Positions 1-64,000 of a stretch of 64,000 bases of DNA are shown here, piece by piece. The notes beneath the pieces were generated by a model. It was not told the origin of the DNA, ran no database searches, and worked only from the letters and a program-made list of their open reading frames with translations. Origin of the DNA: Macrostomum lignano (taxonomy: Eukaryota); assembly GCA_002269645.1 (NCBI GenBank), contig NIVC01001600.1, forward strand, positions 124,001 through 188,000, in the 5' to 3' direction. The translations under genes were made by a program, and so were the position numbers. The stretch's first letter is position 1. Each line of letters starts with the position of its first letter.

Positions 1-2943
1 TGCATTATTTATTGCCGATTGATGAACTTTAAAAAACCTTTCAAAGTGAAGCTGTTAAAATAGTCAAAACTTTTAGCCTTGCGCCATATCTCGTTTAATA
101 TACGCTGTTCACATGCGTGCCTTAATTTGGGCATTCAAAGTCTACTCAATCCAGAGCTAGTATCTTAATTATGTACTGAAATACCTGTTTTAATGTATAA
201 ATCGATTCCAGTACCGTAAACGGCAATTAAATCAGAATAAATTAGTAATGAGGAGTCCTACCACCAGTAATACGATCAACAAAAACATGTAAGTACATGT
301 ACATGTAACGTAATACGTAGTAGCGGGAGGGGAAGCAATTAGTAATCTGTTACAGAAAAAATTACCTAAAATTCATTATTCTTTCTATAATTTCTTTGTT
401 TCGTCAAATTAAAGGTATCAAAAAAGCACCATAATTCAAGTTGCCAGTGGTAAGTGGCGTATATATAACCAGGAATTCGGTTAGGAAGATCTGATCGGTT
501 TTCATATACGTGTGGATCCTGCAGCCTGGTAACGTACCAATAAAGGGTGCAGGGCTTGTATTCGGGAGAAAAGTTGCTTAGTCTCCCCTGTGGCTATTTT
601 TTCGGTGCGGCGACCCAGTTTTCCTCTGGCTGCGGCCAGAATGATAAATTGTGCATTTTATTGCATGCATATATTTAGTAATACATAACATTGTCTAATT
701 ATGGTAAACGCATGTGGACCTTCGATCAACTACTTTGAGAACTTAAATATCATACTTGAATTAACAAAGAGATATCGTTGCTTTTGCTTATCTATCTCTG
801 ATCTAATAAAAAACTAAAAATAAAGACAGATTTGTTTAGTATCTTAGAAGCATTGTTTTTTAAACATCTTTTTTATTGCACAATTTTTTCTTTTGTGTTG
901 CAATTTTCTAAGAACAGCCATGCCAAACCCAAAGATGACTTCGTCTTAAGTCTATTTAAGTCGTCCTTGGCCAAACCACAAATAGTTATTGGCTATATAA
1001 TTAGAATGCTGGTGTCTAGTGTTTCTCAATTGACTCAGTGAGAGACTAATACTTAGTTTTATATCGAATACAATATTTTTTTATAATGTCTGACTATAAA
1101 AGGCTAATAGTCCTAGACAATGTCGGAATAATCAAGTCTACACTGCTTAGGCAGGCTAGGCCTAACTTCTAACTATTTGTTAAGCCTGCTCAAATTGCTC
1201 AATTAACAATATGTTAGGCCTAACTAATATGAATAATTGTTGTTACTTGTATGTTTTACTTTAGATACATGTACTAATTCTAGTGTAAGTTTATGTAATA
1301 TTATTCCTATTGTCTTTTACCTATTGGGTAGAACCAGTAGATTATTGGGTCTATTACTTATCCTTGCAGCCCTTGTGGTCAGTAGTTTGGATTGTGTATT
1401 AGTGTATGCTAGGTGACAGGTCTGGTAGAGGAAAATTTATAAGACTGCATTTATATACCAGAACTAAAAATTGTTTTCAAGTATATATTTTGAAATTGTA
1501 TGCTTTTTAATATTTTATTCTTGAATTTATTATTTATGCAATGGCCTAACAAACTTAAAAATTATAGAGGGCCTATGGCTACACTCATACATGCGCAACC
1601 CCCCTGATTTACACTGGCCATGCGACTTACTTTTTGACCAAAAATGTGACTTACCTTTGAAAGAAACCCTAAAGCAAAATAAACGCTTATTTAGGTAAAC
1701 GGCAGGAGTAACTATGACTGTCTTATCAGGCCTAAATGCCTTGGCATCTAATTAGTACTACGTCCGTATTCTTTGGGGTGGCATTTTTGCAACTTACCCC
1801 TGGTCCACCACAATTTACGGTGGCCAGATTGGCCAGGTTGGCCAGCAGTTGCGCATGTATGGCTACACTTTTGCAACGTGCACTGAGAAAAGACAATCAA
1901 ATACCCTTAGTCTGCAGCCATAATCTAGATCATGCTGGGTGCACACCCAAACAAAAATTGAATAATTACAAATGTATACCAAAAAAATGTAGTGCATGCC
2001 CATTCTCAAAAATATGCTGGTGTTGTGACAATAAAACACCTTTTTACTTTTTGACAATAAAATACCTTTTTAAAATTGCCTAATAGACCTTTTTTCGGTA
2101 GTAATATTTATAGTAGAAAATTTATGCATGTAGATTTGTTTAAATGCTCTTTTACAAGCTTACAAAAAACAGAAAGCTGGAAATTTGCACTTGAAATGAA
2201 CTTTTTCATCTTTCTTCAACTTCACAATAACTCTTACATGTGATTCTATAAATTGCATGCCAGATATGCACGCATACTATTTTCTCAGGAGTGATGCATG
2301 CCAACCATGTACACCTAATTTTGGCATGCAAGGCCAATGTATGCCCCAATTTTCGGGCATTTACTACATGATCTAGAGTGTAGGTTTGCAGCTAGATAGG
2401 TCTTAGCTATTTTTTTCCAGTGCCCAATGGGTGCTTTGCTAAACCTTGTGCCAGCATCTATTTAATAATAATAATAATAATTGTGCTTTATATAGCCATT
2501 CTTTTACTAGGGCCTACTTAAATAAAATAAACTTGTTTAAAATGACTAAAAACCTTTTGGATAACTTTCTGAACCTTTTGAGACAAAAATCATTGAACTA
2601 TGGCCTTAGTCTTTTTAGCAGCTAAGCTGATTATAATCTATTCAATGTATGAATAACTGGGTACCTATAGACTCATATAAGCCCTCAACTTTTTTCTATG
2701 ATTTGGCTTGTTTTACTTTTGTATCCCAAGTCTAAGTTTTTTAGTTGTTTCTAGTCTTGCCCTTGCCTATTAATATTAGCCTAGTCTTTGGATTGTTTAC
2801 TATTGCATATAATATAAAAATTTGATGACAATGAAAGCTTGAGCAAAGGCAATAGTTTGCTGGCTTGAATATCTGAGCTTTTCAGAAGAAAAGAACTTAA
2901 GGAGTTAGAATATTTGGTCTTACATTTATTTATAGTTGTATTG

Positions 2944-3681
2944 TAGTGATGGATCAAAATTATTTTTCAAATCAAAATCAAAATCAAAATTTTTGGTTCC
3001 TTAGAATCGAAATTGAAATTAAAATCAAAATCAAAATCAAAATTTTTGAGCTTAACAAATTTTTACTTTTTCGCTAATCATGCAAAAAGGTTAACACCTT
3101 TCCTCTGCATATATGAGCTTACGTGTTTTATAAAAAGTATCTTTGATATGTTTAAACCAGAATACTTAAGATTTAACTTGCTTTAAAAAATGAAATAGAA
3201 AATGCTGGTGTATTATATATTATACAATCGTACATAGAAATATAGAAGTTGTATTATACTTCACCGCTGTTTAAGCTGAAGATCTAGATACGAGTAGCCT
3301 ATATCCATTTCATTAGGGCTTTAAGTCTTTAGCCAATTAAAATGCACACCGATGAGTTCAGCCAGTGGGCTTGTGGAGGTTGAGGTGGTTGCAGCACAAG
3401 GCCTGGAACAGTGTGTGCCCCACACAATCTTTTCTTGTAGAAAAGGCGATTCTCACCTCCCTACTAAGTCTTCAAACTGCACTTCCTTTGACTTCCTAAA
3501 GATATTATTACTTGTGTAGCATTATCATCAATGTCTAAATTGTTAAAATAAAACCAAAATTTCGAAATGATTTTTGATAAATGGTGTCAAAATTCAAAAT
3601 CAAAATCAAAATTAATTTGATGCAAAATTAGTTTCAAAATTTGGAATATCGAAATTGAAATCAAATTTCGATCCATCACTA
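2944..3681. mobile_element. Non-autonomous hAT-type MITE, 738 bp
   Basis: TIR TAGTGATGGATC(A/G)AAATT at 2944 and inverted at the end (GATCCATCACTA, 3670-3681). Perfect 8-bp TSD TTGTATTG at 2936-2943 and 3682-3689. Subterminal AAATCA repeats at both ends. An 8-bp TSD is typical of hAT elements. Confidence 0.85.
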
Positions 3682-4409
3682 TTGTATTGTATACAACCAG
3701 AATATTCTGAAAATTTCATTGATTAAAACAAAGTTTTTGCATCAGTACTAATATGTAATGCTATAGTAAAAATGCAATATTAAATTCAACTAATAAAAAT
3801 TCTCTAATCAGGATTTTAAAGTAAAATTAACACTTAATTGAATTTAGGAAATTTCTTGAATGAACTTAATCTTCACACTAAAAAAAGTATTTTCTAGAAG
3901 ATTCTATTCTAAAAATAAATCTAGCGTACATGTACTTTCTAAATGTGAAAACCCTTTTTGCGTGTGTACACTTTTCCAGTGTACACTAAAAATGCCTCTT
4001 TTGTTATGGTATATCAATGGTATGCCACCTTTTAAACAAAATCTTTACTATAACATCTTACAAAAAGCAACAATGTTATTCCAACAAATTTTAAACAGAT
4101 AAAAAATAAGGTTTATATTAAGTCCTTGATCCTTTATTTAAGTGTTTTTATATTGAAAATAAAAAACATTTATCTTAACTATAGCCTTCTCTAATTCTTA
4201 TCCCAATATGCATATAGTGTCAAACACAAAAAATAGTGTCAAACATATTTTTCTTTGTTGCTTAAGTTCCCAATTTTATCTAGGGACTTAAGAGCTTCTC
4301 TCATATCTTAAATTTAGCCAAAGCGACTTAACAAACTATTAGTATTACCAAAGTAAAAAGTAAGTAGTAGGCCTAGTGTAGCCCTACCTATCAGTATGGC
4401 TATGCCAAT

Positions 4410-4773
4410 GGGGGGGGCCGTAGCCCAATGGTCTAGCGCAAGCTCTGGTGTGCCAGCGACCCAGGCTCAATTCCAAGTGCAGTCACATTAATTTGAGGCC
4501 GAATTGGAATCTGGGCTTGGCTCTGCTCATGCAATTAACGGCCTTGAGAGCCAACCCCCCCCCCAAGGCACAGTGAAGTGTACATGCCTAACAATAAAAT
4601 AAAGTTAGGGCCACTGTACACTCCTGTGTGAGTGTGTGCCTGCATAAGTATCCTCGTGCTTGTGTGCCTACTCAGGGGAGTCAGCAGAATGAGCAGTAAT
4701 GCCTCTTGCTAGTTGTGTGCCCATATTGCTTAAAGTATGCCAGGGTGCACACAACCCCTGCCTCTAATAAAAA
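4410..4773 (+). mobile_element. tRNA-derived SINE (head resembles tRNA-His), 364 bp
   Basis: 14-bp TSD ATGGCTATGCCAAT at 4396-4409 and 4774-4787. Pol III A-box TAGCCCAATGG (4421-4431) and degenerate B-box GGCTCAATTCC (4464-4474). A-rich tail AATAAAAA. The head does not fold into an intact cloverleaf. Confidence 0.85.
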
Positions 4774-5655
4774 ATGGCTATGCCAATAGTAGGCTTAGAC
4801 ATTATTTCTAAACATGGTTATAGTTTGTCTTTAGATTGATTGTTAATTTTAAAATAACAAATTAATTATTAAATTTTTATATAATATATTATAGTGCCTA
4901 CTTAAATTTATTGCAAATTGTTTTACTTTTATGTCTATTGCCATTGGCATCTGTATAATAAAGGGTTTACAATGCACTTAGAATATAATCAAGTCATATA
5001 CTATGCTAAGGTTTCATATATATACAGTATATATCTTTTAGGCAAATTTGTTATAAAACAACATTGTCTTTTAAACCAACTTGTATATCCAGATATATGA
5101 TTTCTAGATATTTTTCAAATATGGTACAAGTTTGAAAGTCAGGCATAGCTAAAAAGTATAAATTCTTAAAACTAAGTTCAATAAAGTTCTATAAATAAAC
5201 AAGTTTGTCAAGGATAATATTTTATATTCAAATTTTAGGTACATAGTCATACAGCTATTTTTCTCTTATTTTTTTAACTATAATATCTATTTTTGGTGCA
5301 ATACTATTAACTAAAATTTCTGGTTTCTCTTTGGTTTTACATAGCTTTTATGGGCAAAAGCATAGAAACAGTCCATAGATAGTGTATAAATGACACAAAT
5401 AGCATATAGATTGCCTTCCAAAAAATATTCAAGTGCATGCTGTTATCTTCCTAACAAGGTAATAATATAGCTATCACTTATTACTAGGTCTCATATGTTT
5501 ATTGTACTAGGAGAATGGCTAAGACTGCATTTTTATCTTAACTTTAACCCTTATTATCCCAACTACAAAGCAGGTGTATAGTGTGGAAAATCTGTTATTT
5601 GAACTTTGAGTCCTTAATTCCAAGGGCTTAAAAGCTTCTCTAGGCCCCCTTTATA

Positions 5656-6129
5656 GGGCCATATGCAGAAAGCTCTGTCTAGGGTAGTCTGTTCTTGAAA
5701 AGCTAGTCTGGACTTGGATTTGGTATGCAGAAACACAAAGACTAGGCTACTATAGACAGAATGGGCCATATGCAGAAAGCTTACTCCAGATTAGCTAGTC
5801 TAGACTTGGGTAGTTCAGTCTATAGTCTATGGTCTAGCTAGCCTAGTTCTGTCTCTAGTAGACTGGTCTAACTTTGTGTTTCTGCATACCAAATCCAAGT
5901 CCAGACTAGCTTTTCAAGACCGGACTACCCTAGACAGAGCTTTCTGCATAACGGCCCAACTAGGATAGCTAGACCATAGACTATAGACTGAACTACCCAA
6001 GTCTGGACTAGCTAGTCTGGACTAAGCTTTCTGCATATGGCCCAACTAGGGTAGCTAGACCATAGACTATAGACTGAACTACCCAAGTCTTGACTAGCTA
6101 GTCTGGACTAAGCTTTCTGCATACGGCCC
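5656..6129. mobile_element. PIF/Harbinger-like MITE with nested internal TIR copies
   Basis: 19-bp TIR GGGCC(A/G)TATGCAGAAAGCT at both ends. 3-bp TSD ATA at 5653-5655 and 6130-6132. Extra TIR copies at 5763 (forward) and ending at 5957 and 6043 (reverse). Confidence 0.7.
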
Positions 6130-6495
6130 ATAGTCTCCAACTCTATGGACTTCAAAGCTTCAAACTCTGGCACTATAGTCAAGAAGATGGCACAGTACCA
6201 GATTTGGAAAAAATCTATATATTGTCTTCTGTGCACTATTTCTATGCTTATAAATTCTATCTAATAAAACACAGAAATTAACATTTTAGAACTGTAACCC
6301 ACATTAACAAACAAGTATATACTTTACAAAAAAAATAGCCAAAAAAGGTTTATGCCAATTGCATCAAGGCCCCTTGTATGCACCAGAATGTTCCATGCCC
6401 AAGGACATCCTTACTATAGCCTTGCATTAAAAATGAAAACATTTTAATCCTAATTAGATTAGATTCAAAAGTGCTTAATAACCCAAGGTGTCAAA

Positions 6496-9400
6496 ATGGG
6501 TCTCCAGCTTGCAGTGATGGACGACTCCAATGCTAGCAGCAGCTCTCCACCCCTGTCAAGCAAAGACCCGTCCGACTGCTTAGAGAAGGAGCGCTACGCC
6601 AGAGAGAGTCACTGTGAGATTGAGCGTCGCAGACGGAACAAAATGACGGCTTATATTAACGAACTGTGCGACATGGTGCCCAGTTGTACCAGTTTAGCTC
6701 GCAAGCCGGATAAACTCACTATTCTAAGAATGGCCGTCACCCATATGAAAGGTCTTAGAGGCGTTGGCAACACTGGCACAGGCGGCTCGGACGCTTATAA
6801 ACCATCGTTTCTCAGCGATCAAGAGTTGAAGCACCTCATACTGGAGGCGGCCGATGGCTTCCTGTTTGTTTGCCAATGCGACACTGGTCAGATTGTCTAC
6901 GTTAGCGACTCTGTAGGGCCCGTGCTAGGTTGCTCCCAGGCCGACTGGCTGCAGCGGAGTCTCTACGATCTGGTGCATCCCGACGACTGCGAACGGATTC
7001 GAGATCAATTGTCGCCCACCGATGCAGCTGGGGCAAGGATACTCGATCTCAAAACTGGCACCGTGAAGAAGGACGGCCATCACGGTTAGTGCTGGGTGAC
7101 TTTGTCGGTGTCAAATGGTGTCACCTTATGTGTCAGGTGGTGTCACCTCAGGAGTGTCAGATGGTGTCACTTCAGGAGTGTCAGGTGGTGTCACCTCAGG
7201 AGTGTCAGGTGGTGTCACCTCAGGAGTGTCAGGTGGTGTCACCTCAGGAGTGTCAGATGGTGTCACCTCAGGAGTGTCAGATGGTGTCACCTCAGGAGTG
7301 TCAGGTGGTGTCACCTCAGGAGTGTCAGGTGGTGTCACCTCAGGAGTGTCAGGTGGTGTCACCTCAGGAGTGTCAGATGGTGTCACCTCAGGAGTGTCAG
7401 ATGGTGTCACCTCAGGAGTGTCAGGTGGTGTCACCTCAGGAGTGTCAGGTGGTGTCACCTCAGGAGTGTCAGATGGTGTCACCTCAGGAGTGTCAGGTGG
7501 TGTCACCTCAGGAGTGTCAGATGGTGTCACCTCAGGATGGTGTCACATCAGGAGTGTCAGGTGGTGTCACCTTGAGTGTCAGGTGGTGTCACCTCAGGAG
7601 TGTCAGATGGTGTTACTTCAGGATGGTGTCACCTCAGGAGTGTCAGATAGTGTCACCTCAGTAGTGTCAGATAGTGTCGCCTCAGGAGTGTCAGATGGTG
7701 TCACCTCAGGAGTGTCAGATGGTGTCACCTCAGGAGTGTCAGGTGGTGTCACCTCAGGAGTGTCAGATGGTGTCACCTCAGGAGTGTCAGATGGTGTTAC
7801 TTCAGGAGTGTCAGGAGGTGTCACCTCAGGAGTGTCAGATGGTGTCACCTCAGGAGTGTCAGATGGTGTCACCTCAGGAGTGTCAGATGGTGTCACCTCA
7901 GGAGTGTCAGATGGTGTCACCTCAGGAGTGTCAGATGGTGTCACCTCAGGAGTGTCAGGTGGTGTCACCTCAGGAGTGTCAGATGGTGTCACCTCAGGAG
8001 TGTCAGATGGTGTCACCTCAGGAGTGTCAGATGGTGTCACCTCAGGATGGTGTCACATCAGGAGTGTCAGGTGGTGTCACCTCAGGATGGTGTCACATCA
8101 GGAGTGTCAGGTGGTGTCACCTTGAGTGTCAGGTGGTGTCACCTCAGGAGTGTCAGATGGTGTCACCTTGAGTGTCAGATGGTGTCACCTCAGGAGTGTC
8201 AGGTGGTGTCACCTTGAGTGTCAGGTGGTGTCACCTCAGGAGTGTCAGATGGTGTCACCTCAGGATGGTGTCACATCAGGAGTGTCAGGTGGTGTCACCT
8301 CAGGATGGTGTCACATCAGGAGTGTCAGGTGGTGTCACCTTGAGTGTCAGGTGGTGTCACCTCAGGAGTGTCAGATGGTGTCACCTCAGGATGGTGTCAC
8401 ATCAGGAGTGTCAGGTGGTGTCACCTCAGGATGGTGTCACATCAGGAGTGTCAGGTGGTGTCACCTTGAGTGTCAGGTGGTGTCACCTCAGGAGTGTCAG
8501 ATGGTGTCACCTTGAGTGTCAGATGGTGTCACCTCAGGAGTGTCAGGTGGTGTCACCTTGAGTGTCAGGTGGTGTCACCTCAGGAGTGTCAGATGGTGTC
8601 ACCTTGAGTGTCAGATGGTGTCACCTTGAGTGTCAGATGGTATAACATCAGGGATTTCAGATGGTGTCACCACAGAAGTTTCAACTGGTGTCACTTTCTG
8701 GATTTTAAAGTTGATGTTGGTTAACTCAAACATCTATGACCTCCACAATGCACCCTACACGCAGCCCCCCCCCCCCAACTATATTTGGCAGCCCAAATGC
8801 GCAGCACAATGGGCGCCAGGCGCGCTTTTATCTGCCGGATGCGCGTTGGCGCGGGCGGTCCCGCCGCAGCGGCCTCGGCCGGCGCGGTGAACAGCCTCTC
8901 TGATCCAATGTCGGCTGCGGCTTGTCCCCAGCAGTCCCTGCCGACTGTTCGCATGAGGCAGCGCAACATGCTCGGCCCCTGTCCAGACGGGCATCATTAC
9001 GCTGTTACTCACGTGACAGGCTATTTGAAGAATTGGCCAAGTCATCAGCATCAGCAGCGGGTAAAATATAGTTCCAAGAAAGCTTAGCCTTAATCTGTTT
9101 TCTGCTTTAAGTTTCTTTTATAAATATAGATTTTCTTGAAAATTACGTGTCAATCTCCAAGAAACTTGGATTTAGTTTTCAAAAGTAACTCGCTGTTGTT
9201 TTCCAATAAGCTCCTGTTTCGGTTTCTAAGAAAACCGAGTTTCTGTTTCTATGAAAATCTAGTGTCGCTTTCTAAGAAAATCTAGTGTCGCTTTCTAAGA
9301 AAATCGTGTTTTAATACCTAAGAAACTCGAGTGCCGGTCTCTAAGAAAAATAACGTCTCGGTTTCCAAGAAACTTGTGTCGGTTTCTAAGAAAATCGAGT

Positions 9401-11914
9401 GTCGGTTTCTAAGAAGTGTCTCGTTTTCCAAGAAAAATTTGGCTGTTTCTAAGAAAATCGGGTCTCGGTTTCCAAAAATGCGTTTTCTGATTTCTGAGAA
9501 AATCGAATGTCGATTTCTAAGAAAATTGCGTGTAAGCTTCTAATAAACTGATTTAATTTTCCTCGGCACAAACAGGGCAACGTACACGCGCCCATGGCGG
9601 AGGACGTGCACCAGCTTCATCATCAGCATCAGCACTATCAGCAGCTTCACCAGCACCCTCATTCTGCCGGCTCGTCGGCATCGACATCCGGAGAATCAAC
9701 CGTCGGCGGCGGCGTCGGAAGCGGCAGCGGCGGAGCAGGCGGGCATCAGTGCCTGGTTGGCATTGCCAGGCTGCAGGTTAGCAACACTACTACTAATTAG
9801 TAATAATTAATAACTAATAATAAATAAATAATAGACGGGCCGTTCATCTCGCTACCGCTGTGTCAGGTTACGTCACTCCCTGGCGGTCCCGGAGGCAGCG
9901 GCAGCGACCTGAGCGCGCACAGTCAGCACGAGTTCGTGGCCAGGCTGTCTGCCGACTCCCGCATCAGCTTCTGCGACCAGCGCACGGCTAACGTGTTGGG
10001 CTACCAGCCGCACGAGTTGCTGGGCAAATTGTTCTTTGATTTGGTGAGTTTAAGTAGCTTTTGAAAGGCTACTGGTGTCGCTTAAGGATACAGAATAAAA
10101 GTACTTTTTTAAACCCTAACCCACTTTTTTTAACTTTAATAACACTAACAAACCTTTTTGGTTTGTTAAAGTTAACACGAGCCCTAATCACCATAACACC
10201 AACCCGAATCACCATAGCACCAACTCTAATCACCATAACACCAACCCGGATCACCATAACACCAACCCTAATCGCCATAACACCAACCCGAATCACCATA
10301 ACACCAACCCGAATCACCATAACACCAACTCTAATCGCCATAACACCAACCCGAATCACCATAACACCAACTCTAATCACCATAACACCAACCCCAATCA
10401 CCATAACACCAACCCGAATCACCATAACACCAACTCTAATCGCCATAACACCAACCCGAATCACCATAACACCAACTCTAATCACCATAACACCAACCCG
10501 AATCACCATAACACCAACCCGAATCACCATAGCACCAACTCTAATCACCATAACACCAACCCGAATCACCATAACACCAACCCTAATCACCATAACACCA
10601 ACCCGGATCACCATAACACCAACCCTAATCGCCATAACACCAACCCGAATCACCATAACACCAACCCTAATCACCATAACACCAACTCTAATCACCATAA
10701 CACCAACCCGGATCACCATAACACGAACCCTAATCACCATAACACCAACCCGAATCACCATAACACCAACCCTAATCACCATAACACCAACTCTAATCAC
10801 CATAACACCAACCCGGATCACCATAACACCAACCCTAATCGCCATAACACCAACCCGAATCACCATAACACCAACCCTAATCACCATAACACCAACTCTA
10901 ATCACCATAACACCAACCCGGATCACCATAACACCAACCCCAATCACCATAACACCAACCTTAATCACCATAACACCAACCCTAATCACCATAACACCAA
11001 CCCTAATCACCATAACACCAACCCCAATCACCATAACACCAACCCGGATTACCATAACACCAATCTTAATCACCATAACACCAACCCCAATCACCATAAC
11101 ACCAACCCCAATCACCATAACACCAACCCTAATCACCATAACACCAACCCCAATCACCATAACACCAACCCTAATCACCATAACACCAACCCCAATCACC
11201 ATAACACCAACCCCAATCACCATAACACCAACCTCAATCACCATAACACCAATCTTAATAAGCATAACACCAACCCGAATCACCATAACCTCCAATCCCA
11301 CCCAGGTGGCCACGCCCGAGGAGCAAGCGGCGCTCAGGTCAGCATTTGACTCGGCCGCCTCCGCCAAAGGCGCACCCCAGACAGCTCTGGTCCGCCTTAC
11401 TACTGGTGCCAACCAGACTGAACCGGTTCTGCTCCGCTGCTGCCTGGCAGCATTTCACAATCCTTACTCCGGCGAGTTCGAGTTCTTTGTCTGCACCTGT
11501 ACATCGGCTAAGAGCTTGCACGATGCTCAGCAGGCGGCAGCTAATCAGTTCTACAGTTACGAGTCTTCTGCTTCTGCTGCTCCAACGAACGCAACCGATG
11601 AGACAACGCCTGTGGCTCAACAAGCCGCTGGTTCCAGTCAGCAGATTGTGTCCGACAATAATTCCATGTGGTTTAGCAGCAGTGCCACCGAAGATTATTG
11701 TTGGACATCTGCTTCTTATCAGCCCTACCAGCAGCAGCTTCAGCCCCAGCCTGGTGAATTTCATCATCCTGACGATCGACAGCTGATGCTTATGCAGCAG
11801 CAGCAGCAACATCATGAGTATTACACAGCTGCCTATGGTCACAGTATGCCAATGATGATGTCCTATCAACAGCATCAGCAGCATTCCGCTGGCACTGATC
11901 CTTCCTTGCCCTAG
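6496..11914 (+). CDS. ARNT: Aryl hydrocarbon receptor nuclear translocator (ARNT/tango), bHLH-PAS; exons 6496-7084, 8792-9060, 9576-9776, 9867-10043, 11306-11914 (1845 nt, 614 aa)
   Basis: b[69 protein letters not shown]...DLVHPDD and [20 protein letters not shown] precedes [14 protein letters not shown]...[14 protein letters not shown]. All four introns are GT-AG with matching phases. The true start could be further upstream, since CTCCAG at 6502-6507 could be an acceptor. Confidence 0.93.
7090..8690. repeat. 24-bp minisatellite GGTGTCACCTCAGGAGTGTCAG(A/G)T in ARNT intron 1
   Basis: Directly visible tandem array with degenerate edges; accounts for the [23 protein letters not shown] ORFs. 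Confidence 0.97.
9225..9530. repeat. Degenerate ~22-bp repeat (TTTCTAAGAAAATCGAGTGTCGG-like) in ARNT intron 2
   Basis: Recurring TTTCTAAGAAAA core with diverged spacers. Confidence 0.7.
10180..11290. repeat. 21-bp minisatellite ATCACCATAACACCAACCC(G/T)A in ARNT intron 4
   Basis: Tandem array; gives the [14 protein letters not shown] pseudo-ORFs. Confidence 0.97.
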
Positions 11915-11999
11915 TAGATTTTGTAGCCTCTACCGCCACCAATTCCTGCCCTTTTTTAACTCGCTAAGTGCCATTTTTAAGTGGCTATCTTGTTGTCAT

Positions 12000-13050
12000 T
12001 TTGAACTTAACTCTGTCATTTTGACTCCTCTATCTATCCCTGCCATTTTGCATCCTCTATCTGTCCCTGTCATTTTGACTCCTCTATCTGTCCCTGCCAT
12101 TTTGACTCCTCTATCTATCCCTGCCATTTTGCATCCTCTATCTGTCCCTGCCATTTTGACTCCTCTATCTATCCCTGCCATTTTGACTCCTCTATCTGTC
12201 CCTGCCATTTTGACTCCTCTATCTATCCCTGCCATTTTGCATCCTCTATCTGTCCCTGCCATTTTGACTCCTCTATCTATCCCTGCCATTTTGACTCCTC
12301 TATCTGTCCCTGCCATTTTGACTCCTCTATCTATCCCTGCCATTTTGAATCCTGTATCTATCCCTGCCATTTTGACTCCTCTATCTGTCCCTGCCATTTT
12401 GACTCCTCTATCTATCCCTGCCATTTTGACTCCTCTATCTATCCCTGCCATTTTGACTCCTCTATCTGTCCCTGCCATTTTGACTCCTCTATCTATCCCT
12501 GCCATTTTGACTCCTCTATCTATCTCTGCCATTTTGAATCCTCTATCTATCCCTGCCATTTTGACTCCTCTATCTGTCCCTGCCATTTTGACTCCTCTAT
12601 CTATCCCTGCCATTTTGAATCCTCTATCTATCCCTGTCATTTTGAATCCTCTATCTATCCCTGCCATTTTGAATCCTCTATCTATCCCTGCCATTTTGAA
12701 TCCTCTATCTGTCCCTGCCATTTTGACTCCTCTATCTATCCCTGCCATTTTGAATCCTCTATCTATCCCTGCCATTTTGAATCCTCTATCTATCCCTGCC
12801 ATTTTGAATCCTCTATCTATCCCTGTCATTTTGAATCCTCTATCTATCCCTGCCATTTTGAATCCTCTATCTATCCCTGCCATTTTGAATCCTCTATCTA
12901 TCCCTGCCATTTTGACTCCTCTATCTGTCCCTGCCATTGTGACTCCTCTATCTATCCCTGCCATTTTGAATCCTCTATCTATCCCTGCCATTGTGACTCC
13001 TCTATCTATCCCTGCCATTGTGACTCCTCTATCTATCCCTGCCATTTTGA
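12000..13050. repeat. 27-bp minisatellite CCCTGCCATTTTGA(C/A)TCCTCTATCT(A/G)T downstream of the ARNT stop
   Basis: Tandem array of about 39 copies. The first AATAAA after the ARNT stop is at 13079-13084. Confidence 0.97.
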
Positions 13051-13514
13051 GGCAAGATAGTTCAATGATACAGCAGCTAATAAACAGCCCGCTTGACTTC
13101 TGGTTCATTGTTAATAAGCTGCTTTGCTTTTTGTTTGTAGATTATTGAAACTATAATTTTGTGTTTTTTCCTGTCTGGCTTAGCAATGAATGTCTGTTAA
13201 TCTAATTTAAGTTCGTGTTTCAGCGAAGGAATTGTGCAATAATTTAATATTCATATTTCTATTGTGGTACTGTAGTATTTGTATAAACAATGCTATTATA
13301 TAACTGTCAATCTAGTCATGCAAGCCTACTAATTGTTATTTAATATGTGCAATTAATTTTATTTACAATTATTGATATTATGCAATTCAGTTAGTGCAAT
13401 TTGTTTTAATTGTATTTTTTCAATGTTTCTTAGTGCGAATGTTGCAATGAAATATAAACATATTATTTGGCTTGCTCAATGCGTTTTAGTATTGTGATTT
13501 AAAAAGATTATTGG

Positions 13515-13860
13515 GTAGCTGAGGACCCGCTGAAGGATTAGAGAGGGTAGCTGAGGACCCACTGAAGGATCAGAGAGGGTGGCTGAGGACCCGCTGAAGG
13601 ATCAGAGAGGGTGGCTGAGGACCCGCTGAAGGATAAGAAAGGGTGGCTGAGGACCCACTAAAGCATCAGAGAAGGTAGTTGAGGACCCACTGAAGAATCA
13701 GAGAGGGTGGCTGAGGACCCGCTGAAGAATCAGAGAGGGTGGCTGAGGACCCGCTGAAGAATCAGAGAGGGTGGCTGAGGACCCGCTGAAGAATCAGAGA
13801 GGGTGGCTGAGGACCCGCTGAAGAATCAGAGAGGGTGACTGAGGACCCGCTAAAAGGATC
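13515..13860. repeat. 32-bp minisatellite GAGGACCCGCTGAAGAATCAGAGAGGGTGGCT
   Basis: About 11 copies immediately upstream of the eRF1-like gene. Confidence 0.95.
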
Positions 13861-13942
13861 AGAGACTGCGATTGAAAGCCGAACATTCGAAGGTAAATGC
13901 CCTCAACTATTCTATTTTATGCAGCAACAGCTTGTTGTTGTC

Positions 13943-16900
13943 ATGGCAACAGCACTGGCTGTCAATCAACCATCGGCTGTTTCAGCTGATTTTCGCAGCC
14001 AGGAACTGCAGCAGCAGCAATGGAAGCTGAAGCGACTCCTTCGCGCACTGGACAGAGTCCGCGGTCACAATGGCACCAGTCTGATCACCCTGCTGGTGCC
14101 GCCGCAGCACCCGTTGAGTCGGCCAGCCAAGCTGCTAGCCGAGGAGATTGGAGCAGCTGGGAACATTAAATCGCGTGCCAATCGACTGGCTGTGTTGTGG
14201 GCCCTGGCCTCGGTGCAGCAGCGTCTGAAGGTGTACAGTCGGGTGCCAGACAATGGCCTTGTGATCTTCTGTGGGACTATTGTCACGGAGGCTGGGAAAG
14301 AGAAAAAGGTTGGGTTAGAGTTCTTATTGATGTTATTATATGTAGCCGATATGTATCGATAAATTGCGTAAGTAGCCGATATGTATCGATAAATTACGAT
14401 AAGTAGCCGATATGTATCAATAATTTACGTAAGTAGCCGGTATGTATCGATTAAACACTGAAGTAGCTGATATGTATCGATTAAACACTGAAGTAGCCGA
14501 TATGTATCGATTAACCACTGAAGTAGCTGATATGTATCGATTAAACACTGAAGTAGCCGATATGTATCGATTAACAGTAACAGCTGATATGTATCGATTA
14601 AACACTGAAGTAGCCGATATGTATCGATTAACCACTGAAGTAGCCGATATGTATCGATTAACCACTGAAGTAGCCGATATGTATCGATTAAACACTGAAG
14701 TAGCCGGTATGTATCGATTAAACACTGAAGTAGCCGATATGTATCGATTAAACACTGAAGTAGCCGATATGTATCGATTAAACACTGAAGTAGCCGGTAT
14801 GTATCGATTAAACACTGAAGTAGCCGATATGTATCGATTAAACACTAAAGTAGCCGGTATGTATCGATTAAACACTGAAGTAGCCGATATGTATCGAAAG
14901 TGAATTTATTAGAAAATAAGAAATCGCGACCCCCTTCCCCCACATACCCAGGTAACAATAGACTTGGAGCCGTGCAAACCTGTCCAATCGCCCATCTACC
15001 TGTGCGACAGCCGGTTCCACACAGAGGCGCTGCAGTCGATGCTGGAAACTGACGAGCGCAAGTTCGGCTTCATCGTGCTGGACGGCTCTGGCGCCCTCTT
15101 CGCTGTGCTGAGCGGCTCCGAGCGCCGGGTGCTGCACCGAATGTCGGTCGAGTTGCCCAGGAAACACGGCCGAGGCGGACAGTCCGCCGTCCGGTTTGCC
15201 CGTATCCGATTGGAGAAGCGGCATAATTATTTGCGCAAAGTGGCCGAACTCGCGTCCGGACTGTTTCTGGAGCCGGACAGCGGCCGGCCGGCCGGCCGTG
15301 GACGGACTTGTTTTAGCCGGGTCGGCCTCAAAGTTGAATTGCAGCAGGGCGGCCTGCTGGATGCCAGACTCGCTGGCAAGGTTGGTTACTGGGGCGGAAA
15401 TATGAAGAGAGCGGCGGAAATATGAAGTGAGGGGCGGAAATATGAAGTGAGGGGCGGAAATATTAAGTGAGGGGCGGAAATATAAAGAGAGGGGGCGGAA
15501 AGATGAAGTGAGTGGCGGAAATATGAAGAGAGCGGCGAAGTGATGTTTAGAGAGGGGGCGGAAAGATAGAGAGGCGGAAAGATAAAGAGAGGGGCGGAAA
15601 GATAATTAGCGGGGCGGAAAGATAATTAAGTTGGGTGGAAAGAAGAAGAGAGGGTGCCGGTAAGATAAAGAAAGGGGCGGAAAGATAAAGAAAGGGGCGG
15701 AAAGATGAAGAGAGGGTGGCGGAAAGATGAACAGAGGGGCGGAAAGATGAAGAGAGGGGCGGAAAGATAAAGAGAGGGGCGGAAAGATGAAGAGAGGGCG
15801 GAAAGATGAAGAGAGGAGCGGAAAGATGAAGAGAGGGGCGGAAAGATGAAGAGAGGGGCGGAAAGATGAAGAGAGGGGCGGAAAGATGAAGAGAGGGGCG
15901 GAAAGATGAAGAGAGGGGCAGAAAGATGAAGAGAGGGTGGAAAGATGAAGAAAGGGGCGGAAAGATGAAGAGAGGGGCGGAAAGATGAAAGGAGGGCGGA
16001 AAGATGAAGAGAGGTGGCGGAAAGATGAAGAGAGGGGCGGAAAGATGAAGAAAGGGGCGGAAAGATGAAGAAAGGGGCGGAAAGATGAAGAGAGGGGCGG
16101 AAAGATGAAGAGAGGGGCGGAAAGATGAAGAGAGGGGCGGAAAGATGAAGAGAGGGGCGGAAAGATGAAAGGAGGGCGGAAATATGAAGAAAGGGGCGGA
16201 AAGATGAAGAAAGGGGCGGAAAGATGAAGAAAGGGGCGGAAAGATGAAGAGAGGGGCGGAAAGATGAAGAGAGGGGCGGAAAGAAAACGATTAAAGATTA
16301 GGATATATCAAAGAGGACTGTAGGAGTGCAGCAAACAATACACCAGCATATAAATACAAATGCATGTCTAATCTACATGTCCAGACACTCCAGGTGGTGG
16401 ACATAGCCTACGGCGGTGAGGTCGGCCTCAACCAGGCCATTGAGCTGGCCTCAGACTGTTTAACTGGCCTGGCCTATCTAGAAGAAAAGCGCTGCCTAGC
16501 CAGACTATTCGAAGAATTGGGTCACGGCCGGCAGCAGCTGGTTTGCTACGGTGTTGGGCAGACTGTGGCCGCACTAGAATCTGGCGCGGTGGACACTGTG
16601 CTAGCCTGGGAGGAGCTGCCCTACAACTGCGTGCTGACCGCCAGCCGGCAGCTGAAGCTGATTCCTAGGCAAGCCTGTCGGAGTGCTGCTGGCGGTCAGC
16701 ATGGAGATGGTGTAGAGGTCACCGACTGCGGCCTGGATGAGCCGAGGCCGCTGATCGACTGGCTGGCAGATGCGGGCTGCCCGGCGGCCGGGGCTCAGCT
16801 GCGCGTGCTGGCCTGCCGCAGCCCCGAGGGAGTGCAGTTTGCCAACGGCTTCGGCGGCCTCGCTGGCCTGCTGCGGTACCCGCTGGACTGGGAGGTGAGG

Positions 16901-18303
16901 GAGCTGCGTGTGTCTGTGTGTGTCAGTGTGTGTCTGCCTGCTGTGTCTGTCTGTGTCTGTCTGTTGTGTGTGCCTGCTGTGTCTACTGTTCCTGCCTGCT
17001 GTGTCTGTCTGTGTGTGCCTGCTGTGTCTACTGTTCCTGCCTGCTGTGTCTGTCTGTGTGTGCCTGCTTGTCTACTGTTCCTGCCTGCTGTGTCTGTCTG
17101 TGTGTGCCTGCTTGTCTACTGTTCCTGCCTGCTGTGTCTGTCTGTGTGTGCCTGCTGTGTCTGTCTGTGTGTGCCTGCTTGTCTACTGTTCCTGCCTGCT
17201 GTGTCTGTCTGTGTGTGCCTGCTGTGTCTGTCTGTGTGTGCCTGCTTGTCTACTGTTCCTGCCTGCTGTGTCTGTCTGTGTGTGCCTGCTGTGTCTACTG
17301 TTCCTGCCTGCTGTGTCTGTCTGTGTGTGCCTGCTTGTCTACTGTTCCTGCCTGCTGTGTCTGTCTGTGTGTGCCTGCTTGTCTACTGTTCCTGCCTGCT
17401 GTGTCTGTCTGTGTGTGCCTGCTTGTCTACTGTTCCTGCCTGCTGTGTCTGTCTGTGTGTGCCTGCTGTGTCTGTCTGTGTGTGCCTGCTTGTCTACTGT
17501 TCCTGCCTGCTGTGTCTGTCTGTGTGTGCCTGCTTGTCTACTGTTCCTGCCTGCTGTGTCTGTGTCTGCCTGCTGTGTCTGTCTGTGTCTGTCTGTGTCT
17601 GCCTGCTGTGTCTATCTGTGTCGGCCTGTTGTGTCTGTCTGTGTGTGCCTGCTGTGTCTGCTGTTCCTGTCTGTGTGTCTGCTGTTCCTGCCTGCTGTGT
17701 CTGTCTGTGTGTCTGCTGTTACTGTTTGTTGTGTCTGCTATTCCTGTCTATGTGTGTCTGCTGTTCCTGCCTGCTGTGTCTGTCTGTGTGTCTGCTGTGT
17801 CTGTCTGTGTGTCTGCTGTGTCTGTCTGTGTGTCTGCTGTGTCTGTCTGTGTGTCTGCTGTGTCTGTCTGTGTGTCTGTCTGTGTGTCTGCTGTGTCTGT
17901 CTGTGTGTGTCTTCTGTTTGCTGTTTTTGAAGAAGCAACATATGTCTGCCTTCTGTGTGTCTATTTGTTTTTCTCAGTGTCTTTTTAGCATCAGAATCGC
18001 AAAATACCATGGGCATCCTGTGTCCGAATTTAGGTTGCCAAATTAAAAACCAGAATCCCAGCAGGCATCGGTCAAAAAGTTCAAAACCATACTCTGCAGT
18101 CTTCAGAATTTATGCTTACAGATTACTCAAAATGTAGATTCTGACTCTCTTCAATCATTTATCAACAGTCCCATCTCTCGTCGTTTCTTATCCCAATCCA
18201 GGATCCGGAGTCGCTCCAGTCTGGTGCACAAACCGACGCTGAAGCGGTCGCGGATGAGGATGCAAGCGACGTCTACGACTGCTTCGATCTAGGCGACTAC
18301 TAG
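13943..18303 (+). CDS. eRF1: Divergent eukaryotic peptide chain release factor 1 (eRF1/ETF1-like) paralog; exons 13943-14308, 14952-15380, 16385-16894, 18202-18303 (1407 nt, 468 aa)
   Basis: Motifs [56 protein letters not shown] and C-terminal FDLGDY* (human FDLDDY). All introns are GT-AG, phase 0. The start is ATG 13943 or in-frame ATG 13919. The reading frame is open, but 11 residues at 15294-15326 are scrambled by compensating frameshifts, so a pseudogene or assembly error cannot be excluded. Confidence 0.88.
14345..14895. repeat. 30-bp minisatellite AGTAGCCGATATGTATCGATTAAACACTGA in eRF1-like intron 1
   Basis: Tandem array; each unit has the quasi-palindrome CGATA-TG-TATCG. Confidence 0.97.
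15393..16285. repeat. 20-bp purine-rich minisatellite GGGGCGGAAAGATGAAGAGA in eRF1-like intron 2
   Basis: About 44 copies beginning 12 nt after the donor. Confidence 0.97.
16905..17910. repeat. Complex TG/CTG-rich repeat (~44-bp higher unit) in eRF1-like intron 3
   Basis: Visible low-complexity array; gives the Cys/Val/Leu-rich pseudo-ORFs. Confidence 0.93.
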
Positions 18304-18689
18304 TACCTGTTGTCGGGGGTAACGAACCACCGGCCACCCACCCAAACTAGGCCTGTTGTCGGTGGAGGCCCTGTGGAGGCCCACATGGAATAACTTAACT
18401 ATAAATTTCTCTTTCTGCTTTAGTTTTTAGTCTCCTATAGATCCTTTACTTAAACTGTAAAGTAAAGTCGTTTAATCACCCGCTTGGATTTGAGAACTAA
18501 TGACTGGGTTTATCGATTTTTTATTAGATTATATTGATTATTTTGGGCCTCTACTGAACGCCTCCTTGATTGACAACTGTGCCTAGTTGATGGGTGGGTG
18601 CGGGGTTCGTTTCCTCGGAGTCCTTCTTGCACAACTGTTTCACTGAGGCTCGGCCTGTGTCAGCTGGATTCGCCCAGTCACCTGCATTG

Positions 18690-18990
18690 ATCAATCAATG
18701 AACTGGGCACAGCAGGATCTGCCGATCAACTGATCAATCAATCAATGAACTGGGCCACAGCAGGATCTGCCGATCAACTGATCAATCAATCAATCAATCA
18801 ACTGGGCCACAGCAGGATCTGCCGATCAACTGATCAATCAATCAATCAACTGGGCCACAGCAGGATCTTCCGATCAACTGATCAATCAATCAATCAATCA
18901 ACTGGGCCACAGCAGGATCTGCCGATCAACTGATCAATCAATCAATCAACTGGGCCACAGCAGGATCTGCCGATCAACTGATCAATCAAT
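18690..18990. repeat. ~48-52-bp repeat TCAACTGGGCCACAGCAGGATCTGCCGATCAACTGA(TCAA)n
   Basis: About 6 copies with a variable TCAA tail. Confidence 0.93.
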
Positions 18991-19824
18991 AAATCAATAT
19001 TGTGTCAGACTGTTATCTCAAAGCGTGGTTGCCAACGACTCATGATAATATTTATTCCTAAACTAAGCAAGATTTTATCCCTGGAAGAAGCCAGTTTCCA
19101 AATATTTTTGATATTTTATCCAGGAATTTCTATGATTTATCCAGAACAATTTCAAAGCAATGCTTTCGAACGAATATTTTTTACAGTTTTTTTCTACACA
19201 AACTTTTGTTAATAAACCTGTCTGTCTACAATCTTTTTTTAGTTTTTTTCCTTCTTCACAAAAACAATCACCATAAAATGCCGTTCTGTCAGTTACTGTT
19301 TCTGTTTTTTTTTCACTTGATCGAATTTCCTGCCCGCTGGAAATGATGACAATCTGGCTCGATATGCCTTCTGCCGCCTGCTGGGAATATTTATATTGGC
19401 AATGATTGGCAGAAGGCTCAGGGATTTAATTAATTAGTCAAATAAGAGAGATCTGAATTCGTTCTGGAGGTCTCGGGTGGGCTGGTGCAGATTTTCCTGG
19501 AGTGCCTGCTGCTCAGATTGAATTAGGGAAGAGATGGCGGAGTCTGCATTGATTCTCCTCTGCCTATCTGATCTCATTCCCATGTGCCCCTGCTGCGTGA
19601 CCTGATTAAAATTCGTCTATTCGCTCCCGAGGGGGGAAGAGGTTTCACCGTACTGATTTTCTCTGAGATTAATTTCTCAGTCTTAGCCGCCTGGCAACGC
19701 GGGACGCGGTGTTTTATAGCTTAGATGATCAGCATTTCTGTCACTTCTGTCACTGAATTTATGCATGCATTTATTCTAACTGTCTTCGTGGGTGTGTCAT
19801 TTTACTTCGTCTTTTCCTGCTTGA

Positions 19825-21085
19825 GTGTCTCATCTCTTTCTTGGGGTGTCTCATCTCTTTCTTGGGGTGTCTCATCTCTTTTTTGGAGTGTCTCATCTCT
19901 TTCTTGGAGTGTCTCATCTCCTTCTTGAGGTGTCTCATCTCTTTCTTGGAGTGTCTCATCTCTTTTTTGGGGTGTCTCATCTCTTTTTTGGGGTGTCTCA
20001 TCTCTTTTTTGGGGTGTCTCATCTCTTTCTTGGAGTGTCTCATCTCCTTCTTGAGGTGTCTCATCTCTTTCTTGGAGTGTCTCATCTCTTTTTTGGGGTG
20101 TCTCATCTCTTTTTTGGGGTGTCTCATCTCTTTTTTGGAGTGTCTCATCTCCTTCTTGAGGTGTCTCATCTCTTTCTTGGGGTGTCTCATCTCCTTGGGG
20201 TGTCTCATCTCTTTCTTGGAGTGTCTCATCTCTTTCTTGGAGTGTCTCATCTCCTTGGGGTGTCTCATCTCCTCCTTGGGGTGTCTAATCTCCTTGGGGT
20301 GTCTCATCTCTTTCTTGGGGTGTCTCGTCTCCTTCTTGGGGTGTCTCATCTCTTTCTTGGGGTGTCTCATCTCCTTGGGGTGTCTCATCTTTTTTGGAGT
20401 GTCTCATCTCCTTGGGGTGTCTCATCTCTTTCTTGGGGTGTCTCGTCTCCTTCTTGGGGTGTCTCATCTCTTTCTTGGGGTGTCTCATCTCCTTGGGGTG
20501 TCTCATCTTTTTTGGAGTGTCTCATCTCCTTGGGGTGTCTCATCTCTTTCTTGGAGTGTCTCATCTCTTTTTTGGAGTGTCTCATCTCTTTTTTGGAGTG
20601 TCTCATCTCTTTCTTGGGGTGTCTCATCTCCTTGGGGTGTCTCATCTCTTTCTTGGGGTGTCTCATCTCCTTGGGGTGTCTCATCTCTTTCTTGGGGTGT
20701 CTCGTCTCCTTCTTGGGGTGTCTCATCTCTTTCTTGGGGTGTCTCATCTCCTTGGGGTGTCTCGTCTCCTTCTTGGGGTGTCTCATCTCTTTCTTGGGGT
20801 GTCTCATCTCCTCCTTGGGGTGTCTCATCTCCTTGGGGTGTCTCATCTCTTTCTTGGGGTGTCTCATCTCCTTCTTGGTGTGTCTCATCTCTTTCTTGGG
20901 GTGTCTCATCTCCTTGGGGTGTCTCATCTCTTTCTTGGAGTGTCTCATCTCTTTCTTGGAGTGTCTCATCTCTTTCTTAGAGTGTCTCATCTCTTTTTTG
21001 GAGTCTCTCATCTCTTTCTTGGAGTCTCTCATCTCTTTCTTGGAGTGTCTCATCTCTTTCTTGGAGTGTCTCATCTCTTTCTTGG
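19825..21085. repeat. 21/18-bp minisatellite GTGTCTCATCTCTTTCTTGG(G/A)
   Basis: Tandem array; gives the MRHPKKE/GVSHLFL pseudo-ORFs. Confidence 0.97.
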
Positions 21086-21806
21086 AATGCCTGATCTCCT
21101 ATGGGTTTCTCATCGTTATTGGGGTTGTCTCGTGTCCATTTTGGTATGTCTCTTGTTCGGTGACTCCTTGTGTTGTCTCTGACTAAAAACGGTTCATATG
21201 TCCTATTAATGCTACTTGTCAGTAGGAGGAACCAAGAAAAGAAGAATTATTTGTAAATTCCTAATATTTAGAACGCGAGGACAATTATGTATTCGGGGTT
21301 TGATTTCTAATATACGATAGAAAAAATAAGCCCAGAAATCGACTACGAAGCTGCAAATTTCCGATTAATTACATTTATCATTTATCTGCGATATGATTTA
21401 TCTACGAGCGTGGATACAAGATACTATAAATAGTTATTTATATTGGATTATTGCATACCAACATTTCAGGCCGATTTCAAGTGTCTGTGCAGTCTGTTGA
21501 GCGTTGTAGGAAGTAATCTTTGGGGAGAATTCGGGAGTGCTGGGAAATGGGGTTAGGGTTGAGAGGGTGCAGACCGACAAGACTGTTAACTGCAATTATT
21601 GCCTAGCGGCTGTAAACTGCATTAAACTGCATTGGATGGCCAGTTTATGGATGCTTTGCAATTGCCACTGATTGTCTCTACACCTAGTTATGGCCTCGGC
21701 AATTACCATTTTGAAAGGGGAATAAAAATACAGATGCGGGGGAATTGAAAAGGGAGAGAGGTGGGGTGGAAAGAGAAAAAGAACTGGCAGAGATACATAA
21801 CTATGT

Positions 21807-24800
21807 ATAGAGAGAGAGAGAGATGGCAGAGAAATAGAGAGAGATGGCAGAGAAATAGAGAGATGGCAGAGAAATAGAGAGAGATGGCAGGGATCTATAG
21901 AGAGAGATGGCAGAGAAATAGAGAGATGGCAGAGAAATAGAGAGAGAGACGGCAGAGAACTAGAGAGAGAGGGATGGCAGAGAAATAGAGAGATGGCAGA
22001 GAAATAGAGAGAGAGACGGCAGAGAACTAGAGAGAGAGGGATGGCAGAGAAATAGAGAGAGATGGCAGAGATATAGAGAGAGATGGCAGAGAAATAGAGA
22101 GAGAGACGGCAGAGAACTAGAGAGAGAGGGATGACAGAGAAATTGAGAGATGGCAGAGAAATAGAGAGATGGCAGAGAAATAGAGAGATGGCAGAGAAAT
22201 AGAGAGATGGCAGAGAAATAGAGAGATGGCAGAGAAATAGAGAGAGAGACGGCAGAGAACTAGAGAGAGAGGGATGGCAGAGATATATAGAGACAGATGG
22301 CAGAGATATATAGAGAGAGATGGCGGAGAACTAGAGAGAGATGGCAGAGAAATAGAGAGAGAGAAGAGGGCAGAGATATAGAGAGAGATGGCAGAGAAAT
22401 AGAGAGAGAGAATAGGGCAGAGATATAGAGAGAGATGGCAGAGAAATAGAGAGAGAGAATAGGGCAGAGATATAGAGAGAGATGGCGGAGAACTAGAGAG
22501 AGATGGCAGAGAAATAGAGAGAGATGGCAGAGATATAGAGAGAGATGGCAGAGAAATAGAGAGAGATGGCAGAGAAATAGAGAGGGACGGCAGAGATATA
22601 GAGAGAGAGATGGCAGAGATATAGAGAGAGATGGCAGAGAAATAGAGAGAGAGATGGCAGAGATATAGAGAGAGATGGCAGAGATATAGAGAGAGATGGG
22701 AGAGAAATAGAGAGAGATGGCAGAGATATAGAGAGAGATGGCAGAGAAATAGAGAGAGAGATGGCAGAGAAATAGAGAGAGATGGCAGAGATATAGAGAG
22801 AGATGGGAGAGAAATAGAGAGAGATGGCAGAGAAATAGAGAGAGATGGCAGAGATATAGAGAGAGAGATGGCAGAGAAATAGAGAGAGATGGCAGAGATA
22901 TAGAGAGAGATGGCAGAGAAATAGAGAGAGATGGGAGAGAAATAGAGAGAGAGATGGCAGAGAAATAGAGAGAGATGGCAGAGATATAGAGAGAGAGATG
23001 GCAGAGAAATAGAGAGAAATAGAGAGAGATGGCAGAGAAATAGAGAAATAGAGAGAGATGGCAGAGAAATAGAGAGAGATGGCAGAGAAATAGAGAGAGA
23101 GATGGCAGAGAAATAGAGAGAGATGGCAGAGAAATAGAGAGAGATGGCAGAGATATAGAGATATAGAGAGAGATGGCAGAGATATAGAGAGAGATGGCAG
23201 AGAAATAGAGAGAGATGGCAGAGAAATAGAGAGAGATGGCAGAGAAATAGAGAGAGATGGCAGAGAAATAGAGAGAGATGGCAGAGAAATAGAGAGAGAT
23301 GGCAGAGAAATAGAGAAATAGAGAGAGATGGCAGAGAAATAGAGAGAGATGGCAGAGATATAGAGAGAGAGATGGCAGAGAAATAGAGAGAGATGGCAGA
23401 GATATAGAGAGAGATGGCAGAGAAATAGAGAGATGGCAGAGAAATAGAGAGAGAGATGGCAGAGAAATAGAGAGAGATGGCAGAGAAATAGAGAGAGATG
23501 GCAGAGATATAGAGATATAGAGAGAGATGGCAGAGATATAGAGATATAGAGAGAGATGGCAGAGAAATAGAGAGAGATGGCAGAGAAATAGAGAGAGATG
23601 GCAGAGAAATAGAGAGAGATGGCAGAGAAATAGAGAGAGATGGCAGAGAAATAGAGAGAGATGGCAGAGAAATAGAGAGAGATGGCAGAGATATAGAGAG
23701 AGATGGCAGAGATATAGAGATATAGAGAGAGATGGCAGAGATATAGAGATATAGAGAGAGATGGCAGAGAAATAGAGAGAGATGGCAGAGAAATAGAGAA
23801 ATAGAGAGAGATGGCAGAGAAAGAGAGAGAGATGGCAGAGAAATAGAGAAATAGAGAGAGATGGCAGAGAAATAGAGAAATAGAGAGAGATGGCAGAGAA
23901 ATAGAGAAATAGAGAGAGATGGCAGAGAAATAGAGAGAGATGGCAGAGATATAGAGAGAGATGGCAGAGATATAGAGAGAGATGGCAGAGATATAGAGAG
24001 AGATGGCAGAGAAATAGAGAGAGATGGCAGAGAAATAGAGAGAGATGGCAGAGAAATAGAGAGAGATGGCAGAGAAATAGAGAGAGATGGCAGAGAAATA
24101 GAGAAATAGAGAGAGATGGCAGAGAAATAGAGAAATAGAGAGAGATGGCAGAGAAATAGAGAGAGAGATGGCAGAGATATAGAGAGAGAGAGATGGCAGA
24201 GATATAGAGAGAGATGGCAGAGAAATAGAGAAAGATGGCAGAGAAATAGAGAGAGAGATGGCAGAGAAATAGAGAGAGATGGCAGAGAAATAGAGAGAGA
24301 GATGGCAGAGATATAGAGAGAGAGATGGCAGAGATATAGAGAGAGATGGCAGAGATATAGAGAGAGATGGCAGAGATATAGAGAGAGATGGCAGAGAAAT
24401 AGAGAGAGAGATGGCAGAGATATAGAGAGAGATGGCGGAGAACTAGAGAGAGATGGCAGAGAAATAGAGAGAGAGATGTCAGAGATATAGAGAGAGATGG
24501 CAGAGAAATAGAGAGAGATGGCAGAGAAATAGAGAGAGATGGCAGAGATATAGAGAGAGATGGCAGAGATATAGAGAAATAGAGAGAGATGGCAGAGAAA
24601 TAGAGAGAGATGGCAGAGAAATAGAGAGAGATGGCAGAGATATAGAGAGAGATGGCAGAGATATAGAGAGAGAGATGGCAGAGATATAGAGAGAGATGGC
24701 AGAGATATAGAGAGAGATGGCAGAGATATAGAGAGAGATGGCAGAGAAATAGAGAGAGAGATGGCAGAGATATAGAGAGAGATGGCGGAGAACTAGAGAG

Positions 24801-25875
24801 AGATGGCAGAGAAATAGAGAGAGAGATGGCAGAGAAATAGAGAGAGATGGCAGAGAAATAGAGAGAGATGGCAGAGAAATAGAGAGAGATGGCAGAGATA
24901 TAGAGAGAGAGATGGCAGAGATATAGAGAAATAGAGAGAGATGGCAGAGAAATAGAGAGAGATGGCAGAGAAATAGAGAGAGATGGCAGAGATATAGAGA
25001 GAGATGGCAGAGATATAGAGAGAGATGGCAGAGATATAGAGAGAGATGGCAGAGAAATAGAGAGAGATGGCAGAGAAATAGAGAGAGATGGCAGAGAAAT
25101 AGAGAGAGATGGCAGAGAAATAGAGAGAGATGGCAGAGAAATAGAGAGGGACGGCAGAGAAATAGAGAAATAGAGAGAGATGGCAGAGAAATAGAGAGAG
25201 AGATGGCAGAGATATAGAGATATAGAGAGAGATGGCAGAGAAATAGAGAGAGATGGCAGAGAAATAGAGAAATAGAGAGAGATGGCAGAGATATAGAGAA
25301 ATAGAGAGAGATGGCAGAGAAATAGAGAAATAGAGAGAGATGGCAGAGAAATAGAGAGAGATGGCAGAGAAATAGAGAAATAGAGAGAGATGGCAGAGAA
25401 ATAGAGAGAGAGATGGCAGAGATATAGAGATATAGAGAGAGATGGCAGAGATATAGAGAAATAGAGAGAGATGGCAGAGAAATAGAGAAATAGAGAGAGA
25501 TGGCAGAGAAATAGAGAGAGATGGCAGAGAAATAGAGAAATAGAGAGAGATGGCAGGGATATAGAGAGAGATGGCAGAGATATAGAGAGAGAGATGGCAG
25601 AGATATAGAGAAATAGAGAGAGATGGCAGAGAAATAGAGAAATAGAGAGAGATGGCAGAGATATAGAGAAATAGAGAGAGATGGCAGAGAAATAGAGAGA
25701 GACGGCAGAGAAATAGAGAGAGATGGCAGAGAAATAGAGAGAGACGGCAGAGAAATAGAGAGAGATGGCAGAGAAATAGAGAGAGATGGCATCATGGCAG
25801 AGAAATAGAGTGAGATGGCATCATGGCAGAGATATATAGAGAGAGATGGCATCATGGCAGAGATATATAGAGTGA
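21807..25875. repeat. ~4-kb purine-rich satellite (GAGAGAGATGGCAGAGA(A/T)ATA, ~19-23 bp)
   Basis: Largest array in the window, with strong purine strand bias. Confidence 0.97.
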
Positions 25876-26829
25876 GATGGCAGAGTTATAGACAAGGCAT
25901 CAAAGCAATCTGCATTCAATTTAGAATTGAAGCAAATGTTTTTTTCATCTTGATGAAGCTCTGTGTCTCTTGCAGTTTCAATTTCGAACGAATCCTAAAA
26001 TAATCTATATATTCTAGTCATAATATATAGATATGATATAGATTATTCTATCCCAGCATGTCATACACAGAAGTGTTCAGTAGCAATAAACCGGTGTAAA
26101 TTATTTTACGATTTATAAAATCCGTCTTTAGTTTAAAGCTTTCCAAAACAAAATCCATCAGTGGTCCTGGAGTTGTTAAAATCCTTCTGTAAACCTTGTT
26201 TGAGCCACTGTACATTGTTGAACAGCTGAAGTCAACTTGTGTTCCCCTAAGAGGGAAGCTCTCCTGCCCCCAACCCCCCCCCACCTTCATCGTCGGCAGC
26301 TCCTTTGATCTTGATCGCTCTCGCCCCTCTCCATCTGTTCGGGCGCTGCGACCAGAGCCCCTAAACCCCGAGCCAAACTTTTTATTGGGTGTAGTGGCAG
26401 CGTCAGTGGAGGGTCACCTCCTCATTATACATTAACAAGCCAGCTGACAATATAATATATTTATTGCTCTCCGGGCTCTGCCTCCCCTCCCCATCGCTGT
26501 GCGCATGCCCCATCAGGTTTTATTGCCTCTTTTAGAATTGCAGCTTCAATTTAGACGGATGGGTTGTGCGTTAGTTTGGATGAAGTGATACAATGTTGGA
26601 ACTTAGGGTTTTGGGACTTGGGGTGCTGGGACTCTCGGAATTTGGATGGTGGGATTGACTTGGGATGCTGGGACTTGGGGATGCTGGGATTCTTGGATTC
26701 TGGGAATTGGGATGCTGAGACTTCGGGATGCTGGGACTGTTGGATTCTGGGAATTGGGATGCTGGGAATTGGTGATGCTGGAACTTGAGGATGCTTGGGG
26801 AGACGGGCAGACGACCAAGCTCGCACGCT

Positions 26830-27100
26830 GCTAGTGGTTCACCTACGCATGCGCATGCAGAGGACTTGCCTGGGCGGCCTTCCGTTCGATCCGGGCCGTC
26901 GTCCAGTCCGAAGCGCTGCCCGACCGCCAGAGGTCGAAACCGTCCTGCTATACAACGCCAAGATGTGGACACTGGACACTGGAGCGGCAGTTGGACACGG
27001 CGCACTCAGTGCTGCTCCGTGCTGCCGTGCTGCCGTTCGAGCTGACGAGAGCGTCGGGACCGAGGCCCTGAACGATCGGGCCCAGGCTCTGCGGCGCGCC
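26830..27100 (+). mobile_element. Degenerate non-LTR retrotransposon (LINE, RTE-like) fragment, C-terminal to the RT domain
   Basis: Across frameshifts it reads LAWAAFRSIRAVVQSEALPDRQ (from 26865) / VETVLLYNAKMWTL (from 26933) / LERQLDTAHSVLLRAA. This matches the V(E)xVLLYxAETWTL...LD...LLR pattern of RTE-like LINE ORF2 as I recall it. Confidence 0.75.
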
Positions 27101-30100
27101 CCTGCTCTAAATGTGACCTTGTTTACGGGTCTGCGTAATTTGTTTTTGTTGGATGTTGAATGCTGGAATCTGAAGCTGGGATACATGTGCTGTGAAGTTG
27201 GGATGCTTGTTAGCTGATGGGATCTAGGAATCTAGGATCTAGTGTTTGAAATTTTAAATTCAAGGTCATCTGGATAACTCGGAATATTAATATGGTTGAC
27301 AATTAAGCATCATATCTCCGCTTTTCACAATAATAAATCCACAATGGATATATTTAAATCTTTGTTGAGCTCATGCATATTCAAATATGATTATAATTTC
27401 ATACTACAGTAACTTTAAAAAAAGCTATGTCCGCTATGCTCAGCTGGCGCCCCTGTGCTGGCGCTCCTGGTGCTGGCGCCCCCAGACACGCCCCCCCCCA
27501 AAAAAATCCTGGCTAAAAGCCTTAGTCTAAGTTGGTCCCGAGGCCGTAATAAAGTAAGCAGTCAGTAGTCTGTAAAGGGTCAGTGGGGTGCAGATTTTTT
27601 ATGTGGCTGCCTTGCCTGGCCCGTTTCTACCCTAAACTGCATATTCTTTCCTAATTCTTAAAGTAAAGTCATGCCATACTTAAGCACAACCCCCCACTCC
27701 CCCACTCCGCGGCGTCTTTGATGTGCAAAATAGGTCCGGGCCGGAACAACAGACTCGAGACTCCGTCCCGAGTTTCAACTTTTATAATAGACACATACAC
27801 AACATGCGTGCATACATATATAATGCTAAGACGAAGTAGAGTGTTGAGGGAGGGTTTGGAGCGCGTGGGGTGGCGGCGTGCCCGCGGCGGCGGAGGGAGT
27901 GTGCGGCCTGATTTACAATCTCACTTCGGTTACTAACCCTTACCCCTTACCTTCCTTTTAGTTTTTTCTCGTACCAAATTTATTTCTGTTTTCTCTATCC
28001 GCGTATTTTGGTATCGGTGTGTGGGCCAGTGTAGCGTGTGCTGTGTGTAGATGCATATAAGTTGCATTTACAAAATTTAATGTATTCCTAAATATGGCTT
28101 TTTGGTTTTTCCTTCTCTTGACTCTAGTCTTGGCTGGCACTGCCCTGAGGATCCAGGGGGGGGGGGGGTCAAGGGGGTCGGCTGACCTCCCTGGGAAAAA
28201 TCCTGGATTCGCCACTGCCCGGCTGCCCCCTGTAAAATGACGCAAGATACGGTAACAATGCTTAACTGCCGTCTATCCGGGCTCTGCTTCCTGGATCCCG
28301 GAATGCCCGGTAAATGTGAAGTAGTTTATTCTATCTTCTATTCTATCTATCTAAACTTCTTTTCTATCTTAAAGGCTGTCTAAAGCGGATGTGCTTTCGT
28401 TTTCTATTCTTTAAAAAATGAGATTAATTTTGAGTTTAAAGCTTTCAGATTCAATTCCACAACCAAGACCCAAAGAAAGCATTTTGGACGACAAAAACAT
28501 TGATTTTCTTTGAGGATTCCCTGTCAATAGTAATGCTTCTTTACCTACAGTGCAAAGGCAAACTGCATTCTCCCTATTAACTCCTTCCTACGCCGCCTAT
28601 TGGCTTGCGAAAGCGAAACTAAAGTAAAAAAGGCCCAACCTACGCGGTACGCGGTACGCGGTTATTACAGATGGGTGTAATAAAACCAGCTCCCTCTCTG
28701 AGCTGAGTTCAGTTTGTGACTGAGGCTCGTTTTTCTCTAACCCGCCTCGCTTCTCTCTAACTGGACAGCGCGCGGGGACAGGGGCGCACGTTGTTTGTGC
28801 CTTATTTGTGGAATTGCATGGTTGTGGGTGGCGGGCGGCCTTTTCGCTTTGCCTTCAAGACCTTGGATGGCCGGGGCCTGAAACGCATTGGATTGGATTG
28901 GTTATAATATGTTTGCGACTTTGTGCGCCGCCTGGGTGCGTCTGCGAGGGCAGAGGCAGTGAGTGAGAGGGGGCTATAGACTGTGGGGGCAATAAAAATC
29001 TTGGTGGTGGGTTGAAAAGGGGAAGGAGGCTCTCGTAGACGGGCCTCTTTCTGCAAAACGGGGTGGCGGACCGGTGGGGGTTGCGGGGTGAAGGTCTCAG
29101 TTTTTAGCCTCTTTATTGGAACGAAAGGGTGGCGCCACTTCCCCCACCCCAACCCGCCGCCCCCTCCAAGCCAAACCGGCGCAACACAACATAAAGCCAC
29201 CCCAAACAGCACAAAAACCCACACACGCGGCCGCTAATATAAGTAAAGCCGAAAATTTCGGCCTGGAAGTGAGACACAAGCTCAATCTTCTCTCTCTCCT
29301 CACTTGCAGTTTTTGTCTTCCTATCTCTCTCCGTCTGTCCCACAGTCCCACGGACCAGGTTTGACTTTATAAACAGCTCTTTCCGGATCCAAACCTCCTG
29401 TGTCCTTCCTATCCTCCTCCAGCAAGCAAGTTAACTGGGCCCTGGGGCTTTCCTTATACTCGTAACGCAAAATAGGAAGAGTGCCGAAAATTGAAAAAAA
29501 CGCGACGCAACCTATTTAATTGGCTGAATAGAAGACATTGTGTTTGAAATTTTTGCGCATTTGGCTCAATTTCTGCTGCTAAGGCTTCGACTCCGGAGTC
29601 CGGACGATATTTATTTCGAAGTCGAAATATGCCGGTAAGAATTGGCTATTTTCCTGTTTTGTCAACAACACGGAGTCCAGTCCAGGCGGTCCAGTCAGCC
29701 GTTAGCCGACCAAACCCACTTGTCGTTGTCTTCTAAGTCTTAAAAAGGTTATCTAGCTTAATTTGTTTTAATTCCTTAATCCAGTAAAAGTAAAAGAAAT
29801 AATTAAAACTACGCAGTGTGATTTGGATTAGGCTATTTCGTATTTAGCAATATTTCCTTTCATTTCGCTTCTTAGCGTTCTCGAATCTCGTGCGCAAATT
29901 CCACTTTCTTCATCCTGCCGCTATAGTCGATATTTTTAGTATACGAGTATCAGTAATAATAAAGCATCCCATGAATGAATGGCCAAACGTTAATCGAAAG
30001 CAATCGAGTGTCCTGTACATGTGAGCTATTGGTGATCTTGGTCAGAACCAAGCCATTATGAGCTGATCCGACACTTAAATAAATTAGTGTTGATTTTGGC

Positions 30101-31553
30101 TTGGCGTTGGTTTTGGTTAACTTTAAAGCGTTAATCGTCAAAAGCTCGTATCTACAGGTATACCCGTTGTGTTAATCGCCGATCAGATGAACCATCAATT
30201 ATTCGTAATTCTGTTTCGGAAAAGACAAAAGTTTCAGTTCAGATGACAGTTAAAATAAAATGCTGTTTTGAACTTTGTTTGTTTGACCTCTGTGCTACTG
30301 CTACTAGCCCATAGTTTTTTGCCTCCAACCCCGTGTTTCTCTTTTAATAATTTGACTAAGACTTCTGAACGAAGAGCTTGTTAAAATTGAAGATTCAAAG
30401 ACAAACGAAATTGATTTTCAGTCTGTTTTGCAGCAGAGGGCAAAAAGTCTTAATATGCGAGACGGTCGTGTTGGTGGCACCGCCTACTAAAACAAAAAGT
30501 GCAACAGTGAATTATATTTATAGTTATTAATTATTCATTTAAAACAAATGGTCTGCGCTATGAATCAGCCTCAGAAGTAGCTCATATATGCACCTTTAAT
30601 TTCATTAATTTTGTTATAACCGCATTTCTCAGAGACTTCTTAAATCGCGTTTATCTGTAGATTTTTTATTCAATAAAAAAGCCGCAACTGCTATTAGAAT
30701 TTTATTTGTCTTATCGCTATTAAACTGGTACACCGTCATTCAAATACCACTGTCTACAATCACTTTATTTCAAATATACCTAAATAAATTGATTTAAAAA
30801 ACTGTCTGCTTGACTTCGTCTGTTTAATTACTTTTTAATTGATTTAATAACAACAAAATTATTTGCAGTATCATAAATTATATATCAAATTTTAATTGAT
30901 TTCGATTTCAACCAAAAAAGGCATTAAAATTGGCTCGCTAATTTTTAGCCTGATTTAAAAAAAATTGCCGATCGAAAGTAACTTTGCTTTGTAGAATGTG
31001 TACATAGAGCTACGCTTCCTTGTAACACTGCAGGGTCAATGCTACACTGTAAATAAAAAGTAGCCGAAAAAGTAGCCTGAAGGGTGCCGGTTGTAAGTAG
31101 CCGGATAGGTGCCGAAAGTGTCCAATTTTCGGCGCCTTTTTCAATATTAGGGTGCCGCAAGCGGCTAATTCTAGGCTTTAAAAAGTGCCGCATGCAGCCA
31201 CTTTTAGGTTAAAAAAGTAACCGCTTGTGACACTTTTTTGTAGAAAAGGGCGCCGAAAATTAGACACTTTCGGCACCTATCCGACTAATTACAACCGGCA
31301 CCCTTTAGGCCACTTTTTGATGATTAAAATATGGCCCTTCCAAGAACTTACTCCTTCAATATCCTGAGCGTTTCAACTAACCAGCTTTCTTTCGGTCATT
31401 TGATGTATGTAGTTGGTTAGTTAGTTAATAATAGTGAAAAAAAATCATTCAGTGGCAAATCTTGAGTGCATAATTTTTAAGGTTTGAAAAAAATAATGTA
31501 ATTTTGAAGTTAAGCATATATTTAAAATTAGACACTGTTTTCAGCAAATTGGG

Positions 31554-32072
31554 TTAGCTAGTAGCATGAAAAATTGCACAGAGAGCATGTTTAGCACCTT
31601 AAAAGAGTCAAGCAATGAAAATAAGAAATAGTACTTTAATTTTAGTCAGTGAACAACAAGGTTTAGCTAGTAGCATGAAAAATTGCACAGAGAGCATGTT
31701 TAGCACCTTAAAAGAGTCAAGCAATGAAAATAAGAAATAGTACTTTAATTTTAGTCAGTGAACAACAAGGTTTAGCTAGTAGCATGAAAAATTGCACAGA
31801 GAGCATGTTTAGCACCTTAAAAGAGTCAAGCAATGAAAATAAGAAATAGTACTTTAATTTTAGTCAGTGAACAACAAGGTTTAGCTAGTAGCATGAAAAA
31901 TTGCACAGAGAGCATGTTTAGCACCTTAAAAGAGTCAAGCAATGAAAATAAGAAATAGTACTTTAATTTTAGTCAGTGAACAACAAGGTTTAGCTAGTAG
32001 CATGAAAAATTGCACAGAGAGCATGTTTAGCACCTTAAAAGAGTCAAGCAATGAAAATAAGAAATAGTACTT
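31554..32072. repeat. Near-perfect 109-bp tandem repeat (~4.8 copies) inside the CACTA element
   Basis: Units start at 31554, 31663, 31772, 31881 and 31990, an exact 109-bp period. Confidence 0.97.
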
Positions 32073-32193
32073 TTGATTTTGATTGATAATCAGTTGCTTT
32101 CAGTCCTTGTCAGTCAAGAAATTATTTTTATAGTAGAATATGTATTTACCTAATGAATTTTTGCATACATTATTCTATGAAAGCAACCTGCTA

Positions 32194-32448
32194 TCAATTT
32201 GAGGCTTTAAAAAGGAAGACCTGGCTGCTTGGATTATCGGCAGTGATTGCTTTCCAAGTGTCAGAATCTGCAATTTCGAAGCCATCCTCTGTGCAAACAA
32301 GTGGGCTTGGCACATTGCTGATTCCTAGGGCTGTACATCCAGCAGTTACAAAATTGTCAAAGTCAGAATTTTGCAGGTTGATCAGAACTTTCTTCTCCTT
32401 TCCAACTGCAGAAATTTTGTACAATGGCATGAATTCAGCTGCGGGCAT
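32194..32448 (-). CDS. Small transposon ORF2, CIDE-N / ubiquitin-like fold candidate (84 aa)
   Basis: ATG-initiated ORF ...GCTALGISNVPSPLVCTEDGFEIADSDTWKAI... resembles the CIDE-N pattern LG...LVxxEDGxE(V/I)xDx(D/E)x(F/W)xxL. This is pattern recognition only. Confidence 0.45.
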   Translation of the reverse strand: MPAAEFMPLYKISAVGKEKKVLINLQNSDFDNFVTAGCTALGISNVPSPLVCTEDGFEIADSDTWKAITADNPSSQVFLFKASN

Positions 32449-32684
32449 TAATAATAAAATTTTGAAGTGATTAATTTCAGAGTTCAGACATTACTTAGAC
32501 ATTGGACATTAAGTAGACATTATATTGAAACAATAGTCTTAGGTCTTTCTTAGGAATTGTGGCCAGCAGTTTTTTAAGATTTTTCTTATAACAAATTCAT
32601 AATCTTGCTATATATCAAAACCATGATTCAATGCATATTATTTTTCCACATTTAAAAACATAGTTTTAAGATTATGGACACTGA

Positions 32685-35153
32685 TTAGAAGGGCAAAAAG
32701 GAAGATAAAATAGCATAGTGTTTACCTGCAATTATGTCTACAAATACTGGTGGATGGAGAAATTTGTGTACTGGATCAATAATATTAACTTGTGATGTTG
32801 GTTTACAATAAAAAGTAAAGTATGATGGCAAAAAAATGGAATTGTAATTTTTTGTTACCAAAAGCCACTTGCCCTTAATGCATATAATTTTAAAAAGTGA
32901 TGATAGGGTTAGATCATAGCAATCATCAAAGTCTTGATGTTTACTTTGAAAAATAATCATTGACTTGTACTTAGTTGGAGCTTTAAACTCTAATGACCCT
33001 ATTTTTAAACTACTTGCTACAATACAATCCTTAGGCATATCATTTATACTAGGCAACTGCAAATAACTAGCAATGGTTTCGATTGTTTGAAAATCAAAAA
33101 GATTAACAAGTGATACTTGCTGTAAATTTGAAGCCAATGGAACATCAAATTCAACAGTAGACATTGTAATAGCTTGATGCAGTTGAAACCTTTGTGCTGC
33201 TGTTGCACATACATTTTTAAAGCAACGTACTATAGGTATTATTTTTTTAAAGTACTGATGGATTGACTCAAATCTCATTGTCCATGCTACTTTCAATCCA
33301 TTATACATAGGGATTAGGTCTGGATAATGCAACATATAATGGAGTTTACATTTTTTTGATAATTGATTGTTTGATACTTTGTATATTAGGTTATTATGTT
33401 CATTTATTAAGGTAGCAATATAGTCTGAATTGTGTTCTTCTTCATCTAAAGTTGATAATAAAATGGCCAGAACTTCACAATGTATTAATAGAAGATTCAT
33501 GATATCATACTTAATTGGATTATTACTGGAAAGAACATAAGGCCCAAAATATAGAGGCATTCGATGGATAATGTGAATCATATCTGCTGCACAGAATAGC
33601 AATCTATTATTGTTGATGTGTGCTGGCAAAAGAGAAGGCATTGAGACAGGGAAAAGTTTGAAAAGCCTTTTGATATTATCAAAATTTAGGATTTTGTGCC
33701 TTAATAAGAATTTAATAGCAAGACAAGCAACGAAGTGTGATGTACCTTCTAGTAAATCATGAAAAAAATCTGGGGGGAAAAAGTAAGGCATGGTAACATA
33801 TCCAAGACCATTGAATGGACAGTTTTGCTTAAATCCAGTTTGAATGCTAATGTCCCAGCTATCATCTCTACTTAAGTCATCATGCTTAGTTAGACAAAAA
33901 TCAATGTCAGTAGCCTTTGCAATACAAAATCTACATGCTTGGCCTGATACAAAATTTGTCCCAAGTCCAACAAGTGAATTAATTGATAGGTTGTCACCAG
34001 TACATAAACATGCAATAACTGGAACATTTATTTTTTCCCCATTTAAAGCTTCAAATGTAATTCCATAGTCATACAGATTATTCAATTCTTCAATCAAAGG
34101 AGAATATAGCTCTTCAAGGTTGAGGATATTATCTTGAATAATTTTATATTTTACTAAGCAAGCTAAAAAGAAACACTTTTCTTGAGATGCAATTTTCTTT
34201 GGCAGATTTAAAATTCGATAGTAAATTGCATAAATTTTATGCTTACACCTAGCTTTACCAATTGGGTTTGCCACTTCAAATTCATCTGTATATAGTGCAA
34301 GATAAATAGCATCTTTAGGGTCATTTTCAATTAATGGTTTGATATAATTTTCAAAGTATGGACTAGAAAAGAAAGGTGATTTTTCCTTTAATTCCCCAGT
34401 AAAAATCATAGATTGAAAATATTTATTTTGTAAAACTGAAGAAATATTGCTTTTGATTGGAATATAAACAATACTATTCCTATTAAATAATGGTACTTCA
34501 ATAGGTTCAACAAATTGATAATGCCCTTTAATAAAACTTAACAACTGTGAATCACTTTCTAATATTTCAAGGCAAGTATCAAAGAATGATTCTAATTGCA
34601 AGAAATCTTGGACCCCTTGGATGGTTTTATTTGGAATACCTTTTTCTTTCAGGAATTGACAAATGGTTGATAGATATAATATACTAAAGGAAGAAAAAAT
34701 GCCTTTTACTTGTAAACTTAATGACCTTGCTGTACTATTTGGTAAGCTGAAATAATCTCTAGCTTGAAAATAAAACTTTGCCATGTTGCAACCACTGTTT
34801 GATTTTAACTTTTCTTTCAATTCCCATGCAGATGATTCTGGCCTGGCTAGTGCTAACATAGAAACAGGAGGTCTAACTAGGTTTGATAAATCTCTAGACC
34901 CTTCTTGGTTTTTAAATTCAGCATGTACAAGCTGGTTTTGCTCAATGTCAATAGGCATATTTATTGTAGAAGATCCAGTCAGTAAGTGTTCATTCATATG
35001 CATATCATTGGCACTGGCTTGATTGCTAGGACTTATGTCTGTAACATCAAATTGAAATGGCTCAGTTAAGCTTTGACTTAGGATAGGCCCTAGTATCACT
35101 GTGGAACCTAGAAATATGCTTGATAGTGGCTTCTTTCGAGGATGAAAATACAA
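32685..35153 (-). CDS. CACTA/EnSpm-type transposase (822-aa open frame)
   Basis: Motifs LYTDEFEVANPIG..KHKI, TGDNL, CRFC, PPDFFHDLLEG, KLHYMLHYP, WTMRFESIHQYFK; uninterrupted frame between matching TIRs. Confidence 0.9.
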   Translation of the reverse strand: MYFHPRKKPLSSIFLGSTVILGPILSQSLTEPFQFDVTDISPSNQASANDMHMNEHLLTGSSTINMPIDIEQNQLVHAEFKNQEGSRDLSNLVRPPVSMLALARPESSAWELKEKLKSNSGCNMAKFYFQARDYFSLPNSTARSLSLQVKGIFSSFSILYLSTICQFLKEKGIPNKTIQGVQDFLQLESFFDTCLEILESDSQLLSFIKGHYQFVEPIEVPLFNRNSIVYIPIKSNISSVLQNKYFQSMIFTGELKEKSPFFSSPYFENYIKPLIENDPKDAIYLALYTDEFEVANPIGKARCKHKIYAIYYRILNLPKKIASQEKCFFLACLVKYKIIQDNILNLEELYSPLIEELNNLYDYGITFEALNGEKINVPVIACLCTGDNLSINSLVGLGTNFVSGQACRFCIAKATDIDFCLTKHDDLSRDDSWDISIQTGFKQNCPFNGLGYVTMPYFFPPDFFHDLLEGTSHFVACLAIKFLLRHKILNFDNIKRLFKLFPVSMPSLLPAHINNNRLLFCAADMIHIIHRMPLYFGPYVLSSNNPIKYDIMNLLLIHCEVLAILLSTLDEEEHNSDYIATLINEHNNLIYKVSNNQLSKKCKLHYMLHYPDLIPMYNGLKVAWTMRFESIHQYFKKIIPIVRCFKNVCATAAQRFQLHQAITMSTVEFDVPLASNLQQVSLVNLFDFQTIETIASYLQLPSINDMPKDCIVASSLKIGSLEFKAPTKYKSMIIFQSKHQDFDDCYDLTLSSLFKIICIKGKWLLVTKNYNSIFLPSYFTFYCKPTSQVNIIDPVHKFLHPPVFVDIIAGKHYAILSSFLPF

Positions 35154-35316
35154 AACAATTCTGTAATGGACACTGAAACTTCAGTTGAATTTCAGCTGAC
35201 CTAGTGGACAAGAGAGGACAATAATGGCAATAATGCTTTAAAAACTGGGATAAAGAAGTGCTCTTACAACCACATTTACATGTGAACATGGACAAGGAGT
35301 TATGACTTGCCATCAT
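35062..35316 (-). CDS. N-terminal C2H2-like zinc-finger segment of the transposase, in a different frame
   Basis: CKCGCKSTSLSQFLKHYCH and CPLQNC...IKHISRFH. It overlaps the transposase ORF by ~90 nt and would join by a frameshift or a short intron. Confidence 0.6.
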   Translation of the reverse strand: MMASHNSLSMFTCKCGCKSTSLSQFLKHYCHYCPLLSTRSAEIQLKFQCPLQNCFVFSSSKEATIKHISRFHSDTRAYPKSKLN

Positions 35317-36834
35317 AAAAAAATGAAGCCAAAGTAAAGCTTAATAGCTTTGGAACTATACAAGTAAAATTCAGGAGCCATTGATTACAGTACAGTACAG
35401 GCAAAAATTAAAACGATAAGGATGGCTTACTAAATATTAGGACAGAAATAAAAACTATCAGTAGCTAAAATACAAAGTTTCTACAAAGAGCAACGAGACA
35501 GTCAGACACTGTTATTCACAAAGAAATAATTGTAGCAAGTTAGTTGTCTGAAACTGAAAACGAATATTCGACAAATTTGACAATTAGGAGATTTTAAGCA
35601 TGCAATAATCACTCTGCTCAAGCAAAAGTGTTTGATTTTTAAAAAGAAATCATTATAAGAAAACATACAAGCATCTTTTTTCAATTATAAAACTATCAAG
35701 CTTCAAGTTAGTTATATGCTATTCATAAAGCACATGCATTTAGATACTTTGCTTTACAGACTTTTGTAAATGAATTCCAATCTTAAGTATAGGTACTTTG
35801 TACGTTGTACAACTGGCTACTTTTTAATTATGCAGCTCCCATGGCTTTGTCAGGATTCCCTGCGGATTTTTTCAGTATGAAAAATACCTAGCAGGTTGCA
35901 GATAATGAAAACTAAATATATGTAACTATTTTTGAAGTGATTTAAGAAATTCAACAACCGGCTACTAAAGACTATTTTACAACCGGCTACTTCTGCGGCC
36001 ACTTTTAATTTACAGTGTAGCCGACTAATTGATTAATACGAGCGTACTTCAGCCTCTGATACTTCAGCAGCCTCAGCCATTCGCCTCTTCTTAATTACAT
36101 TCACCTTTCCATGTACCTCTTCAACCCTTCGATATTACCTCCTTATTCTCACTCTAATCTTCTAAATATACTAAATCTCTAATCTAAATATACTAAATCT
36201 CTAAGGTTTGTATGCTTTCCATTTCCAATATACTTTCCAATATACTAAAAATGAAAATCTTGCTTGTTTGTTTGTTTGTACGCAATCGATTAGAGAAAAA
36301 ATGGCTGGACCGATTTTCATGAGACTTGCACTGTTCGATCAGAAATTTTCCCGTGACGGTACATGCATCGAGGCTAAGAAATTGCTCGATGCTAAAGGCA
36401 TTAAATATTCGAAAAACATGCTTTTTTGCAAAGGTCAAGCAAACTTTTCGACTTGAAATGCATTGTAAGAATGCTAGAGAAAAAACTGACTGGTTGAATT
36501 CTGATTCTGAAATAGATTGCATCATAACTGAATTGTAACTCCGACTTGAATTGAAAATGCAGTGTGGAAGCGTAGCACCAGACTTGATTTAAATTGCGTA
36601 ACCATATTGTTAACTGATACTGACTGACTGAGAAACTGATTATGTCATAACTGCTTCGTGTGATTTACTCTATGCTTGGAGTTTTGAAACTCCAAATAGA
36701 AGTGCTAAAATTCATGTTATCAAAACGATGAGAGCTAGCCTAGAGGTAAACAGACTGACTGCTAAATGCAGGGACGATGGTTCGGATTTTTAGAGAGTTT
36801 TTTTAATTAAAGTTTTTTAACGCCAAGAAAACTA

Positions 36835-37470
36835 AAAAATCATGGAAGCGTCATGTAAAAAATCATAAAAGCGTTATGTAAAAAATCATAGAAGCGTCAT
36901 GTAAACAATCATAGAAGCGTCATGTAAAAAATCATAAAAGCGTTATGTAAAAATCATAGAAGCGTCATGTAAACAATCATAGAAGCGTCATATAAAAAGC
37001 ATAGAAACGTCATATAAACAATCATAGAAGCGTCATTTAAAAAAATCATAGAAGCGTCATGTAAAAATCATAGTAGCGTCATGTAAAAAATCATAGAAGC
37101 GTCATGTAAACAATCATAGAAGCGTCATATAAAAAATCATAGAAGCGTCATGTAAAAATCATAGAAGCGTCATGTAAAAAATCATAGAAGCGTCATGTAA
37201 ACAATCATAGAAGCGTCATGTAAACAATCATAGAAGCGTCATGGAAAAAGCATAGAAGCGTCATGTAGACAATCATAGAAGCGTCATGTAAAAAATCATA
37301 GAAGCGTCATGTAAAAATCATAGAAGCGTCATGTAAACAATCATGGAAGCGTCATGTAAAAAAATCATAGAAGCGTCATGTAAAAAGCATAGAAGCGTCA
37401 TATAAAAAATCATAGAAGCATCATGTAAAAATCATAGAAGCGTCATGAAAAATCATAGAAGCCTCATTTA
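36835..37470. repeat. 23-24-bp minisatellite ATCATAGAAGCGTCATGTAAA(A/C)A
   Basis: Tandem array inside the putative Helitron. Confidence 0.95.
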
Positions 37471-38373
37471 AAGACTAATGAAAGTGTCATTTAAAAAATT
37501 AAGAAGCATCATGGTAGAATAAAAGAAGCGTCATGTCAGACATGAAGGGTGTCATGTAAAAATTAAATGCAGCTATAATGCTGTGCTGGGGAGAAAAACT
37601 GAGACGTAAAGGCTCTCAGAGAATAACTGAGATTACGCGGGGGAGGGTTTCTGAGATGTCAAAGCAAAAGTCAGAAGCTACTTCAAAGTTCATGTACTTT
37701 ACTCAATTTTTTATTGCATTCTTTGTTGGCTCGCCACGGGGGGAGGCGCTGATAGAAGAAGAGTCATGTAAAAAATAAAAGTAGCACTATGTATACATAA
37801 AAGAAAGGTCATGTCGAAGTTAAAAGATTCATTTGGGAATTGCTACGATGTCAAAGCTTGGTGGAAGTCGTTATAGTGCTGTGATTCTTAAAGAAGGAAT
37901 CACTAAAATGTCAAGGCTTAGGGGAGAAGAATTGCTGAGATTTCAAGACTTTAGGTTGGGTTAAAGTTAGGTTTAGGTCAGGTTTGGGTTGAGGGTTAGA
38001 TTTTATCGGGTTTCAAGGTTAACGGGGGATTTTTTAGATTTCAAGGTTTATGGGGGCCATCGCTGACATGTCAAGGCTTACGGGGGGGGAATAGCTGAGA
38101 TGTCAAGGCTCACTGGGGTATAAATGAGATTTCAAGGCTAAAGCCAGAAGCTACATGTAGTTTATTGAAAACTTTTTATTACATTATTTGATGCCTCCTC
38201 AGGGGAGGGATCGCTGATAAAAAAAGCGTAATGTAAAAAATAAAAGAAGCTTCATGTCGAAGTGAAGAGATGCATTTGGGAATCCCTACGATGTCGAGGC
38301 TTGCAGGGAATCGCAATAATGCTGTAGTAGTGCTATAATGACTCTTAGAGAGAATTACTGAAATTTCAATGCT

Positions 38374-38464
38374 TTAGGGTTAGGTTAGGGTTAGGGTTAG
38401 GGTTAGGGTTAGGGCTAGGGTTAGGCTAGGGTTAGGGTTAGGGTTAGGTTAGGATTAGGGTTAG
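38374..38464 (+). repeat. Interstitial telomeric tract (TTAGGG)n, ~15 units with variants
   Basis: Directly visible, with TTAGG, CTAGGG and TTAGGA variants. Confidence 0.95.
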
Positions 38465-38774
38465 AAGGTTGACAGATATTTTTAGATTTTCAAGGCTTAT
38501 TGGGGGCATTGCTGAGATGTCAGGGGGGGGAGTTGATATGTTAAAGCTTGTGGGGGGAGTTACTGACATGTCAAGGCTTACAAGGTTTGACAGGAGATTT
38601 TTTAAGATTTCAAGGATACATGTAGCTTATTAAAAAAACGTGTATTGCATTTCTTTGGCTCCCCAACGGGGGGCGTAGATTGCTAGTCTATTCTACTTTT
38701 GCATAGTAATATCCCAACCCACTCAATCAGCTCCCTTACTTCCCATTTTCCGTTTCCCACTCTATCACTATTTC

Positions 38775-39170
38775 CGCTACCCCGCTCTCTTTTTCCGCTC
38801 CCCCACTCTCTTTTTCCGCTCCCTCACTCTCTTTTTCCGCTCCCTCACTCTCTTTTTCCGCTCCTTCACTCTCTTTTTCCGCTCCCTCACTCTCTTTTTC
38901 CGCTCCTTCACTCTCTTTTTCCGCTCCCTCACTCTCTTTTTCCGCTCCCTCACTCTCTTTTTCCGCTCCCTCACTCTCTTTTTCCGCTCCTTCACTCTCT
39001 TTTTCCGCTCCTTCACTCTCTTTTTCCGCTCCCTCACTCTCTTTTTCCGCTCCTTCACTCTCTTTTTCAGCTCCCTCACTCTTTTTTTCCGCTCCTTCAC
39101 TCTCTTTTTCAGCTCCCTCACTCTCTTTTTCCGCTCCTTCACTCTCTTTTTCCGCTCTCTCTCTCTCTTA
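38775..39170. repeat. 21-bp pyrimidine-rich minisatellite CCGCTCC(C/T)TCACTCTCTTTTT
   Basis: Tandem array. Confidence 0.95.
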
Positions 39171-39679
39171 CCGCTCCCTCACTCCTTTTATCGCTTCCTC
39201 ACTCCTTTTTCCGCTCTTTGCCGCTCCCTCTAATCTCCTTTCCGCTCCCCTCCACTCTTTTGCTCCTTATTTCCTGTCTTGCCCGCTCCAACCTGAACTG
39301 CTCATGAACTGAATCTCCTTTTTACGGCTAGAATGCCACCATAATCATCAAGCATCATCGAAAAACGCAATTTGTTTTGTCAATTGAAATCTAAATTGCC
39401 GACTTGCTACTTTAAGTAGGCGAAGGAGAATTTTCTTGACTCGACTTGAGAATTGTAAACAATTTCAAGTTTACCAACAGATCTTGTTTCAATGACAGAC
39501 AGTGAACATTGTGGATGACAATTGTAAGTTGTGAACGATTAGTTCACACGGTGATGAACCACAGATGCGAATGACCACTAGCCTATGACAAGAAAGGTCA
39601 TAAAAGACGGGGCATCTGTATGTAGATCTCCTAGTAAGGTTGTGAACAACAGATCGACATCGAATGACAGATTCACTGC

Positions 39680-40260
39680 CTGTGAATGACAGATTTAAGG
39701 TTTGTGAATGACAGATTTAAGGTTTGTGAATGACAGATTTAAGGTTTGTGAATGACATATTTAAGGCTGTGAATAGATTTAAGGCTGTGAATGACAGATT
39801 TAAGGTTTGTGAAGGACAGATTTAAGGCTGTGAATGGCAGATTTTAGTCTGTGAATGGCAGATTTTAGGCTGTGAATGGCAGATTTTAGGCTGTGAATGA
39901 CAGATTTTAGGCTGTGAATGGTAGATTTTAGGCTGTGAATGGTAGATTTTAGGCTGTGAATGGCAGATTTTAGGCTTGTGAATGACAGGTTTTAGGCCTG
40001 TGAATGACAGATTTAAGGTTTGTGAATGACAGATTTAAGGTTTGTGAATGACAGATTTAAGACTGTGAATAGATTTAAGGCTGTGAATGGCAGATTTTAG
40101 GCTGTGAATGGTAGATTTTAGGCTGTGAATGGCAGATTTTAGGCTGTGAATGGCAGATTTTAGGCTGTGAATGGCAGATTTTAGGCTGTGAATGGTAGAT
40201 TTTAGGCTGTGAATGGCAGATGTTAGGCTGTGAATGACAGAATTAAGGCTTGTGAACAGT
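39680..40260. repeat. 21-bp minisatellite GTGAATGGCAGATTTTAGGCT
   Basis: Tandem array with degenerate edges. Confidence 0.93.
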
Positions 40261-41036
40261 ATATTTTTGGCTGCTTCTAGCCTGAGAACTAAAAAGTAAA
40301 AAAGTCAAATTATCTGGCACAATCCCTTAATTTTTCGAGCTCCGGTCCCCTCCCTGACGCCGCTTCCCAAGCCTCTGACGCCCTGACAACAAGAAAAATG
40401 GGACGCGCGGCGGGGTGTTGCAAAACTTTCCGTGCTGCTGCTGAAGGATTACCGCCGGTTTAGTACCATCAACAATCGTACATAGCAACCGGAAGCCTAA
40501 CGCGGATCTGACTCCCCTCCCTATAGATCCTGGCTTTTATATTCCCAAAATTTTATCGCTAATTCCATAAAAATTTTATTGAATTCTGCAGCAGCAGCAG
40601 CTGGAAGGCATGCAACAACAGGGCACGAGAAAGGTGATGCCCCATTGCCCTTATCTTTTTTCCCCAATCTTGTCTGCATGCTTTTGGATTGCTTGCTGCA
40701 GTTTTGCAGTCTGTATAAGTATATGTTAACTACCAATAGGTGGCACATACCTTATATAGAGCTTTTGACACTGTCATTGCGTTATAATGTCGCATATGAC
40801 ACTTGTGCCTCTTGGATACTTATCAGTTATTTGTTTATACAAAACCGATATTTTACCCGAGCGGCAAACCCATAGGATGCATAAAATTATAACATGTAAC
40901 TACGAGCGTATATTCACGTAAAATGTAAATGTGAACTGTCATAGAGTGATCCTCATGAACTGTGAGTGATCCTCATGATCCTCTCGTTGCCAACCAACTT
41001 GTCCTTGACGAAGTCCATCTGCGGAATGCCCTGCGC

Positions 41037-41933
41037 TTACCGCACCGTCTTCTTGTTCAGCTCGCGGTAATCGATCGTCAACCGCAGGTCACCGTTCTTC
41101 ATCCGCACGTACACTGGGGTCGCCACGTACGGGCTGTCCGACTCCTCGATGACGTCATTGTCCAGCAGTTCCTGAATCAGCTTCCTCACCTCGGGCTCCC
41201 AGTGCACCGGCAGCTTCCTCGGCGGGATCCGCACCGGAACATCGTCAGTCAGCGGGATGCTGTGCTCGTGTCGATCCGTCAGCCCTGGCCGCCTGGTGAA
41301 AATGTCGCTGAACTCGCGCACCAAAGCTCGGATGTCCGGGTCCTCCGCGACTGGCAGGTCGATCTTGGTGAAATCCGGCACCAGCTACTCTTCAATGTCC
41401 TCGAACTGACTGTCAGCATCGAGGTGACTCACGCCGTTGATCACACAAGAGTCCTTTGATGGGGTCTCTGCTGCACTGTCGCTGAAGTCCAGGCACATGT
41501 TGCAGGCCTTGATGAAGTCCAGCCCGATGATGACGGCAGCAACCAGACCTTCAGACACGTAAAACGGGTGCCGCCGCTCGATGCCGCCGAGCGACACTGC
41601 CAGGCTGGCCACCTGCCGCACCGGCACCGCCTGCTGGTTGACTGCCCGCAGCTCCAGGTGCACGCTCTCCAGCTGAGCTGGCCGCATGCTCTGCAGGACC
41701 CGCTTGTCCACGATTGACACCTGGCTGCCTGAGTCGATAAGCGCCGTGACGTCTGCGCCTCCGATCCTGCACTGCAGCTTGGATGTCGCCGAGTTCGGCC
41801 TGATGACGACTGCCGCTGCGCTGCTGCTGGCTGCACCGCTCCCCTCTGCGCCCAGGAACAACCCACTCACGCTGGGGCCCGCGCTCAGAACTGGCCAGGG
41901 GTGCGGGCTCTGCCCCGGCCTGTGCCGTTTCCC
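41037..41933 (-). pseudogene. Gypsy pol (protease + N-terminal RT), interrupted by in-frame TAG (41387-41385) and TAA (41039-41037), then truncated
   Basis: ORFs 41385-42026 and 41037-41381 share a frame separated by one stop. The frame is -1 relative to gag. Confidence 0.88.
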
Positions 41934-42673
41934 GACGGCTGATTGCAGTTCCTGGCGATGTGGCCGCGGCGGTGGCAGTTCCAGCAGGTCACCTCGCGCT
42001 GTCTCCTCGCACTGCGAATCACGCAAGAGTCCGAAACCTCTGAGCCCAGCTTCGCCGCCAGGTCTTGGACGGTCGCCTGCAGCGAGCTGACCGCAGCCCG
42101 CAGTTCTGCCGTCTCCGCACTGCCTGCAGCTCCGGCTGCCGCTGCAAGAGGCTGCTTGAATCCGTCCGTGGTGGCAGAAGGCAGCTCCAGTAGTTGTGCC
42201 CGTGCGAGAGCGTCACTCACGGTCTTGGCTGACGCGTCCGCTCTGATCTGCTTGCTGATGTCCACCGGCAGTCCGCGAATGAACTGGTGAGTCAGCATGG
42301 TGGCCGTTGCGCCTGCCTCGCTGATGCCAGCGTCCTTTAGCAGCTGCTTCAGGTGATAGAGAAAGAGCCGAGGAGATTCGCCCGGCAGCAGCTTCCGGCT
42401 CTCGAATGCATCCAGCGCTGAGAATTGCTGGCTGTCCGGGTGAAATGCCTGGCTCAGAGCTTTGGTCACTTTGCTGTAGTCGCTCTTGCTATTCTCGTCG
42501 AGCTCAAGAAAAACAGCCAGAGCCTCACCATCCAAAAACGTTGGCAGGTGCAAATGCTTGTCATTTACCCACTTGTTGGCTGCCGCGCACAGCTCAAACC
42601 GCTGGAGCCACTCCTTAAAGTTGCCTGAGCTGAACGCCCTAGGAATCGCACGGTGACTGCCGCCCTCTGCCAC
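41885..42673 (-). CDS. Gypsy gag with CCHC zinc knuckle; first plausible codon is GTG (42673)
   Basis: FKEWLQRFELCAAANKW...LPTFLDGEAL...QFIRGLP...CX2CX4HX4C. There is no ATG between the PBS and the conserved region. Confidence 0.8.
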   Translation of the reverse strand: MAEGGSHRAIPRAFSSGNFKEWLQRFELCAAANKWVNDKHLHLPTFLDGEALAVFLELDENSKSDYSKVTKALSQAFHPDSQQFSALDAFESRKLLPGESPRLFLYHLKQLLKDAGISEAGATATMLTHQFIRGLPVDISKQIRADASAKTVSDALARAQLLELPSATTDGFKQPLAAAAGAAGSAETAELRAAVSSLQATVQDLAAKLGSEVSDSCVIRSARRQREVTCWNCHRRGHIARNCNQPSGNGTGRGRARTPGQF

Positions 42674-42677
42674 AGTA

Positions 42678-42690
42678 CGCTCTGCTACCA
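42678..42690 (-). promoter_or_regulatory. Primer-binding site complementary to the 3' end of initiator tRNA-Met
   Basis: TGGTAGCAGAG(CG) lies 2 nt after the LTR end; animal tRNA-iMet ends ...CUCUGCUACCA. Confidence 0.85.
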
Positions 42691-42892
42691 CTTGTAACAC
42701 GCGGTATTTGGCAGCACCAAAAACACGAAGGCCCCGTGAGGCAGTGATTGCTTTATTTATGCAAGTTGAAGTTAAGCCTGCGATGTACATAGAGAGCGAA
42801 CGTACATTAAATCAATACGATGATTCAGCTAATTATTTGTCACGATTGCTAACAGTTCAGACTGTCTCCAAGGCAAGGAATAAAATATTACA

Positions 42893-43780
42893 TTGTGAGT
42901 GATCCTCATGAACTGTGAGTGGTCCTCATGAACTGTCATAGAGTGATCCTCATGAACTGTGAGTGGTCTTCATGAACTGTCATAGAGTGATCCTCATGAA
43001 CTGTGAGTGGTCTTTATGAACTGTCATAGAGTGATCCTCATGAACTGTGAGTGGTCCTCATGAACTGTCAGAGTGATCCTCATGAACTGTGTGTGAGTGG
43101 TCTTCATGAACTGTCATAGAGTGATCCTCATGAACTGTGAGTGGTCTTCATGAACTGTCATAGAGTGATCCTCATGAACTGTGAGTGGTCTTCATGAACT
43201 GTCATAGAGTGATCCTCATGAACTGTGAGTGGTCCTCATGAACTGTCATAGAGTGATCCTCATGAACTGTGAGTGGTCTTCATGAACTGTCATAGAGTGA
43301 TCCTCATGAACTGTGAGTGGTCCTCATGAACTGTCATAGAGTGATCCTCATGAACTGTGAGTGGTCCTCATGAACTGTCATAGAGTGATCCTCATGAACT
43401 GTGAGTGGTCTTCATGAACTGTCATAGAGTGATCCTCATGAACTGTGAGTGGTCCTCATGAACTGTCATAGAGTGATCCTCATGAACTGTGAGTGGTCTT
43501 CATGAACTGTCATAGAGTGATCCTCATGAACTGTGAGTGGTCTTCATGAACTGTCATAGAGTGATCCTCATGAACTGTGAGTGGTCCTCATGAACTGTCA
43601 TAGAGTGATCCTCATGAACTGTGAGTGGTCCTCATGAACTGTCATAGAGTGATCCTCATGAACTGTGAGTGGTCCTCATGAACTGTCATAGAGTGATCCT
43701 CATGAACTGTGAGTGGTCTTCATGAACTGTCATAGAGTGATCCTCATGAACTGTGAGTGGTCCTCATGAACTGTCATAGA
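42893..43780. repeat. 44-bp (20+24 dimer) satellite GAGTGATCCTCATGAACTGTGAGTGGTC(C/T)TCATGAACTGTCATA
   Basis: About 20 copies; a partial copy is also at 40930-40976 on the other side of the Gypsy fragment. Confidence 0.97.
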
Positions 43781-44164
43781 ACTGCGAGTTGACAGGCATG
43801 TGGAATGTCGGTTGATGGCTGATTTTGCTGACTATTCATACAACAGTCCATTCGTTGTAAAAATAGCAGGTCCATGGATGGACGGCAGGTATAAAACAAG
43901 CTTTGCATTGCATATTTTATGAGCCTCGCTTATGGTCGAGCAGATACTCGTATTTGGATACGAGCTGGGCTGAGCTGCAATTTATATAATGGGCATTGCT
44001 CAAGGAATACTACGAGTATATCTAGAGTTTCCTATAACAGACAGTGCAGATTGAAGATTTTAAAATTCTAATTTAAAATAACTCGTGGGATTAATGATTT
44101 TAATTTCTAAACCTTAGCTGAACACAAGCTTGATTTATGGTCCTATTATAGCACCCATATCTTG

Positions 44165-44690
44165 ATAGCACTCCTAATCCAAATAGCCCCTAATCCAAAT
44201 AGCACACCTAATCCTAATAGCACCCCTAATCCTAATAGCACCCCTAATCCTAATAGCGCCCCTATTCCTAATAGTACCCCTAATCCTAATAGCACCCCTA
44301 ATCCTAATAGCGCCCCTATTCCTAATAGTACCCCTAATCCTAATAGCACCCCTAATCCTAATAGCATCCCTAATCCAAAAAGCACCCCTAATCCTAATAG
44401 CATCCCTAATCCAAATAGCACACCTAATCCTAATAGCACCCCTAATCCAAATAGCACCCCTAATCCAAATAGCACCCCTAATCCTAATAGCACCCCTAAT
44501 CCTAATAGCACCCCTAATCCTAATAGCATCCCTAATCCAAAAAGCACCCCTAATCCTAATAGCATCCCTAATCCAAATAGCACACCTAATCCTAATAGCA
44601 CCCCTAATCCAAATAGCACCCCTAATCCAAATAGCACCCCTAATCCAAATAGCACCCCTAACCCTAATAGCACTCCTAATCCTAATCCTA
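44165..44690. repeat. 18-bp minisatellite CCCTAATCC(T/A)AATAGCAC
   Basis: Tandem array; gives the PNPNST/GLGVLL pseudo-ORFs. Confidence 0.95.
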
Positions 44691-45814
44691 ATAAAAATAA
44701 GACAACAGTCAGAGCACTCGTGAGTGCCCTAAAAGGCAGCGCCACTAAGATTCTGGTTTCCAATCCAGATGTTCGTATCCCTGCAGTGTCCATGGTGTCC
44801 AAGGCTCGCGTCCTCCGCCGCTCACCTCCCCTCTTCGCCCCCCTCCCCACCGGCCCGCCCGCCCCGCTTGTCGAGTCTTCTGCTTCAACAGCCAATCAGC
44901 AAGGAGACCGACTCTCCTGTCTCCGAGCTCTACTCCGCTTTCTGTCAGAGCGCCGCAGTCTGTATCAGGCAAGGCAAAGGGGGTCTCCACGCGGTCGCTA
45001 GGGGCTCGTAACCCCGGCCTTTATATATCTAATCCCAAAACATAAATCCTTCGACCCGCAATACACGCACACACACACACACACCCAAACATTTCAGTCC
45101 CGCTATATAGCTCTGCCTTCAAACCATAAATTTGGCAATATTTAGCCCATTAAACCTTCTTAGTTGCCGTTGGACCCTTCTCTCTCTCTCTTACGATCCA
45201 CCTCGACAACTACTAGTGATTACAATATCTGTCCTAGCACTGCATCCCTGTCCCATCTCTAGTCGGCAACAAATCCTTTTATTGCGTCATAATTTTTCGG
45301 CCTTTTAAGAGGTAAGCTAGCCCTGCATGCATACGGTTTTTATTATTTGGGTTAATGCTAAAGTTAACTGCATTCGCCTGCATGGCGAGTTATGGGTGTT
45401 ATATATAGGGCCAGGAGTTAGAGCCAAGACGTGCGCTGTAGGCTCGGACTCCCAAGCCAAGATTTGTTTGCTTGTCAATCTTGTCTCGGCGGAATTGCCG
45501 TCAGCCGAAGTCGTTGCGCGTTAGGATTCCCACAACAGCCTTCCTGCATGCAAATTAAATGTACTCAGCAACATTGAGAAGTCGCCAACCCTTTGCCCCA
45601 GTGAGCAGTGTCTTTCGATCACAAGATGCGTGTGCAAGTGGCGCAAGTTGCGTCGCTCAAAAGTCAATAAATACTGAGCTGGAGTTTACTGCGCACTCTC
45701 AGAGGTGGCGACTTTTTTAATGTTGCTGAGTTTTTATTTATGCATGGTTGTCCATGTCTACAACCCTACAATAGCACCGTAAGAGAGCCCCGGTACGAGA
45801 TCCGGTCCTGCAGG

Positions 45815-46065
45815 GTTATAGGGGTGCTGCAGGGTCTAAGGGGTGCCGCAGGGTCCAAGGGCTGCTGCAGGGTCTAAGGGGTGCCGCAGGGTCCAAGGGG
45901 TGCTGCAGGGTCTAAGGGTGCTGCAGGGTCTAAGGGGTGCTGCAGGGTCCAAGGAGTGCTGCAGGGTCTAAGGGTGCTGCAGGGTCTAAGGGGTGCTGCA
46001 GGGTCCAAGGTGTGCTGCAGGGTCTAAGGGTGCTGCAGGGTCTAAGGGGTGCTGCAGGGTCTAAG
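45815..46065. repeat. 19-20-bp minisatellite GGGGTGCTGCAGGGTCTAAG
   Basis: About 13 copies. Confidence 0.93.
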
Positions 46066-46544
46066 GGAGATATAGAAAAATCTGGGGAATTGCAAGGAAT
46101 GCAGGAAGGTGTGGGATGGAGGGAATGCAGGGACATGTATTGGAATGCAGGGAGATGTAGGGGAATATAGGGAGATATAGGGAATGCAGGGAAATGTGTG
46201 GAATGAAGGGAGAGGTAGCAAAAGGATCGATCGAGATGAGGGCGAAGATTCTGCAGGTAGACAAAGGTGCAGGCAGGTAGAAAAAAATCAAGATGCTTCG
46301 AAGAAATCCAGATGGACTGCAAAGCATACACTCGAAAAGCTTTTTTAAAAAGCAGAATGACTTATGCATCCTAAAATTTCCAATTCATTTCTTGAACACA
46401 GAATATCAAATCAACTTTATTAAAACGAAAGGAGTTGGAAAAATTTAACTGACAAAACGAAAGTTCGGTATAAATATACCAATACTAGTTTAGGGGCTCA
46501 TCGACTTCCGGCCCGCGGATAACTTCCGCCCGCGGGATCGCTCG

Positions 46545-47560
46545 TCTCTCTTATCTTCTCCCTTGTCTCCTCTCTCACCTCCTCTCTCATCTCCTCTCTC
46601 ATCTCCTCTCTCATCTCCTCTCTCATCTCCTCTCTCATCTCCTCTCTCGTCTCCTCTCTCATCTCCCCTCGTATCTCCTTCCTGGTCTCCTCTCTCACCT
46701 CCTCTCTCATCTCCTCTCTCGTCTCCTCTCTCATCTCCCCTCGTATCTCCTTCCTGGTCTCCTCTCTCACCTCCTCTCTCATCTCCTCTCTCATCTCCTC
46801 TCTTCTCTCCTCTCTAATCTCTTCTCTCACCTCCTCTCTCATCTTCTCTCTAATCTCTTCTCTCATCTCCTCTCTTATCTCCTCCCTTGTCTCCTCTCTC
46901 ACCTCCTCTCTCATCTCCTCTCTCGTCTCCTCTCTCATCTCCTCTCTTATCTTCTCCCTTGTCTCCTCTCTCACCTCCTCTCTCATCTCCTCTCTCATCT
47001 CCTCTCTCATCTCCTCTCTCATCTCCTCTCTCATCTCCTCTCTCGTCTCCTCTCTCATCTCCCCTCGTATCTCCTTCCTGGTCTCCTCTCTCACCTCCTC
47101 TCTCATCTCCTCTCTCATCTCCTCTCTTCTCTCCTCTCTAATCTCTTCTCTCACCTCCTCTCTCATCTTCTCTCTAATCTCTTCTCTCATCTCCTCTCTT
47201 ATCTCCTCCCTTGTCTCCTCTCTCACCTCCTCTCTCATCTCCTCTCTCGTCTCCTCTCTCATCTCCTCTCTTATCTTCTCCCTTGTCTCCTCTCTCACCT
47301 CCTCTCTCATCTCCTTTCTCATCTCCTCTCTCATCTCCTCTCTCATCTCCTCTCTCGTCTCCTCTCTCATCTCCCCTCGTATCTCCTTCCTGGTCTCCTC
47401 TCTCACCTCCTCTCTCATCTCCTCTCTCGTCTCCTCTCTCATCTCCCCTCGTATCTCCTTCCTGGTCTCCTCTCTCACCTCCTCTCTCATCTCCTCTCTC
47501 ATCTCCTCTCTTCTCTCCTCTCTCGTCTCCTCCCGCGTCTCCTCTTTCATCTCTTTTCTC
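46545..47560. repeat. 12-bp pyrimidine-rich minisatellite CTCCTCTCTCAT
   Basis: Tandem array with higher-order blocks. Confidence 0.95.
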
Positions 47561-48016
47561 TCTTCCCTCCCTTTTCCTGTCTCACCTGGCCGCAGCCATG
47601 AGCTGGGCATGGATTCTTTATCTGGCCCTTGAGGTTGAAAAGTTTGCCAACCCCCCCCCCCTGAAGGCGATTGCAACAATAAGGAAAGTGTATACAAACT
47701 AAAAGGCCGCCCACTTGTTCTTTGTATACTTGAATCTGCAGCACAGATGCTTCTAGTTTAAAAGTATCAAATTAAAAGAACTGAAAAGATTAAAGTCATA
47801 AAAATTGAAAAAACTGAAACTGCCCGCTCAATCATGCTTGTTAAAGATGCCTAAAATCTTCTATAATAAGCTTCAAGCTCTTTGATTCAGCGAAGCACTT
47901 AAGGCCCTAGTGACAATGGCCAATTAAATCAGGCATGCATTTCGTTTTCATAATTAATTTGCAATTCATCGATTGTAAAAATAGCAGCACTCCTTAGACC
48001 CTGCCTGCAGCACCCC

Positions 48017-48670
48017 TACATCTCTATGGGCCTGCCTTCCCTACATCTCCTTGCCTTCCCTACATCTCCTTGCCTTCGCTACATCTCCTTGCCTTCCCTA
48101 CATCTCCTTGCCTTCCCTACATCTCCTTGCCTTCCCTACATCTCCTTGCCTTCCCTACATCTCCTTGCCTTCCCTACATCTCCTTGCCTTCCCTACATCT
48201 CCTTGCCTTCCCTACATCTCCTTGCCTTTCCTACATCTCCTTTGGTTCCCTACATCTCCTTGCCTTCCCTACATCTCCTTGCCTTCCCTACATCTCCTTG
48301 CCTTCCCTACATCTCCTTGCCTTCCCTACATCTCCTTGCCTTCCCTACATCTCCTTGCCTTTCCTACATCTCCTTTGGTTCCCTACATCTCCTTGCCTTC
48401 CCTACATCTCCTTGCCTTCCCTACATCTCCTTGCCTTCCCTACATCTCCTTGCCTTCCCTACATCTCCTTGCCTTTCCTACATCTCCTTTGGTTCCCTAC
48501 ATCTCCTTGCCTTCCCTACATCTCCTTGCCTTCCCTACATCTCCTTGCCTTCGCTACATCTCCTTGCCTTCCCTACATCTCCTTGCCTTCCCTACATCTC
48601 CTTGCCTTCCCTACATCTCCTTGCCTTCCGTACATCTCCTTGCCTTGCCTACATCTCCTTGGCTTCCCTT
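48017..48670. repeat. 19-bp minisatellite CCTTCCCTACATCTCCTTG
   Basis: About 34 copies. Confidence 0.97.
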
Positions 48671-49364
48671 CATCTCATTGCACTACTTATATCTGAATAT
48701 ACGCTCGTAATGAGCTTACCATCTAAAAGCAAAGAACTTTAAGCCATGCAGAACTGCAGTCAAAGAAAATTATGAATTAATGTTGTAAATCTTAACATCT
48801 TGCTTGCCATTAAATGCACAGCAATTATAACAGGCATGGCGACGCGTGACTGCTTGCTTGGCGTTGGCGCCTGCTTTTATAAGGCAAAGGCGACGTTGAG
48901 ACTTCTGAAAATTAATTGGTGCAATAATTGTATTGGTATAATGTTGTAAAGAACGTTCGTATGAATGTATACACCACACGGTTTAGTTAGTAATCAAATT
49001 TCCCAGAGTGCAGTGGGGAGTATGTACATGTTGTCTCCAGTAAGTCTGCCGCTAATAATTGATAAAACGATTTATAAATACAAATACGACTTGACTTAAT
49101 AAACGATCCAGCCAGTCATTCAGGCGACAGTCTAGTGAAAGTCAACAAAAAAAATAATGTAATAAAATAAGTTTATATAATTGGCAATTAAGTTTGAGTT
49201 TGAGTTTGAGCTTGTAAAAGATCTTGCAAATGCACGTATGCAGAACATTTACACTTTGGTGGATTAAATTAAACGCCCTTAATTAATAATTAACAGGTAA
49301 ACTGTTATAACTGTGCATGGATCCCTTAGGCTCTGTGCTAGCTTCCTCTCATATTCCACCTTCA

Positions 49365-50075
49365 CAATCTCTATCTATACCCTCTATATATACTCTCCGC
49401 TCTCTCCCAACTTTACCCTTTCTATCTACCCTCCGCTCTCTTCCAACTTTACCCTCTCTATCTATCCTCCGCTCTCTCCAAACTTTACCCTCTCTATCTA
49501 TCCTCCGCTCTCTTCCAACTTTACCCTCTCTATCTATACCCTCCGCTCTCTCCCAACTTTACCCTCTCTATCTATACCCTCCGCTCTCTCCCAACTTTAC
49601 TCTCTCTATCTACACCCTCCGCTCTCTCCCAACTTTACCCTCTTTATCTATACCCTCCGCTCTCTTCCAACTTTACCCTCTCTATCTATACCCTCCGCTC
49701 TCTCCCAACTTTACCCTCTCTATCTATACCCTCCGCTCTCTCCCAACTTTACCCTTTTTATCTATACCCTCCGCTCTCTTGCAACTTTACCCTCTCTATC
49801 TATACCCTCCGCTCTCTCCCAACTTTACCCTCTCTATCTATACCCTCCGCTCTCTCCCAACTTTACCCTCTCTATCTATACCCTCCGCTCTCTCCCAACT
49901 TTACCCTCTCTATCTATACCCTCCGCTCTCTCCCAACTTTGCCCTCTCTATCTATACCCTCCGCTCTCTTCCAACTTTACCCTCTCTATCTATACCCTCC
50001 GCTCTCTTCCAACTTTACCCTCTTTATCTATACCCTCCGCTCTCTCTCAACTTTACCTACTCTATCTACCCTCAG
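49365..50075. repeat. 38-bp minisatellite CTCTCTATCTATACCCTCCGCTCTCTCCCAACTTTACC
   Basis: About 18 copies. Confidence 0.97.
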
Positions 50076-51029
50076 CTCTCTGCCTGTCTGCACAGACACA
50101 GAGTGAATTATTTTGTTTCAACACCACATCAAAGGAAGCCGAACAGGGCACGCACTGGTGTTAAAGATCGAAGAAGAAAAAAAGGCCAAATAAAATAACA
50201 AATAGAGAACAGAATGTGATATATGGAATACATAGAATCTGCTGAAAAAAATGCAAAACCCACCCCCTCTGTCCGCCCATGCAGATCTTGAGCGCGGAAG
50301 TTGTAAAATTTCAGTTGTTATATTCCATAACTTCGGCGGGTAAGAGAGCGAGTGTTTGTTTGAGTGCCGCGACACTATAGGATATATGGAGGGATGGCAC
50401 CCACATGCTGAGCAATTTCTGGCCTTCACTTTCATAGAGAAAGAGAATATTATATTTTTTGAGAAGCCTTCCCTTAGGTATAGTATAGGTAATTCTTATA
50501 TATGATATGAGCAGGGGGGGGGGCGACGAGAATAGAGCAGTTTTGTTTTTATTGACAGTGTTTTTAGGGTGGAGGAGTCGGGGTGTTGGCCTCTGCGAGG
50601 TTGTAAAATCGGCGCCCGCCCGCTTTGCCCTCTGCTTTGGCCGACCGGGGGCCCCGCACTCTGTCCGTGTGCGCCATAAAATCTGTCTTCGGTTTCATAT
50701 CAGCTCATTCACTCCGACTGACTGGTCCTTGCGGTCCGGGATATGGGCAGGGCCAGGCGGCCAAAAAGCCTGTCTGTCAGTCTCTTTTCACTTTCCTCAA
50801 CTTTTTTATCACTTGAAAGTCAAGCCTTATTTACCGTAGCTTGAGTTAGGTGCCTGCCTGGATTTATTTCTATGTTGGGTTTGTTTTCATTTTATTTGAT
50901 GCCCTAGAGAGTTCTGGGTATGACATTCTTATCCGGCTGCTTCAGTTCGGGATGGGACTTAGAGTTAGAGAGATTAGAGGACCGAGGGGTACTCAACTAG
51001 GGGACAGAGGCGTAGACACAAATCCGGGT

Positions 51030-51375
51030 AAAGAGAGGGGGTCAACTAAAAGAAAAGTTAGGACACAGGGGGGTCAAGTCAAAAGGGAGACCGGAGGGTC
51101 AACTCAAAGTTAGGACGCAGAGGGGGGGGGTCAAGTCAAAAGGGAGACCGGAGGGTCAACTCAAAGTTAGGACACAGGGGGGGGGGGTCAAGTCAAAAGG
51201 GAGACCGGAGGGTCAACTCAAAGTTAGGACGCAGAGGGGGGGTCAAGTCAAAAGGGAGACCGGAGGGTCAACTCAAAGTTAGGACGCAGAGGGGGGGGTC
51301 AAGTCAAAAGGGAGACCGGAGGGTCAACTCAAAGTTAGGACCCAGGGGGGGGGTCAAGTCAAAAGGGAGACCGCA
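51030..51375. repeat. ~57-bp G-rich repeat TTAGGACGCAGAG(G)nTCAAGTCAAAAGGGAGACCGGAGGGTCAACTCAAAG
   Basis: About 6 copies with variable G-runs. Confidence 0.93.
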
Positions 51376-52906
51376 GGGTCAGCTCACACTGTGAGTCCGC
51401 TTGTAAAGAGTTAATGGGTTCAACTGAACTTAAGGCTTGGTCATCTCCTAATTTTGACTTGCTATTGCAACCTGATCACTGTTATAAATACAATTTCACT
51501 CCATCGAATCTGTCAAATAGCTTATTGCATAAAAATAGGTTTAATGGAATTGACAAACGGAGAAATCTTCAACTTCAAGCAACCGATAAAAAAGATTGAA
51601 CCGTATGGAAGTTTGAAAATCATGAATAATCGGCGCTGCAAAAATGTCAGAAAGACCCAATTCCTTCGCTTCTTCTTGAGAGAGGGGGAATTAATCCCAA
51701 ACTGCGGAAAGAGGAAGTCTCCCTCACTTCCTCCCCTATCTCTTCCGTTCCGCAACTCTTCCCTGACTTCATCGCGACTCGCTAGCTCTCCATATCTCCC
51801 CTAGAAGCAGAGAGGCCCCTGCATGGCCCTGCTCTAAGAAAAGCTGCGAAAGCAGAAAAGGCAGAAATGTTTTTACGACCGCCTCGCGCGCAAAATGTCG
51901 TTCGGTGGGACGAACCTCCGGCTTGGGGGGTTGGGAAGGCTGAAATGGCCCGGCATACGGAGCCCTGCGCTGCGCAGCCAGTATTTTTAATGCCGCATTT
52001 ATTACCCTATGCCAGCTGCGCAGCGTTCTCTCCATCCCAGCCTATCTATTCCCTTTTCTGCCCTCCCCGGTCTCATCCCCCAAGAAAAGAAATCCCAAAA
52101 GGGCTTGGATTTTCCGTCGAGACTTTCAAGGTGAAACTGTTGTATAAATCGTACTACTCTACTGCAATAAAGTAGCATGTTACGACCACAGGAAAATTTA
52201 CCAAAGTTTGTCGCATAGTGTTAAATGAAGCGTTGTATTTTTGCACTTTGGACTTTAAAAATAACTATTCAGTAGCTATTTATTTCGTAGTTTTAATTTA
52301 GAAAATATATTCATATACTTTCAAAACAATTAAACGGCTTCAAAAACTATTCAGCTAATAAGAGTATAACTTAATTCATTCTATTTAGCTTACTTGAATT
52401 GTAACGGGCCTTGCTTTGGCTTAATTGGGTTTGTTATTAACTGAGACTTATTAAATAAGATTAGAGGAAGGTTTTGAGGAAAGTTCAAGGTCGATCGATT
52501 GCCCGCTTAAAAGGGTGGTTGCGTTGTTTACGACTAAGGAAAGGCCAAACGCGGTCGAATTTCCTTCCCTCTCCAGCCAGCCAGACCCCTCCCAGACGCG
52601 TAACCTCCAACCCCAATCAAAGCCCAGACAATCCAGCCCCACATCTACACCCACCCCAAAACCGAGCCTTATATTAGTACAGCCGGGGGGGGAGACTCTA
52701 AAATAGAACCGCAGTTCTAAAATAGTAGGGCCTTGTTATTGCAAGAAGTTTAAAAAAGATAAAGTCAATTGCAAACCTATTAAGCTGTAAATTTTAATCA
52801 TTTCACTGGAAATCTATATTAGCTTTCTATCGTGATCGTTATCTACGAAGGATCAGTTTGATAATATTTAATATTCATTTAAGCCAAGATAAGATAAATA
52901 TTGAGA

Positions 52907-55900
52907 ATGCAGAAAGCTAGCCAAGCCTTATCGGAAGTACAACAACAGGACAGTTTCAATCGACGACAGTACGACGCGGACAGGTGCAACTATGAGTACT
53001 ATTATGATCATGACTATGACTATTCACAGGTTCGGAATAGCGAAACCGATAACACCAATTCTGCAGTATCAACAACTTCAAGCGACAAAGAAGAGCATTC
53101 AGCAGACACGAATAACAATAGATATTACTACGATTATACAATTAATAGCTGGAAAAACAATAATTATTGGAAAACAATGGCCGTGATGGAGTCGCACGCT
53201 ACACCAACTGGCCTGTTTGCCGGCTATCCAACGCAGCAGGACACTCGGGCTGCCTACACTTGGCCACCACCGCCGGCGCCGCATCATGGCTACGGCATCA
53301 CGGACACTCCTATGCATCACCAACAGCAGCAGCAGCAGCATCTGCACCAGGGCCACCACCAGCTTCATCCTCAGCATTACGGTTTTGGAGGCCCAGTTAA
53401 GTCCGTCAGTCCGCCGCCTCCGCACGGCTGCTATGCCGCATTCGCCAGTCCATCATCTGTCAGTGTCAGTATGGCCCAGATGCAATGCGCGGACTTTGCG
53501 TTCAGTCACGTGACCGGCTTCTCCAATAACAACAGTAGCAATAGCAACAATAGCCAGCAGGCTCAGCACCAACATCTGCAAGGATTTTCGCCAAATTCGC
53601 AGCAGCAAAGGTAGGGATTTTTATCTCGCTTAACTGCTATTCACTCTGTCCGACTCTTTGTTTTCTGACTCTCCACCTGACTTTACTCTTCATTCTGTTA
53701 CTCCCATTTGAGCAGACACTCGGAGCTCTACATGAGCCGAGCCAGCCACCAATCGAATCCCTATGCCAGCATGTTCGGACCGGCGGCCCATGATATCATG
53801 CTGCCACCCAGGTCGTCAGCGGCGGCTGCCGCGGCGGCTGCTGCAGCGGCAGCGGCGGCGGCGGCAGCGGCGGCCCATCATCACCAGCATCAGCATGAAG
53901 ATGAGACAGTGCAACAGCAGCAGCAGCAATTGCTGGCTTCAGACGATTCCGAGTGCATTAGTTCAGGTGAGTGAGATTGAGTTTAGAATTAGACTATTGA
54001 ATAATCCTCAAATTCAATTTCAAGATCCCATCCTGTGGGAAGAATCCTCAAATTGAACATCCGTCCTGTGGGAAGAATCCTCAAATTGAAGATCCCATCC
54101 TGTGGGAAGAATCCTCGAATTGAAGATCCCATCCTATGAGTAGAACCCCTCAAAGTGAAGATCCCATCTTATGGGTAGAACCCCTCAAATTGAAGATCCC
54201 ATCCTGTGGGAAGAATCCTCAAATTGAAGATCCCATCTTGTGGAAAGAATCCTCAAATTGTAAATCCCATCCTGTGGGAATAATCCTCAAATTGAAGATC
54301 CCATCTTATGGGTAGAACCCCTCAAAGTGAAGATCCCATCCTATGAGTAGAACCCCTCAAAGTGAAGATCCCATCCTATGAGTAGAACCCCTCAAAGTGA
54401 AGATCCCATCCTATGGGTAGAACCCCTTAAATTGAAGATCCCATCCTGTGGGTAGAACCCCTTAAATTGAAGATCCCATCCCGTGGGTAGAACCCCTCAA
54501 ATTGAAGATCCCATCCTGTGGGTAGAACCCCTCAAATTGAAGATCCCATCCTGTGGGTAGAACCCCTCAAACTGAAGATCCCATCCTATGGGTAGAACCC
54601 CTTAAATTGAAGATCCCATCCCGTGGGTAGAACCCCTCAAATTGAAGATCCCATCCTGTGGGTAGAACCCCTCAAATTGAAGATCCCATCCTGTGGGTAG
54701 AACCCCTCAAACTGAAGATCCCATCCTATGGGTAGAACCCCTTAAATTGAAGATCCCATCCCGTGGGTAGAACCCCTCAAATTGAAGATCCCATCCTGTG
54801 GGAAGAATCCTCAAATTGAAGATCCCATCTTATGGGTAGAACCCCTCAAAGTGAAGATCCCATCCCGTGGGTAGAACCCCTCAAATTGAAGATCCCATCC
54901 TGTGGGAAGAATCCTCAAATTGAAGATCCCATCTTATGGGTAGAACCCCTCAAAGTGAAGATCCCATCCTATGAGTAGAACCCCTCAAAGTGAAGATCCC
55001 ATCCTATGGGTAGAACCCCTTAAATTGAAGATCCCATCCTGTGGGTAGAACCCCTCAAATTGAAGATCCCATCCTGTGGGAAGAATCCTCAAATTGAAGA
55101 TCCCATCTTATGGGTAGAACCCCTCAAAGTGAAGATCCCATCCTATGAGTAGAACCCCTCAAAGTGAAGATCCCATCCTATGGGTAGAACCCCTTAAATT
55201 GAAGATCCCATCCTGTGGGTAGAACCCCTCAAATTGAAGATCCCATCCCGTGGGTAGAACCCCTTAAATTGAAGATCCCATCCCGTGGGTAGAACCCCTC
55301 AAATTGAAGATCCCATCCTGTGGGAAGAATCCTCAAATTGAAGATCCCATCTTATGGGTAGAACCCTCAAAGTGAAGATCCCATCCTATGAGTAGAACCC
55401 CTCAAAGTGAAGATCCCATCCTATGGGTAGAACCCCTTAAATTGAAGATCCCATCCTGTGGGTAGAACCCCTCAAATTGAAGATCCCATCCTGTGGGAAG
55501 AATCCTCAAATTGAAGATCCCATCTTATGGGTAGAACCCCTCAAAGTGAAGATCCCATCCTATGAGTAGAACCCCTCAAAGTGAAGATCCCATCCTATGG
55601 GTAGAACCCCTTAAATTGAAGATCCCATCCTGTGGGTAGAACCCCTCAAATTGAAGATCCCATCCCGTGGGTAGAACCCCTTAAATTGAAGATCCCATCC
55701 CGTGGGTAGAACCCCTCAAATTGAAGATCCCATCCTGTGGGAAGAATCCTCAAATTGAAGATCCCATCCTGTGGGTAGAACCCCTCAAATTGAAGATCCC
55801 ATCCCGTGGGTAGAACCCCTTAAATTGAAGATCCCATCCCGTGGGTAGAACCCCTCAAATTGAAGATCCCATCCTGTGGGAAGAATCCTCAAATTGAAGA

Positions 55901-58150
55901 TCCCATCTTATGGGTAGAACCCCTCAAAGTGAAGATCCCATCCTATGAGTAGAACCCCTCAAAGTGAAGATCCCATCCTATGAGTAGAACCCCTCAAAGT
56001 GAAGATCCCATCCTATGGGTAGAACCCCTTAAATTGAAGATCCCATCCTGTGGGTAGAACCCCTCAAATTGAAGATCCCATCCTGTGGGAAGAATCCTCA
56101 AATTGAAGATCCCATCTTATGGGTAGAACCCCTCAAAGTGAAGATCCCATCCTATGAGTAGAACCCCTCAAAGTGAAGATCCCATCCTATGGGTAGAACC
56201 CCTTAAATTGAAGATCCCATCCTGTGGGTAGAACCCCTCAAATTGAAGATCCCATCCCGTGGGTAGAACCCCTTAAATTGAAGATCCCATCCCGTGGGTA
56301 GAACCCCTCAAATTGAAGATCCCATCCTGTGGGAAGAATCCTCAAATTGAAGATCCCATCTTATGGGTAGAACCCCTCAAAGTGAAGATCCCATCCTATG
56401 AGTAGAACCCCTCAAAGTGAAGATCCCATCCTATGGGTAGAACCCTTTAAATTGAAGATCCCATCCTGTGGGTAGAACCCCTCAAATTGAAGATCCCATC
56501 CTGTGGGAAGAATCCTCAAATTGAAAATCCCATCTTATGGGTAGAACCCCTCAAAGTGAAGATCCCATCCTATGAGTAGAACCCCTCAAAGTGAAGATCC
56601 CATCCTATGGGTAGAACCCCTTAAATTGAAGATCCCATCCCGTGGGTAGAACCCCTCAAATTGAAGATCCCATCCTGTGGGAAGAATCCTCAAATTGAAG
56701 ATCCCATCCTGTGGGTAGAACCCCTCAAATTGAAGATCCCATCCCGTGGGTAGAACCCCTTAAATTGAAGATCCCATCCCGTGGGTAGAACCCCTTAAAT
56801 TGAAGATCCCATCCCGTGGGTAGAACCCCTTAAATTGAAGATCCCATCCTGTGGGAAGAATGCTTATCTTTTGAAGAATTTCATTCTAATAAACATTTAT
56901 TACTATATCACTATTATACTACTTATCGTTCAATGCTTGTCAGTAGTATGATCACTAAGCAAAAAAACTCAATTCGCCCTCGTTCAGTTCGCAGCCGAAA
57001 GAAGCGCAAGCCGTACACAAGGTACCAGACGGCCATGCTGGAACGGGAATTCGTCAGCAATGCTTACATTACTCGACAGAAACGTTGGGAGATTTCCTGC
57101 CAGCTGCATCTCACTGAGAGACAGGTTGGTTTAGATTTCTTGCAATTTTAATATCACCTCGGATGATTGATCGGGATTTCGGTGGGATTTTATTAAAAGA
57201 GATAACGGAGAGATTTTAGAGAGATTCCAGAGAGACGTCAGGGAGATTTCAATGAGATCTTAGGAATATTTCAGGGAGACTTCAGGGATATTTCAGTGAG
57301 AGCTTAGGAATATTTTAGGGAGATTTTAGGAGGATTTCAGGGAGATTTCAGGAAGATTTCAGGGAGATTTCAGGAAGAATTCAGGGAGACTTCAGAAGGA
57401 TTTCAGGGAGATTTCAGGAAGATTTCAGGGAGATTTCAGGGAGATTTCAGAAGGATTTCAGGGAGATTTCAGAAGGATTTCAGGGAGATTTCAGAAGGAT
57501 TTCAGGGAGATTTCAGGAGGATTTCAGGGAGATTTCAGAAGGATTTCAGGGAGATTTCAGAAGGATTTCAGGGAGATTTCAGGAGGATTTCAGAGAGATT
57601 TCAGAAGGATTTCAGAGAGATTTCAGAAGGATTTCAGGGAGATTTCAGGGGGATTTCCAGATGATTCCAGTGGCATCTATGAATAGTTTTAACAAATTAT
57701 CCCCATCCGAGTTTCCCAATCGCAATTCCCGGGCAGGTGAAAGTTTGGTTCCAAAACCGTCGAATGAAGCGCAAGAAGCTGCAAAGCAGATCGACTGGCA
57801 CTCGGTCTGCCGCCGCGGCCGGGGGCAGCAACAGCAACGAATATCCGGACTACAACGAGGACAGCTCCTCCGCTGCCGGAGCTTCTTCGGCTGTAGCGGC
57901 AGTCGCTGCAGCTGCCGCCGCCGCGGCCGCCTCGGAGAGCTCGGCTCCGACAATGATGCACCAGCAGCATCAGCACCTGCTGCATCGTCTGTCGATGCAG
58001 TGCCACGCCGCGGCCGTCACCACCGCGCCCCAGGCATTCGGCGTCAATGTTAAGCAGGAACAGCTGCAGCAGCAGCAGCAGCAGGGGTCACTGGCACCAG
58101 CACTGGACCTCACCGGAGGATCTGCTGCTATCTGCGGAACTCGCCTGTAG
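52907..58150 (+). CDS. Post2: Posterior Hox protein of the Post2 class; exons 52907 (or 53177)-53610, 53716-53966, 56988-57124, 57737-58150
   Basis: The homeodomain RKKRKPYTRYQTAMLEREFVSNAYITRQKRWEISCQLHLTERQ|VKVWFQNRRMKRKK carries the Post2 signatures YTRYQT and ITRQKRWEISC. A phase-0 intron lies between homeodomain Q44 and V45. All introns are GT-AG and phase-compatible. The start codon and the exon 2/3 junction are ambiguous. Confidence 0.9.
54005..56860. repeat. 35-bp satellite AAA(T/G)TGAAGATCCCATCCTGTGGGTAGAACCCCTC (~80 copies) in Post2 intron 2
   Basis: Tandem array with recurring variant blocks. Confidence 0.97.
57230..57660. repeat. 11-bp repeat GGGAGATTTCA / GAAGGATTTCA in the Post2 homeobox intron
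   Basis: Tandem array with about 30 TTTCAG hexamers. Confidence 0.95.
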
Positions 58151-58265
58151 CATCCTATACCTCTAATTTGCTTTCGTGCGCATCTGCTTTTAATATTTGA
58201 CCCAAGCACAGCTGCTAGCAAAGAAAGTTTTGTCGTTGGTTTTCACGCAGCTTTGCAGTCTTCTG

Positions 58266-58271
58266 AATAAA
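58266..58271 (+). terminator. Candidate Post2 polyadenylation signal AATAAA
   Basis: First AATAAA after the stop codon at 58150. Confidence 0.55.
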
Positions 58272-58344
58272 ATCGCCTCGGCATCATCAAGCCATTCCTT
58301 TAGGTTAGGTTCTAAACTGTTTTATTGGTTAGAATTAGAATCTC

Positions 58345-59065
58345 TTCAATAAGAATCGCCCCTCAGCCATCAGTAAGAATCGCCCCTCAGTCATCAATAA
58401 GAATCGCCCCTCAGCCATTAATGATAATCGCCCCTCAGCCATAAAAAGAATCGCCCCTCAGCCATAAAAAAGAATCGCCCCTCAGCCATCAATAAGAATC
58501 GCCCCTCAGTCATCAATAAGAATCGCCCCTCAGCCATTAATGATAATCGCCCCTCAGCCATAAAAAGAATCGCCCCTCAGCCATAAAAAAGAATCGCCCC
58601 TCAGCCATCAATAAGAATCGCCCCTCAGCCATCAATAAGAATCGCCCCTCAGCCATTAATGATAATCGCCCCTCAGCCATCAAAAAGAATCGCCCCTCAG
58701 CCATCAATAAGAATCGCCCCTCAGCCATCAATAAGAATCGCCCCTTAGCCATCAATGAGAATCGCCCCTTAGCCATCAATGAGAATCGCCCCTTAGCCAT
58801 CAATAAGAATCGCCACTCAGCCATCAATAAGAATCGCCCCTCAGCCATCAATAAGAATCGCCCCTTAGCCATCAATGAGAATCGCCCCTTAGCCATCAAT
58901 AAGAATCGCCCCTCAGCCATCAATAAGAATCGCCACTCAGCCATCAATAAGAATCGCCCCTCAGCCATCAATAAGAATCGCCCCTCAGCCATAAAAAAGA
59001 ATCGCCCCTCAGCCATCAAAAAGAATCGCCCCTCAGCCATCAATAAGAATCGCCCCTCAGCCATA
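58345..59065. repeat. 24-bp minisatellite AATAAGAATCGCCCCTCAGCCATC
   Basis: About 30 copies just downstream of Post2. Confidence 0.97.
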
Positions 59066-59374
59066 AAAAAAATCTTTTTTGACCAACTTTTTTGACAACA
59101 TTGAGCCAATCAATGCAGGAGATGACATAATTCAAGTGTATTTACGAGCTGAAATCGTAATATTTTTTTGAACGAAAGGTTTTTTGCGACTTAAATTGAT
59201 ATGACGTGGACCGATCAATTTTTGTTGTTTTGCAGTTTGCGCGTTGCTTTTACATACTTGCGCAACATAATATCTTTTTTAGTTCTGTTTTAATCGTGCA
59301 AAAAGCAATGCAAAATTTGACCTTTTTTTCTAGGTTGCTAAAATATCAGCGCGGTGTTTTAAGGGTGTGAGATG

Positions 59375-59640
59375 TAAGGTGAGATTTGAGAGCTGGGTAT
59401 TCTGAGTGTGAGATATAGGGTGAGATTTGAGAGCTGGGTATTCTGAGTGTGAGATATAGGGTGAGATTTGAGAGCTGGGTATTCTGAGTGTGAGATCTAG
59501 GGTGAGATTTGAGAGCTGGGTATTCTGAGCGTGAGATCTAGGGTGAGATTTGAGAGCTGGGTATTCTGAGCGTGAGATCTAGGGTGAGATTCGAGAGCTG
59601 GGTATTCTGAGTGTGAGATCTAGGGTGAGATTAGAGAACT
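59375..59640. repeat. 41-bp repeat GGGTGAGATTTGAGAGCTGGGTATTCTGAGTGTGAGATCTA
   Basis: About 6 copies. Confidence 0.95.
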
Positions 59641-60271
59641 GAGATGCGCAGCCATACTATAGGTGGCAGAACAAACTGAATAATTTTAACCAATCATTTC
59701 TGATATTACACCGCCATTTCATTGTCGTGTTCAGCTTTACATCATCTTAAAAAATAGTATTTCCTGCGAAATGCATATCTTTGACTCCTTACTATTAACA
59801 GTAGATTGGCTGAGATACAAGTTGAATCAGCTTTTCGGCTTTATAATCCAAGCAACTAATAGCTACAGCAAGGCCTATTTTAAGCTAAAATGTACTTTTT
59901 ATACTCTACTGACTGGACAAGTTGGAGTGCATGTTTTTTGCGCCAAATTGCAAGTAGAGCATAGTCGGAAAAGTTGTCTAAGAACAAATATAAATATATA
60001 TATACAATCTGTAATACAGTGCAATCATTCTCTCATTGATAAGATGAGGAACTCCAGTCTCTTTCATTATTTTGCTGCATCAAGTAGGCAGTTGGGAAAT
60101 TTGCTGGGTTGCTTTAATAAATTCAATATATATTTTTTATGGTTTAAAACAAATATAACACACTGTGCTCGCTACATACTACTATTGTTACAACATAGCA
60201 GTAGAGATAGAAGAAAATTTGATTAAAAAACTGGACAAAGGAACGCAAAATATATGATAAAATAGAGAGCC

Positions 60272-60420
60272 ATAAGCATAAATTGATTTTTTTCATTCAA
60301 CAGAAAAATAGCATAGCGAACTCGAGAATAAACCAAGCAACCAGATAAGCATAAATTGATTTTTTTCATTCAACAGAAAAATAGCATAGCGAACTCGAGA
60401 ATAAACCAAGCAACCAGATA
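60272..60420. repeat. 73-bp tandem duplication (2 copies)
   Basis: ATAAGCATAAATTGATTTT...AAGCAACCAG starts at 60272 and 60345. Confidence 0.9.
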
Positions 60421-61019
60421 ATAAATCATTCAGTTGCCATCAGAAGCGAAACAATTCAAATCTGATGGAGCTGAATAAGCAGATCGATTAAACAAATATT
60501 GAAACTGAGGACAACTAAGTACTCGTAAAATCAATAGTAATTAAAAATTTAATGATTCAAGTTTCAGCTGCTGCCAACACAAAACCAATCAATAAATAGG
60601 ACACTATAGTTTATTGTATAGATATTTTTAGCGACAATCAAAGACGCACAGCAAGCCGGTTAAACAAAATTTAAACTTTGATTCACTTTTCAAATTTAAT
60701 GTCATACGAAACATTGTGATTAGCTATACTATAAAAACGCAAATAACACTACTCACAGTAAGATAACGTAGCAGCAAAAAAAGGAAGGGAACAATAAATA
60801 AACAACAATAAAAATTATTTTAGAAAAAACGGCAAAAAAGTTATAAACACAGTTTGTACTTTTTATTAAACTAGAAAACGAACGAACGCCACGTCGATAA
60901 GTCAAAAAGATCAACTTGTCAATCAATTTAAAAAAACTGTTCAAAGAGCAACTAATATTATAACAAATATTTAATCGCTAACTTAGCCCAGTGTAAATCG
61001 ATTGATAAAACTTACTGAT

Positions 61020-61488
61020 GAATCGATCAAATCAATCAGTGGATTGATCAACCAATAAGTCAACCAAACAACCAATCAACCTATCAATCAGTTAATTATC
61101 GACCTATCAATCAATCAATCAATGAATTGATCAACCAACCAATCAATCTATCAACCAATCAATCAATCAATTAATTGATCAATCAATCAATCAATCAATC
61201 AACCAATCAACAATCCAATCAATCAACCTATCAATCAATCAATTAATTAATCAACCAATCAACCAACCAATCAATCTATCAACCAATCAATCAATCAATT
61301 AATTGATCAACCAATCAATCAATCAATCAACCAATCAACAATCCAATCAATCAACCTATCAATCAATCAATTAATTAATCAACCAACCAATCAATCTATC
61401 AACCAATCAATCAGCCTATCAATCAATCAATAAATTGATCAACCAATCAATCAATCAACCAATTAATCAACTGATCAACCAATCAACC

Positions 61489-61523
<35 letters not shown>

Positions 61524-61590
61524 GAATTGATCAACCAATCAATCAACCGATCAAGTGACAAGCAGATAAAAATCAATCAATCAACCAACA
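61020..61590. repeat. Degenerate (TCAA)n microsatellite
   Basis: Directly visible; lies in the presumed SREBP 3' region. Confidence 0.93.
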
Positions 61591-61652
61591 AAAGCAACTA
61601 AAAAATCAGTCCAAGCGGTTCGCAACCCACAGAAAGTCGCAGAATAGGTCAA

Positions 61653-62024
61653 TCAACGATCCAATCCAGCCTGCTTCTGCTGCTGCTGCTGTTGCGCAGC
61701 GAACAGCTGTTTAACCAAGCGCAATTTTCGATCGGCGTCCTCAGCAGTTGCAGAATTGGCGAAGGCGCCAAATGCCGACTCGGCCTGGCGCAGGCAGAAG
61801 CTGGCGGCCAGCGGGTTGGCGCCGCTCAGCAGGCGCAGCGCCGCCTCGTGCGCCGCCAGCCAACGTCGGGGATCGGCGCCGATTCTGAGAGACACATCCC
61901 GAGCCGAGCGCAAATCCGACTGATAAGCGGTGAGCAGCCGGCGGCAGGCCCGGTTGCCGGGCTGTTGCTGGGCGATGGCCGTACGAGCAGAGAGCAGCCA
62001 GTCCAGGCCGATTAGACACCAAGC
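61653..62024 (-). CDS. SREBP: Terminal exon of a sterol regulatory element-binding protein (C-terminal regulatory domain); upstream exons not identified within the window
   Basis: Polypyrimidine tract plus CTCAG acceptor at 62025, phase 0. Translation AWCLIGLDWLLSARTAIAQQQ...LTAYQSDLRSAR...RRWLAAHEAALRLLSGANP aligns with human SREBP1 as recalled ([21 protein letters not shown]...LRGFQRDLSSLR...RRVFLHEATARLMAGASP). Stop is TGA. Confidence 0.8.
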   Translation of the reverse strand, partial: AWCLIGLDWLLSARTAIAQQQPGNRACRRLLTAYQSDLRSARDVSLRIGADPRRWLAAHEAALRLLSGANPLAASFCLRQAESAFGAFANSATAEDADRKLRLVKQLFAAQQQQQQKQAGLDR

Positions 62025-62059
62025 CTGAGCGCGGGAGATTGGGAAGAAAGTAAGGAGAA

Positions 62060-63790
62060 TGAAGGAATCTGGGGTTTGGGGATTTCTTGCCGATCTGGGA
62101 TTTGGGGATTTCTTGTGGATCTGGGATTTGGGATTTCTTGTGGATCTGGGGTTTGGGGATTTCTGTGAAGGATCTGGGATTTGGGGATTTCTTGTGGATC
62201 TGGGATTTCTTGTAGATTATCTTGTGGATCTGGGATTTGGGGATTTCTTGTGGATATGGGATTTCTTGTAGATTATCTTGTGGATCAGGGATTTGGGGAT
62301 TTCTGTGAAGGATCTGGGATTTGGGGATTTCTTGTGGATCTGGGATTTCTTGTAGATTATCTTGTGGATCTGGGATTTGGGGATTTCTGTGAAGGATCTG
62401 GGATTTGGGGATTTCTTGTGGATCTGGGATTTCTTGTAGATTATCTTGTGGATCTGGGATTTGGGGATTTCTTGTGGATCTGGGATTTGGGGATGTCTTG
62501 TGGATCTGGGATTTGGAGATTTCTTGTGGATCTGGGATTTGGAGATTTCTTGTGGATCTGGGATTTGGAGATTTCTTGTGGATCTGGGATTTGGAGATTT
62601 CTTGTGGATCTGGGATTTGGGATTTCTTGTGGATCTGGGATTTGGAGATTTCTTGTGGATCTGGGATTTGGGGATTTCTTGTGGATCTGGGATTTCTTGT
62701 AGATTATCTTGTGGATCTGGGATTTGGGGATTTCTTGTGGATCTGGGATTTGGGGATGTCTTGTGGATCTGGGATTTGGAGATTTCTTGTGGATCTGGGA
62801 TTTGGGGATTTCTTGTGGATATGGGATTTCTTGTAGATTATCTTGTGGATCTAGGATTTGGGGATTTCTTGTGGATATGGGATTTCTTGTAGATTATCTT
62901 GTGGATCTAGGATTTGGGGATTTCTTGTGGATCTGGGATTTCTTGTAGATTATCTTGTGGATCTGGGATTTGGGGATTTCTTGTGGATCTGGGATTTGGG
63001 GATGTCTTGTGGATCTGGGATTTGGAGATTTCTTGTGGATCTGGGATTTGGAGATTTCTTGTGGATCTGGGATTTGGAGATTTCTTGTGGATCTGGGATT
63101 TGGAGATTTCTTGTGGATCTGGGATTTGGGGATTTCTTGTGGATCTGGGATTTGGAGATTTCTTGTGGATCTGGGATTTGGGGATTTCTTGTGGATCTGG
63201 GATTTGGGGATTTCTTGTGGATCTGGGATTTCTTGTAGATTATCTTGTGGATCTGGGATTTGGGGATTTCTTGTGGATCTGGGATTTGGGGATGTCTTGT
63301 GGATCTGGGATTTGGAGATTTCTTGTGGATCTGGGATTTGGAGATTTCTTGTGGATCTGGGATTTGGAGATTTCTTGTGGATCTGGGATTTGGAGATTTC
63401 TTGTGGATCTGGGATTTGGAGATTTCTTGTGGATCTGGGATTTGGGGATTTTTTGTGGATCTGGGATTTGGAGATTTCTTGTGGATCTGGGATTTGGAGA
63501 TTTCTTGTAGATCTGGGATTTGGGGATTTTTTGTGGATCTGGGATTTGGAGATTTCTTGTGGATCTGGGATTTGGAGATTTCTTGTGGATCTGGGATTTG
63601 GAGATTTCTTGTGGATCTGGGATTTGGGATTTCTTGTGGATCTGGGATTTGGAGATTTCTTGTGGATCTGGGATTTGGAGATTTCTTGTGGATCTGGGAT
63701 TTGGAGATTTCTTGTGGATCTGGGATTTGGAGATTTCCTGTGGATCTGGGATTTGGAGATTTCTTGTGGATCTGGGATTTGGAGACATCT
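62060..63790. repeat. 26-bp satellite GATCTGGGATTTGG(A/G)GATTTCTTGTG in the SREBP last intron
   Basis: Tandem array; gives the WIWDL/GSGIW pseudo-ORFs. Confidence 0.97.
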
Positions 63791-64000
63791 GAAGGATCTA
63801 GATTTTAGGGACTTTTGGAGAATATGGGATTTGGGGATTTCTTGTGAATGTGGGATTTGGATTTTTCAGGGATCTGGGATTTGTAGGGATTTTTGAAGGA
63901 TCTGGGATTCGGCATGTTTAAATCCAAGGAATAATAAACTTTTACGATGCAAAGTTATTTTAGAAAGCACAAACTAAATACCACACTACTACTAAGCAGA

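Follow-up and report, generated by a model that had tools for sequence, protein, structure and literature searches.

The release factor eRF1 is among the most conserved animal proteins and is usually described as the sole reader of all three stop codons. Its GILRY region and C-terminal acidic tail are its eRF3-binding elements. Lineage-specific duplicates are known, such as the three Arabidopsis eRF1 genes and eRF1a and eRF1b of Euplotes, and these remain close to the canonical sequence. Variant-code ciliate eRF1s, UAR-only in Euplotes and UGA-only in Paramecium and Stylonychia, are ~50% identical to human eRF1, and in Stylonychia positions 122 to 124 are reportedly altered. Pelota (Dom34), an ancient paralogue of eRF1, belongs to the same superfamily, with M and C domain folds like those of eRF1, lacks GGQ and NIKS, and provides a precedent for eRF1 duplicates that acquired new roles in ribosome rescue. 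The literature searched described no diverged second class-1 release factor in animals. Within the N domain, N61, K63, E55, T32, Y125, and C127 bond the stop codon, T58 and S60 line the stop-codon pocket, and N129 and K130 face away (PMC4605324). Ala70 is the Euplotes-type residue, and in human eRF1 the S70A substitution lowers UGA efficiency 2.4-fold without eRF3 and 1.3-fold with eRF3 (PMC3025575). T58 is altered in the UGA-only eRF1 of the ciliate Paramecium (PMC5681627).

The stretch of Macrostomum lignano DNA analyzed here (assembly Mlig_3_7, with 100% identity to contig NIVC01001600.1 over 24,364 nt; 64,000 nucleotides, hereafter the window) contains an eRF1-family gene of four exons encoding 468 amino acids at positions 13943-18303 of the forward strand (GenBank BOX15_Mlig026666g1). 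An earlier, sequence-only reading had recognized an eRF1 homologue here, and tblastn, PDB, and Pfam matches agree with that identification. The span it gave, 13943-15060, does take in the N domain but ends early in exon 2, beyond exon 1 and intron 1, and leaves out the rest of the gene. Against human eRF1 (tblastn, with the motif numbering of the query checked), exons 1 to 3 are 57%, 56%, and 37% identical, with E values of 9e-39, 2e-48, and 3e-30. All introns run GT..AG in phase 0, and the reading frame closes with TAG. GenBank gene models for M. lignano derive from RNA-seq, and their boundaries were placed using trans-splicing reads (PMC5730564). The protein of an intact sister copy of the gene (P0001) begins LVVVM, precisely at the base after the AG at 13929..13930. 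The parts of the window copy are as follows.

13929..13930, + strand: putative AG acceptor for spliced-leader trans-splicing, 12 nt ahead of the ATG, inferred for this copy from the sister copy
13943..14308, + strand: exon 1, codons 1-122, N domain
14063-14080, + strand: GHNGTS, in exon 1, N domain
14153-14173, + strand: AAGNIKS, in exon 1, N domain
within 14174-14200, + strand: A66, A70, and W73, in exon 1, which also holds the E55 equivalent
14309..14951, + strand: intron 1, GT..AG, phase 0, 86% of it a 30-nt minisatellite
14952..15380, + strand: exon 2, codons 123-265, last part of the N domain followed by the M domain
14988-15017, + strand: 10-residue N-domain segment, in exon 2
15174-15182, + strand: GGQ, in exon 2, M domain, aligned with human 183-185
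15282..15297, + strand: (GGCC)4 run, one GGCC unit (+4 nt) more than the (GGCC)3 of the intact sister copies
15294..15329, + strand: out-of-frame stretch of 12 codons, the frame being regained by loss of GACT between 15327 and 15328
15381..16384, + strand: intron 2, GT..AG, phase 0, 89% of it a 20-nt minisatellite
16385..16894, + strand: exon 3, codons 266-435, C domain, with an 11-residue segment at 16847-16879
16895..18201, + strand: intron 3, GT..AG, phase 0, 73% of it a 44/67-nt minisatellite
18202..18303, + strand: exon 4, codons 436-468 and the TAG stop, acidic tail ending YDCFDLGDY (18274-18300)

Profile searches place the gene in the eRF1 family. The window copy scores 66.2, 104.3, and 62.0 bits against Pfam eRF1_1, eRF1_2, and eRF1_3 (cut-offs 23.8, 27.1, and 25.8), where canonical animal eRF1s reach 93-100, 155-166, and 114-122 bits. 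Against TIGR03676 (aRF1_eRF1; cut-off 234.7) it scores 312.4 bits, and 332 bits were obtained both for P0001 and for P0004, a protein encoded by a cDNA from another Macrostomum sample; canonical proteins reach 428-438 bits, ~100 bits above the divergent ones. P0001, the closest M. lignano copy at 96% identity to the window protein, has eRF1 structures alone as its best PDB matches (E 1e-132). Identity as Pelota was rejected: TIGR00111 gave 25.5 bits, for P0004 only, against a cut-off of 177.65, and the divergent Macrostomum protein differs from Pelota in retaining GGQ and NIKS.

Like canonical eRF1/ETF1 (human; PDB 1DT9, 3E1Y, 5LZT), the protein has three domains with GGQ, NIKS, GTS, E55, YxCxxxF, GFGG, and an acidic tail; its C-domain mini-domain, in contrast, is re-made, and its tail is longer. 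The motifs listed from the DNA alone are all kept (human numbering: GTS 31-33, E55, NIKS 61-64, Y125/C127/F131, GGQ 183-185, GFGG, and YDCFDLGDY). The codon-contact set of NIKS (N61, K63), E55, GTS (T32), and Y125/C127/F131 agrees residue for residue with human eRF1 in the window copy, P0001, and P0004, and GGQ aligns with human 183-185 in all M. lignano copies and P0004. In the C domain, the 11-residue segment lies where human eRF1 has GFGGIGGILRY, and the tail YDCFDLGDY is kept in both species; both are putative eRF3-binding elements. Retention of the fold signature, GGQ, T32, E55, N61, K63, Y125, C127, GLLRY/GFGG, and the acidic tail makes it most likely that the protein is still a class-1 release factor.

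Divergence elsewhere is extreme. Identity to human eRF1 is 49-51%, whereas 112 other animal eRF1s have a median of 84% and those of cestodes and trematodes stand at 77-79%, a divergence well past the usual rate of the lineage. Both divergent proteins carry replacements at 73 of 260 positions (~28%) that are invariant in five diverse animal eRF1s, and at 56 of 72 replaced invariant positions the new residue is the same in both. Where such a replacement altered codon GC, it was raised in 49 of 53 cases and lowered in four (p = 7e-11). Accordingly skewed amino acid usage was seen, with GARP residues at 32-34% and FYMINK at 14-15%, compared to 20-24% and 27-30% in canonical eRF1; GC3 of neighboring exons is similar. 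Compared with mammalian ARNT, the ARNT gene lying 2 kb upstream reaches 258 bits across 167 residues, and such normal conservation in a neighbor argues that lineage-wide acceleration is absent. Compositional drift under relaxed constraint fits the GC-ward replacements better than designed rewiring, a warning that substitutions at "specificity" positions can come from drift and are not necessarily adaptive. The eRF1 locus of Echinococcus multilocularis, compared with this one, had no neighbors in common and no matching intron positions.

We consider it rather likely that the window gene is the "B" homeologue of a Macrostomum-lineage eRF1 that drifted to ~50% identity with all other animal eRF1s, a duplicate that is constrained, probably functional in its A copies, and impaired in B. 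In this scenario, an eRF1 gene, probably a duplicate of canonical ETF1, would have been freed from the usual extreme constraint; GC-directed substitution pressure would have replaced ~28% of otherwise animal-invariant positions; and the gene would later have come under purifying selection. Its product would enter the A site with eRF3 and promote peptidyl-tRNA hydrolysis, probably on all three stop codons, while A58 and G60, the smaller residues lining the pocket, may shift how efficiently it acts or which context it prefers. This function would fall to the two intact A copies; in B, the weakest of the three M. lignano copies, the +4/-4 pair rewrites a buried M-domain strand beside the GGQ domain core. 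Status as a paralog is argued from rate alone, no canonical M. lignano eRF1 being among the matches listed. As with the plant and ciliate duplicates, there is more than one eRF1-family gene per genome through lineage-specific duplication; the Macrostomum gene differs in being highly divergent, and the three M. lignano copies found stand to each other as homeologues and do not form canonical/divergent pairs. With ~28% of pan-animal invariant positions replaced under purifying selection, including two pocket residues of TASNIKS, the lineage amounts to a natural mutagenesis experiment on what eRF1 needs for decoding, in an animal in which RNAi and transgenesis are established.

Unlikely, though deserving serious weight, is the alternative hypothesis that this gene is the only eRF1 of Macrostomum, a true ETF1 orthologue that evolved exceptionally fast in the genus and performs all termination. 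In a full-length search with the window protein, M. lignano entries among the matches listed were all of the divergent type. A canonical flatworm profile returned no Macrostomum or triclad names among its best 120 matches, its own query member P0052 also being missing; 50%-identity representatives included no canonical M. lignano eRF1, the divergent proteins being merged there with canonical clusters; and ten canonical 90% clusters had no Macrostomum member. This absence of a canonical M. lignano eRF1 from the named matches of the full-length, representative, and ten-cluster lists favors a sole eRF1, as does the divergent type of all M. lignano eRF1 proteins retrieved from UniRef and NCBI. However, the lists comprised the best 120-150 matches and omitted even P0052, a member of the query profile, so that a somewhat divergent canonical copy would escape and could have been missed. 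Three orphan Logan cDNAs (P0052, P0023, P0040) are from other samples and are without the spliced leader. A sole factor would also be consistent with the retention of every catalytic and codon-bonding residue, strong purifying selection on the N domain, and derived states that the divergent clade has most in common with other flatworm eRF1s. On the other hand, no other animal eRF1 among the matches listed falls below ~72% identity to its nearest named animal relative, no tabulated animal eRF1 falls below 76% to human, and the normal conservation of adjacent ARNT speaks against an accelerated lineage. One of the three copies tolerates a scrambled core strand, and composition has moved far toward mutational equilibrium, which would be unusual for a sole essential factor. 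Were the gene nonetheless the sole eRF1, the case would be equally unusual: an eRF1 could lose over one in four of its invariant residues without giving up termination on the standard code.

If a canonical copy coexists, M. lignano would be a case of an animal with a second, diverged class-1 release factor. We hold it doubtful but conceivable that Macrostomum has such a factor beside an ordinary eRF1, with a remodeled pocket (A58, G60, W73, SP(I/V) at 122-124, and the inserted His) giving a different stop or context preference; it could, for example, be germline- or stem-cell-specific and change readthrough. The sequence-only reading had inferred a second release factor, which is unproven, no canonical M. 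lignano eRF1 being among the matches listed. The N-domain changes on which it built are all present: T58A, S60G, V66A, S70A, G73W, TSL122-124 to SPI, N129S, K130R, and a His before NGTS. As a result the TASNIKS heptapeptide, present in all canonical sequences compared, is not intact and reads AAGNIKS in the window copy, P0001, and P0004. Held in common by M. lignano and the related Macrostomum protein are T58A, S60G, G73W, S/P/(I,V) at 122-124, K130R, and the His insertion, whereas Ala70, Ala66, and Ala76 occur in M. lignano only. The earlier reading had linked Ala70 to UAA/UAG-restricted decoding, reported for Euplotes/human eRF1 chimeras; the link is weakened, as P0004 has Ser70. A UAR-only eRF1 is thus not indicated: Ala70 is found in the M. 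lignano copies but Ser in P0004, and there is no evidence of UGA reassignment. The use of UGA as a stop had itself been read from an "SREBP" exon in the window; this bHLH exon belongs to the ARNT-type bHLH-PAS gene, which ends in TAG, not UGA. Other placeable stops in the 64-kb window are TAG, TAG, and TAA, too few for judging stop usage.

The variant-code ciliates offer a parallel to such a pocket. M. lignano resembles them in its distance from human eRF1 (~50%), in Ala70 (Euplotes), in an altered T58 (Paramecium), and in altered positions 122-124 (Stylonychia, reportedly). It differs in showing no sign of a changed code and in its intact E55, and its replacements follow the general GC-ward trend and are not clustered at decoding sites. 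A specialised factor, whose altered N domain narrows or re-weights stop reading (toward UAA/UAG through Ala70, for example) and so tunes UGA readthrough or selenocysteine insertion, or which competes with eRF1 in particular tissues, appears improbable. It would account for the smaller residues in both divergent proteins at T58 and S60, which line the pocket (PMC4605324), for the parallel with the T58 change in a UGA-only ciliate eRF1 (PMC5681627), for the changes at 122-124 and the His by the GTS loop in both proteins, and for the Euplotes-type A70 of M. lignano (PMC3025575). Yet the related protein lacks A70, A66, and A76, and the effect of S70A in human eRF1 is small and nearly abolished by eRF3 (PMC3025575). 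Moreover, the codon-bonding residues are unchanged, N129 and K130 face away (PMC4605324), the substitutions are GC-ward like those in the rest of the protein, and neither tissue expression data nor a canonical partner were found in the M. lignano literature and match lists. None of this demonstrates altered stop-codon reading by the window copy.

Returning to the homeologue reading, the damage in B becomes apparent when the M. lignano copies are compared. Three syntenic loci, with the genes Mlig016649.g2, Mlig006332.g2, and Mlig026666.g1, each lie downstream of ARNT, and the coding sequences of the two A copies are identical to each other. The window (B) copy is set apart from A by six synonymous and six nonsynonymous substitutions, a single-codon indel, and the +4/-4 pair, and by 2.15% in flanking noncoding DNA. 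All five polarizable nonsynonymous changes fall on the window lineage, which leaves the A lineage without any, an asymmetry based on 12 substitutions. Because of the frameshift pair, 12 residues are scrambled in an M-domain strand that is otherwise conserved universally; a conserved 10-residue strand and turn present in P0001, P0217, and P0004 is absent from the window copy, and five residues lost with the scrambled stretch (A, G, A, D, and F) do not vary among 35 other eRF1s, to which both intact divergent proteins belong. Pfam eRF1_2 gives 104 bits in place of 129. AlphaFold2, run on one and the same alignment, put M-domain confidence at 76-89 for the intact protein and at 36-56 for the window copy, which is weak evidence. 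N-domain confidence was low for both proteins. We therefore regard the window copy as probably a degenerating homeologue, impaired and under relaxed constraint. That the second 4-nt indel restores the frame could mean that the downstream part of the copy is still under selection and the copy maybe not dead.

It is very improbable that the +4/-4 pair arose through an assembly or consensus error in a window copy that is really intact. The extra unit does lie within a short GGCC repeat, and the window assembly and the earlier ML2 assembly are both long-read based and from the same inbred line. However, both events are 4 nt long, whereas long reads typically err by 1 nt in homopolymers. The same scrambled peptide occurs in UniRef model P0002, and a GSASKLN read-through of the deletion occurs in P0006, both models presumably stemming from ML2, which was built independently; the intact P0008, P0219, and P0220 are in UniRef too. 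Furthermore, 12 other coding sites differ, which marks the window copy as a distinct haplotype. For annotation, the lesson is that a compensated frameshift can hide behind an intact open reading frame in one of three near-identical homeologues.

Constraint on the lineage as a whole can be judged from the related Macrostomum sample (SRR28338165). It yielded a spliced-leader-capped cDNA, a 1578-nt intronless Logan contig with the final 26 nt of the spliced leader known from M. lignano and an uninterrupted open reading frame of 486 aa, whose protein (P0004) is 66-69% identical to the M. lignano proteins. Expression had been suggested as a check on the gene, and this trans-spliced mRNA supplies it for the related sample. 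Exact look-up of the full-length M. lignano proteins in Logan transcripts, with and without the spliced-leader-encoded MLVVV, gave no match, and the 90% cluster containing the M. lignano copies had no RNA-derived member. Among the entries listed in supplements of the M. lignano literature, ETF1, release factor, and the three gene IDs were unmatched, eRF3 providing the only entry; the full texts searched contained nothing relevant on a Macrostomum eRF1, the gene, or the SRA run. Between the M. lignano and related proteins, dN/dS is 0.17 overall (N domain, 0.04-0.08; M, 0.10; C, 0.33), values that are only approximate because dS exceeds 1 and is near saturation, and that compare M. lignano with a cDNA which might conceivably come from an old paralogue instead of an orthologue. 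A ratio so far below 1 carries no signal of a decaying relic, the other check that had been suggested, and together with the spliced-leader-capped cDNA it indicates that the lineage is expressed and constrained. The sequence evidence thus supports a divergent eRF1 lineage that is intact, conserved, and not decaying as a family. It is scarcely credible that the whole lineage is a functionless pseudogene family, as very high divergence from canonical eRF1, the drift signature, and one visibly damaged copy might suggest: dN/dS, below 0.1 in the N domain, and the conservation of intact 468-486-codon open reading frames in all copies across a synonymous distance above 1 rule this out, and identical residues at most of the replaced invariant positions, a spliced-leader-capped mature mRNA, and uniformly intact splice sites speak against it as well.

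The plus-strand eRF1-like gene, which the sequence-only reading placed at 13943-15060, reaches far past that span when the region is read and translated. Its exons and its upstream neighbor are as follows.

6463-11914, plus strand, ARNT-type bHLH-PAS gene with a TAG stop (258 bits against mammalian ARNT over bHLH and PAS-A)
13943-14308, plus strand, eRF1-like exon 1
14952-15380, plus strand, eRF1-like exon 2
16385-16894, plus strand, eRF1-like exon 3
18202-18303, plus strand, eRF1-like exon 4, with a TAG stop

The three introns are all GT..AG, phase 0 and 73-89% minisatellite, and the product (PAA65984.1, BOX15_Mlig026666g1) has 468 aa. Exons 1, 2 and 3 were 57%, 56% and 37% identical to human eRF1 by tblastn, with a query whose motif numbering was checked. 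The protein scores above threshold for each of the three Pfam eRF1 domains and reaches 312 bits on the TIGR03676 aRF1/eRF1 equivalog (cut-off 234.7), with family-model scores roughly 100 bits lower than those of canonical animal eRF1s. For the 96% identical protein of a sister copy, the best solved-structure matches are all eRF1 (E 1e-132). A Pelota identity was rejected (25 bits against a cut-off of 177.65). The retained motifs (GTS, E55, NIKS, YxCxxxF, GGQ, GFGG and the YDCFDLGDY tail) are all present, as is every change previously listed in human numbering: T58A, S60G, V66A, S70A, G73W, TSL122-124 to SPI, N129S, K130R and a His before NGTS.

Heavy substitution in a protein that is nearly invariant among animals proved both real and unusual. 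The divergent proteins are 49-51% identical to human eRF1, compared to a median of 84% for other animal eRF1s among the matches listed and 77-79% for fast-evolving cestodes and trematodes. The lineage in general is not hyper-divergent, since the ARNT gene 2 kb upstream keeps a match to mammalian ARNT of 258 bits across 167 residues. A Logan contig from SRR28338165 (1578 nt, intronless) encodes a related protein of 486 aa, 66-69% identical, and its 5' end consists of the final 26 nt of the spliced leader known from M. lignano (PMC8629364). The contig is therefore a mature, trans-spliced mRNA, and its source is a Macrostomum or a very near relative of one. The sequence-only reading looked to a dN/dS below 1 among orthologs; between the related protein and the intact M. 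lignano copy it is 0.17 overall (N domain, 0.04-0.08; M, 0.10; C, 0.33), in a comparison where dS exceeds 1. Five diverse canonical animal eRF1s agree at 260 positions; both divergent proteins have replacements at 73 of these, and at the 72 sites without a gap they carry the same new residue in 56 cases. This lineage has changed greatly and thereafter been held in place; a pseudogene family is rejected by the low dN/dS, the shared replacements and the spliced-leader-capped mRNA. Were the leader joined at the AG (13929-13930), the ATG that ends it (...TTGCATG) would share the reading frame of the gene's own start codon, which lies 12 nt further on (13931-13945). Translation could then begin within the leader and add MLVVV; the leader ATG of the related cDNA is in a different frame.

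The replacements have a direction. At the replaced invariant positions, 49 changes raise the GC content of the codons for the amino acid and 4 lower it (p = 7e-11), and T58A, S60G, V66A, S70A, S123P, N129S and K130R, most of the supposed rewiring, follow the GC-ward course. G/A/R/P content is 32-34% in the divergent proteins versus 20-24% in canonical eRF1, and F/Y/M/I/N/K content 14-15% versus 27-30%. GC3 is 0.62-0.75 in this gene and neighboring exons alike, and non-coding DNA is 34-39% GC. We infer a general GC-ward pressure acting on a gene of relaxed constraint, as would be expected of a redundant duplicate. Among the eRF1s compared, those of other flatworms have the most derived states in common with the divergent clade, which places its origin inside flatworms. 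On rate arguments, a canonical eRF1 probably exists in M. lignano as well, and it is unlikely that the divergent gene is the sole eRF1. No canonical copy appeared among the best 120-150 matches listed, a result of little weight as to absence, given that one member of the query profile was also missing from the list. We found no paper mentioning this gene in the literature on Macrostomum eRF1/ETF1.

In the human termination complex, U1 is bonded by N61 and K63, A2 touches C127, positions 2 and 3 are read by E55, and T32 shuts the pocket at position 3. The codon is lined by the residues from T58 to K63, while N129, K130 and F131 face away (PMC4605324). All codon-bonding residues are identical to human in the divergent proteins. 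Ala70, the headline residue of the sequence-only reading, is its least robust part: it is confined to M. lignano, the related protein having Ser70, and in human eRF1 S70A lowers UGA decoding only 2.4-fold when eRF3 is absent and 1.3-fold when it is present (PMC3025575). From these observations, a factor that is omnipotent or nearly so, possibly with altered efficiency, is to be expected. A UAR-restricted factor is possible. The conserved differences T58A and S60G (a smaller pocket lining), W73, SP(I/V)122-124 and the His beside the GTS loop could be relevant to decoding. The proposed rewired specialist is partly supported: the divergent, constrained lineage stands, and the unchanged bonding residues and the damage to the window copy weaken the remainder.

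M. lignano gave the best database match, and the window agrees at 100% identity with contig NIVC01001600.1 of assembly GCA_002269645.1 across 24,364 nt. Exon structure and upstream neighbor are shared by two other M. lignano genes, BOX15_Mlig016649g2 and BOX15_Mlig006332g2. These two have one and the same coding sequence, from which the window copy is set apart by 6 synonymous changes, 6 nonsynonymous changes and a CAA codon; unique flanking DNA differs by 2.15%. This pattern fits the known redundancy of the DV1 genome, which has additional large chromosomes and duplicated blocks totaling 180 Mb with at least 95% identity (PMC5730564), so the three loci are homeologues or alleles of a single gene, with no canonical/divergent pair among them. 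Homologous minisatellite arrays of varying copy number occur at all three, and introns 1, 2 and 3 measure 643, 1004 and 1307 nt in the window, 465, 699 and 595 nt at sister locus L002, and 14901, 678 and 551 nt at sister locus L006, which lies in NIVC01000695.1. Intron 1 of L006 (10376-25276 of that locus), swollen to 14.9 kb, is mostly tandem repeats of Ser/Leu-coding appearance, and the L006 coding sequence is nevertheless identical to that of L002.

The window holds the damaged homeologue. The (GGCC)3 run in exon 2 of the other copies is (GGCC)4 in this one, and GACT is missing forty-odd bases 3' of it; the pair preserves the reading frame and rewrites 12 residues, including A, G, A, D and F that are invariant in 35 eRF1s, the intact divergent proteins among them. 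The Pfam eRF1_2 score falls from 129 bits in the intact form to 104 bits. With the same alignment, AlphaFold2 confidence in the M domain is 36-56 for the window copy and 76-89 for the intact form, and that in the C domain holds, which lends weak support to the damage. UniRef M. lignano models include both forms (scrambled, P0002 and P0006; intact, P0008, P0219 and P0220); if these derive from the earlier ML2 assembly, as we believe, the damage is unlikely to be an assembly error. When the related cDNA serves as outgroup, all 5 polarizable amino-acid changes fall on the window lineage and 0 on the other, small numbers that fit relaxed constraint on the window copy.

The upstream bHLH exon had been called SREBP and cited for UGA use; the gene is ARNT-type and ends in TAG. 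At both sister loci the eRF1-like gene is labeled g2, which under the naming scheme should denote gene number two in a transcriptional unit, and it may be co-transcribed with ARNT and separated by trans-splicing. About 41% of the window is tandem repeat, with minisatellite units of 12-110 nt in introns and intergenic DNA. Other features are listed below.

7108-8694, 21815-25669, 54014-56860 and 62067-63909, minisatellite arrays (examples)
32688-35180, minus strand, uninterrupted ORF of 831 codons within AT-rich sequence, Transposase_21 (tnp2/CACTA-type; 35.6 bits, cut-off 28.6)
40959-42811, minus strand, gag and reverse-transcriptase-like ORFs, LTR retrotransposon-like by sequence appearance
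52898-58147, plus strand, homeobox gene with an Abd-B/posterior-Hox-like homeodomain, RKKRKPYTRYQTAMLEREF...KVWFQNRRMKRKK

The 831-codon ORF may be an intact DNA transposon; the ORFs at 40959-42811 had no Pfam match at E<=0.001. The homeodomain is interrupted after residue 44 by an intron bearing a 22-nt minisatellite, and 35-nt units form a 2.8-kb array directly upstream of the homeobox exon.
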